A DNA stretch of 64,000 nt. Origin: Lama glama (Eukaryota). Positions 1-64,000 of the stretch are shown here, piece by piece. How positions within the stretch are numbered: the first letter of the stretch is position 1; the number at the start of each line of letters is the position of its first letter. The notes under the pieces were generated by a model. It did not search any database and was not told the DNA's origin. It worked only from the letters and a program-made list of their open reading frames with translations. Location of the stretch: NCBI GenBank assembly GCA_028534125.1, contig CM052817.1:248001-312000 (forward strand). Reading direction: 5' to 3'. Position numbers and translations under genes: made by a program.

Positions 1-79
1 GGGCAGAGAAAGCAGGGTGTGGATTTTCGACTGTGTGGGGGTCAGCACCCCTGACCCCACGTTGTTCAAGAGTCAACTG
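1..79. mobile_element. End of a Tigger2-like (TcMar) DNA transposon
   Basis: ...cccacgttgttcaagagtcaactg followed by TA resembles the recalled Tigger2 terminal inverted repeat. Confidence 0.55.
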
Positions 80-99
80 TAAGGTCAGTATAAGCGACG

Positions 100-320
100 G
101 CCACTCACGTGCAAAGAGCTCTCACAAATTAATAGGAAAAAGATGAACTTCCTATGGAAAAAAATGACTAAAAAACAAAAAATAGTTTTCAAAAAAACAT
201 AAAGTAACCCAAAACGTACAAAACAACAGACCATCTCATTCGTAATGAAAAAAAAAAAGCAAATCTGAAAGAACCGCGCCTATCGAATTGGCAAAATAGC
301 ATCTTTGAAGTCATCATCCC
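100..320 (+). mobile_element. Old L1 fragment
   Basis: A-rich sequence resembling the L1M ORF2 3' region (caaagagctctcacaaattaata...gcaaatctgaaa). Confidence 0.45.
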
Positions 321-541
321 GTTAACAGATGATACCCAGGCAGGAACACGTGTCACAGGCCTTGTAAACGCGACTGCCTCTGACAGTAGCTCAGAAACGT
401 GCCAACAGGACCAGATGAGGCTGCACAGAAAGCAGGGCAGACGTGGAGAGTGGGACGGGCACAGGGGCCGTGTGGAGGGCCTGGGACGACCGCGCCCCTC
501 CCTGCTCTCCTGGGGGAGGGCTGCGGTGACGCCAGTCGTAC

Positions 542-658
542 CTTCTGCAGCCGGCGCGGGTGTGGGGACCGGAGCCTCGGCCCAGGCATCCCACCCTCCC
601 AGCAGGTCCGGGTGGGGGGCAGAGGCCGTCGTCCTGCTGGGCTCTGCTGGCAGATCCC
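542..658 (-). CDS. GAK: GAK exon 23 (117 nt) DLPAEPSRTT...DLLGGWDAWAE...AAE
   Basis: cttccag acceptor, G|GTACGA donor. Confidence 0.92.
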
Positions 659-2500
659 CTGGAAGGTAGCAGCACTACATGGGTGTCCTTGGCGGGGTTG
701 GCCACGAGGCCTTCACATGCCTCCTGGGCGCCTGGGGGGGACAGGCTGGCCACAAGCCCCACCTGCTGGAGCCTCTTCTGGAGGCCAGGCCCTGAGCTCA
801 CCAGGCAGGTGGTCCCCGAGGTGTTCCTGGCCCAGTGAGGCCCCAGGCAGGTTGTGCTCACACATCTCAGGGCCTCCCTTCTCACGGGCTGAGGACGCAT
901 CACATGGTCACTGAACTGACCAAGTGGACGTAGGGGTCAGCAAACGGAGAAGCCCCAGGGCCATGCTGAGACTAGTGTCTGAGGTTCCTCATCTGAAAGG
1001 GTCTTCGGAGCGCCCCATCCCACCGTGGCGGGCCACACACACACACACACACACTCACCGCCACGCATGGGCGCCCCTAGAACCTGCCTTCACACCTCTG
1101 CTGAAATCCAGCAGAGGGTATGGAGCGTGCACTGGCTGTACCCTCTTCCTGGGGACAGGAGGACCTGGAGCCGTGCCCGGTAGGCCTAGGTGGCCGTGCT
1201 GCCCACCTCCCCGGCCCACAGCCTGGCCACCAGGCCTGAGTGTGGAGGCTGGACTTACCCAGATGCAAGAAGTCGGAGCTACAGGCAGGGGGCGGGGCGC
1301 TGTGGGTGCAGGGGAAGGATGTGGGCAGGGCAGCTGTGGAGTCCGAATTAAGAAATTCGCCAAAGAGGTCAGGCTTGGGGTGGGGCTGGGCTTCCAGGTC
1401 AGAGGCCAGCAGAAGAGGGTCAAAGGGATCAGCTGTGGAAGGCACCAAGAACCAGGTGGGCTGAGCACAGGCCTCACAAGGCAGGCCCCCAGCCCAGGGC
1501 GCCCACTCCAGGAGGGCCCTCCCGTGGCAACCGCAGCCCCGAGCAGTTGGGGCGAAGTGCTGACCCCAACCCTCAGGGGCTCCTCTGGGGGATCGCGACA
1601 GCTCATGGTCCCCGTAAGCTGCAATCACTGGGACCTCCTGGTCCACGACCCCCAGCAGCACCTACCGGCTGGGCCAGGCCCCTCGGGAGCGGTGGTCTGC
1701 GTGGTCCCTGTGCTTGGGGGAGGGGCTGAGCTGGTGAGGAGCAGAGGTGGGTCCCCGTCGAGCAGCCCACCTGGGGCGCCATCCAGAGCAGCTGCTGGGG
1801 CCCCCAGGAGGCAGCTAAGCAGGTCCGCATTGCTGGGGGGGCCCCCGCGGGCCTGCATGGGGGGCGCCGGCCCTGTCTCAGAGTGCAGCCCCAGGAGGTC
1901 CACACTGTCGTCCGGCAGGGTGGCTGGGCCGGCTGTGTCCTCGTCGGCTGTGTCCCCACTCTCGGGCGAGAGCGTGGTGGCTTCCTCATCGGATGGCTCG
2001 CTCTCACGTCCATCCTCAGTCACGACGGATGGCCCCTCCCTGGCGAGACGACCTTCCGGGCTCATCACACAGTCTTTGTCCTCTGAAAAGAAGACCACAA
2101 CAGCGTGGCTGCAACTCACAGTGAGGGGCCGACGGGGGGCCACGCAGCACACGGGCAGCAGACGCCCCCCGAACGCCCTAGCCTACCCCGCCAGTCCAGC
2201 GTGTGCAGGAAGTGGTTGGTGTCCGTGCTGCTGCTGTGCGGAGACTCTGACCCCGGGGCCTCGGCATCAGGAGGCCCCTCGGCGTCATACTGTGCGGCAG
2301 AGCCGGGCTGCCTGGGCAGCTCCGGCTTCCCTGCAGGGAGAGGGGGTGTCAGGCCGCCTGGCCCAGGCAGCAGCCAGCACGGGGCTCCAGGGCCGTGGTC
2401 CAGAGCCAAAGCGCTCCCAGACCGCCAGAAACCTGCACAGCAACCATGGAGCCCACCTGAGCATGGATCTCAGCGCTGGGCCACGTGCCCTGACGTGGAT

Positions 2501-2552
<52 letters not shown>

Positions 2553-5500
2553 TTCAGGGACACTAAGCTGCCCTCACATAAAAAAACAGACAAAAAAGCA
2601 AACCAAGAACACGAAGAGAACGCGACAGGCCAAATGAAGTCCCAGGTCCGACCCACCTACACGCTTTTCACGCTGATTTTTGGTAAACGGTCTGAAATAG
2701 GATGAGACTTCCCAGCTTGGGGGGGGGGTCACAGGAACGACCTCCGCTGTGTGGCGGCACTGCTGTGTTCAGATGGGCCCAATTGATGCCTCCCCTCCTC
2801 CAGGTCACGTTTAAAGTGGATGCAGGTCCAGAAATGAACCCTCTGAATCAGCAAGCAACTCCAACCTGACCCTCCCGGGTTATAACTGGCTCCGGCCCAC
2901 GATGACCCCCTGGCCGGGACTGCGGCCTCGCGAGAAGACTTCAAGAACAATCTGTGCCCTGTGAGAGCGCCTGCAAAACAAGGATCTTACCAAACTTGGA
3001 CAGAATGTCTTGCTGCTCCTCCCGGCTGGAAAATAGGATTTTGGGGTTCAGCCCCCGCATGTTTGCACTCTCCCAGGGGGGGGCCTCCCGGCTGGGCCTG
3101 TCTCTAGGCTCCACCTCCACCTCCAGGTTCACTTGGAACAAGTCCGGGTACTTCTCCTGAATGTCACAAGCATCTAGGTCGTACCTGCAGTGGGAGCCCA
3201 GGCACGGTTAGGAAGGACCATGGGCACTTAAGAGGTCACCCCAACACTCACCAGGGAACGAGTGTGGGAATGGGGCCATGCGCTCTGCACCTCACGCTCT
3301 GGACGTTCAAGCTGCCACCAGGCAGAGGGTCGGAGGGGCCTGCGGGGATCTGTGCGCTGCAGGGCCCGTCCACACTGGACCCCCAGCCCCTCTGTCAGGG
3401 GAGCCCTCACTCCTCACCCCTCAGGTCCTGTGGTTCAAATCAGGCTCTCTGGGAACTTAAATGCACGTTCCCATAAAAACGGTGCCATCCGCTTCAGCAA
3501 GACCTCCAGCTACTAACAGAAGCCCACAAACCACGCCCTTTGGACTCAGCCTGCCGCACGGCAAGTGCGACTCCAAGGGCAGCGTGGCCGGGGTGCTCTG
3601 TGGGTCGCAGGGCAGCCCCGGCCCTGGGGGGTGGGTCCGAAGGCTCTCCTGGGGCAACGACCTGGGGCCGGGCACAGGTGGGGAGGGACGCCCAGGTGGC
3701 CTGGCAGTGGCCACTTCGGCTGCTGTCTCACTGAACTGTCCTCATTCTGTGGCTCTGTGTCCCACTAGGGAACTCGAAGGTCTTTCACGTATTCCCTAAG
3801 GTCACCTCTGGTGACACTGTCACAAGCCCTGTAAACGAAGCCCAGCTCCTCAGCAGGGCAGTGGGATCCCTTCTGCTTATTTTAAGCCGCTTAAGTCTAC
3901 GTGCACAACTTACTGTTCTGTGTGTATAAAAACAACAAAGCAACAGAAAAAGACACACAAAAGAGGGACAACAGGCTCTGGAGGGTCTGAAGTGTCAGAG
4001 GGGCCCTGCTGTCCTCTGTGCGGCCCCCGGGGGAAGGCGGGGCTGCACCCATGGTCTGGCTGGCGGGTGAGGCCACGGCAGGCGTCCTCACGTCCCCGGA
4101 CTCACAAGGTGGGACGTGTGAGCACGTGTGATCTTAACACGTGACGTCCCACCGCAGTCACGGGCACGGCCACCTCTGCGCAAGGAGAGGAACCACGGGG
4201 TCTTGGCGAGGGCGGGTGCCCCCCTGTCCTCTTGCTCCTGGCCGGAGGCCTGCTTCTGACCAGGCCAGGCACACACAGCAAGATGCCGACACAGCAGGGG
4301 CAGCAGGTGGAAGGGCGGCAGCTAGGCTGGCAGAGGGTCCAGTGTCCAGTGAGGGCCCGGGGAGGGGCCCATCAACACGGAGTAGCGGGCGACTCCAGGC
4401 ACTGCAGGCACCAGGCAGGGGCCCGCCCACCCCCGCCCCTGCTCCCCCCACAAAGAGATGGCCCCCAGGCCAGGCCCACCCGCCCAGCTGGCAGTGAGGA
4501 AACAATGCGGTCTGTGAACAGAGGGGCAGCCCCCACCGCCCCTGAGGGGCCTGCACCTCAGAGGCTGGACAGGCCCTGAGGGGCTCCTGCTGGGACAGGA
4601 TAGCCGGTGTGCCCACTCACACCAGCTCGGAGTAGCCGCCCCGGTGGACACTGCGTCGGCCTAAGTCTCCTCTCAGACTGTCCTCCTTCAGCTGCCTGCG
4701 GAGCACCCCCTTTCCTGCGTCAGGCTTTCTTTTTAGCCATTTTATCAATTTTTGCAGGCGTGACAGGCGTGGTGAGGGACAAGCCCACGAGTGCACCTCA
4801 GCAAGCTCACACTCCAGGCACCCGTCCGTTCAGATGAAAACACGGTCTCTTTCCAGACCCCGAGAAGGGCCCCGTGTCTGGGCTGCACCCCAGAGGCAGC
4901 CACTCCTCACGCTGAGGCCCGAGTGGAAGCGACGGGCCCCAGTGTGGCAGCATGGCCGTGGCGGGGACACCACAGTGTGAAAGCTGGCTCTCGGCACCGG
5001 AGAAAAGAACCCCGAGCTCCCGTGGCTGCCCCGGCCCTCCCATCCACCCAGACTCTGCGCCAGGGGCCTTCTGCCGCTCTCATCAGGCTCGCTCTCTCCT
5101 CAGCCTGTAATTCTTCCCAGCCCTGGACACGGGCTCATGTCCACCTGATTCACGTGCTGCCAGCATCTTTCATCTGTCTGAAAACAGCTCTGACTGACCT
5201 CTGTTTCTGAAGAACCATTTCAGGGGAGACACTTCTAAGCTGGCAAAGTTCTCCTCCCGCACTTCTGGAAGACGTCACTGGGACTCCGGCTCCCCCGCCT
5301 CAGGGGAAGGCCCCCCACCCCCCCGCAGGGCACTATGAAGCGGCCTCTCTGGTTTTCAGCGATTCAACCCCGCATGCTTGGGAGGCATTTCCTTTCTTCG
5401 TTTATAAAACTCCCGTATGCTGTTCACGGAGCTTTGGGCTCTGTGCTTCGATGTCTTTCATCAGTTAAATAAAATCTTCGGTCATGCTGCTTTTGCTGTA

Positions 5501-8500
5501 TCTCTTCTCCCTGGACTCTGAATAAAAGCAGGCTGGACCTGTCCATGGCCCCCGGCACCTCCTGGGAGCCCTCCCGGGCTTGCCTCCCAGCACTGCCTTG
5601 GCTTCCAAGCCTCTGCTGCTACGCCCTGGTATCCACGCTGCTCCAGACGCCGCCTGAGTTCTGGACCCCAGATGAACCATTTCTCAGTGCTAGATTCACA
5701 GCTGCCTCCTTTTCACACATTCCAGGTCTCCAGTGGAATCCCCCTTTCCACTTCGCTGGCCACACTCATTGCTCATCAGAAGCCTGCCTCCTAACCAGTG
5801 TCCAGTTCAGCCGCGGCCCCCTGCCTAGTTTCCCTCGTGGCTGCCTGTCACCTGGGAACTGCCGAAGCTCTGGGGCCCATCTTCCCCCAGGGGAAGGAAA
5901 ACAAAGACACTGGTGAGGCGTCACACTTCTTGTCTCTGTCATATTGGTACTTAAAACAAAGTGTGACGTGCCAATGTGAAAAAAAAAAACCACTAAAAGG
6001 TAAGAGCGTGGTAACATGTAACAGAGTAACAGCACAAAGAAACATGAGACACACCCCTCAGTCTCCTGGCACCACCCTCTCCTCCTGAGCCTTCACTGCA
6101 TGCAGGCCCCAGCCTGGCGCTGCCCCTGTATAACTCCTTCCAGAACTCTGGGGGTCAGAGTTCAGCCTTCCCAGGGCCCCAGCAGTGTCAACCACGCTGC
6201 ACCTGTATGCACACCACACACCCTGACCCCTCCTGTCCCCCTCCCACGGTGTGACACCAACATACTTGGCGAATTTCACAGTAGTTGCGTTCCGGGGCAC
6301 GAACCCCGTGTGGAACTGGATCTGGAACATCTTCATGGACGCCATCTGCGGAGAGAAAGCAACAGGAGCCTGAGCTGGGGAAGGAGACCTGGCCCCTCAC
6401 TGTTCACCAGCCCTGAAGGCCCTTGACACAAGCAGCTTCTTGGGTCTGAGGAGGGGCAGCCCCAGGGCCACGGTCCAGCAGCCCGACACCGACGGCAGTT
6501 TCGTGCTGAATCCCCTGTGCCTTGGGCGGCAGGAGGCGGGGACTCAAAGGGGCAGTGGCCAAACCGGAGCGTCCACTCACCTTGGCCTGCAGTCGTCCTC
6601 CCAGGGTGGACCTCGCATGGTAGAGGACAATGAGCACGTCCCCTTGGACTGTCGTGCCCAGGGGAATGACCGCTTTGCCGTCCTCGATTTTAAAATCCCT
6701 GGAGAAAAGAGCCCAGAGAGGCGGTTTGCTCAGGTAAGAAGCTCAACCTTCTGTCCAAAAGCGGCATGCGTGGCAGGACCCCCGAGACCCCAGAGCGTCA
6801 GTTTCTCCCTGCCTGGCAGGCTCTACCGCCTGACTATGTCAGGGGTGGGCAAGAAACGACTTCCAAGGAGCCACTCAGCATGATGACCTGGAGGACAGCC
6901 CCGCAAACCCATGCAGCCGCCTGGAGGAACAGGGTCGTGGGGAGAAGGCCTGGGCCTGGGCCCACCTCATGCGGTCGTACTCCTGGGACGTGGTGGCCAC
7001 GCGCTCGTCCCCGACGTAGACCTCGCAGAAGGGCCTGCAGCCGCTCCTCTGCTTGCTGAACAGTGGCACGGGCGTCATGACCACGGCCTTCACCAGGAGG
7101 GGCTTGCTGTGGGGCGTGATGGGCTCCTCTGCCACCATGTCACACATGTACTCGATGTACCTGCGAGCGGGAGGCGTGAGCGCCACATACAGGCTCTGTG
7201 CCCGGCCCGCCCACCACGTCACACGTGTGCTCCGTGTCTCTGGAGCCTCACTGAGCACATCCAGTCTTTCTGCAAACACATTTAAGTATTTAGTGTTGCA
7301 AACTTTCCTGGAAGCAGTGTTCTAGTTTCAACTCACGAATTTGACACTGTAACTTCATTTGATTCGAAATACCTTTGTAACATATTCTTAGAGTATCTCT
7401 AGGTTTCCTTTGAGACTTCCTCTCGGACTCCTGGGCTACGGAGTCAACTGTTTTACTCTGAAACCTTCAGAGGTTTTCCAGCCACCTTTCTGTCACCGCT
7501 TTTCAGGTTAACTCTATCCAGACCTAAGAACATATTCTGTCCGATTTCTATTCTTCCGCCTCTGCTGCAGTGCAATGGCCGTAACAGGACCCTTCGGGGA
7601 GTCCCGTGTGCACTGGGAGGAGCTGTGGGCGGGCTGCTCTGCGGCTGAGCGCATCTGCAGACCTGCTCCGCTGACCAGAGGAGTGGGCCGCCGGGGCTGT
7701 CATCACCATCGTTCCCCCTCACCCCGCTGGCTCTGGGCTGTGCCACCACCCCCGTTCTCTCAGGGGTTTCCATGGCACCTCTTCGTGCCCCCGCAGGTGC
7801 CTATCTCCTGCCTCCGGGGCTCCTCCCCTCCTAAACCCCGTCTCCTTGGGACGGGTAGAGCCTGACTGGCTGTCAACAGCCACCCGTGTGCTCTCCCAGC
7901 GGCCATGCGGCAGGAAACTTGCAGTCTCCTGCCGATGGTCAGCAAGAAGCCAGGACCTACACCCACAGCAAAGCAACTCCACCAGCAGACTGAGTGAGCC
8001 TGGGAGCAAGTTCCACAACAAAGGAGGAGCAGCTTTCTGAGCCCCAGTTCAGACAAGAAGGTGACCTAGCCACACCTCGACAGCAGCCTGGGCGGTGCCG
8101 AGCCTGACCCCGACCCCGACCCCGACCCGTGGGTTGAGTCACTGGGTCTGCACACAACCTCCCATTCCTGTCATGCAGTCCTGCGGGCGGCTGGTCCTGT
8201 CTCCACCCCTACAACGACCTGCCCTGGGGCGGCGCTGAGCCCACACTGGGCAGGGAGACTGGTGTGAAGGTGACAACGTGGCTCTTCCTGACCTCCGAGC
8301 CACCTGAGCATCCTGTGCGCTCTCCTCCGCCCTCCGCTGATGTGCTAGTCACGGCATGGAGACCTTACTGCGGCCCTGGATTTCTCACCAGAACCCTGCT
8401 GTCATCTACCAGGATCCGCATCCTCTCCCCGACCACCTTTGAGATTCTCTGTGCTTTGAACATGGTGGCCTAAGCAGGTTTTCTGGGTTTACTTTGTTTT

Positions 8501-11500
8501 AATCCTGCTGAGTGACCTCTGACCTTCTGAGGTTCAAGCCTGTCTTAATTGGGGGAAATTCTCAGCGACTGTTTCCTTGGTGCTTCTTCTGTCTGGGCTC
8601 CTCCTGAGGCTCCAAGGACATGTGCCAGGCCAGCTGAGACTGTCTGATGGGTGTCTGTCCCAGTGTGAGTGTCAGCAACTAACCTATCCCAGGGTTGCAG
8701 CCCTCTCCTCACCCAAGCCTCTCATCTACTTCCCTCCCTTCTACTGCGACTGCCTCTCGCCTACCCTCCTCATCTGCATCGTAACGCACGGACCAGTGAT
8801 TCCATGTTTCCTGCCAGAGCTCTGAGCCTCATGGGAAGACTGCTCCGTCTGTTCACTGGGAGACAGACCCGCGCCCTCCCAAGCAGCCAGGCTTCCTCTC
8901 CGACTCGTACCCTGAGCACCAGAGGGCACAGACCCCGAGCCTCCGTCCCGCCTCGGATTTGGGGCCAATTGCTCTGTGACTGTTCTCCTACAGGACTGGA
9001 AGTGATTTGAATCCGACACTGGTGCCACTACTTTTGAAGTCACTGGGGAGGGAATGGCATCTACATTTCCACGTCCCCAAGGACGTGCCCGCGGGGTCTG
9101 TGGCGGGGGTTCCAGAGCCAGGCACACTCCACCCCGCCCCAGCGGCTGCTGACACAGTGGGGCCCTGGGTGTGTAGAGAAGGATCTGCAGCCTCTCCCTC
9201 ACAAACCACACAGAAGAAACAACCCTGTGGCCTGTGTCTCAGGGTGGCGGACACCAGTGAGCCAGCGGAGTAGGCCCCACGGGCAGGAGAGCATCAACGG
9301 GCAAGGCGGCCACCCCAAGTGGCAGGAACGGCCTGAACGACCCTCTGTTCCTCTGGGCCTGGATGCCTTCCGGTTCTTCCCGCAGGCCTGGGGCCGGGGA
9401 GGCAGCAGGGCCCCAGTCGCTGCGCTCCCCTGACTCTCGGGGTCTGTGTGTCCACACCAAGGCCCTTCTTGCAGAGGAAGGAAACGCCCCCCCCAGTGCC
9501 TGCGGGAGCATGTGTGCCCGAGGCACCTCCACAGGCCTGAGCCCCGGCCCCACCCTCCTGCAGGGTGGGCGGGGTAGGGGCCAGTCTCGGGGCAGGCAGA
9601 GGCTCCTGGGGAGGTAGGAGGAGAGGCAGCAGCCTGCTGCAGCCATAGGAAACCATCTCCCGGACCTCACTGCCCCGAGAAGCCGCCAAGTCACAGGCAC
9701 AGAGAGGGGAACGAGGGGCTGCCTCATGGCCTCGCGAGCAAGTGTGCACCCCGACTGCGCTCGCTGGCCCGGCTCCACCTCGACCCCACACGGTAGGTAG
9801 ACACTCTCCTCAAATTCCTTCCGCCTCCTAGGGTGGCTGAGTGACACCTCCCCAGGGCCGCAGAGCGGACACCATACCTCTTGTGGGATGGCCAGATGCC
9901 CGGGGGGCAGCGCTTCATGCTGAACATGTACACGGCAGCCTCGGCGGTGCTGAAGAGCCGGCAGAAGCACAGGAAGGAGCAGACAGCCACAGCAGAGGCA
10001 GCTCTCCCATCCTAGGACAAAGGACAGGGTAGGCTCACGTGGCTATCGCTCCCGCCACACTCAGGGCTCCCACCTGGGGCTGGAGCTCCTCTGGGAACTT
10101 AGGAAAACCCACCTGGTGAGGCCACAATCTGGGGAGCAGAGAATAAAGCCTCCTCAGCAGGAAGGAGACGATGGGATGGCCACCGACACACGGGCCAACT
10201 CCCGGGCCCCCCCCACTGAATTCCCTGGTCCTCACTCCGGGTGTGACTTGTCAACACCAGGACTGACCCCCAAGGGCACGAGCCGGCGGATGCCCCACTG
10301 GGTGTGACGCCCACAGACCCTCAGCCCCGAAGTGGGGGGTACAGACAGGGCCACGCAGGGCAGGGGGGCCTCAGCACCCGGTGCTGTCAGGAGGGGACTC
10401 GAACCTTCCACAAGGGGGCAGTCTTCTCCAAGCAGGCCCTGACACAAGGGACCCAGTGGTGTCCACTGGGCCAGCTGCTGCTCCCCTGGGGCCAGCTTCC
10501 TCAAGATGACAGGAGCCACACTGGGCGCTGGGCCTGGGCCGCTGGCTGGACCCCAGGGCAGGGCTGCTCCTCGCAGGACCTGGCTCCTAGAGCTCAGCAG
10601 GGCCTGAGATGCCGCAGCTCCGTGAGGAAATCCAGGGGCCACTGCCACGGCAGTGTCCGGGCGGGCGTGTGCACCCCACCCGGGCGGCAGCTCCTCCTGG
10701 CACTGGCGCCACCACTCAGGACACCTGGCGCCCCCCCCCGGCCCCTGCGCAGGGATGGCTCGGGCAGCCTGCTCACCATGCAGTGCACCACGCAGACGTT
10801 CCTGGGGTCCTGCCGCAGCCACGCATGCATATTTCTACACACGCTGTACAGGCTGTGGAGGTGTGGGGCCCGCCGGGCGGCCCAGCCGCACTCGGAGACC
10901 TGCAGGGAGAGGACCGGGCTCGTCGGCCAGGCGTGCCGGCCCACGGGGGCTTCCCTCCACCCAACCCGGGCCCACGGGTGCCTGCAGGTTCCGCTCAGCA
11001 CTGAGCTCTTTGTGCAACATGGCACCGGGGGTTTAGAGCCTGCCCTTCCCGCTCGGGATGAGTTTAAATACGGTGAGAAGTGCCCACATCCGAGTCTTCA
11101 GTGCTGAGAACACAGAGGGGCCCCTGTTGCCGCTGGACGGTGAGACACAGAGACAGCGCCAGCTCAGCCAGCCTTAGCTGGTTAAACCAGACCACCAGTC
11201 TCCTCTCCATTCACACTCTGGAGTCCTCCTTGACTCCCTACCACCCGCTGCCCTCGGACCCCTGTATCCTCACACACAGGAGCCGCCCTCCCACTGCAGC
11301 CCCCGGCCCCACCAGAAAGTGGCAAAGGTGGACCGAGTGCCACACCAGGCTAAGCGCCCATTGTAAGAACACCACACTCAGAGGGCAGCAGAGGCCCGGC
11401 CGCTCACCCGGCTGTGAAACTTGGAGGGCCGGTAGGTGCGCGGGGACAGGTTGTACACCGCGTAGCGGCCCGGATGCTTCGAGTCCAGGAACACCCGCAC

Positions 11501-14500
11501 GTCTTCTATGTTATTCTTGATGGCTGACTCTACACCCTCTGCCGGGAACGACATCACTGAAAGAGAGGAGCCCCATCAGCCACCGTGGCCGCCCCACAGC
11601 CTCACTAGCAACACAGCCGCTGACTCAGCGGCGCAGCGCTGACTGACTGGTGCAGCGAGTCCCGAGGAGGGTCGGAGCAGAGGTCCCAGCCCCGGCCGCA
11701 AGACGCAGGTTCTGCCGTAGAGCCTGCTACACCAGAGGGTCTCCAAGTGTTTGCATTTTGTTTTTTACCCAGAGACCCACGTTTTAACACGTGTGGCCTT
11801 GTATCTCTTTCCTCACGACCGCAGAGTTTCAGGAAGTTTCAGACCGGGGAAGAAGCTGGGTTGACCCTGGCACTGTCCACTACAGGGCCTGGAGGCACAC
11901 TGGCCACGGGGACGGACACCTCAGGCCACATTTCGGGGAAGTGAATGCCCACCCGAGAGGCACTTTCCCTCTCCACTGGCTGCACCCTGCCCGCCCTGCC
12001 TGACATGGCAGCACAGGATGGGCTGGAGGTCAGACACCAGAAGCCGCCCCAGGACAGGGAAGAATCAAAGTGTGTCCTTATGGTTAAAGTTGGCAAACGT
12101 ACCTGCAATTCTGGATGTAATGTAAGATATGTCCAAATCTCCCTTTGCGTAACTGGAATGAAAAAGAGCACGTGGTTATTGCAGAAAATCTCCACAGTTA
12201 ACTCACAAGAGCTTAGACTGAAGCAAGTCCTGGAGAGGCCGCGGGGGACCTTACCGTTCTGGTGGCAGCTCACAGGGAAAGCTGGGTGCGTGTGCATACG
12301 TGTCAGTGCGCATGCGTGCACCTGCGTGACCACACACACATGCACACACGGAGCCGACATCTATCTAAGAAGCAGACGAGCAATTATAAACTGCAGGTGG
12401 TGGAGAGGCACGGACCCCACAGAGGAGGTGCTGAGCTCTCACTGCTTTCCTGCTCTGAACAGCTGTGACACTAGGAGCTGGCTTGGGGGAGAGAGCAACG
12501 AAAACGGAAGATGTTGTTTTTTTGACCCAGTACCTCATGTCTGGCTCAGAAGATAATTATAAGGCAGACCGAATGGTGAAAAAACACGTGAAGGGAAAGA
12601 ACACGCGTCAGAAGCAGGCACGGCAGGGATGCTGGGTTATCAGACGGCGTTTAAAACAACTACGATTAACGTGCTGAGGCCCCAGTGGACACAGTGGACG
12701 GCACCCAGGACTTGCGGGAAGCGTGAGCAGAGGTGGACACCCTCTGAGAGAACCAAGAAGGAGGGCCGGCGGTGCAAACACAGAAACGAAGGCTCTGTTT
12801 GACAGGCTGAGTGGACTGGACACAGCCCAGGGGAGACTCTGAGCTAGAGGGCCTCTCGGTACAGACCCCGAAAACTGAAGAGCAAAGGGGCGGCGGGGCG
12901 ACCTCAGAAGGTGTCACAGGCACATGGCGGGAACTCCAGAAGAGAGAGAGAGAGGAANNNNNNNNNNNNNNNNNNNNNNNNNNNNNNNNNNNNNNNNNNN
13001 NNNNNNNNNNNNNNNNNNNNNNNNNNNNNNNNNNNNNNNNNNNNNNNNNNNNNNNNNNNNNNNNNNNNNNNNNNNNNNNNNNNNNNNNNNNNNNNNNNNN
13101 NNNNNNNNNNNNNNNNNNNNNNNNNNNNNNNNNNNNNNNNNNNNNNNNNNNNNNNNNNNNNNNNNNNNNNNNNNNNNNNNNNNNNNNNNNNNNNNNNNNN
13201 NNNNNNNNNNNNNNNNNNNNNNNNNNNNNNNNNNNNNNNNNNNNNNNNNNNNNNNNNNNNNNNNNNNNNNNNNNNNNNNNNNNNNNNNNNNNNNNNNNNN
13301 NNNNNNNNNNNNNNNNNNNNNNNNNNNNNNNNNNNNNNNNNNNNNNNNNNNNNNNNNNNNNNNNNNNNNNNNNNNNNNNNNNNNNNNNNNNNNNNNNNNN
13401 NNNNNNNNNNNNNNNNNNNNNNNNNNNNNNNNNNNNNNNNNNNNNNNNNNNNNNNNNCAGCAAAGCAGATGCGGAGTCTCTGGTTTCCCGGTGCGGCTGG
13501 AAGTCTTGTTCACACGACGCTGATCTGTTACAGCCTGCGGCAGCCTCGTATCCACCGAGCGGGGTCCACCCTTTGATCAGAATAGCTCTTTGCTGAAAAC
13601 CGCCCGCCTCCACCGAGCCTTCAGCAGGTCGCTGCCGTGACACCAGAGATCCCTGGCCACAGACGCCACGACCAGCACAGTGACGGTGACGAGGCTGAAT
13701 CAGGACGTGACACACAGACGGGATGTGAGCAGGCACGGCGAGCAGCCAGTCCTACGCGCGACATTTTAAACACCAATGGTCTAAACACGCCAATTAAAAC
13801 AGGAGGCCTTCAGGGGATCACGACCTTGCTCCAGCAGCGCGTCCACAAGGTCACGCGGGGCCAGGCTCTTGCAGCTTACTCACAGCTTGCCCTCAGTAAC
13901 CGCCTGGGCACGTTTGCCATGCATCTGAGCGTCCACATGCCGCTGTGTCTTACGGTGCTACTCCTTTGTGAGCCGTGCGGTTGGAACATGTTTACTCCCA
14001 ACCACTGCCACATCTCCTTGCTATTTTAAAGAAATGTGTTTTCCCAAAGAACAGAAAAATTTTATTTTGTGTCCGTTAAATTAATTAACCATTTCCTCCA
14101 TGCCTTATACATTTTTTGTCACATTTATTAAATCTTTCTTGTTCTGGTGTTATCAAGACGTCCCTTGTATTTTATCAGGTTTTCCTAAGAAACATCAATT
14201 CACAATTAGATCCCTTCACAAGTCAGAATCACTGTATTTGGCTGTTACTTTATAAGACCCGAGTTTTTATTTTCCACAGTGTCCATGGCTGCAGCACCGT
14301 CCACTCATCAGCCTGTCACTCCTTTCAGACTTACAGGCCCTGCTCGCAGCAGCCCGACCTGAGTATGCGCCACTTGTGAGTCTAACCACTGCACTTGTAA
14401 CAACACAACGGATGTTTGAGAAAAACTGACAGAGAATAGGATTTGTTCCCATTCTTATTTTTAAAAACATTGCTGGCAGCTTGGGGTAATTCATACATAA

Positions 14501-17500
14501 ATTTAAGATCAGAATCTGTGGGAACAACGTCAAGACTTTAATTTTTATTGCAATGAATATAGATTAACTGAGGAGTGACACCACCTTTCTTTTTTCCATT
14601 TTTTTTAGATCCCCCCCCCACCTTAACGGAGGCACTGGGACTGGACCCAGGACCTCGTGCACACCATGCAGGCCCTCTACCCCAGAGCTGTCACCCTCCC
14701 ACCCGATACCACCTTCAAATGTGAACGTGGTTGCACCTCTGCACTTGGTCTACCCTCACCGTCTTCATCAGTCTGCCGGGAGGGGCAGCATGGGGCGCCC
14801 TCCTGCACGACTGGCCTGAGCAGGGGAGTCAGGCCAGGGCCAGGGCACCCACGCAGGCCGGCTGCCACACACGCTGCCCTTCCTCCATCCTCCAAGTGCG
14901 GCCGGTGGGCATCACAGAGGGCAGGAATGGAGTCAGCACCAGAGAGACCAACTGTCCCCAAACTGACCATAAACAGACACGATGCAACACTCTCAATGGC
15001 CGCATAGGCAGCTCGAAAGCTTCGCTGCAGAGCTCGTCTGAAGACACAGAGGAGCCAGAGCACCTGGTGTGCTCAGGAAGGAAGGAGGGAAGGAGGCAGG
15101 CTAGCCTCCCAGACCAGAGAGCCATGGGGCTGGGGGGCTCACAGGACGAGGCCGGGCAGCGTCCTCTTGTCGGGGGAGAGGAAGCAAGAGGGAAGAAAAG
15201 TCCCCAAAGTGAGGTCCAGGCAGATCCAAGACTCGCACGTGCAACAGCAAAGCTACCAAAACAAATGCTTACGATGCAGTCAGACACGTGAAACAGACTT
15301 CGAATCACGACTGACACGTTCACAGCTCGGGGCACGAGAGGCCTTCCCACGCTGGAGAGCACAAGGCCAGCCTGTGCTTGACCGAAGCCCAGGACAGAAC
15401 AAGCAAGCGGAAGACAAGCAGCAGGCGAGGAGCAAGCGGCTGGCACGCTCACCCTCTGCAGAAGAGCTGGTCTGCGCAACCTAACACAGGAGCCAGCGAG
15501 GAAAAGAAAAGCCCAGCGTGGAAAGAGCGAAGGGCGAGAGCAGGCGAGAGCGGGCGGCCCGCAGGGCCTGCGAGGTGGGCTTGGTGCTGGGGGGCCAGGC
15601 ACTAGGCCCCGAGGAGGCAGCTGGAGCACCCGCACAGGTCGTGGGGGGGGCAACACCGAGCGTTCAGACACGGGCCAAGTTGGGAACTGGAGGTGCCTGG
15701 TGGAGGAGAAATGACCAAAGACCACAGATGGGGGCTCAGGGCCAGGCCCCAAGGGAGCCACAGCCACGCAGAGGCTACACAGGCTGGGCTGTGTGTGGGG
15801 GGAGAGCCTCCTCAGGCAGACCTCAGGACCCTTGGTCCACACGTCCGCAGCCGAGGGGCTGGCATGGCCCTGGAGGGTCCCTGTGACCAGTGACGGGCCT
15901 GAAGCCGCCCTGGGACTCCACATAGAGGACACCATCGGTGGGCATGGCTGCAGGGCTCGCCTGAGCCCCGGTGGGGAGGAGAACTTCCCTGTTGTTCCTT
16001 TGCTCTTGCTTGCAGTTTGGTAAACTAAAGACCTGGAGCTGCGTCCCCATATCCCGAGCCCGTCGGTGTCGGAATGTTTCCACCTGCCAGTATCTTCTTG
16101 AGGCCAGAGAACCCCACATCTGGTCTGGGTCCTGCCCTGTGAAGTGCTTTCAGGGAGGACCGGGTGTCCAGTCTACACCGCCCGGCCTGAGCATCGAGGG
16201 AAAGGGCAGGGACAGCCAGAGCCCAGGTGCCAGGGCTGTGGCCGGCCCCAGGCCTTCTCAGTGGAGAGAGCCAAAAAGGAGCAAACTCACACCATTATTT
16301 CTAGACCAACTTCACCAACCCAGGGGCTCACAGGACTTCTCTGATTGCTGGTACACGTCCTGGGCAGCAGGCAGTCACACAGAGCCTGACCTCGGGCCCT
16401 CAGGCCTGTCTGCAAGGCCTGGGGAGGGCTCCCCTTGGCCCAGTCATGTGACACAGTGTCCAGTGTGGTCACACGTGTGGCAAGCCAGTCCTTCTTGCAA
16501 GCAAGCACCAGGTGGGCACGTCCGTGGCAGCCCTGACAGGCCCTGGGGGCTGGGTCTGCAGGGGCTGCCCCGGGCCACGGTGCATCACACCTGTCATCAC
16601 AGCTCAGCTGGGAATTCAGTACGTCCGTCCGTCTGTCCATGATGCCATGCCTCTTCCTGAGCTGAGCGTGCCCTCTCTCTGAAAGGACTTGTGGCCCTGA
16701 GGATGGCTGTGCGCCAGGTCGGGTGTCCCGGGCGAACTGCAGGCCCGGGGGTAGTCTGGGACACAGCCATGTCCTCTCCTCTTCTCTCAGGAACCCCGTT
16801 CCCAACAAGGACCTGCCCTTGGGTGCGCGTGGTGCCCCGTCACTGTGTGGCCTGGTCCTGCCGCAGCCCGAGGTGCAATTGGGCTCATTGAGATGCTCAC
16901 GTGAGTCGCGTGGAGTGTGAAATCAGCTACAGCAGGCATGAGCGGCCACCACCCCCGCCCTCGTGAGTAGCCGTCCCAAGCAGTTACTCACCAGAACTGC
17001 TTTTCGGAACACACGGACATGCAGAACATCCGTGGACGTGCACACGGGGCGGTCACCACGGTTCTGGAACTCCAGCACCGCACAGACGCAGCCCCGGCAT
17101 GACGCTCCGCCCTGCTGGGCCCACTGCAGACACGGCGGGAAAGCACCTCGGCCTCGCGCTGACTCTCGTTTCTCTAGCCTCAGGCGGCAGACCAGACTCC
17201 CTCACAGCCCGTTTGTTGTCACTGGGGCCTGCCGTTCAGTCGGGTCCACCCCAAGAACCCACGGCACCCCACGCCCATCCCTGAGGGTGGGCGGCACTCA
17301 CACGCCAGGCAGCCAGGCATGGAGCCGTCATGCGAGGTCACCTGCTGTGAGAAGCACTGGCAGGTGACAGATGAGGCTGAGTGGTCACCTCTGCCCGTCC
17401 ACGCCCCGCCCGGGCCCTGCTGGCTTCCACCCCCAGAACTCGCGCCTCAGGCTGCACAATGGCTGCCGTCTCCGTAGCCAGCACTCCAGGGAGCCAGCCC

Positions 17501-20500
17501 CCACAGATGGATAAATGTTTCCTCTGCCCCTTCTGCCAGCCACGAGGCGAGGCCTGGGATGCCACCAAGGGCCATATGACGCAGCTGCCCTGCCCTGCTG
17601 GACACCCAGCCTGCAGCGGGAAGCAAGGTCCTTCTCGTCAGATAGACCGTGTAGGAGATAGAGCCTGTGAGAGCCACGGAGCCCACCAACTGCATGACAC
17701 ACACACACACGCACGCATGCCCGCACACCAGCCCTCACGTACAATACACACACACACACACGTACTCGCTCACGTGTGCACATCTGCCTTCGCCTGTGCT
17801 GCCAACAGCTATGGACACAAAGCAACCATGGCACAAAGGATGGACAAGGGAAATGCAGCCAACAGGTGCCTGTGGGCACTGCAGGACCGTGGGTCTCACA
17901 AACGCAGACAAAGTGCCACCCTGGACAAGGTAGGTGGCACTCCTGAGAGCTCCCTGGTTGAAGCTCAGCAGCACGGTCAGGCAGGCTGTGTGCTGTGGCC
18001 CCGGAGGAAGGGGCAGCGCAGACGTGAGGGGTGCCGAGGCCGGGGCCTCCCTCAAGGAGAGTGACACCGCCAGCGCCTGCACACCCGCTTGCCCACCACA
18101 CATCCTCCATGGCGGGGGCGGACACGGGGCCACCCCCACCAGCAGCATCAAGCCCAGCCCCAGGTCTGGGCCCGACAGCTGAGGCCACGCAGGCACTGAG
18201 CTCAGCACGCTCACCCGTGGCCGCAAGCATGGGTTCTCCCAACTTTGGAGACAGGGCTGTGCCCGGGGCTCGGAAATCTCACTGCAGAGACGCCACATGC
18301 CTGTACGCCCCTGACTCACTTGGCGACCGACTGGATGACCTTGGAGGAGGTGTCCTTGATGTTGGTGAAGAGGCGCTCGGTGCCCCCCCGCAGAATGTCC
18401 AGGAGCCCGCCGTAGGGTTGGTCGTACTCTGCCACTGCCAGGCCTGCAAGAGAGACAGGCTTTGGTGGGCGGGGCACGTCCAAAACCCATAGGCTGCACA
18501 TCCTGCCACCACCGCCAGCACTCCAGGAGAACTGTCCAGCGCCCGGCACCCCAGCAAGGGAAGAAACTGGCCGCCATCAGCGGGCTGGAGCCTCTTGGCA
18601 CACACAGCCCTCCGTCCCCATCTGCAGGATGTTCACTCAGCTCACTCCCAGAATCTGCTGGACACCAGCATGGACTCCGGCACTGACAGCCGCATGCCAC
18701 AGCCCAGGCAGGCAATCAGCTAGTCCCCAAGGTACGGGGACACCGGCAGACACAGAGGCCACAGATGATCAGGGAGAGAAGGGTGTGGGAGCGGGGATAT
18801 GTGGGTGGGTGGTCCCAGCCAGGCACAGAAAGGCCACGTGAGCTACAGCTCAGTCTGCAGGCAGGGGCCTCCTGGCCACAGTCCAGATGTGACCAGAGTG
18901 GTGACACCCAAAGGTGGGCCCCGAAATGTCAGGGTCCCCAGGGGTGTGGTCTGCAGAGGTAGTGATGGTGCTAAAAGTCAGCGTGAAGAGAGGAGGCAGG
19001 GCTACACGCATACCCGTGCCACGCGGTCATCTGTGGCCTCTTCAGGGCCTCTATGACCAGGCGGCAACAGTGGATGTCAGAGAACTGGGCGGAACCTGAC
19101 ACAAGGGGCCTTCGGGCTGTCAGTCAGCTCTGAGACATGGCTGATGAACCTTGTGTGTGTGTCCATGCTGGCCCTTCTCAAGGCAGTAACCAGTGGGCCC
19201 TGGCCGTGCTGGACCCACAACGCATGAACACAGAGCCAGGATATGGGGCCAGGACTCAGGCTGGCCACCTGCCAAGATGACCCTCCCTGGAAAGGAAGAG
19301 CGGCAGGAGGACACGGGGGCTGGACTCGCAGCCTGACAGCGAGGTGGCAACGGCCTGGGGGCACAGGGCAGAGAAGCGCGCCCTGGCACAGCTCTCAGAA
19401 CCTCTGGGCAGGACGGCAGCACGAAGCTCCAGCCCAGGCCCTCCCAGGACGTGCTATGTTACACTGGCCCTGGGCAACCAGACCTGCCCTGGCACACGCC
19501 ACACAATCAGTGCGCAAACTGCTCAGCTAAGGTGACATGCGTCATGAGGAAAGCCCACCAGCCCCACCTCCTCTCCCTGCCAGAGCCTGCACTTTCAGAC
19601 CAGCAGAACTGGCCCCTTGGCCCCTGATCTGACCACACGGTTTCCTGGCACCCCTTATGAGACCCCCAGCCTCGTGCTCGCAGCTGGCGAGCCCTGGAAG
19701 GTGGATCCTCACCTGCCTGGGCAGGGGCCACACTTTCCAGTGGCTCGTGGGAGCCGTTGGCCAAATCAGCCACAGGGGTAGGTGGCAGTGCCCATGGTCA
19801 CCCCAGACCTGCAAGTCATCTTGCAGGTCAGAGGGCTCAGAGGGCTCAGAGGACCAGGGCTGCCCCGACCACATGGGGAGGGGCAGCTGGTGCTCGGGCT
19901 CTGCCCTCCTTCCCCATCCTAAACCACGGCCTGAAGTTCTGGGGTGCGCGGGAGCCATGGATGTGGGGCTGGCCCTAAGGACCCTGAAGGTGCAGCCTCG
20001 CACCATCAGGCCACAAGGCTCAAGAGCAGGACCTGGGGCCTGCCAATCGCAGGCGCGTGGGGTGCTCACCTCCACTGTAGCTGCTGCTTGTGGGGCCCCC
20101 AGGAGGGGCCACGTTCCCATAGCCTCCACTCTGCTCCAGGAGCTGCAACGATCAAACACCAGTCAGGGCACAGTGCACACCGCTTCTCGCTGCGGAGAAT
20201 CCTCAGACGCCAGCACAGGGCGCCATGCACTTCGGGCACGCGGCCCACATCAACCCTTCTCTCTCCACCTGGTTTAAGACAAAATCATGAAGGAACCTCC
20301 CACAGGTTGGACAACAGGGCTGACACCTGGGACCAATCAGGCGCACGTTCCCGACATAGGCTGTCTCTGCTGTCAACAATGCCGCGTGGGGCCCGGTGGT
20401 CTGCACCCCAGGCCTGGCCGCAAGCAGGAACGCGGGAGACACAGCCCAAGGCAGGCGCTGGCGGCAGCCATGACATGAAAACCTTCTTTGGAGCCCCGGG

Positions 20501-23500
20501 TGTCAGCAGCAGTCTGGAAGCCGGGCTGTAGCCCCCACCCAGCCCACTGGAGTGTCAGCCGCAAACTCACTCTGTCGTAAGCAGGCCACAGTTCCCGAGG
20601 CTACAATTTTTATCAGATATTCGGAAATCACTTTACGGTTTCCCGTAGGATTTTACGAAATGTTCTCATCGGGTTTATGTTTTATCACGTTAAGCTCAAA
20701 AAGTGAGATGTATGTGTTACTGATTCTGTGGAGTATGATGAAATGCTGTCTTTCCTTGTGACCAGCAGGCAGACGTTAATGCTAACGCCCCCTGGGCTCT
20801 TAAAGAGAACAGGTTCGCCTGCGGGAGACACGTGTCTACCAGATCGACCGTCTCATTTCACACCAACTCCCACTTCCGTCTAGCTGTTTCATCAGCTCCT
20901 CAAAGGCACACACCTTCTCCCCGCACTGCGCCCCAGCCCCTCGTCCCGCCCTCTCCCTCCCACACACTCTTCATCCCCATGCCTCAGCCTTCTCCATGCT
21001 CCCACCCTTGGGCGCTGCCCACTACAGGCGCTTAATTTCTGCGCCGCAGGTCCCAGACCCTGGGGGTGCTCAGAGCAGGATACACTCAGGAGCCTGCTGA
21101 CCAGCGGCCTGCATCCAGCTATCGGCACCTCCGCCCGCTGCACACAGCAACCCCGAGCACATGTGCCGGCTGACCGCCCCAACTGCGTCCCCCGCACCAC
21201 CACCTGACCCTCTGCTGAGCCCTGGGAGCACACACCCTCTGTAAGATGCCACGGGAGCCCCAGGCCCACCCCCATGGTGCTCACTGCCCTCCTAGACCCG
21301 AGTCCCACCTGAGCCATGCCCACTTCGCCCCCTCCTCCTCACGTGACAGCTGCTGCCTGACGCGCCAGGACTGTCTCCACGTCCTGCCCTGGCCCTGCAC
21401 CGGTGCCCACGGGGCGCAGAAACGCCCTGCGCCCCGGGAGCCCCACCCCCGCTTTACTCCCGACTCCGGGGACCCCGTCCTCGGGGCTCCTGCCTGCCTG
21501 ATGGCTGCGAGCCCCTCGAGGGCTGGGTCACCCAACGCTAGGGCAGCATGAAGACTGTGCAACCACCAGCAACACAGAGGGCCTACCTCAGTGATGGGTG
21601 CCTTGGGGTTCACGTTCCGGGCAGCCGCGATCTCCTGGAGCTGGTTCACCAGCTCGCTGATGGACAGACGCTCCTCGGGGTTGACCTTGAGGGTGGCGCC
21701 TGTGGCAGAGACAGCGCATGCTTGTCCCCAGGCCACTGGAGCCGGGGTCCCGAGTGGGCGAGCAGCATGGCTGGCTTTGCAGGGGCTATGGACCCCCGAG
21801 GCCCTGAGCTTTGCTTTCGTTACCGGTTTTACAAGCAAGCAGGTGTGATGGAACAAAATCACCAAAACCAACCACTCGGGGCTGAGCAGGGCAGCTGCCT
21901 GGACCTGCCAGGAGGCGTGCCCTGCAGGCCCTGCACACGACTTACGGATGAGGTCATGGAACACGGAGTAGCGTGTATCGCCGGCAGGGATGGAGTACTT
22001 CCCGTTGACTATGCGGAGCTTCGCTCCATCCTCGAAGGGGTGCTGCCGGAAGCACAGCAGGTACAGGATGCAGCCCAGGGCCTGCAGGGAACAGGGCGAG
22101 GGGCGGTCACAGCCAGGCCCCCTGGCATGACCAAGGCTCCCCCTCGTCTGGCCGCGTCCACCCACGCCAGCCACTGCTCATCAAGGTCAGAGCAGTCAAC
22201 AAACACCGAACTCTTGTTTTCTGATAAAAAAATCCTTTCGAAACGGAAAGCTCCCACGGTCATGTGTGGGGATCTGCGGGCCGGGCAACCACGAGGAGAT
22301 GCCCGGCCGCGCTCCTCAGTGTTAAGAAGATGCACAGGGCACACCCAGGGCAGGTTGGGGCTCCGCAGAACTGGCCCTGAACCCAGACGTGTCTTCTCCC
22401 GGCTTCTCCTATCCCAGCACCTGGCCACGGGGGATGCTGGAGGCACCGGAGCCCACCCTGCATCTCAGGCTGAGCAGCACATGCTGGGCCCAGACAGGCC
22501 AAGCCCGAAGTGCACGGTTCCAGGTCCACCTTTCACTGCCGTGTGTGCGCGTGTGCCCTCACCAGGGGCAGGCTGACGGCGTCCACTTGGAGCCAACCAG
22601 CTCACATCTTAGTCTCCATCTACTCCCAGGACGGGGACTCTCACGTTCACGGTGGGGCTGGCACTGGACATGGCCCCGTCGGGCCTAGACCATGAGCCCC
22701 GAGGTGCGGGGATTCAGGGTCACCTGTCCCTGCTCTTAGGGACACTGGGGAGGCTGCAAGACCCCCAGACGGGGAGGGGAAGCACTGTGTGCTCAGCACT
22801 GTGCTCCCCAAGCTCTGTGCTCTGACGCTGAACAGAGGCGGAGCAGACATCACACTCACCCCACGTTGGCATTGCTGGGACATGTCCCAGGAGAGGGGCA
22901 GGGAAAGGTTGCCCCAGCGTCCGGCCCAGCCTCTCTGAGATCTCTTCCCAAGGCATTGGGCTTAGCCCTCGCTTTGGCTACGCCCAGGTCAGCTTAAGCT
23001 GCAAGGCCGCTTGGGACGTCTGGCATCTGGCCCTGTGGCCAGTGGCTTTGTGACCCTCCAGCCCCCTGAGAGGCTCCAACCAGGAGAGCAGACATTCTTG
23101 GGCCAGGACTTCTGCCCACACTGCCTCGCGCTGACCCCCAACCCAGCTCCTAGCCAGCTAGGCTCCGCCAACAGCAGTCACAAGTGCCACTAAAAAAGAC
23201 TAAGGAAAAGGAGGAGGAAAAGAAAGGAGGAAGCCAAGGGGACAGCAGATGGAGGCTGCACCCCAGGGCCTCACACCAGCCCTCCCCCGCGCAGGGCTGC
23301 CCCGGCTCCGCGGGCGAGCAGCCTCACCCAGACGTCCTGTTTCTCGCCGATCGGGAAGTTGGAGTACAAGTCCACAATCTCCGGTGTCCGGTACATGGGG
23401 GTCGTGTTCCTGGTGATCTGAAGGGAGGACACAGACACGTCAAAGGGAAAGCCACGTGCAAGCAACACCAGTTACGCAGCACCGCGGTCCCGCGCCAGTC

Positions 23501-26500
23501 CGGAGACCAGGCCCAGGGTGGCACGGTGAGCCAGGCGTGCAAGCCGGCTCGGCGCCTGTGAAGGCAGCGGTGTCCTTGAAGGAGCTTCCCAACAAGCCCC
23601 TCTCGACAGAGAAACCCCTGACGGAAACGCACGGAAGCCAAACCCGCCTGCTGCTGCAGGGCTTCCATGGAATGCCCGCCACCCACGCCTGCAGGACGCC
23701 CAGCCACGACCAAGCGCGCCTGACAGACGGCAGACACACTGGCCCAGGCAGAGGAAGGGGACAGGCCCGGGCGAGCAGGGGCCACTGCTCCCCACGGCAA
23801 CATGCGCTTTGCAAGAGAAAGCACGCGGGATGCCAGCCCCTCGCCGACACGTGCCTGCATGGACAGAGGTGTACAAGAGCCCAGAGCAGCCCACCACAAC
23901 CGGCCCCCGCTGGGCAGGGCAGGCTCCCGTGAGCACCAGGAGCACGCGGGCGACACACCTACACTGAGCAGCCGTACGTATGGCCCGAACCTTTCAACCC
24001 AGCGATCACGCTTCCAGGATCGCGCCCTGAACACACGTCCTGACACGCAGGAAACTGTCCTCTGCAGCGGTGATGCTGCACACAGCCGACGTCCCAGACG
24101 GTGCCACACGGAGACGCGTGCACACGAAGGGACAAAGACGGTCCCACTCAACTCAGCACTGACTCAGAAGAGAGAAAGCAGACAGAAGGCACAAGAGCGG
24201 ACACATCTGCCTGCTCCTCAGGAGAAGGAAACTCGGAAGGTGAAGCAGGACGCAGCGAGGGCGACTGGGGGACATGGGCAGGGGATGCGGGCCAGGCTCT
24301 GCCTGCATATCAGTTCTTCGGGGAACCCGAAACCGCTCGCAAGATAGAGTCTGTTAACTTGAAAATAAGATGAAAGATACAAGATAAATAAACCCAGATG
24401 TGTTTCGGTCGAGCAGCCTAACAGACCCACCCTGGGTCTGGGCCGCACACGAGGCCGTGAAAAGAACCACAGGCAAACCCTGAGCTCTTCTGAGAGGTTT
24501 GGTTTTCCTAGCGACCCTGGAGCTCCCAGCTCCAGCACAGGCTGCAGCGGGGCCAGGCTCCCGCTGGGACGGACATGCACGCAGGGTGGGGCGGGGGGTC
24601 AGGCATGTGTGTTCCTGAGGGCAGGGGATCTCCGCGCCATTCACGCACAGGCCCTGCCCCCACACAGAGGGCAGCGCTCCTGCAGGATCAGGGACGACGA
24701 GGTGGGCCAGGTAGGTGCATCCTGCCGCTGCAGAAAAGAGGTAAACACTCCAAAGCGACGATGTCAAGGAATACAGGAACCAGCACGAAGCACACCCACA
24801 CATTTCAGCACCAAAATAACCACTGAGCCGCAGAGGCCCGAGCAACGAAGAACCATATCCACCAGGCCCCGCGAACAACAGGCAAGGCGCAGGGTTCCGG
24901 TCCCTGGGCACGGCAGGCGTGGAGCAGCCGTGGTGGTCACGCAGCCGCAGAGCAAGACACTACACCTTGGCCTCGAGGTCAGAGTGACCAGTCCCTGATA
25001 CGCGGTGCACTCGATGGTGGGGGTCTGTTCAGGGCACACGACTCAGAGCCCCGCGAGGTGATCACAAAACCAGGTCTTCCTGGGCCCCAGCCCGGCCCCA
25101 GCATGCCCGGCCAAGGCCTCCTTTCACCCCCATCCCTGCCAGCCAACCTGAGGAGAACGCGGTTTGCAGCACTGAGACGTGGGCACTTTGCTGGGACCGA
25201 CTTTCCTATAAATGCTTCCGACAGGGCAGGTCCCGAGGGACAGACAGACAGAGCAAGCACAGGCTCGCACCCCAGCCTCCGGGAACAGGGCACCGCCTAT
25301 AGCAGAATCACTCGTCTCCGCACTCCTTTTCGGAACATGTCTTCCCCGGGACCCCTGCCCTCTCCGCTCATTGCTGTTTTTCTGTCTCACATGGTTTTGA
25401 TTGTGCAGTTCCTGCGGCCGTTTACCGAAGTCCAAGTTAGCAGCAGGAGGGTGCAGTGGCGAGTGTGTGGACAGCGCCCACCCTCCCGGACGATCCCGAC
25501 ACCAGGGTGTGTCTGCTCCCACTCAGTGCTGCTTTCCACGCACATGTGCTCCGAGCACACCCTCCAAACCTCCTTTGGGGTCACCTGTGGGAGCTGCCAA
25601 ATCTCCTTGAAGTTATATTTTTTAATGATTTATTTTAAACGAAAGTTCTGGAGACGGATGGTGGGACAGTTGCACAAGGATGTGAACGTACTTAACGCCA
25701 GTGAACTGCAAGCTTAAAAATGGTTAAGACAGTAAATTTTATGTTATGTGCTTTACTACAACAAAAAAAGGTGCACAAAAAAAAAAAAAAGCAATAGGAC
25801 ACTCAGAGGCAAGTCTGGGATGAGAACAGTGATGGCGACACAGGGTTTGGTGTCCCGGTAGCCCGCCAGCCCGGCCAGCCCAGCAACCCTGCTCACCTCC
25901 TCCTCCACGAGGGCCCGCCGCTGGGCGCTCCAGCTGTAGTCGGGGTAGTGGGATATGGTCGTGGCACTGCCAAAGTCACACAGCTTAATGGTCCCCTGGT
26001 TACTGAGTAGTAAGTTTTCAACCTGCAAAATTCCAGAAGACAGTCTTCGTGAGCTTGGGGAGCAAGCTGGACGGTGGAAAAACACCCAGGGCTCCAGCAC
26101 AGGGCAGGGTGCCCCGAGGGGAGGGGCTCAGAGGGTAGAGTAGCCGGCGTTTTCCTGGGCAAACAGGAAACCTCTCTGATCAAAACTGGTATATGTACCT
26201 TTAAAATGAGGACTTCAGAAAAATAAAAGCTAAAACCAACCACAAATCAAAGAAAGATAAACTAATAAGGTGGTATCTACAATGAAAGCCTTCATAAACC
26301 TCAGAAGGCGAAAAAAACACCACTTGAAATCATCAAGTGCACCCATAACAGGAAGGTATCCAACAACAGACACACAGAAGACCCCCTGTTCAGAAATGAG
26401 CTGTGATGAATTTAAAAATCCAAAATGAAGAGGGAGCGAGACTGTATTCCTAAGAGGAAAGACACAAGCCCGCCCCAACGCCCTGGAAGCCAGCCCAGCA

Positions 26501-29500
26501 CTGTGGCCTCCGCAGGCCCACACTCAGAATGGCTTTTATTTTTTAAACAGAAAAAAAAAGAAGAATCAAAAGACCAGTGTTTCAAGACACAGTGGGGGAG
26601 CAGTTCTGCTGACCCGGCCACGCCTGCTCAACCAGACAGCCTGTGGCTGCTTCTGAGCCGCTCGGTCGGGAGATTTGAGGCAACTTCAGCCAGATTCCCA
26701 AAACTTTTCTGGGTGGGAGCTGACAAACTGATCCAAAATTTACAGGCAGACCTCATGTTCCTGAGCCTTTCATATACAGAGGTCGCAGCAGCCCAGCCTC
26801 GAGAGTCTGTCGGCACCGTTTCTCCAACAGCACCACGCACTTTCTGTCTCCACGTCACGCTCTGGAAAATCTTGCAATATTTCAAACTTTGTCACCATCA
26901 CTGTACTTGTTGTGGTGTCTGTGACCAGTGACCTGTGATGTCACTGCTGCGACTCACTGAAGGCGCGGATGACGGTCAGCACTTTTAGCAATACGGTATC
27001 TTCTCACTGAAGTACAGACGCTGTTCCTTAGACACAGGCCATTGCCCACTAACAAAGCACAGCACCATGTGAACACAACTTCCAGAGGCACCGGGAGACA
27101 GACGCCACGGGACTCACTCTGCTGCTGCATCTGCTTTACTGGTCTGGATAGAATGCGCAGCATCACCAAGATGCCTGCGTGTGGAGACACCAAGGGCCAA
27201 AAAGAGCCACACGGTCCCAGAGAACCAGACGTAAGCCCACCGTGAAGCCATGGTACAGAAGGCAGAGAGAGGCTGCCTAGGACCCCCAACGATGCACCCA
27301 GGAAGACCTGCCCCCCAAGCGCGAAGGAACGACCGAGTGAGAATGCAGCGGGGGGAGCAAGGTCTGCCCTCATGCACTGAGCGGGCTGCTGCTGCCGTGA
27401 GGGGCACAGCACTGCCCGAGGGGACACCCACATGCCCACGAGCAGGACGAGACAGGACGAGCCGTGTTCTCAGAAGAAAGCCCACTGAATCCACGCATCA
27501 GCTGAGGCTGACCACCAAGGGCCAGCCAAGCACGGGCACAGGGCGACCAAGTGCTGCGGTGGGAACATTCCCAGCCACGCCCCACAGCATCCAGGGGCCA
27601 CGCCCGGGACACGGGCGTCCTGAGGCTCAGAGCAGCGCTGCTGGCTACAGGCACAGAGTGGGGAGCCACCAGGTGCAGCGCACTGGTCCTGCCAAGCATG
27701 GACGACCCAAGGTGGATAAGCCTCAAAGTCACAACCCTGAGCAACAGCTTGACACATGAGACCCTGCACTGTGGGTCCCTCACGTGATGACCCCAAAGAG
27801 CAAAAGGCAAAAGGGCATGAGGAAGGAGCAGGGCACACAGCAAAAAGTAAAGCAAACAGCTGTCACTAACAGCAAGAGGGACGTGGGGCCCCAGGGCTGA
27901 CACTTGTGTCTAGAACATACGGATGCCAGTCCACAGACCGCGGCATCCGGGGGAGCCAGGCACGGCTGCAGAGCACGGAGGGGGCCAGCCTGGGGGAGCC
28001 CCGGCCCCCGTGTCCTGCCTGCCCTTCCAGAGCACCACCTGGGAGGCCTGGAGGGAGTCCCAGCACTGGGCCGCCGCACACACGCAGCACCGAGGAGAGG
28101 AGTCAAACCCAGGCCAAGCTCACAAACACCACGTCTTCACTAACGCCATCCTTCTAGTCTTTCACTTTCCTTTAAGGAGAAAAATACACACACACACACA
28201 CACACACGCACACACGTGCACAGCACATGAAGCACAAGAGTCTCGATGGCACGAGGAAGCCACCAGCCGCACGGCCGAGGGCAGAGAAGGCCTTCTCCCT
28301 CCAAGACCACCGCCGCCCAGGTGTCCCTGACAGCCCTTCTGCAGGCCCGGGGCCTGGGAGGTGGCTCCCATCCCACAGGTTTCTGCAGCCAAGTTGACTT
28401 GTCACCTTACACCAGGCCCCTCGGGTCCAGGAACAAACAAGAAAGGCCAGATTCGTCCGAGGTTCACATCCATAGGAAGGCGCCATGCCCACGGACAGGG
28501 CTGTCAATGCCCATCTGACCCCTACTCAGCCACCAGGCCGTGGGGTGCGCTGTGCCTAAGAAGAGCCCACCACAGGGAAAACCCGGGGAGGGCAACCCGG
28601 GGAGGGCAACCCGGGGAGGGCTGGCCAGACTGCATCTGAGGTTGCACTGAGGGGTTTTAGTCCCGCTGAGGCCGCCGCGTGTTTCCGCTGCATTAGAAAC
28701 ATCCTTATTTGCATGAAAGCACCTGGAGAGAAACAGCATGTCTGGGGTCTGCTTTAAAATTCTTTAGCGGGGAGGACCAGGGGGCCGCGGCCACCCTGAG
28801 ACGTGGTCAAAGCTGGGGCACTAGCTTCGTGGACACTGGATAATTAATAAAACGAGGCCAGAAACCGGGAGAAGATATTTGCAACACGTGTAACTTAAAA
28901 ATGACTGTTGTAAGGATGTACAAAATCAAACCAACAGACAATAAAACAGGGGAAAACTAGGCAGGTAAGCGAAGATCGAAGGCACCAAAGAGCATAAACA
29001 GCAGAAACGCTCGACTTCTTCATTAATCAGGAAAAGGCAAAATCACTACTCAGATGCCCCCAACCAGGCGGCAAAATGACAAAGGGCAGCTCCCCACACG
29101 GACCAAGCCCCAGGCCTAGGACGTGTGGCATCACTGCAGGAGGCAGCGTCTGTGGTGAAACGCAGGCCCTGGCACTAGGCAGCAGGGCGGGCCAGGCTGG
29201 GCCCCAGTGGGGTGACGGAAGGGTGGTGGCCAGCGCAGCACAGAAGAGCAGTCACCTTCCTCCTGGTTCCACGCCAGGGCCCAGTCCTACCCTAGCATCA
29301 GGGCCCCCGCCCGCGCCCACACCGGCACCCGCAGGAGAGGAGCACCCCGTGGAGGCCTGCTGGGCATGGGGAGGGGGCCCTGTGTGCTCCAGCCAAGTGG
29401 GAGGACTCGGGGAGGGCTCTGCTCTCGGCTAGCAGGCCCGACAGGTGCAGGGGCTGGGCGGGCATGGCGTGGAGGGAGGGCAGGGGGGCCGTACCTTGAG

Positions 29501-32500
29501 GTCTCTGTGGATGATGGGTGGCTTCTGCTTGTGCATGTGCTGCACCGCTCTGCATGTCTGATAAAATATCTTCAGAACAGTATCGCACGAGAGCGGACCT
29601 TTAGACTCAACTTTCTTTAAAAATTCCACCAGCTGCCCTACAAGAGACAATCACCAGGGAGCTGTGAGTGCTCCGCCCGCCTCGGGCATGCGCCCGCCAG
29701 CCGCACCCTCCTGAGCCCGCTGGGGGGTGTGCAGCCCCCACCAGGGCGCGGGCCAGCGCTGGGGCGCCCTGTGCGAACGCCTGCCTACCATCGGCACGCC
29801 CCTCCCTGCAGAGTCCACGCAACGTGGCAGCTACGTGGGAAAGGATGACAAACATGCCCAACTCTCCAAGTACCTCTAGGGAACAATCACTGCATCCTCT
29901 GCTAACTCTTAAATCAATGTAGCACCTCCGTCATCACATCCTCCACGTGCACACAGATGCGGAACGGAGCGTGCAGGGAGAGCACGACCAGACAGCGAGG
30001 CTCTGGGCACCAGGACGCTGTTCTCAGGGGCTCCCCACCTCAAGGCTGTGCCTCCCCATCTCTGTAGCCCAGGAACCCCGAGGCCTGCTGTAACCGGCCA
30101 CAGCCCAGACCTTGAAGCCGGGCACCTCAGGTATAGGGTGGCCGGCCCCCTCCATGACTATGCATGGTCCCAGCCTCCACAGGCTCCCACCACCCCCGGG
30201 CCCCGGACCCCCAACCCTGTTCTTGCCCTGGACGTCTCAAAGCATCTTCCTAGAGTCCAGCCTCTCCCCAGCCCCACGCTGCCCTCACCCTGGTCCAGGG
30301 CCCAGGCCACCTCGGCTCCCTTGCTCCCAAGGCCCACTTCACACACTAAGGGCCCGTGCCCGTCCTGCTCGATGCAGAGCCAGGGTCACCACACCTAAGG
30401 GCCCACGATCGGCACTCACTCGTTCTCTCCAACCTCACCTCCCATCATCCCCTGTGCTCATTCCCCTCGAGCCACAAGCCTCCTTTCTGTCCGTGCCTCA
30501 GGACCCTCACACCTGCAGCTCCTGGGCTCCCGAAGCTCCTGACCCGACCGTCGCCCTCCAGGGAGCCCTCTGCTCAGCCTGGCTGATGTGCACCCCTTTC
30601 CCCAACATGTGGAGCTGCCCGCCCTCCAACTCTGGACTTGGGTTGGGCTCTGTGCTGTGCCCTAGCCCTAATCCTCAGCGGGGCGGGGGCCCCAGGGGGA
30701 CAGGGGTCCTAAGAGTAGGTGGGGCCCCCAGGATGCGGATGGAGCACAGGCCTCATGAGGTGTTGTTGAGGGTCTGGAGCAAGGGTGACAGACTAACTGC
30801 CAGGCTGGCTGGGGACGTGATGCGCTGGTGCAGGGCGGGGCACCGCAACATCAGGGTTCACTGGCCTGACGTTCAACCAGAGTTAAGAGAGCTCTTTTTA
30901 AATTAATTCCATCAGTGGCAGAGCAGCCAGAGAGAGCACTGTGGAGGGCGAAGCCTTGGGGAATCAGGAGGGTGAAGGCTCCACGGAGCATACCCACGGT
31001 CGACTTCCAAAGACCTGCCGCCTGTCAGGCACTACCACACCTGCTCTGCGAGCACCCTGAGGGTTCAGCCTGGGCCTCGCGCACCAGCCCAGGCAGGCGG
31101 TCCTGCCCACGCCACACGCAGTGGTGGGCTTCACGAGATCGCAGCATCAAGGATGCCCCTGACACACGTGGGCAACCAGGCCCCCCTCCTGGCGCCTCCT
31201 GCACCCCAGGCCTGCACGCACCTGCAGAAGGGCAGCCACAGCCTCTAAAACCGAACATCAAAGCCAAAGCATCCTGGATGGTGAACGGGGAACACAGCAC
31301 ACGAACCAGAGACACAAACAGCCGAAAACACAAAGACACACGTCCACTGCCAGCAGCAGAGCACGAGGCAGACGGGGACCCAGTGGGCAGGGCCTCCAAG
31401 GGGAACATGCTGCCCAACCACAGGAACGGGGGCAGCTCAGGGACCTCCCAGTGTGGGTCCTGCTGCACTGCAGACAGGGCCCAGCCCTGAGGGCCGAGGC
31501 AGCTGCCTAGCTCCCACAGGCCCAGCTCCCAGCCTTGCCTGACTATTTCCTGCTGCCCCAGAGCGCACGAGGATGCCAGCGCTCACCCTTCCTCCCAGCG
31601 CCAGCTCTGCTCTCGCCCCCAGGGCGGGGACCCAGGGGAACTCTCCCCCCAGGGCTGGGACAGGCCATGGGCAGGGTGGGGGTGCAAGAGCTCCCGCCAG
31701 GCAGCTAGCCACGCTCTTCCACTAGGACCAGTGGGTCTCAGGAGCGAAGGCCCCGGGCGCACCCTGCTGTCAGGGCTCAGACCTGCTGGAACCTGACCTT
31801 TGCAGAGCTCCATGAGCAGCAGGAACTCGGCCTGCCCCGTGTCCGACTCCTCTTTTCCTATTGATGCTGCAGAACAAAACTGGACGATATTGGGGTGACC
31901 TGAAAGTTTTTTCTGTGGGGATCTTGTTAAAGGAGAAGGTATAAGCCTGCATGTTTGAGAACAAACATGTACACAATTCTAAAGTCAAAACACCGAATCC
32001 AAAGAGTGCACCATGGCAGGGTGTCAGAGCAGAAAGATGCAAGGGGGTGGGGGCAGCCAGGATGCAGGGGGTGTGAGCAGGAGAAGGACAGGCTAGGGTG
32101 AAGACCCCAGTGGGCTGGCCACACCCAGCCCCAGCCAAGCAAGGCAGCAGCACAGGGCGCGGCAGGGCTGAGGTGTGACGGGACACGCAGCCACTCAAGC
32201 CCAGCGAGGTGAGCACCCTCAGCCCAAGCGGCTGGCAGGCTCGCAGTGGACAGTGCTTCAGGACGGAAGAGAACTGATTCTGACAGCAAAGGGCAAAGCC
32301 CCAGTTTGGGGAGAATGTGTGCAGGAGTGGGGAGCAAGCAAGACGGGCCCTCTGTGCACGGACACCCAGGCCCCAAGCGCTCCAGCCAGGGTGAGACGTG
32401 AGACAGACCCCAGCCCTGAGCAGAATCAATATGGAGCCAGGCCTGGTGAGGGGCTGGGGGCACAGCCACTTGCCGGGTGCCGTGGGCCACATCAGGGAAC

Positions 32501-35500
32501 GAGGGGCAGACATAGGGCAGAGGCACGGGTCGGCCCACCCCCAGGGCCTGTAGACCTCTTGTCAGGGACACCCACCTCCACTCCCAAAGCTACAGACCCT
32601 CCCTGTTTATCACCCTGAGGGTGAAGAACAAGAAGAAAAGTCCCTTGTGCGAGACACGCCACAGGGAAGCCCAGTGAAAGCACATCGAGAAGGGTGCCGT
32701 CAGGAGCCGGGCGCGGGCCCCGCCACGCGACCAGGTCTGCGCTCAGTCCCCAGAAAGGATACCATGAAACAAACTTCCTGAATGATGGCTCTGTTCTTCT
32801 CCTCTTCGTCAGACAGTAATCTCTGTATCGGGAAAGAACACACGAGAGAAAATGAAAGATTTGCTCTTTCCATGCTGCATCCAAGAGAACAAACACAACG
32901 CATCTAAGAGCTCACCCTGCCTAACTCACGTAGAAACGTGACAGAGTTTAAAGACCCTCGGAAATGGTCACGATCCAAGGATGCAAGAAAAACTAAAAAC
33001 AGGAGGGTTTTCTTCAAACAGGCTAGAGGGAAGGGAGGGGAGACATGGGTCTGGCTCTGGACCGCACAGTCCAAGTACGCCCCCAGCTCAGCTGTGCACC
33101 AAGACCAGCCCTCGGCGAGTCTCAAGACAAACCAGCCTGTGCGCCCAGCACCCGACATGGGCCGGATGACCCCGCCGCCCATTTACAGGTACACTGTGAC
33201 ACGTTGTTGCACATGAGTGGCTTTCAAACTCCTGGCATCTGTGGAGCCCTTATTTTGGCAGTATCAACACTGTGAGGTCACCCTCCACCCTCCACTGGGT
33301 CCCCGCCCCAAAGCTGGAAGCCACAGCTTTAAAGTCCTCAGACCTGCTGATGGCTTCACACTGAAATAACAAATAAGACAAACAGACACAGACTGTAAGA
33401 AAGAAACATAAAATAAAGAAGGAACAAACCTCTGAAAATGTCACTTAGCGATTTCCTTTAAAACGAACTAAAACCCCATAAAAATGCTGTCACCCTTTTT
33501 ACCTTCAGTGCATACTCTCTGCCACTTCCCAGATCCTGAGCTTCATATACAAATGCAAACCCTCCTGAAAGTTAGAAAAATACATGTGTCAGTTCAGTGC
33601 TGTGATTTTACTCAAAAATGAGCTTCAAAAATGTCTTTACTAAGTAAAATACAGGCTGGGCTTGTGGCCGCAGTTTGTTTTCTGCAACAGTAATAGCCCC
33701 AATTGGTGTAATATTGCCCTTTAAACATCTTGCTTTGAGGCAGGAAGGAAATGAACATAAGAACGAGATTAATGAGGGAAAAATCAACAAAACCAAAAGC
33801 AGTTCTCCAAAAACAAATCAATGACCAATATCACACATGCACATGGACGGAAGAATCCTTAAAGCGTTAATTCTAAATAAAATTCAGCGTTGGCAAATCA
33901 AAGCCAACAGCACACAGAAACGCACAAAACATCACAACTTGGTGGAGTTAGTTTAACAGCGAAAATCAGTGTAATTCTGTTGATTCCATTTGCTTCGCTT
34001 TTCCTAGCTCCCTATAGTGGGGAATGACATCATGAAACCCACAACTCTCAGCAAAGGCGGGAGAGAAGGTGAAGGGCAGCTCTGAGAGACGCACAGGGAC
34101 CCCACGCTCGGCGGTGGAGACCAGAGGCCTCCCTCTAAGATCAGGGCCAAGGCAAACGCTCAGCACCTTACTGGAAGTCCTGGCCAGTACAATCAGGCAA
34201 GAAAAGAAACAGAAGGAACCAGATTGAAAAGGAAGAAGAAAAAAGTTCTTTTTGCAGGCAACGTGATTGTCTACGTAGACAACCTTGTACCCACCCCCCA
34301 AAAGTAGTAAATGAGTTCAGGAAGGTTGAGGGATGGCAGTCACACGTGAAAAGTCAACTTTATTTCTACAGACCCTAGGTCAGGCAAACACTTCTTAGAT
34401 ATGAAAACAAAAATATGATCCATAAATGAAAAATATGATAAATGGACTTCTTCAAAGTGAAGAACTTCTGGTTTTTGAACTATACCATTGAGAGGGTGAA
34501 AAGATAAGCCCCTGGGTGTGGACTTTGCCAATCACACACCCAGTAATGGTCTTCTACCCACAAAATGTGAAGAAAGCTCAGTTCAACAACATTTTAATGG
34601 GCAAAATACATGAAAAGACACGTGGCCAAGATAAACAGCTGGCACACAGGCACGTGACAAAGCGCTCCATGTCCCTGCGCGTTGCGGGAAGGCACACTTA
34701 CACCACAAGGGCCTGCTGCTCACCCCTCGTGCCGTGCACCCTGCTGACCCTGCTCAGGGGACACCGAATGGCACGATCAGTTTGGAAAACAGTCTGGCCT
34801 TCTTGACAAGTTAAGCACACAGCCCCTCCACAGCCCAGTCATCACTGCCAGGTATTTCCCGGGGAAGAATGGAAGCACACACCCACACAAAGACCTGTAC
34901 ACGAGCGTTCACAGCAGCCTTGTGCGGAACTGCCCAAGCTGGAAACAACCCACCGTACGCCAGCAATGAGGCAGGAGCCAGCTGCCCCTACAGGGAGCAC
35001 ACTCACCCCCAGGTCAGACGGGTACCGCCAGCACATGGCACGGGACGCAAAGACAGCTGCTGGAAAGAAAGGGCCAGGAAGAAGTACACGTGCCCACACA
35101 GAAAGCCCCAGAACACACACACGATGTGCGGCGACAGAGGCTGGCCCGCAGCAGGCCAGGGGCCCACGGTGGGGGGGGAGGTGGGGCTGACGGCGGTGGG
35201 AGGGGGGTACTGCGCAGGCTCCAGATGGCTCCCACCCTGATCACAGCGGTGGCTCCGCTGATGCGCACTCGGCTGCACATGTTCAAAGTGTTCTGACACG
35301 TATGTGCCAAGTTCCTGTATGTCATTTTTATCTCAAGACAGACATGAGAAAATTTAAGTAATAAAAAAATCCACATGAAAAACAGATGAAAGGAAATAGA
35401 TGAAAATCCATAAAATAGATAGTAGAAATAGGAAACAGATGGCTTCGCTGGTGAGTTCTATCAAGCACTGAAGCGAAGAAAGCACAACGATCTTTGCACA

Positions 35501-38500
35501 AAGTCTTTGCCAAGATAAGAGGAGAAAACAGTTCCCTGCCTATTTTCTGAGGCAGAGAAGACAATAAAGATACAATTACAGACCAAAATCACTCATCAGT
35601 GTGGAAATAAACGATCCTTGGGAGAAGACCAGCAAAGTGATTCTGGTGATATGCAGTGAGGACAGAACGCTGTGACCACGTGGGCTCCACCCCAGGAGTG
35701 TTGGCAACACTGGCTCAACACTGAACAGCAATCAGTGTACACACACCATTAACCACCAGGGACGGAGGAGCCCGAGTAGACACAGAGGAAACATCTGTCC
35801 GCGTGTAAAATCCACTCGTGATTTTTTAAGTAGTGAAGTAAAAACAAACGTTCGACAAACTCGGAATCAAAGGAAACTTCTTCAATCTGAGAAACAGCAA
35901 CCACGGAAAACCCACAGCTAACAGAAGACTTCCAGGTGTTTTCTTTCTAGGACCAAGAACGACACAGGGATGCCTGCTCTCAGCTCTAGTACGCTCGACT
36001 GGCGAGCCCCGTCAGCGCAAGAAGGCTAGAAAAACCAACAAGGAGCAGGAAGATCAGAAAGGAAGGACTAAAACAGTGCTTACTTACAGGTGATAGGTTG
36101 TAAAGCACACAACCTCCAGGACTCTACCGAAAGTCTCCAGGACTAAAAAGGGACCTTAGCAAGGTGACACAGTCCTGGGGACCCTTCTCTGGCCTCTCTC
36201 CCAGCTGCAGCCACACGGACACGGCTGCACTTCCTCAGACTCACCAAGCCCACGACCACCCCCACAGCCCCGCGGGGGCACCCCAGCCTGACTCACCCCT
36301 CCCCAGCGCGCCCCAGCACTTCCTGATACCTGGTGCTGCACTACACTCACTGGGATACCTGTCTGCCGTCTCTCCCACCAGGCTGTAGACACAGAAGGCA
36401 GAAACGCCACCCAGGTCGTTCACATTTGTGTTGCCAGCAGCTAGAACAGTGCCTGACACACAGCGGGCGGGCGATCAGAAATGTGTACTGAGCAAAAGTC
36501 CCAAGTGAAAGCACTTTTAAGATATTAAAACACAGCATCATTTAGATTACATTTAACGCCCCAAAAGCATATCAGGCGCTGTCTGTGTGTACAAGAACAC
36601 GCAGACGAGGTATAAAACACCAACAGGAAGCATGTGCACTAACTCACGGTGTGGCTGCCTCTGGAGAGGGGGGGGGGGCAACCAGGAGGCAGAGGGACCT
36701 GCAACAGCACCTGTGACGCCTGAGTTTTTACAAAGGTTCCGGAGCCAAACGTGACTTTTCTTTCTGAAAAAGCTAACATTTATTAACTCTAGATAGCAGA
36801 GACAAAATTGTGTGTTCTGTTACTCTTTATACTTTTCAGCATTTCTGAAATTTTTCCTAACTTAAAAAAAAATGCCCCATTTCAAATTCTGTTACACAGC
36901 TACAGCAATTAAGCCCATGTGGCACTGGGGGAGGGACAGAGTCATAGATCAATGGAACAACGGAGAAAAATCCAGAAAAAGAGCCAGACAAATATGCCCA
37001 AGTGATTTCCGACAGAGGCTCCAAAGCAACTCCGTGGAGGAAGGACTGTGTTTCCACCAACGGTGCTGGAGCAACCGGACATCCACAGGCCAAACAAAAA
37101 GAGCTTCCATCTAAACTTGACACCTTGCACAGTAACTAACACAGAGTACGCAAATGGGAGGCTATGAGCCTTTTAGAAAAAACCAGGAGGGAAGCCCTGG
37201 AGACCCAGATCCCTGCAGAGGCCTCAGACCCAAAAGCAAGAGCAGGGCTCACACAGGAGACACTGGCAGACCCTGTTCAGAGGACAGAGCGCCCAGCTGC
37301 AGCTGCCAGAGAAGCCTGCAAGCGCTTCTGATGGAGGACTCGCATCACAACACATGACAAGCTCTCAAACTCAGAACAAAAACACAATTCGAAAACAGGC
37401 AAAAGACACAGAGACACTTCCCCTGCAAGGATGGCGGGTGGAAGCAAGCACACCGCCATCCTGGAGGCAGACGCCCCGACAGCCTCCGTGAGCGCTCACT
37501 GCACAGCTGTCAGGGCGAAGGCAACATGCAACAGAGCGCCGGTCAGGACGCAGACAGACCGGATCACCCCGTGTCGACACAGATGTGCCCCCTGCACATC
37601 ACATGTTGAAGCCCCAGCCCCCAGTGTGCCGCATCTGGAGGCAGGGCATTCAGGGAGGTGATTAAGTTAACTGAGATCCTAGGACGGGGACCTGATCCAA
37701 CAGGCCTGGAGGAAGAGGGGAGACCCCAGGACAGCCCCTCCACTGGTCTACAAAGAAGGTGCCGAGCGCCCACTGAGGGGAGGGGCCTCACCAGAGACCA
37801 CCCTGCCGGCACCTGACCTCAGACTCCAAGCCTCCAGGACCGGAAAATCCACCTGCTGTTTACACTACAGAGTCTGTGGCCCATTCAGCAGCCTGAGCAG
37901 ATGAAGAGACCCACCCGCTGCCAGTGGGAAACGGGAAACAGGGTGGCTCCTCCAGAAAAAAAACAGGCTGGCCACTTTCTCCACAACCAAACGTGCAGCC
38001 GCCACATGGCACCGCGCCTGTGCTCCTGGGCATTTGCTCCAGAGAAACGGAGACATGGGTCCACACGGAAACCCACACGCCAACGTTTAGAGCAGCTTTA
38101 TTTCTATTGCCCAAAAAAATCAGGAAACAGCCCAGATGTCCTCCAGGGAGCGAACAGTTGAGTAAAATACTGTACATCTACACCCTGCATGCTCTGCAGC
38201 AACAGAAGGGGACAAACGATGCCACACAACCTGACAGGTCCCCAGGGAGTCATGCTAGGCAAAAAAGCCAATTCCGAAAGCCCACACGACATGATTCCAT
38301 TTCCACAGCATTCTTCAATGACAAAGTTTCAGAGAAGGGGAACAGAGAGGTGCTTCCCAGGGGTCCAGGAGGTGGGTGTGGCCACGAAAGGCACGAGGGG
38401 CCCTCATGGGGATGCGAACACCTGCTCCCAGCTGTGACAGCAATGCCAGCTTCTCAGGACGCTGCCATAGGGAAGCAGGTGGTGCGCCTGGACCTCTCTG

Positions 38501-41500
38501 CATCACTGCTTATAACTGCACGTCAATCTACAACTACCTCAAAACGAAGAGCTCAAATGAAAACAGTAACACCAGCACGTAACACCCAGGAAGGAAGGCC
38601 ACGCCGGGCACTGCCGAGACCCTGTCCTAGGCAGCCGTTCCCGCGCGCCTTGCGGAATCGGGGCAGTCTCATCTCCTCCTCCTCACACACGTGTCACATG
38701 TTATATGAGGACAGGACTCAACGTCTGGAGTAACAGAGAACTCCCACAGCTGCTGCCCAATAAAAAGTGGAGAAACGACCTGGACAAACATTTCACACAC
38801 ACAAAAGACACACGACTGGAGAGTCAGCAGGTGAAAAGGTGTTCGTGTTCCATGCTGTACCACCAAGGAGGCACAAATTCAGCCACTGTGCATGCTCAAG
38901 AACACACCCAGCCGCTGTCACAAGGACAGTGGGCGACCGAGGCGCCGCGCTGGGGCAGAGGTACCTGGCGCGGCCCAAATCCGAGGGGTTTGGCTGTTTC
39001 ATGTAAAGTGAAACCTACACCTGGCCTAAAGGCCAGCGGTCCACTCCTGGGTATTTCACCTAAGAGTGAAACACACACATGTCCACACACACAAGAAACC
39101 CTGTGAAAACGTCCTTGGCAGCTTCACTGCTGACAGTCCAAAACAGAAACACGCAGGCCCACGGCCGGGGTGCACACGCAGGCCGCAGGCATCAGGGCAG
39201 CGAGCCCGGAACCCCTAAGGCCGGTGGTGAACACGCAGGGCTCCGTGCGCCACACTCGTGACCTTCTAAAAGAGGAAACCAGGCAGGCGGCAGGGCGGGG
39301 CGTCTGGGGCACAAGTTTCCCTGGGGCGCCCCGTCTGTCCTTTCTGCACGGTGTTTGCGTCACCACGCTTGCCTCTGTCAAAGCACTTCAACTCCACACC
39401 GCCCCATGTAAATGACTCAATTTAAATCACTTTTAATTAAAAGACAGAGGCACAGCATGTGAACATGCAACTACAGAGCGGGCCTGAATGACCAACAGGC
39501 ACTGAAATACTCTCCAACTCATGAGCCAAAGAAGCACCGATCAACAGCACCAGACGCCACTCGTGCGCGCCCAAGTGAGGCGGATGCGGGGAGACTGGCT
39601 GCCTGTCCTCCCATGGCACAGGGTCCCGGACCATAGGGTGAGGGGCACCGCTGGCTGGGGCAGCAGCACAGGAGGCAGCTGGGGGATCTCCACGAGCTTC
39701 CTCCATCAGCGCTGTTTCTAAGAACCGGACTCTCCCGGGAGCAGAGTTCCGTTATCCCCCCTGTGCGCCCAAGATCACAGCCTGCTACCTACCTGACAGG
39801 GAGACACGGCCCCACGCAGACGGCGGGGCCATGAGAGGAGGGAGGAGAGCCCCTCCCCAGGGTGGCCACCTGCCATGGAGATCTCCCCCTACTGTGTCCC
39901 GCTCCGGCACTTACACGCCCATGGACGCCCCACTCCGGCCCCCCAGCCATGCCCACTGGGAGCCGCTCCAGCAGCTGCTTTTACCTTCACGTCCTCTGGA
40001 CACATCTTTCTCCAGGACACACCTAAGATGGACCCAGCCGTTCCCCCAGGCCAGAGCATCCCCTGGGCTCCCACCCCAACTCCACCATCACCCCCCAATC
40101 CCCTGCAACTCTGGGAAGCTACAGACACCCAGACCTCAGCACTGTCAGGAGCATCATGGCCCTGACACCAGGGACTGCGCTCTGCGAGTAGTCAGGACCC
40201 CACAAGTGCTGCTGTGGTGAACGTTTCTATCCCGGGCTGGGCGCTGTCACCGTAGTTAATGGCTGACCTCAAAGCTGCCCATTTGCCGGGGCGGGGAGGG
40301 GCACAGCGAGCATTCGTGACCAGATGGGGGCTGTCGCATCCCGATGGTATCAACCAGCTGCCCAAGCCCCATGCCCCTGCTGCAAAGACCCTGCCTATCT
40401 GTGCTCTGTGGTATCCGAAGAAGAAACGTCCACTCAGAGCCCTCCCTGGGAGAGACTGCCCTCGCCCTCAGGCCTCTGGGTCCTGGAGGAGGAGACACTA
40501 AGGGCCCAGCTGCGCTTCCTCAGTGGGAGATGTGCCACGGCAGCCCAGCCATCTTCAAAACCCACCCGAGCAAGCGCTGAGCACCCCTACAGGAGGGTCT
40601 GGGTCCTCTGCCTCCACGACACCAACCTCAGTGGTTTCTGAAACCTGTGGCCAAGAGTCCTGACTACCACAGGGTCCCGCGACTGCCGCTCCAGCCACAC
40701 CGTGCACTCCCTGCGCCCTCACCCGATCACAACGGAGGAGCCCGCTGAGAGCTGTGGCCAGAAGGCAGCAGGCGGACGTCCAGGGCTTGGGAGGTGACAT
40801 GGGGGTGTCCTCATGGCTTCTCAGGTGAGCCCTGACCCCAGAGAGAACACACACCCTTGAACAGGAACCACACCACGCGTGGCACACAAGCGTTCCAGTA
40901 AACGGGTGCTGATGCCTCAGGTTCACATACCACCTGCCACACAGACTACACAACGGCTGCAGGCCTTGCTCTAGCTACACCGCAGTGGCCACACACCACG
41001 TCGTCCGCCTCACCCGCCGCGAGTCCAGAGGACAAAGCAGCCGCACAGAGGTGGCGGCCTGAGTGGCGAGACCCTAGCCTGGGCATAGCGACCCACCCCT
41101 GTTATCCTTTCTAGCAGAGGAAGCAGGAGCACAGCTTCCAAGACAAGAGGACACAGAATGTACTTGAAGTCCACCAGGACTGGGCATCTCAGAGCTGTGG
41201 GTACTCCCGATAACCTGCTTTAAAAAAGTGAAAATTTTGAACAAATTCTGGAAAGATTAGAAACCTATCTGGCTCCACAGTTCTGCCCTACAACTCACTT
41301 CAGGTGACAAGTGCAAATTCCAAAAAGCTACAAAGACCAATGTTTTTTCCCTAAGACATGTGATAGCGAAACCTGATCTATTACAAACTCACGTGGGGCA
41401 ACACCTGACATGAAGTGCGGTGAAGCTGTCAGAAGACTTAACTATCCCACAGAGAGGATACTCACTCATTCAGTGACAAACACATTCATGCATTTGACCG

Positions 41501-43447
41501 TACAACACTTCCCCAAGTCCCGGGGCAGTATCCCAGGACACACAGGAACGCACTGTTTTTCTAAGTTCTGAAGAACTCTGACACACAGGTAGGTACCCAA
41601 GGGTTTTGGGTTTGGGCCCTTGCTCATGCTTATACAAGCACCTTGAATTCCCAGTCTACGAGCTTTGGAGGCTGTGAACCACCGGTGAAGTTTAAGAGGA
41701 GGAAGTCCACAGCTCACAGCCGCACTGTGACTGTGGCTCCTGACCTGCCTAGACAGCCAGGGGAGCGCACTCTGTGGCACAACCACAGCAGCTGCCCCGT
41801 TTCCTTGTTCTTCATTCTAGGTGTTAAGCCACGGGCATGAGCTTCCTTCTTTCCATGACCCGCTTCCCCTCCCACTCTCCTACCCCTGGCCTGCCCCTGC
41901 ACCTGGCAGGGGTTCATTCTCACCCCTTGCACCTCAGCTGGGCCCCTGCAGTGAGCTGTCTTTTTAGAGCATGTGTCTTACTTTAGGTTCCACAAGGCAG
42001 AAACCATGTACTCTCCACTATAAACTTTCGGAAGAAACAAAATACTTGCCTGCTGTCTTCAGAATAAATGAACTGATCTGGGGAAACTCTCGCTCTAGCA
42101 GATATGCCAAAATATCACACTTCATAATGTTACTAGAGATACGGCCCCACCACACCCCCATTCCCAAAAGAGCCTAAAATTTCTTCACCAAATCAACCCA
42201 AATCTCTTTGCTTCTGACCCTGGAGAAAAAGTGTGTGATGATGCTAAGGCCAGAGTAGTGCCTCAGGCCTTCAGGAGACGGGCATCAAAATGGTCAGCTG
42301 GTTGAGCTCAAATGGCAGCAGGGGTGCCCGCCGTTGACAGGGTGAGCCTACAGGTCTGAGAGCCACCAGAGACAGGCTTGGTGGTTCACTCTACCGCTCC
42401 CCCGCCCCATCCTAACACAGGGGATATAGTTCTGTTTCAGCACCAGCCCCAAAGCCGTCTGTATTTAGCTGGCGAGCGCTACAGCTAGCGGAATCCAACA
42501 TACCCTTGTACGCGCCACTGGACAACAAAGAAAAACCCAGAGGAGAAAACAGGACCGCGGCAACACTGGTGATAAATTCTAGTGCGAGGAAGGGAAGGGA
42601 GAGGGCGTTCAGGAAGCTAGAAACAGCAGCAGAAACACAGCCGACTAAAGCTCTACCCGGAAATTCCTCCCCGACGGACCAGCCCAACCTGCAATGTTCG
42701 GTACAGATAACAGCTGTTAGCTCAGCTCTCCGTAAGTTCCATGGACTCACAGACAGACGTTCGAGGCAAGGGGAACGCTCGGATGGTAAGACGGGAAAGC
42801 CTGGTTAAAGGACACTGCGCCGTCTGTCCAACGCTCCAGGAGAGCGGAACTGCAATCACCCACGCCCAAGTTCCCGGCACCTGAGGAGAGCCAGCCCTAC
42901 CTCTGTCCAGAGGTCCAGTCGCGTCCCACTCCCCTACTACTGCCCTAGATGCGAGGGAAGGGCCGTGGCTTATACCCACCCAGCCCCACTGCCCGCCCCC
43001 AGACTCCAGCCTGCAGCCCTGCAGCACCCTTCCGCCCCGCCACCGCCTGCACTGTGGCCCCGCACTCACGCTCCCCGCCTGCCCAACGTCCTTCCCACCG
43101 CCACAGCCCCTCCCCCAGGCGCGGTCGGCCCCACGCCTGCTGCTTCCACTCCCCTGCCCCAGCCTGACCCCAGGCCTCCGACAAGGAAGTGCCCAGCCCG
43201 ACACCGGCCTCACCCTCAGCAGCCACCTCCCGGCCGGCCGTGACCCTCGGCCCCGCGGCGACCCTCCCCGCGACCGGCTCGCGCCCCCGGCCCCGGCCTC
43301 ACCCTCGGCCAGGACGCGCCGCACCCGCAGCCGCAGCTCGCCCATCTCCACCGTCTGCCCCACGAAGTCAGTCTGGTCGCGGCCGGCAGCGCCACCCAGG
43401 GAGCCCGGGCCCGCCAGGAAGTCGAGCGCAGACTGCAGCAGCGACAT
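542..43447 (-). CDS. GAK: Cyclin G-associated kinase (auxilin-2), spliced CDS exons 1-23, 3082 coding nt in window; the 3' exons with the J domain lie left of the window
   Basis: Hand-spliced exons give a continuous frame: MSLLQSALDF N-terminus, NAK kinase domain (LAEGGFAFVYEA, ALK, HRDLK, DFG), PTEN-like domain (VVHCMDGRAAS), C2 domain and clathrin/adaptor-binding low-complexity region. All introns are GT-AG. Confidence 0.98.
1034..1054. repeat. (CA)10 microsatellite, GAK intron 22
   Basis: read directly. Confidence 0.95.
1259..1432 (-). CDS. GAK: GAK exon 22 (174 nt) DPFDPLL...DLFGEFLNSDS...DFLHL
   Basis: ccacag acceptor, G|GTAAGT donor. Confidence 0.94.
1666..2082 (-). CDS. GAK: GAK exon 21 (417 nt) EDKDCVMSPE...DLLGLHSE...DLLSCLLG...GPGPA
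   Basis: cttttcag acceptor, G|GTAGGT donor; frame-preserving; DLL clathrin-type motifs. Confidence 0.9.
2187..2330 (-). CDS. GAK: GAK exon 20 (144 nt) KPELPRQPGS...FLHTLDWR
   Basis: ctgcag acceptor, G|GTAGGC donor. Confidence 0.94.
2502..2550. repeat. (CA)24 perfect microsatellite, GAK intron 19; reads (UG)24 in GAK pre-mRNA
   Basis: read directly. Confidence 0.97.
2991..3184 (-). CDS. GAK: GAK exon 19 (194 nt) YDLDACDIQEKYP...QDILSKF
   Basis: ctgcag acceptor, G|GTAAGA donor. Confidence 0.97.
5120..5780 (-). mobile_element. Degenerate L1 fragment (GAK intron 18)
   Basis: gttcacggagctttgggctctgtg...atgtctttcatcagtt resembles antisense L1M sequence. Confidence 0.45.
6266..6345 (-). CDS. GAK: GAK exon 18 (80 nt) MASMKMFQIQFHTGFVPRNATTVKFA
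   Basis: ccgcag acceptor, AA|GTATGT donor. Confidence 0.97.
6581..6698 (-). CDS. GAK: GAK exon 17 (118 nt) DFKIEDGKAVIPLG...GRLQAK
   Basis: ttttctccag acceptor, AAG|GTGAGT donor. Confidence 0.97.
6966..7160 (-). CDS. GAK: GAK exon 16 (195 nt) YIEYMCDMV...SQEYDRM
   Basis: gcag acceptor, AG|GTGGGC donor; start of C2 domain. Confidence 0.97.
8106..8128. repeat. (GACCCC)~4 short tandem repeat
   Basis: read directly. Confidence 0.8.
8290..8640 (-). mobile_element. Degenerate L1 fragment (GAK intron 15)
   Basis: gggggaaattctcagcgactgtttc resembles antisense L1M sequence. Confidence 0.4.
9878..10011 (-). CDS. GAK: GAK exon 15 (134 nt) DGRAASAVAVCSF...GIWPSHK
   Basis: cctag acceptor, AG|GTATGG donor. 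Confidence 0.97.
10777..10899 (-). CDS. GAK: GAK exon 14 (123 nt) VSECGWAARR...VCVVHCM
   Basis: ctgcag acceptor, ATG|GTGAGC donor. Confidence 0.97.
11408..11556 (-). CDS. GAK: GAK exon 13 (149 nt) VMSFPAEGVESAIKNN...PSKFHSR
   Basis: ctttcag acceptor, CGG|GTGAGC donor. Confidence 0.96.
12103..12152 (-). CDS. GAK: GAK exon 12 (50 nt) YAKGDLDISYITSRIA
   Basis: tttcattccag acceptor, G|GTACGT donor; start of PTEN-like domain. Confidence 0.96.
12958..13457. other. Assembly gap, exactly 500 N, in GAK intron 11
   Basis: counted from the sequence; left flank ends in a GA run. Confidence 0.99.
14586..14700 (-). mobile_element. tRNA-derived SINE, camelid Vic-1-like
   Basis: Reverse complement reads gggagggtgacagctctggggtagag...gcacgaggtcctgggtccagtcccagtgcctcc plus A-rich tail; ACCACCTT-like target-site duplication on both sides. 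Confidence 0.7.
18320..18443 (-). CDS. GAK: GAK exon 11 (124 nt) LAVAEYDQPYGGLLDILRGGTERLFTNIKDTSSKVIQSVA
   Basis: ttgcag acceptor, AA|GTGAGT donor. Confidence 0.96.
20070..20142 (-). CDS. GAK: GAK exon 10 (73 nt) LLEQSGGYGNVAPPGGPTSSSYSG
   Basis: ttgcag acceptor, G|GTGAGC donor; phase fits exons 9 and 11. Confidence 0.92.
21587..21699 (-). CDS. GAK: GAK exon 9 (113 nt) ATLKVNPEERL...KAPITE
   Basis: cacag acceptor, GAG|GTAGGC donor. Confidence 0.96.
21946..22081 (-). CDS. GAK: GAK exon 8 (136 nt) ALGCILYLLCF...VFHDLI
   Basis: ctgcag acceptor, C|GTAAGT donor. Confidence 0.97.
23328..23417 (-). CDS. GAK: GAK exon 7 (90 nt) ITRNTTPMYRTPEIVDLYSNFPIGEKQDVW
   Basis: cag acceptor, TGG|GTGAGG donor. 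Confidence 0.97.
25630..25790 (+). mobile_element. L1M 3' end with A tail, about 100 nt into GAK intron 6
   Basis: gttctggagacggatggtgg...ttaaaaatggttaa...aattttatgttatgtg is a typical L1MB/MC 3' terminus. Confidence 0.65.
25897..26022 (-). CDS. GAK: GAK exon 6 (126 nt) VENLLLSNQGTIKLCDFG...VEEE
   Basis: ttttgcag acceptor, GAG|GTGAGC donor; DFG motif. Confidence 0.97.
26600..27100 (+). mobile_element. Degenerate L1 ORF2 fragment
   Basis: gagctgacaaactgatccaaaattta motif. Confidence 0.45.
28186..28220. repeat. (AC)11 plus degenerate tail, GAK intron 5
   Basis: read directly. Confidence 0.9.
28580..28621. repeat. Three perfect tandem copies of AACCCGGGGAGGGC (14 bp)
   Basis: read directly. 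Confidence 0.95.
28830..29180 (+). mobile_element. Degenerate L1 fragment
   Basis: gggagaagatatttgcaacac...cttcattaatcaggaaaaggcaaatc. Confidence 0.55.
29495..29637 (-). CDS. GAK: GAK exon 5 (143 nt) GQLVEFLKK...IIHRDLK
   Basis: tag acceptor, AAG|GTACGG donor; HRD motif; seen in ORF track 29429..29650. Confidence 0.97.
31798..31912 (-). CDS. GAK: GAK exon 4 (115 nt) KKLSGHPNIV...EFLLLMELCK
   Basis: cacag acceptor, G|GTCAGG donor; contains gatekeeper and hinge. Confidence 0.97.
32763..32822 (-). CDS. GAK: GAK exon 3 (60 nt) RLLSDEEEKNRAIIQEVCFM
   Basis: cag acceptor, ATG|GTATCC donor; alphaC helix. Confidence 0.96.
33503..33564 (-). CDS. GAK: GAK exon 2 (62 nt) GFAFVYEAQDLGSGREYALK
   Basis: tttcag acceptor, AAG|GTAAAA donor; G-loop and catalytic Lys. 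Confidence 0.97.
33700..39150 (+). mobile_element. Cluster of fragmented old L1 (ORF2 and 3' UTR) pieces in GAK intron 1, with interspersed L2 and LTR remnants
   Basis: aaaatcaacaaaaccaaaagc, aatcaggcaagaaaagaaa, ggaaacttcttcaatctga, tcaatggaacaacggag and gctggaaacaaccc are L1-like motifs. Boundaries approximate. Confidence 0.7.
37572..37908 (+). mobile_element. MLT1-type MaLR solo LTR nested in L1
   Basis: atgttgaagccc...ggaggtgattaagttaactgag...ccctgccggcacctgacctcagactccaagcctccaggac...gcagcctgagcagatgaaga matches the recalled MLT1 layout. Confidence 0.75.
43303..43447 (-). CDS. GAK: GAK exon 1 CDS (145 nt) MSLLQSALDF...RVLAEG
   Basis: ATG in GCCGCCATG context; donor G|GTGAG. Confidence 0.97.
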
Positions 43448-43679
43448 GGCGGCGGCCGGCAGCGGGCGCCGGGCGGAGGGCTCGGGGTCCAGCGGCGTCC
43501 GGGTCCGCTGGGCAACCGCCGGCCGCGAGCCGCCCCAGCTTCCGCCCGACGGCGCGACGCAGGCGCGGGGCCGCGGCGCCGCCCGGAAGAGCGTAGCGCC
43601 TCACTTCCGCTTCGCGGCGGCTGCGCGTGCGCAGAGCGCTGCTCGCGGTTCGCGCGTGCGCGGCGCGCCGGCCTCGAGA

Positions 43680-43731
43680 CGGACTTCCGCCGTCGAGCTC
43701 GCGGGAGGTGTTTGCGGCGGCTCCCGCCCAG
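43680..43731 (+). other. TMEM175: TMEM175 non-coding exon 1 (5' end approximate)
   Basis: CAG|GTAGCC donor at 43731/43732 inside the CpG island; the ATG is in the next exon, so a 5' UTR exon is needed. Confidence 0.55.
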
Positions 43732-44539
43732 GTAGCCCGGCTCCCAACCGTCCCCACGTGGCTGTTTCTGCGGAGACTGCTGCTCAGGGGCTCGCCGTAC
43801 GGAGGGCGGCGTGTGCCGGGCCGCGCGGCGGAGGAGCGGGTCGGGGGACGTCCCCGAGCGATCGAACTCCCGCGACGCCGGGCAGCGGGGAGCTCCTCGC
43901 CCGTCGGTTTGGTGGGGTCCGCGGTGTATGTTTTTTTTTTTTTAATGAGTTGGTTGTTAATAAAAGACTTACGCTTTAAATACCCAGTCCTGCAGCTTCC
44001 GTAGGAAAATCAGATCTGGCAACATTGGATCCAGAATCCCGAGTGTCACCAATCACCTAGAGCTGCCCCTCAGGTAAGACACGACCACTCGCCTGACCCA
44101 CTTGGCTCACTTAAGTTACCTGGCTGCTTCCTGCAGGTACCTGTATGGAGTGTTCGTTCCCAAACTGGAAGAGGCAGCCGAAAGCCCCAGTCGGCGGCCT
44201 AAGCCTCCTAGAATTTCAAGCTATTAAAAATCTCTTTCCAGACAGGTTAACACGTGTTATTCTTATAATAAAGTACCTTAGTCCATACAGTGCTTTCTAA
44301 GTGTCCAGTTTAGTGAGCCTAGCATACCTTGGAGAAGAAGTCACAGTACAGTTAATTCCCGCCCACCCTCCGCTTTGGGCGTGACACATGCTCAGCAGTG
44401 TCATTCCTCAGCCAAGTGGCCAGGGTCCACCCAAGTCAGGCGGCCTTTCCACCAGCTTGCCTGTCTGGTCAATGGAATACAGAGACTGGGGCTCGGGAAG
44501 GAGAGAGACAGATGTTTGTTGGTCCCTAGCATATGGGTG

Positions 44540-45500
44540 GCAGTTGACTTGAAGGGAGCACCAGTGGCGACAACGAGGTTGGACTAAAAGAGGTTACAGT
44601 CTTCAGAGCGAAGAGTGGCCAGGGAAGCAGGAATAAGACCAAGGGAACGTTATGTCATGGGGCCAAAGAGAGAAGATGTTTCTAGGAGAGAAAAGATACT
44701 TAAGCGTGTCAAATGCCATTTGAAAGTCAAATAGGAAAAGGAGTAAAAGGTGTATGTTGGATTTAGCAACAGTGAGACTTTTGATGACCTTGCTAAGAGT
44801 AATACTGTTTCATTGGCATGGTGGGCTGACCAGAAGTCGAAGGATACAGAAATGGAGATGTAGGTAACTGGGTGTTTGGCTGTGGAGGAGGAAGTGTGGG
44901 AGCTTGAGTGATGATGGTGCAGAGATGATTTAAGATGGGAGGTTCTGGAGCAGCCTAAAGCTGGTGGAAGGGAGCCAGTGAGAGAGGTTTGCTAGGGCAG
45001 AAGAGGCAGGTGTGAAGCGAGGTCCTCTGCAAGGTAGGAGGGAGTGACATGCAGCGAAGTTCTCTTTGAACACAGGAAAACCACTTTTAAGTGTCACAGA
45101 AAGGAAGATGGGTTGCCGTTGCAAGTAACTTGTGTTTACTGGGATGAAAGCAAAGGGATTCTCTGATAACTTCTATTTTCACTGTGAATAAGGAAAAGAA
45201 AACATCTACTGAGAATTAGAAGGAAAGTAGGAGCTGAGAGTTGAGCAGTGTGGAAAGAAATCCAAAATAGCTGTTGCAGAAAACCTAGTGAATAACTCAG
45301 TGGAAAGTATGATATAGTCTGAGGGTTCATTTGAGTTTGAGGCTGTGAATTCATTCTGGCAGGACCTAGGGTCAGGTGGAGATTTCTAAACAGTACGATT
45401 ACTTTGAAGTGAGAGTCTGTTCAGACTTGGTGTTTCATGCCTGTGGAGCACCTGTCTATACTGGCCCTGTCCTAGGTGCTCTGGTAACACTGTCCTAAGC
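44540..45500 (-). mobile_element. L2 remnants in TMEM175 intron 1
   Basis: tgtcaaatgcc...ttggatttagcaac...gatgaccttg resembles antisense L2. Confidence 0.55.
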
Positions 45501-45513
45501 CAGATCTTTTTCT

Positions 45514-45590
45514 GGGGTGGGTAGAGTGCGTGCTTAGCATGCATGAGGACATGGATTCAATCCCCACTACCTCCATAAAAAAATCAAAAA
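45514..45590 (+). mobile_element. Vic-1-like SINE with the A box deleted
   Basis: ggggtgggtagagtgcgtgcttagcatgcatgagg...attcaatccccactacctcc plus A tail. Confidence 0.7.
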
Positions 45591-46175
45591 CATATCTGTC
45601 TCCAGACCACACTTCCCTCCTGAGCTCTTAGACATTTAGTCTTAGACAGCACACCTCATATATATGTGTCTGAAACTGAATTTATAGTCTTCACCCCCAA
45701 ACTTGTTCCCTCTGTAGTAGATTTCATAACAAAGACTATTACCAAAAATTAAGATCATTATATAATGTTGAAGGGGTAAATTCATAAAAGACATGACAAT
45801 ACTAAACAGCTTTGCACCTAATAATAAAGCTTTGAAATACATGAAGCAAAACTAATAAACTAAAATAAAACTAAGCAAGGAGAGATAGACACACCCACTG
45901 TTGAGGTGGACACTTCAATACGTCTTTCTCAACAAAAGATGAGCAAGTACCCCGAATCACCAGGGACGTGGTAGAGGTGAGTGACACCACTGACCAGCCT
46001 GACTGGACATGTGTGGAATGCTCTACATGGTGACAGTGGCACACACAGAGTCGAACACGTAAAGAACACTGACCAAGATGGGGCACGCTCTGGGCACATG
46101 CGCTCTGACCACAGTGGAGTTAAGGTAGAAATCAACCGCAGATATATGGAAAATCACCCACGTGATCATCCATGT

Positions 46176-46377
46176 CAGTGTTTCCCAGCCTTGGCACCAC
46201 TGACATTGTGGACCAGGTAATTCCTTGCCAGGGTGGAGAGGTGTCCAGTGCACTGTAGGATGTTTGGCAGCTCCAAGGTACCAGGAACACACACCACTTG
46301 TCATAACCAGAGGGTCTCCAGGCATTGCACATGTCCCTTGAGGGGCAAAATTCTCGGTTCTCAGTTAAGAATCACTG
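46176..46377 (-). mobile_element. MER20 (hAT-Charlie non-autonomous DNA transposon), near full length
   Basis: cagtgtttcccagccttggcaccactgacatt...tgtaggatgtttggcag...gtctccaggcattg...ggggcaaaatt...ttaagaatcactg matches the recalled MER20 reverse complement end to end. Confidence 0.8.
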
Positions 46378-46769
46378 CTCTAGATTTAAAAACAAAGAAG
46401 AAAGAAAAGTTCCTAGAACTGGCAGGTGAGCTTAGTCAGGCTGCAGGGTACATGGTTAATACGTAAAAAATACATGTTAATTTTAAATAACTGGCAACAA
46501 ATACTGGAAGTGGAAATTAAGAAAAAGACACCACTTAAAACAGCATCAAAAATAATAAATACTTGGGATAAATCTGAAAAAAAAAGATGTGCAAGACTTA
46601 TAAACTGAAAAATGAAAAACTTTTAGAGAAACTAAAGACCTTAATAAGTGGAAAGATACACAGTATTCGTTAACTTAGAAGATTCAGTGTTGGAAATCAA
46701 ATTAATCAGTCAATGCCATTCCAGTTAAAATCCCAGCAGACTTTTTTTTGTAAAAATTGACACACTGTC

Positions 46770-46906
46770 GGGGGGAAGGCATATAGCTCAGTGGTAGAGC
46801 GTGTGCTTAGCATGGTCCTGGGCTCAATCCCCAGGACCTCAGTTAAAAAATAATAATAAACCTAATTACCCCCCCCCCAAAAAAACAATAAATTTTAAAA
46901 TAAAAA
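46770..46906 (+). mobile_element. Vic-1-like SINE inserted in L1 ORF2
   Basis: A box TAGCTCAGTGG at 46784-46794, degenerate B box GGCTCAATCCC at 46821-46831, aaacctaattaccccc tail; imperfect TSD aaaaattgacacactg / aaaaatcaacactg. Confidence 0.8.
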
Positions 46907-48719
46907 TAAAAATCAACACTGGTTTTAAAATTCACTTGGAACTGCAAAGAAACTAGAATAAGTCTGAACAAGAACAAATTTGTGTGCCTTTATTTTCTGA
47001 CTTCTGTACTTACAAAGCCGCAGTAATCCAGGTGGTGTGACACTGGTATGAAGATGACAGAAGTAGATCAATGGAACAGGATACCAAGCCCAGAAACTGG
47101 CCCCCAAGTAAACGTATGGTCAGTTGACTTTGGATAAGGAGTAAAGGTAATTGGAGAAAGGGTAGTCTTTTTAACAAATGATGTTTGAAACATTGGATAT
47201 CCATGCGTTTAAAAAATGCTCATCCGTACTTTGCATCAAAATAGATCATAAATCTAAACGTGAAACCTAAAGCTTCTAGAAAACAGTCTGTGAGGGTTTT
47301 CACTGTAGCAGCAGAGAGCAACCCACAAAAGAACAGAGAGCCAGGACTCGTCAGCGTTGAGAGCTTCAAAGTGCATTGTGATGATGCGCTTCCTAGGTTG
47401 GTGGACACACTGTGGTGCTCTGTGACGTGGGATCTTACTCAGTGATGAGAAGAGACGAGCTGCCAAGCCCCCAAAAGACGGGGACCTTAAAGTCACTTAC
47501 TGAGCAGGAGAAGCCAGTCCGAAAACACTACCTACTGTTTGATTCTGGCTGCGTGACACCTTGGAAAAGGGAAGATGTGACAGGTGCCAGGGGCTTCAGG
47601 GGAGGCAGAGGCAGCTGGGGGCACGGGATCTTAGGGCTGTGGAAGTGTCCCGTGTGCCTCTAATGGCGAGGGCAAGTCGCCCACTTGTCAGAACCACCCA
47701 TGGGACCAGAGCACGCAGTGTGGCCTGGCCGTCCGGTGTCCAGCTGTGCCACACCGTGGCAGGGAGCTGACGGTATGGGAACTATACTTTCCCTCAGGTT
47801 TCCTGCAGACCTGAAACTGCTCAAAAAGTAGTTACCGATTTAAAAAATCTATACGTGTGTATTGTTGAGGAAATGAAAACACAGCCCAGAATGGGAGAAG
47901 ATAGCTGATAGTGGAATGTACGGAATGTATAAACCACACACACGTGAACAAGCTTGCACGGACACAGCAAGGGAAGCCCGCAGTCCCTGCGCCGTCCCTG
48001 CAGTGAGGTCCGGGCCCCTGAGTGAGCACACGAGGCTCTACGAGTGAGCCCCAGCCCACCTCAGGTGCCCCTCGCAGGCTGTGCCCAGGCTCCAGCCCTC
48101 GTGCTGTGGTCACACCACGCTCTCTGTCACACACACGCACAGCCAGTTCCTCTTTGTCTTCAGTAACCCTCACAGCATTGAAAATGAGAAGAGGCAGTTT
48201 GCATGAAGTACTCGGAACGGTGCTTGGCACTCAGTGAATACTTGATAAATGTCTCTCATGTTCTCGTCACTTTGTCATAAATATTTGCAGACGCCCCTTG
48301 TTCTGAGGGCTTCGCCAGACTCAGTCCACCCAGGGAAGCTCTGTGCTCCACGGTGCCCTGAGGCGTCTCTGGGACAGCGCTGACTTGCTGTGGGGGGCTG
48401 TCCAGCCCCAGTCTGCCGCTGACGCCCGGCGCAGGGCGTGGTGCTCTCCAGGGTCACAAGCCTTCGTTACTGCCGAAGTACGTTACTAACGAAGTACTTC
48501 GTTACTTCGTGTTGTACAAGTTTTCAGCTTTTCCTCCTATTGTCATTGGAACTTTAAAAGTCTCCTGTCTCTTCTCTCATTAAAGAAAAATCATTTCTCA
48601 ACTCCGCCCTCCTCTACTGTCAGTCCTGTTTTCTTCCTTCGTCACCACGAGTCTTAGGACTTGTGTGTGACGCAGGTTACGTGCAGCTGACATGTTTTTG
48701 AACATGTATTGTGCCAGGC

Positions 48720-49835
48720 CCTGGGATGTATTTGCCCATAGTAAAGTACACATAACAAAATCTGCCATCTTAACCCTCTAAGCGCACAGCTCAGGGGCAT
48801 GAGTACTTTCACACCGCTGTGCGGCCGTCGCCACCACCCGTCCCCAGAACTCTTCATCCTACAAAACTGAAACTCTGTTCCTGCTGAGCAGTAACTCCCT
48901 CCTCCCCACCAGCCCCGCCAGCCGCCATTCTGCTTTCTGTCTGCAAGGCTGACTCCTCTAGGGACCTCGTGTAAGTGGAATCACACAGTATTTGTCCTTT
49001 TGTGGCTGGCTTATTCCACTCTGCATAGTGTCCTCGGGTTCATCCATCTTGTAACAGGATAATTTCTTTCCTTTTTAAGGGAGTTGAATTAACATTCTGT
49101 TGTAGATGTATTTGCCACATTTTGTTTAGATGTTCACCCATAGATGGACACTTGGGTCATCCACCTTTTGGCTACTGAGACCCGGGCCACATTTTTAGTT
49201 AATTTTTGGATGTGGTGTAAGATACTCTCCAAATTCAGTCTTTGGTATGTTGATATCCAGTTGTCCCAGCAACATTTGTTGAAAAGAATTCTTTCTCCAC
49301 CAAATGGTCTTGACACCGTTAACGCAAATCAGTTGACCACAAACGTAGAGGTTTACTTCCGGACTCTGATTTCTCCACTGGCCTGTCCGTCTGTCTTTAT
49401 GCTGGTACCACACTGACTTGACTAGCATGGCTTTGCACTAAGTTCTGAAATTGGGAAGTGCAAGTCCTCACCTTTGTTTTCCGTTTTCAAGATTGTTTTG
49501 GCTACTCTTTAAATAGCCAAGGGTTCCTTAAATTTCCATATGAATTTTAAGGTCAGCTTGTAAACTCCTAAAGGGAAGGCAGTTGGAAGTTTGATAGGGA
49601 CTGAGCTGAGCCTGTAGCTCATTCGTGACAATGCTAAGTTTCTTAATCCACGAGCAAGGGCTGTCTTTCCCCTTATTGGGGTCTTTAATCTCTTTAGTAA
49701 CTTTTTGTACTTCTTTGTTAAACTGTGTTCCTAAGTATTTTGATGCTATTGTAAATGTAATTGTCATCTTAAGCTTATTGTCAGATTTGTTATTGCTAGT
49801 TCAGAGATGTGTTGTTGAGTTTTGTATATTGCTCT
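48720..49835 (-). mobile_element. L1MB-like 3' end plus ORF2 fragment ending about 25 nt before the TMEM175 exon 2 acceptor
   Basis: cagaactcttcatcc...gtggaatcacacagtatttgtcctttt and gatatccagttgtcccagcaacatttgttgaa...ttttgatgctattgtaaatg. Confidence 0.75.
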
Positions 49836-49868
49836 TGCTCAGACCTGTGCTTCCTCCCAGGCCCCACC

Positions 49869-50021
49869 ATGTCCAGGCCCCAGAGCCCAGAGCCGGCCCT
49901 GAATGTGCAGGGAGCCTCCTCCATAGGCCCAGGGGATGAGGACGCTGCCGACGGGACCCAGCACTCACACCGCATGCTCAGCTTCAGTGACGCACTGTTG
50001 TCCATCATTGCCACTGTGATG
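49869..50021 (+). CDS. TMEM175: TMEM175 exon 2 CDS (153 nt) MSRPQSPEP...RMLSFSDALLSIIATVM; exon begins at 49861
   Basis: cttcctcccag acceptor, CCACCATG start, ATG|GTCCGT donor. Confidence 0.96.
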
Positions 50022-53000
50022 GTCCGTGTGGGCCCCGCCCAGACCCCAGCCTGGGTCCCCACCGCCTCCTGAGCTCCCCAGGCCCCAGGCAGCCAAGGGG
50101 GTGGGAGGAGCAGCCCAGGGCTGGCTCAGGTCCCCAACACCATGGCATCCAAAAAGCAGTCAGTGCCCAGCCTGAGAGCTGTCCCTCGCGTCATTTTGTG
50201 TCTTGTTCCCGTAGATCCTGCCTGTGACCCACACGAACATCTCCCCGGAACAGGTACTTGGGGGCAGTCTGCAGCACCTGGCATGTGGGTGAGGGTCCAG
50301 AGGGCTCACAGTCCATGAGCTGGAGGTGGGGCTCTGTGCGGGCGCTCCTGGCTGGACCAGGGGCCAGGCCGACTGACACTTCCCCCAGCGATGCTGGTCA
50401 GCCTGACCCTAGCCTGCAGACAAAGGTGTGCCCTCGGCTGAACCCTGAGGAAGCTTGAGGAGGGAAGGGGTGCTGATGGCTGGTGTGGGACCTGTGCCAC
50501 CTGGAGTCTCTGCCAGTCACTCCTGGAGTGTCACTCAGAGTGGGTGCTCGGGGAGCAGAGGGCGGCCTGCCTGCCTGACCAGCGGGCCCAGTGGCCGGCA
50601 GCCTCAGGAGATGCTCCCACCTGGGCCTGCGTGATAAACGGACACTTGTGGTTTTGCCATGGAGGCAAGTGGCAAACCAGGTTTTTTAAAGCAGAGTTTC
50701 TATTTATAGCCAACTTGGAGTATTTCCGTTTTATAAGTAAGATGGTGATTAAGGTAGCACCTTAGAAGCCTGACATGGTTATGGAAGTCCTCCAGAAGCC
50801 CCTGGGCATGCGTGTGCAGGTGTGGCTCCCTGGGCCTCCTCTCCTGAGCGAGTGTCACCTCAAGGCACCTGGGTGCACAGCGCTGGGTCCCGTATGCATG
50901 GCCCCGGTCTGGCTCTGGTCCGACCAGCACATTCAGCCTGGAGGCCACTGGGGTTCATGGGAGTGTGGGGTTTGGCCTTTGCACCTGTGGGAAGGTGACG
51001 ACGCTGCTTCTCATGTGCTTGGGATGCGAACTGAATGGAAATGCAGGTCGAGCCAGATGTTGGCAGCCGGCCCCCGGCATAATAAGTAAATGGCCCTGTG
51101 CAGCTCCCTCTGCTCCAGGGCCCCTCGAAGGGGCCTGGTGCTGAGTGCTGGCCGAGCTCAGGAAAGCCGTGTCCCCCCAAGGGGCCATGGTACTCACCTG
51201 GCTGCGCTGGAACCTTCTGGGGACCTTGGTGCCACCAGTTTCAGAATGGGGTTGTGGGTGTGTGCACGTGAGATGCCAGGAGGTGACACGGGGACATACA
51301 TGAGGCTAGATCTCCTCGCCTCTCTACGGTCAGGGTCATGTTCTTGGAGGTCATGAGTTCTGCTGAGAAGTCATCCCTCTCTCTGCTGACTAATTCTCGA
51401 GAGCTCTGAACAGAAGGGCCCGCACAGCGGTTGGGTGCCTCCTTCAGAGAAGGTGTTGCCAGGACATGACAGGAGAGTCCTGAAGGCCACAGGACCCACC
51501 GGTGAGGCAAGGAGTGGCTGCTCATGTGGGTGCAGAGAACCAGCAAGAATGGGAAAGGCACCAGCGCCACACTTGGAGGTCTCACTGAGGAAGCCCAGCC
51601 TACCGCCCCACCCAGCACCCTGCGCCAGGCGACACTTCTCCTGGAGGACTGTTACCTGGCAACGCTGTAGCTCCCGTGGCAGCACGGGCCTTGCTGCCAC
51701 AGGACCCTGCCATGGTCCTGGAGTGGCTCGAAGGAACCTCTCTGCCCGGGAGCTGGCATTCTGGGGGATCCACCCAGGACCCTGGAATGTGCATCTGTGA
51801 CCAGGGCCTGGACAGAGGCCGAGCCTCTCAGCGCTTCTCCCGCCCTGGGGTCTCAGTGCCCTGTGGCGGGGCTGCTGGGTGCATGCAGTGAAGCTGTCTC
51901 TGACGTGATGCTCTTCTGTTCCAGGAGTTTGACAAGAGCATACAGAAGCTTCTAGCAACCAGAATTGCCGTCTACCTGATGACATTCCTCATTGTGACCG
52001 TGGCCTGGGCAGCACACACGCGGTATGGGGCCGGGCCAGGGCCTCTCCCCAGGCTGACGCCCACATTTTTGGCGGCTCGGCGTGTGTGCCCAGTATGGCC
52101 TGGGCCTGCTGAGGGCCGGGGGCAGCACGTGTGCCCTGGGCCCTGAGCCACCCACTCTCGGGGTGGGCCGCGGCTAAGCACCCAGGAGGGTGTGTTAGTG
52201 GGCCCCTCCCCCTCACCGCAGGTTCCTGCTCAGGCCTCTGTGTTCCCATCTGCTCACAACCATGACGGGGCTTCCCACCCCAGGCCCAGGACGTGAAGGG
52301 CGGTGGCGTGTGAACACAGGCCCACGCTGCCCGTGTCTGGGCCGGGCACGGCGCTGCCGCCTGCCTGAGCCACTGTGCAACCTCGCGTTTGCAGGCCCCT
52401 CCATCCTGGTCCAGACTCTGGGGAGGAGAGTGGAGGCCTCAGGACACAGGAGTCGGGCCTGAGCTTCCTCTTTGGGGGGAAGAGGTTCCTTAGGACCCAG
52501 GGGACGTCTGAGCCCCAGGCCAGGGCAGGGAGAACCCCAGGGATGGGCTCTGGGTGGGAGGGGAGGTGCTGACATCTGGGTTACATATGTTCTCTGACTG
52601 GGGGTGCTGGGGGTGCCGGAAGCCCAGGAGCCCGTGAGGCACTGGCGTGTGCCTTAAAAGTGTCTCTTAACATTTTATGTCATGTACTTGCTTTCAGCAA
52701 AGTGATTTTCTGGTGGGGACAAGTGATCCTCTAAAGGCTTTGAGGGGCCTTTTCTCTTCTGCCTCCCTTGTTCACGGAAAGCAAGGAGGCCCAAGGGCTG
52801 GCGAAAGCCAGGTGGGCCACAGCTGCCCTGTCTAGTCCTGCTGGTAGCTGTACAGGCTGCTGGCAGAGTAGCGTGGACAGGGCCACAGGTGCCTCGCGTG
52901 GGGGCGCGCTCAGCAGAGGCCACACCCGAGAGCTTGAGGCCTAGCTTCCAGAAGTGGCACAGGTCCACCCTGGGGCCTTGTCACCCAGGGCTCAGTGGGT

Positions 53001-56000
53001 CGCCAGTGGGGACAGGGCCCCTTCCTCTGACTTAGAGAAGCGCCCAGCCCCAGAGCCAGCCCTGAGTACCAGCCCCGAGAGGTCCTGGAGGCCCCTGGCT
53101 GGGTGCAGACCTCCTAGGTCGCGGACCGAGGCCGCTGAGCGCAGCCCAGGAGAAGGCCACATGCTCAGGGGGACACGGACGGCTTTCAGAAGGGATGCTA
53201 GTTTCCAGCCCTGAGTTGACCCTTGGTGACTCTGCCTGTCCCCGGCCCCTTTCCGGTCTCTGGTCACGTCTTCCCGCCTCCGTGGACCACCGTTTCATCT
53301 CAGGAGCATGTTAGGTGCTGGTAGGACCACGTTTATGGATGGTGTGACTTTCCCCGTCTCCCTCCCATTGTTCAGATTGTTCCAGGTTGTTGGGAAAATC
53401 GACGACACGCTTGCCCTCCTCAACCTGGTGAGCTTCTCCCTTCACTGTGGGGGTGGGGGTGCTGCCTGCTCAGCCCCCTGATGCCTCTGGGTGGCAGGGC
53501 CTGGGACCCATCTGCTGGCCGGCCACCTGGAGTGGCCTGCCCTCCCTGACCCCTCCCCTCCTCTTCCCCAGGCCTGCATGATGACCATCACCTTCCTGCC
53601 ATTCACAGTGAGTCACAGGGATCACCCCTGGTGTCCCTGGTGCCCTGCAGAGCACCACCCTGGGTCCAGCCTGTCCTCCACTGGGCGAGAGGCCCCAGAC
53701 CTAAGAGGCTTCCTCCTCAGAAGCTCTCAGACCACTGGGTGGTCCAGGGTGTGGACCACAGAGTTGCAGGGAAGGGTCTGGGGGAAGAGGTGTAACTGGG
53801 GTGTCCAGGCTCGATGGAGAGGGGAGGCCTCCAGGGCCCAAGGAGGGGTGTTCCCTCTGTGCTCCCCGGCCCTCCCAGCTCCCACCAGCCCCCCGAAGCC
53901 CATGGCCTCCCAGCCAACCTTGGCCCGTCCCCGGAGTGTGACCCCCACCGCCTCCTCAGCCAGCAGCTCCCTCTGAATTCTGAAGGAGGACGTGCTCTGA
54001 GTTCAGTGCCTCACAGAACTGAGGTCGGGGATTGTCCGCGAGTCTGATGACATTTCGGCTCTAAGTACTTAAAGCCCTCGGACTCGCTCTTGGGGAAGGC
54101 ACACCTCCAGGGCTCTTGCTGCCTTAACTCGAGGCAGCTTTGCCGCTGCCCAGGCACAGCCCAGCTGACGCACAGAAGGCTCCGGGGCCTGGGCCTGAGA
54201 CCCTGACCCGAGGCCTTTGTCGCTGCAGTTCTCCCTGATGGTGACCTTCCCCGACGTGCCGCTGGGCATCTTCCTGTTCTGCATGTGTGTGATCGCCATC
54301 GGGGCTGTGCAGGTGGGACATGTCCTTGTCTGCTCAGGGCCTGGGCCCCTGCGCTGATGAGCACAGTGAGATGGGGCCGCCGGCACTTTCGGGTGCTCTG
54401 GAGGGGAGCAGGGCTCTCTGAGACCCCCACAGGGTCTCGGGAGCAGAGCAAGGGCTCCTGTCCCCCCTGCACCCCCAGGATATCCTGCAGAGCCTCACAG
54501 CAGAACCCTGCGTCCCTGAGGGTCCCCACTTGTATGTGTGGGAGGAAGCTGGGCACTGGCCAGAGGCCTCTGCTCCAGCCCTGCTGCCCATCTCTCCTGC
54601 AGGCACTGATCGTGGGGTATGCGTTCCACTTCCCCCACCTCCTGAACCCCCAGATCCAGCGCTCCGCCCACCGGGCGCTCTACAAGCAGCACATCCTGCG
54701 CATCATCCTCCGAGGCCCCGCGCTGTGCTTCGCAGCGGCCGGCTTCTCCCTGTTTTTCTACCCTGCGGTGAGTAGGGGCAGCAGAGTGGGTGAGGAGGCC
54801 ACCCCAGGATGGGGAGGGAGGCTGCGCAGAGGAGGGAGGCACTGAGCTGCGCCAGGGCCCCTGGTGCCCTGGAAGCTGGGGCGGGGGGGAGACTCACACC
54901 CACTCCCCACAAGGGGGACAATGGGGGGACAAGGGGGATGGGACGCAGGGGGCTGTGCCTGCCTCCTCTGTTGAGGGGGCAGGGTTAGAGAGAAATTCCA
55001 GAGCCGGAAAGAGGGAGGGAGTGGAGAAGAGGGAGGTGAGTGGTGAGTGGAGCCCAGCCCGGGCACAACTTGCCCGAGTGCGGGAAGAGATGGCCGTGCA
55101 GATGTGTCTGGCTCTGTCCCCAGCTCCCCTGAGTGTGCACAGTTCTGCGTAAGGGAACGAGATGCCTTAGCAACATCCTAGCCAAGCCGCAGGGGTCAAG
55201 GCTGGCTGAGACCCCCCTCTTGGCCAGCAGCTAATTTAAGAGGAACATTGTTCTAGTGACGCTTCCATCATCCAGGAGCCAAGGTGAGTTCTGACAAGCC
55301 GCTGTCTCAGAGCTGCCTAGAAGCTTTAGGCACGGCTCCTGGCTCTACTTGAGCACCAGAGAAGTAAAGTGAACGTTTAAACCTAAAGCGTCCAAAGAAT
55401 TGTGGAAAAAATGAACGGTTCACGTTATTTTAAATCTCTAGTAAGTGTTTCAAGAGAATTCCAAGTTTAACACAAATAGGCTGGCAAGGGCTGCAGGGTT
55501 GTTCCCTGAAGGATGGGGCTGGGCGCTGGGGTCCACGGCACACCCAGGTCAGGCCAGGGGCAGGCAGAGGGGAAGGTGGACACCCCAGGTTGGAGCAGAC
55601 CTAGGGCCTCTGCCTGCTTTCCTCAGACTTGAACGTGATTGCTGTGCGAGAGGAGGGCCCAGCTCCCGCTGGTGGGAGGCGTGCTGCAGGGGCCCTCAGG
55701 GTCAGGCAGGGTGCCCTTGGCTGTGGCTTCAGCAGAGCCGCTCCCTGTGGACAGAGCAGGGCCAGCCAGGGCCAGCAGGGAGGGATGGAAGGATGGGGTT
55801 ATGGGGCAGCAGGTCTGAGGCCGCATCTGCATCCTGGTTTCAGTGGGACACCCCTCCTGTCTGTGGATAGGGTCAGGGTTAGGGTGAGGAGGACGGAGGG
55901 ACAGCTGGGGTGTGGCACATGGGGCCTGGCAAGGAGAGGCGAGCAGAGTGGAGGACACGGGGGTCTGTGCGCAGTAACAGGACCCAGACGCTGGGCAGGG

Positions 56001-59000
56001 AAGGAAGGGATGGGTGGGCCACAGGGGCCAGGCTGGCAGTGCACAGCGTGCTATGGGGGATGGTGACCAGGCCCTGGCGGGACGGTGGCAGCCGGGGAGG
56101 GACACCTGGGCCGACACACTGGGAAAGGGGAGGGTCCTCGGTGGGGCTAGGGAGCCTGGGTGGTCAGCGCGTGCGGCAGCCTCAGAGAGAGCAGTCATCT
56201 CTCTGTGCGGCGTTCTTCCCACTTTCCTCTTTGTCCCCCTTCCCTGGCCTCCTTGCCTGGGCCCCTGCCCGTCATCACCTGTGACATAGCTTGTCACAGC
56301 CTCCCCACCCCCAGGCCCACCTACCGCAGCCTCCCTGCCAAGCCATGGCCATCCTCCCAGGCGTCCTCGCCACCCTTCCCCATCCGGGACACTGCTGGAC
56401 CCACCCTCCAGGTCCAGCCACTGCTCACTGCCCTGACTCAGGTCGTTCTGACCTCCCTCTGGACCACCTTCCTCTGCTGGTGACACTCAGGTCCCAGGGC
56501 CTCTGCCCTGAGCCCCTCATGCCGGTACTGGCGCCTGCTCCCCCTGGACTCACATCCCTCCAGACCGGGGCAGGGTCCCCCGACCTCCACTGTACTCGTG
56601 TTCCCTGTTGTGTGTTGTTTCCTCCTGTCCCGCAGCACCTCCCACCCCATCCCCTCCTGCCTTCTCCCAGAGCCCCTGCTCTTACCTGCCTCACACCTGG
56701 GATCCGCCCCCCACCCCGTGTGTGTCTGCCGAGTGACATGTGTGACTTGTCACGTGGAAACTGGGTGATAAGCAGGCCTGTGAGGCCAGCCTGCCCTGTC
56801 TGTTTACAAAGTGCCCCTTGTCTCCCTGAGTCCTCTGGCCACGCCAGGTGACGTGGACACACAGCCAGGAAGGATGGGCGGGAGCCCTTCCGTGAGGGTG
56901 GGGCACAGGGTGGGGCGGTGGGACCACCTCGGATTAGAAACACTCCTGGCCTGCCATGCTCCCCTGTTCAAATAATTGGGTTTATGCATCACATGGAATT
57001 GACCGCTGTGGCTGTTTTAAAGTGCACAGCTCAGCAGCATTAATTTCAATCACATCGCTGTGCACCCATCACCCCTGTCTGATCTTAGAACTTTCATCAC
57101 CCCAAACTGAAAGCCTATACCCATTAGCGGTCACTCCTGACTCCTCCTCCCCTCAGTCCCAGGAAACCACGAATCTACTTTCTGTCTATACAGACTTGCC
57201 TGTTCTGGGTATTTCACATAAACAATCACAAAATATGAGGCTTGTGTGTGTGGCTTCTTTCACGCAGCGTGTGTTCAAGGATCACCCCTGCTGTCACAGT
57301 GTCAGGACTCCCTCCCTCCATCAGCCACTGGTGGACGGGCCACATCCTGCGTCCACGATACTTGCATCTCAGCTGCTGTGAATAGTGACGCATGAACGTG
57401 GGTGTGCGAATGTCTTTTCGAGACCCTGCTTTCAGTTCTTTGGGGTTTATACCCAGAAGTGGAATTGCTGGATCCTATGGTAATTATCTGTTTTAATTTC
57501 TTGAGGACATTCTGTTCTGTTTTTCACAGCAGCAGCGCCATCTTACGTCCCACCAACAGTGTGCGAGGGCTCCAGCCTCCCTGTCCTCGCTGCCGCCTGT
57601 CCCCAGGCGTGCGGTGCTCTCTCGTGGTTTGGATTCGCGTCTCCCCGAGGACTGGTGGTGCTGAGCACCTGTCCCCGTGTGTGGGGGCCACGTCTCTCTT
57701 CGGAGAAATGTCAGTTCAAGTCCTCTGCCCATTTTCCAGTTGGTTACTTGTCTTTCTGACGTGGAGCTGGAGGAGCTCCCACACGTGCTGGACACGAGGT
57801 TCTTCTCTGACAGGAGGTTTGAGCATGCTCCCAGCCTCCTGGTAACACTCCCTGACGCACAGCAGGTTTGCATCTTGATGGGGAACGAGCCGCCGGTCTT
57901 GCTTCTGTTGCTTGTGCTGCCCTCCCTCTGGAGCAGATGGCTCCAGGGTGGGATTCCTGAGTCCGGCCCTCGGTGGAGGTGCCAAGCCCCACTGACACAC
58001 CCGTGTCTCCTGCAGTCGTACCTGCTGATGGCGACAGTCATCTTCCTCCCCTACGTCAGCAAGGCCGCCAGCTGGTGCCGAGGCAGTCTTGTGGGTAGGT
58101 GCCTGGGCGGGCTAGAGTGGGGGCCTCGGAGCACCCTTGCCAGCCGGGCGTCCCTGCAGGGTCCTCTCCCCTGGCCTGCATGCTCTGGCCCCTCAGGCAA
58201 GAGGGCAGTGACCCCCAACTGGCCCCGAGGCCCTGAGGGCTTGGCTGCTCTTCCCCCTGCACTCCCGCAGGCCCCAGGGAGCCCCCAGCTCACAGCCTGG
58301 AGTTCTTCACCTTCGACCTGCATGGGCCTCTCAGCAAGGAGCGGGTGGACGCCTTCAGCGACGGGGTCTACGCCATCGTGGCCACGCTGCTCATCCTGGA
58401 CATTTGGTGAGGACCCGCCCAGGCTCCAACCCCAGAGGCCCTGAGGTCTCCCTGCCCCCCTCCCCAGAGGGAGCCCCACCCTGAGGACCCACCTGACTGT
58501 GTGGGTGGCTTCTCGTCTCCCTATGTCGGTCCCCAAGTTCCACTGAGTTCCTGCCCCCACCCTTCACTGCAGCTCTTCTGCTCCGCCTGGCCTGCCCTCC
58601 AGTCAGTCTGAGTTCCAGCCTGAGTTACTGGCCTTTTATTTCTAACTGTCCTACCTGCTGCTTTTCCAGCCTTCCGTCCTTTTTTGTAGTGTTTTATTCC
58701 TCGGTCACATTCCAGTTTGTTCTTACTTTGTCAATGTTAAAACACCCTGATTTTCTGTTCTGTTTCTGACAGTCTGCAGTCACGACGCTCCCAGTTTTCT
58801 CTTGGCAGTGTTTTCTTACTGTCATTTGTGAATTTTTAAGAAGTCGGGAGCAAATGCCCATTGGTACCAGTCTCTGAGGCCTAGACCTGTGGTTCTGGAA
58901 TGAGCTGGCTTTGCCTCTGCCCTGCAGCCAGAGCCATTCTGCAGGTCCCCCCAGCGGGGGCAGCACGGAGTGGCTGTGGGGCCCAGGGCCCAGGGGCCCA

Positions 59001-60247
59001 GGTGCAGACCCCCAGGAAACCCCCCATCTCTGTCCCCTGCTGTTGTGAGGACAGAGGTGGCCCAGGCTGCTTCAGCCCCTCCACAGCACCCACCACCTCC
59101 ATGAGGGGAGAAGCCTGGGCCCAGCGTGCCTTCACATTGGTCCTTACAGTGAAGTTCGGCCCAGGAATCAGAACCTCAGAGGCAAACCCCCTCAGATCTG
59201 CAGGACCACTGTGGACTGCAGGAAGCTGCAGGAGGGTGGACAGACCTCACAAGCCCCCACCCACGTGGGCCAGAGGGGCTGACGGCTCAGGGCCCAGGCT
59301 GCTCACCAGCCCTGGGGGCCAGCAGGCAGGGCTGCCAGTCAGCAGAGAAACCCAAGATGCAGTTAAATTTGAGCTTGTGAGCACTGAATTGTTTAGTATC
59401 CTGCCTGCAGTGAGCACAGATCAAGGAAAACTCAGTGCACGTCATTCATCTGAAGTTGGGGGGGGAGGGCGGGATGCAGCCCCTCAGGCCTGGGACAGGG
59501 TGGGCCAGCAGCCCTGAGCCGAAGCCCTCAGTACGGCTGCTGCAAATGCCACGTGTCTCACTCCTCAGCGAAGACAACGTCCCGGACCCGAAGGACGTGC
59601 GGGAGAAGTTCAGCGGCAGCCTGGTGGCAGCACTGAGCGAGTCGGGGCCGCGCTTCCTGGCCTACTTCGGCTCCTTCGCCACAGTCGGCCTGCTCTGGTT
59701 CGCTCACCACTCGCTCTTCCTGCACGTCCGCAAGGCCACGCAGCCCATGGGGCTGCTCAACACACTCTCGCTGGCCTTCGTGGGCGGCCTGCCCCTGGCC
59801 TACCAGCAGACCTCAGCCTTCGCACGGCAGCCCCACGACGAGCTGGAGAGGGTGCGCGTCAGCTGCGCCATCATCTTCTTTGCCAGCATCTTCCAGTTTG
59901 CCATCTGGACCACGGCGCTGCTGCAGGAGGGGGAGACGCTGCAGCCCTCCGTACGCTTTGGCGGCCAGGAGCACGCCTTCATGTTTGCCAAGCTCGCACT
60001 GTACCCCTGTGCCAGCCTGCTGGCCTTTGCCTCCACCTGCATCCTGACCAGGTTCAGCACGGCCATCTTCCACCTCATGCAGATCGCTGTGCCCTTCGCC
60101 TTTCTGCTGCTGCGGCTCCTCGTGCGCCTGGCACTGGCCATCCTGTGGGCCCTGCCGCGCCTTGCCCTGCGGCCGGCACCCACCCCGCCAGCGCCTGGGG
60201 ACCCCAGGGACGACACGCGCTCCCTGCTCCACCCTGCCCCCTGCTAG
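49869..60247 (+). CDS. TMEM175: Endosomal/lysosomal K+/H+ channel TMEM175, complete spliced CDS of 1521 nt (506 aa)
   Basis: Ten coding exons splice in frame; two RxxxFSD repeats (RMLSFSDALLSII and RVDAFSDGVYAIV); ends LLHPAPC-TAG. Confidence 0.98.
50215..50253 (+). CDS. TMEM175: TMEM175 exon 3 (39 nt) ILPVTHTNISPEQ
   Basis: cccgtag acceptor, CAG|GTACTT donor. Confidence 0.95.
51925..52022 (+). CDS. TMEM175: TMEM175 exon 4 (98 nt) EFDKSIQKLLATRIAVYLMTFLIVTVAWAAHT
   Basis: ttctgttccag acceptor, CG|GTATGG donor. Confidence 0.96.
53376..53427 (+). CDS. TMEM175: TMEM175 exon 5 (52 nt) LFQVVGKIDDTLALLNL
   Basis: ttcag acceptor, CTG|GTGAGC donor. Confidence 0.96.
53572..53607 (+). CDS. TMEM175: TMEM175 exon 6 (36 nt) ACMMTITFLPFT
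   Basis: cttccccag acceptor, ACA|GTGAGT donor. Confidence 0.96.
54229..54312 (+). CDS. TMEM175: TMEM175 exon 7 (84 nt) FSLMVTFPDVPLGIFLFCMCVIAIGAVQ
   Basis: ctgcag acceptor, CAG|GTGGGA donor. Confidence 0.96.
54603..54767 (+). CDS. TMEM175: TMEM175 exon 8 (165 nt) ALIVGYAFHFPHLL...FSLFFYPA
   Basis: ctcctgcag acceptor, GCG|GTGAGT donor. Confidence 0.96.
56970..57870 (-). mobile_element. L1MB-like 3' region in TMEM175 intron 8
   Basis: tagaactttcatcaccccaaactgaaa...atacccagaagtggaattgctggatc...ggagaaatgtcagttcaagtcc. Confidence 0.75.
58016..58094 (+). CDS. TMEM175: TMEM175 exon 9 (79 nt) SYLLMATVIFLPYVSKAASWCRGSLV
   Basis: ctcctgcag acceptor, G|GTAGGT donor. Confidence 0.95.
58271..58406 (+). 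CDS. TMEM175: TMEM175 exon 10 (136 nt) PREPPAHSLEFF...ERVDAFSDGVYAIVATLLILDI
   Basis: cccgcag acceptor, TG|GTGAGG donor. Confidence 0.96.
59569..60247 (+). CDS. TMEM175: TMEM175 terminal exon CDS (679 nt) EDNVPDPKDV...LLHPAPC*
   Basis: ctcctcag acceptor; matches ORF track 59435..60247; multiple TM helices. Confidence 0.97.
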
Positions 60248-61920
60248 TGCCACCGGCACCCCCAACCCCAGCCTGAGGTCGGTGCATGCGCGGGGCCAGC
60301 TTGAGTCTTTTCCTTGTGAGACGCCTGCGTGGCATGAGTCCGCAGGTTGTCATCTGCTTGCGCAGTCAAGAGTCTCATGGGAGCTTCACTTGTGTTGCCA
60401 CATCCTTCTGTCCGCCCAGGTCTACTTTTCTGTCTCTGCCTCCATCAAGCAAAGATGGGCTGCGGGCAGGGGGCAGCTGGGGACCAGCGGGGAGACCACA
60501 GCCTCAGCCCGAGGCGACCGTGGGTGTATGACATGGCCCGCATCCTGGACAGGTAGCAGCCCCTCCCCAGGCCCACTGTCCCCGCCCACGGAATGCCCCA
60601 GTGGTGCTGGGCTGCCTGCCAGCCCTCCCCACGCCACAGACTGGTCTCAGGCGCAGAGAAGCAGGAGACCATGCAGGACTGGATTCCCGGACTGTATTTG
60701 TCCCAGATATAAGTTATGGTCACCTTCAGGTAGTGGTAAGTTACACGTGAGGGAGGGCATCAGTGCGGAGCCCCCTCTGGGGACACAGACTCACTTAAAT
60801 ACGGAGGACCTGACCACCCACAGGGCCTGCAAAGCAAAAGCCAAGTCCACCCCCAGGGACACAGACATGAGAGTCTCACACATCACACGTGTTCCAGAGG
60901 AACCCAAGAAGGCTGCTTGTCACTTGCAGCCCTTACGATGCATGTCTGGGTGGTTTCAGCACAAGCTTGGGGGGCTGGGTGGGGCCACATCTGAGGTTGA
61001 GGCCAAACGTCCTGGTGATGCTGCCGCCTGAGGTGTGAAGGCTAGGAGGCCCGACTGCCAAGGGCGAGGATACCAGACAGTCAGGAGAGGCGGGCCTTCT
61101 GGGGCGCGGGGTGCGCTAGGCAGCTTGTTACATTTTGATCAGGTTCCCCTGTGGGCTGAGCCAGCTGGACCTGGGCTCAGCAGCAGGGCTGTGGTGAGCA
61201 GCCCACCCAGCAGCCACAGCCATGTCCCATGGCACTGAGCCCCCCCCCATGGAGAAGCAACGAGCAGACATGGAACTGGCTTGGCGACTGGACAGATGGA
61301 AGGAAAGGCCCCACACTGAGCTCAGTGATTAAAGCCACTGCTCCCCACTTCACACTCTCCTGACTCCCTCTGGGCTCCCGGCCAGGCCTGCTGCTCCCTG
61401 CTGGGCAGCACACCAGGTCTCCAGGGAGTAGCCAAGCACCTGCCTCCCCAGGTGCATCCCTGTCACTCCAGGGCCACCAACCCAGCTCAAGGCCAGGCCC
61501 AGCCAGGCCCTACCCAGGCCAGGAGAGGACACACCTCCCCCAAGACAGACAGCAGGCACCCTGCCCAGGTCCAGTGGTGAAGTGAGGCCAGGGGAAATAG
61601 TGCCTGAGGGGTCCTGGGTCCGTCCTGGGCACATCCAGGGCCCGTGAGCGTAGCCAGAGGGGTGGGAGGTGCAGTCCAGCACTGCCCCTCTCAAGGGGTT
61701 CAATGGAGGCACAGGAACACAAAGGGAGGAGTGCTTGCCCCCCAAGGACAGTGGCCCGGGCCCCAGGGGGTGAGAGGGGTGGCCAGTGGGAGCCCCATGC
61801 CCAACACCCACCCTGCAGCTTCCATGTGGCACAGGGATTGGGACAAGGAGACACCTGTGGTCAGAGCTGTGTTTGAGTCCCTCTACCGCAGGCACTTCTG
61901 CAGGACTCCAGGGCCCGCCT

Positions 61921-62022
61921 CTACTTGGAGTCTCCCTCGGGGGCAGGCTCCCCGTCCATTCGTGCATCCCTGGGGGGCCCAGCCTTCCTGGGCTTCTGCT
62001 TGGCCTTCCTGAGCATGTGGAC
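61921..62022 (-). CDS. DGKQ: DGKQ terminal exon CDS (102 nt) [10 protein letters not shown]...EGDSK*
   Basis: ggacag acceptor; TAG at 61921-61923. Confidence 0.94.
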   Translation of the reverse strand, partial: VHMLRKAKQKPRKAGPPRDARMDGEPAPEGDSK

Positions 62023-63908
62023 CTGTCCCAGGACAGACAGGGTCAGACGGCTGCCCAACACTGCAGGCGCCTGGCCTGGGGCTCCTGTAACAGCTGGTGC
62101 CACCTCAGCCCACTTCACGGGATGGGAAGGAGCAGGAGGCTTAAGCCTGCTGCCCTAGAGATGCCCTCCCCTCTGAGGCACCAGGGGGCTCATTTCCATG
62201 AGAAACAGGTGCCCCTTAGGGGCTGGCCAGCCTCTTCCGGGCCCTGTGACCTCCCTGGGCACCTGGCCAGGCCAGCCAGTACCAAGCCCACCCGACTGCT
62301 GGCTCTCCGGCCGCACCCAGCTCAACCCACACTTAACACACCTTGGGGCCTGCAGCTGCGATGATCATGTGCCCGGGAGCCTGGACCCAGGGCTCGCCGT
62401 CCACCTGCACAGGTGTGGCCTTGAGGAGGGTGACACGGAAGTAGGACCCCTGGGCGATGCGGATACCAGAGCGCAGCCCACCCTGGACCTGACCCTGGGG
62501 GCCAAGAGGGCGAGCCTCACTCAGCGGGCCCTGACGGACACCTCGGCCCTGGTCCCCACGCCCCGGCCCCCACACTTACCATGTGCACGACGCCCGTCAC
62601 CCCCACCACCTCCAGCAGCCCGTCATCCATGCGTGGCTTCTCGAACTTGGAGTCATTGTCAGAGCCCCACAGGTCGGCCCCCGAGCCCCAGCTGCACCAG
62701 GAGGGAGGGGCATACAGGTAAGAGTGCCCGCTGGACAGAAGGCCGGAGGAGGACAGAGCCCAGGAGCACCCCCCCGCCTCCCTGGCACCTGGGGATATTG
62801 ATGAAGATGAGGCCCTCGATGTTGGGCAGCTCCACCTCCTGCTGCTCCACCTGCAGCCGGATCTCCCGGTGCAGCCCGCGGGCCTGGCTGAGCTTCTGCA
62901 GCCCCACCCGCACGTACACGCCCTTGTTGTGGAGCCTGTGGGGCAGGGCAGCCTGCATCACAAGGTGGGGTGCGACCCCCGCGGCAGCCCCCGGGTCCTA
63001 GCCCCTGTCCCTCTGTCACTGCCGGGGGCCCCAGGAAGTAACCGCTCCTGCCCCCGCGCCTCCAGCACCTGCTCGTGAACTTGCCAGGCTCTTCCTCCCG
63101 AGCCTGGTGGAAGTCCAAGCTCAGCTCTGCATCGATGCCAATCCCACAGTAGTTACTCATGTGTACGATCTGAGAACAGGAAATCCTCCCGTGGCCCAGT
63201 CCACCCCCACCAGGTGCTCCCCACCCCCCCCCAGGTGGGTCCTGCCTCCTCGTCTCAGAGCTGCTTCTGCACCCAAGAGGGGGCAGTGTGGCACATGACC
63301 CAGCACGGCCAGTCCCCACCCTGTGCCTCAGCTTCAGGGGACAGCACTAGCGCCGACACCAAGGTGTGGCTGGGACGAGGACAAGGGCCTGGACAGATGT
63401 GGTAGTCGCCCACAGGGGCCCAACGGTGCCACACCCTGACCTGGGCACAGCAGTACCTTGGGCGGCTCTGCGTCCACCACACTGCCCTCCCCTCCACCAG
63501 CCTCCTGAGCGTCCAGCAGGATGGTCCAGCGGTCCATGAGCACAGCGTCAGCCTCGTCCACCGACAGCAGCACAGAGAATGGATCCTCTCCACTGTAGCC
63601 CGCCCCCCAGCGGAGGACCCGGCCCAGGTCATTCCCTGGGACACCGGCAAGAACCACACTGATTCTCCACAACCACCTGCCCACCACCCCAGGCCCCGAC
63701 TGAAACGGGGCAGAAGGGACAGGCCCCCGAGCCCCCCTCAACCCCCTGGGTGACCTCACCTGTGCCCAGGGGCAGGATGGCCACGGCAGGCTCTGGGCAG
63801 GCCAGACGGTGCCGCACCTCCTCCAGGGTGGCGAGCACCCAGCCCACAGTGCCGTCCCCTCCACACACCAGCACCCGGAAGCAGGGTACCTGGGAGAACA
63901 CGTGGAAC
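61921..63908 (-). CDS. DGKQ: Diacylglycerol kinase theta, last seven coding exons (catalytic and accessory domain; 5' part right of window)
   Basis: [10 protein letters not shown] and PLGTGNDL catalytic motifs, [28 protein letters not shown]; ends EGDSK-TAG. Confidence 0.97.
62342..62494 (-). CDS. DGKQ: DGKQ exon (approx. 22; 153 nt) [10 protein letters not shown]...AAAGPK
   Basis: cccccag acceptor, AAG|GTGTGT donor. Confidence 0.95.
62580..62691 (-). CDS. DGKQ: DGKQ exon (approx. 21; 112 nt) [10 protein letters not shown]...VTGVVHM
   Basis: gtgcag acceptor, ATG|GTAAGT donor. Confidence 0.95.
62789..62935 (-). CDS. DGKQ: DGKQ exon (approx. 20; 147 nt) [10 protein letters not shown]...LIFINIP
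   Basis: ccacag acceptor, AG|GTGCCA donor. Confidence 0.95.
63069..63169 (-). CDS. DGKQ: DGKQ exon (approx. 19; 101 nt) [20 protein letters not shown]...KFTS
   Basis: ttctcag acceptor, AG|GTGCTG donor. Confidence 0.95.
63457..63635 (-). CDS. DGKQ: DGKQ exon (approx. 18; 179 nt) [10 protein letters not shown]...DAEPPK
   Basis: gtcccag acceptor, AAG|GTACTG donor. Confidence 0.95.
63760..63908 (-). CDS. DGKQ: DGKQ exon (approx. 17; 149 nt) [19 protein letters not shown]...ILPLGT
   Basis: ctgccag acceptor, G|GTGAGG donor. Confidence 0.95.
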
Positions 63909-64000
63909 CTGGCAGCAGGGAGACACGGTGTATCCTACCACCAGCCACATTCACAGCCACGCAACAGGAGGGCACAGGCAATCACCCCTGGGGCAGAAGC

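Follow-up and report, generated by a model that had tools for sequence, protein, structure and literature searches.

A natural methionine at the Thr123 gatekeeper position of a mammalian GAK orthologue

The GAK locus and its neighbourhood

The window, by which we mean the whole analysed stretch of 64,000 nucleotides, carries a GAK gene on its minus strand (Table 1). A tblastn search with the Sarcophilus and Pongo GAK proteins gave colinear exons for residues 1 to ~1000, down to the window start. The last ~300 residues, which include the J domain with its HPD motif, fall beyond that start. The same search, with the marsupial and orang-utan proteins as queries, placed exon 4 in the window in a single copy. 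Exons 1–4 were rebuilt, and all have canonical AG/GT splice sites. Single GAK exons gave Pkinase matches in Pfam. The exon at 6965–7159, in the PTEN-like/C2 region after the kinase domain, matched PTEN_C2 (PF10409) with 33 bits, above the cut-off. The motifs of the N-terminal kinase domain are all present (G-loop, Lys69, HRD, and DFG). With the exon structure also intact, this upholds the view taken in a sequence-only reading of the locus that the gene has not become a pseudogene.

Coding exons of a TMEM175-like gene lie on the plus strand from ~49.9 kb (49800–53480), head-to-head with GAK and ~6 kb from its exon 1. The pieces recovered are MSRPQSPEP... at ~49.87 kb, ...DKSIQKLLATRIAVYLMTFLIVTVAWAAHTR at ~51.9–52.05 kb, and ...RLFQVVGKIDDT at ~53.45 kb. 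One of these exons gave a Pfam TMEM175 match that stays below the cut-off because the query exon is a fragment. TMEM175 is also the head-to-head neighbour of human GAK. Apart from the substitution described below, the gene in the window is an intact orthologue of GAK, and its genomic surroundings are the usual ones.

A stretch of 500 N occupies 12958–13457, within the intron of GAK that separates the exon at ~18.3 kb from the one at ~12.1 kb. Two blocks, 12001–14000 and 44001–50000, have a GC content of 0.42–0.49, compared to ~0.6 elsewhere. The stretch of N falls in the first of them, and the second separates GAK exon 1 from the coding exons of TMEM175. Both blocks may be repeat insertions.

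Table 1. Positions of the GAK features in the window.
Feature	Position	Strand	Evidence
Exon 1, coding part, 145 nt, ATG at 43447	43303..43447	-	
Exon 2, 62 nt, G-loop GGFAFVY and catalytic Lys69 (YALK)	33503..33564	-	
Exon 3, 60 nt, alphaC region RLLSDEEEKNRAIIQEVCFM including Glu85	32763..32822	-	
Exon 4, 115 nt, Lys90–Lys127 and first base of codon 128	31798..31912	-	acceptor cag/AAAAAA, donor AAAG/gtcagg
Codon 123, ATG (Met), gatekeeper	31811..31813	-	Thr in human GAK (PDB alignment); same codon in contigs of four runs
Exon 5, full codons only, QLVEFLKK...HRDLK, catalytic loop	29495..29635	-	Pkinase match
Exon with DFG motif (VENLLLSNQGTIKLCDFGSA...)	25897..26022	-	
Other exons: kinase C-lobe, PTEN-like/C2, clathrin-binding region, to ~residue 1000	582..23417	-	tblastn

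The gatekeeper codon and its state in independent runs

Exon 4 encodes beta4, beta5, the gatekeeper, and the hinge residue Cys126. On the minus strand it contains GAG TTC CTG CTG CTC ATG GAG CTC TGC AAA, which translates to EFLLLMELCK. The ATG is read from 31813 to 31811 and appears as CAT on the plus strand. Exons 1–3 contribute 145 + 62 + 60 = 267 nt, or 89 codons, and Lys90 opens exon 4. The ATG is thus codon 123, three residues N-terminal to Cys126, and the count made in the sequence-only reading proved correct on the rebuilt exons. Against the human GAK chains in the PDB (4o38, 4c57, and 5y7z), 32 of 33 exon 4 residues are identical (E ~5e-16). The sole mismatch is the human Thr, which is Met123 here. 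That this residue is the GAK gatekeeper, as stated in the sequence-only reading, agrees with papers that name Thr123 in the human and mouse proteins (PMC6312924 among them). The presence of Met123 in place of Thr at the GAK gatekeeper is confirmed as a real observation. The gene is known, and the variant is a natural change of one residue at a site that matters for pharmacology. Having Met at codon 123, the protein does not belong to the small-gatekeeper (Thr/Val) class, whose members accept back-pocket inhibitors.

A literature search found no paper on T123M together with GAK, on natural gatekeeper variation in GAK, or on GAK in connection with camelid positive selection. A metagenome scan for a 27-nt string carrying the Met allele gave 0 matches.

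We examined the codon in independent sequencing runs. In runs of four organisms (A–D) from six studies, 0.90–0.98 of the words sampled from a 1.3-kb stretch around exon 4 were found. Contigs were compared for runs X11 (organism A), X9 (B), X12 (C), and X14 (D), which come from three studies and were not flagged as possible sources of the assembly. Each run gave one contig spanning exon 4, at a depth of ~9.5 to 28.7. None of the four contigs differs from the window at 31811–31813, although assembled contigs drop minority alleles and a Thr allele at low frequency would escape detection. The runs show one to three differences each in the compared stretch, all intronic (31342, 31772, 32182, 32301, and 32316), and the organisms are ~0.1–0.2% apart there. 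Another 18 small runs, which belong to organisms E and G and come from seven studies, also contained all nine sampled exon 4 words. The estimated chance that at least one of the nine words spans codon 123 is ~80%, so that for E and G this is supporting evidence only.

As the four runs do not differ at the codon, Met123 is not a consensus error and is common to several very closely related taxa. The earlier concern that it might be a rare allele or an error at 31812 is answered by the contigs, which show no other letter there and give Met as the state in all four organisms. That the true codon is ACG or ACA, and that Met reflects an error in sequencing or assembly or a variant private to one individual, is largely refuted and very improbable: the difference from human is one base at a CpG and the best-matching runs may be the assembly's own source, but unflagged runs from three studies carry the same codon, the five intron differences nearby show that variants are visible to the method, and the runs of two further organisms contain every exon word sampled.

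Some features of the compared introns were recorded separately. At 31772, A>G is seen in three of the four runs (A, B, and C), and the window has the minority state. At 32301, C>T is shared by the two runs from one study. Positions 32443–32474 (32 nt, intron 3) are also matched in all four runs by a second, unrelated contig whose flanks differ on both sides, and this stretch is probably a short dispersed GC-rich repeat.

Thr and Met at the gatekeeper of GAK and related kinases

Thr is the gatekeeper in 219 of the 223 full-length GAK proteins fetched (~98%), from amphibians to primates. The proteins with Thr span amphibians, sauropsids, marsupials, a monotreme, afrotherians, and primates. A toad-derived query drew amphibians and sauropsids, a full-length marsupial query ranked sauropsids above most placentals, and an exon-plus-intron ORF query returned 30 fragments. 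None of the three yielded a named GAK from the likely order of the window mammal or from orders next to it. The primate, elephant, and sirenian sequence clusters contain those groups only. Mammals with Thr include the Tasmanian devil, koala, wallaby, wombat, platypus, dugong, manatees, elephants, aardvark, elephant shrew, golden mole, and many primates including human. Thr is also seen in GAK fragments of marmot, ground squirrel, and jerboa, and in six further mammalian lineages from public assemblies. Met is not widespread among the mammalian GAK sequences sampled; a wide occurrence in mammals is what the sequence-only reading had named as counting against it.

The four exceptions are Ser in the frog Gastrophryne carolinensis (P0084) and Met in three invertebrate proteins, those of the starfish Asterias rubens and A. 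amurensis (P0019/P0261) and of the freshwater mussel Potamilus streckersoni (P0031). The latter are full-length and GAK-like, and Met stands where the alignment places the gatekeeper. They share just 78–88% identity in exon 4 and are phylogenetically remote, so that Met probably has a separate origin in them and in the window mammal.

Met123 is not unique among mammals either. A second, distantly related mammalian lineage (L001–L009) has ATG at codon 123, together with AGA at codon 127 (Arg127, K127R). Both are identical in 9/9 contigs fetched, which come from several run series (for example, SRR35083195, SRR31744757, SRR34641834, and SRR32210694), and the index of the collection has the lineage in 67 blocks. 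Its occurrence in so many runs suggests that this is probably a heavily resequenced species. The Thr codon is ACG in six of the ten Thr-bearing mammalian loci fetched, and ACC, ACA, or ACT in the remainder. The frequency of ACG among Thr-bearers supports the route proposed earlier, an ACG>ATG transition at a CpG.

The rest of the protein resembles human and mouse GAK (PDB IDs: 4o38, 4c57, 4y8d, and 5y7z) in its exon structure, G-loop, Lys69, HRD, and PTEN-like C2 region, and in the head-to-head TMEM175 neighbour. Glu85, Val99, Phe101, Leu121, the hinge residues Leu125 and Cys126, Cys190, and DFG are the residues of human GAK. Compared to ten other mammals, six kinase-region residues are specific to the window (L35M, T123M, I246V, T286S, S326A, and F374L). 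Only T123M touches the ATP pocket; the other five lie off it.

BMP2K (BIKE) has Met aligned to the GAK Thr in a PDB search (...LILMEYC... against ...LLLTELC...). A preprint contrasts AAK1 Met126 and BIKE Met130 with GAK Thr123, and describes an aromatic hinge residue, AAK1 Phe128 or BIKE Tyr132, where GAK has Leu125 (bioRxiv 10.1101/2020.03.06.976563). These sources bear out the Met gatekeeper that the sequence-only reading gave for the related NAK kinases. The description of the window protein as AAK1-like holds for the gatekeeper and fails for the hinge, which is of the GAK type (M-E-L-C, with Leu125 and Cys126 kept) and has Leu125 in place of Tyr or Phe. The remaining sequence is GAK, with the PTEN-like region.

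EGFR T790M is the same Thr-to-Met swap at the same structural position, and 4-anilinoquinazolines bind both wild-type pockets. EGFR T790M is also an ACG>ATG transition. It differs in being somatic or a rare germline change, selected by therapy, in a tyrosine kinase. In several taxa compared here, by contrast, Met123 was the sole state, and GAK is a Ser/Thr kinase that was never exposed to such drugs.

Proposed explanation and its consequences

We consider the best explanation as a whole to be a genuine change of Thr123 to Met, of CpG origin, in a competent kinase that binds back-pocket inhibitors more weakly, and give it a probability of about 0.75. The most likely source of Met123 is an ancestral ACG codon whose CpG underwent a C-to-T transition. 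Catalysis would be expected to persist, because Met is the natural gatekeeper in BMP2K, AAK1, and the invertebrate GAKs, and because the other pocket and catalytic residues are those of human GAK. Other Thr-to-Met and Thr-to-Ile gatekeeper changes stabilise the regulatory spine or raise ATP affinity. By analogy, Met123 may do either in GAK.

The small Thr123 matters for known inhibitors. Thr123 is within a water-mediated network that holds gefitinib (PMC6129943). The dry back pocket of SGC-GAK-1 has been attributed to the small Thr123, and Met occupies the same space in AAK1 (bioRxiv 10.1101/2020.03.06.976563). Published back-pocket designs favor kinases with a Thr or Val gatekeeper, GAK among them, and obtain their selectivity through the small gatekeeper. 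The bulkier, hydrophobic Met should occupy the small back pocket beside Lys69, and it should abolish the part of the Thr123 hydroxyl in the network with gefitinib. With the pocket filled and the hydroxyl lost, Met123 GAK should bind back-pocket inhibitors less well, namely gefitinib, erlotinib, and 4-anilinoquinolines such as SGC-GAK-1. The size of any resistance is uncertain, as kinases with a Met gatekeeper can still bind some such drugs.

Met123 could instead be real and fixed but effectively neutral in physiological terms, with an effect only on man-made inhibitors. We regard this as a serious possibility, at somewhat less than an even chance. Met is functional as a gatekeeper in BMP2K and AAK1 and also in the GAK of starfish and mussel, no mutation is more common than the CpG transition, the identical change exists in a second mammalian lineage, and no accompanying pocket changes were seen. 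Against neutrality, all but four of the 223 full-length GAKs retain Thr although many use the mutable ACG codon, which argues for purifying selection on Thr. Moreover, the smaller gatekeepers of the analog-sensitive mutants T123A and T123G strongly cut the activity of GAK (PMC6312924), and the site is therefore not indifferent.

A single origin of Met123, at the base of a larger group of mammals that takes in both the window's species and L001–L009 and for which Met would be ordinary, is a more tentative proposal. By alignable intron, L001–L009 is the best match to the window, with ~2.5 kb at 77% compared to 0.7–1.8 kb for others. A tree of the 700-bp flanks pairs the two, with weak support (68/58). 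Shared-derived sites, anchored on a reference, number 21 for this pairing, and 15 and 9 for the alternatives; the three counts cover every way of pairing among the window, L001–L009, and the next-closest lineage, which bears Thr. These counts are not decisive, however, and the whole-locus alignment splits the window from L001–L009, with one clade rejected by the AU test (p=0.0005). A Thr-bearing lineage, L012/L016 (codon ACC), is almost as close to the window. The branches are very long, the alignments noisy, and the GC-rich introns hard to align.

It is unlikely, in our estimate, that two independent switches from Thr to Met by the same CpG transition reflect recurrent adaptive retuning of GAK rather than drift. 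If true, the retuning could consist, for example, of a stabilised regulatory spine or a higher ATP affinity that affects clathrin uncoating or virus entry, and the two switches would supply natural GAK alleles with inhibitor resistance, ready for use as controls in chemical genetics.

The preferred reading, a genuine Met123 in a competent kinase with weakened inhibitor binding, matters for pharmacology. EGFR inhibitors frequently hit GAK as an off-target, and antiviral compounds are aimed at it as a host factor. Much of the selectivity of GAK inhibitors over related kinases is ascribed to the small size of the Thr123 gatekeeper, and a natural Met123 orthologue lets that view be tested with M123 and T123 proteins. 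The same orthologue offers a natural model on which to build a control allele that resists inhibitors. As a sequence change, Met123 is still a curiosity of one residue in a gene that is well known. For this animal group it advises caution, as GAK-directed and EGFR-type drugs may act differently there. For the evolution of the family, it is a rare documented gatekeeper switch in an almost invariant orthologue, one that possibly occurred twice in mammals.
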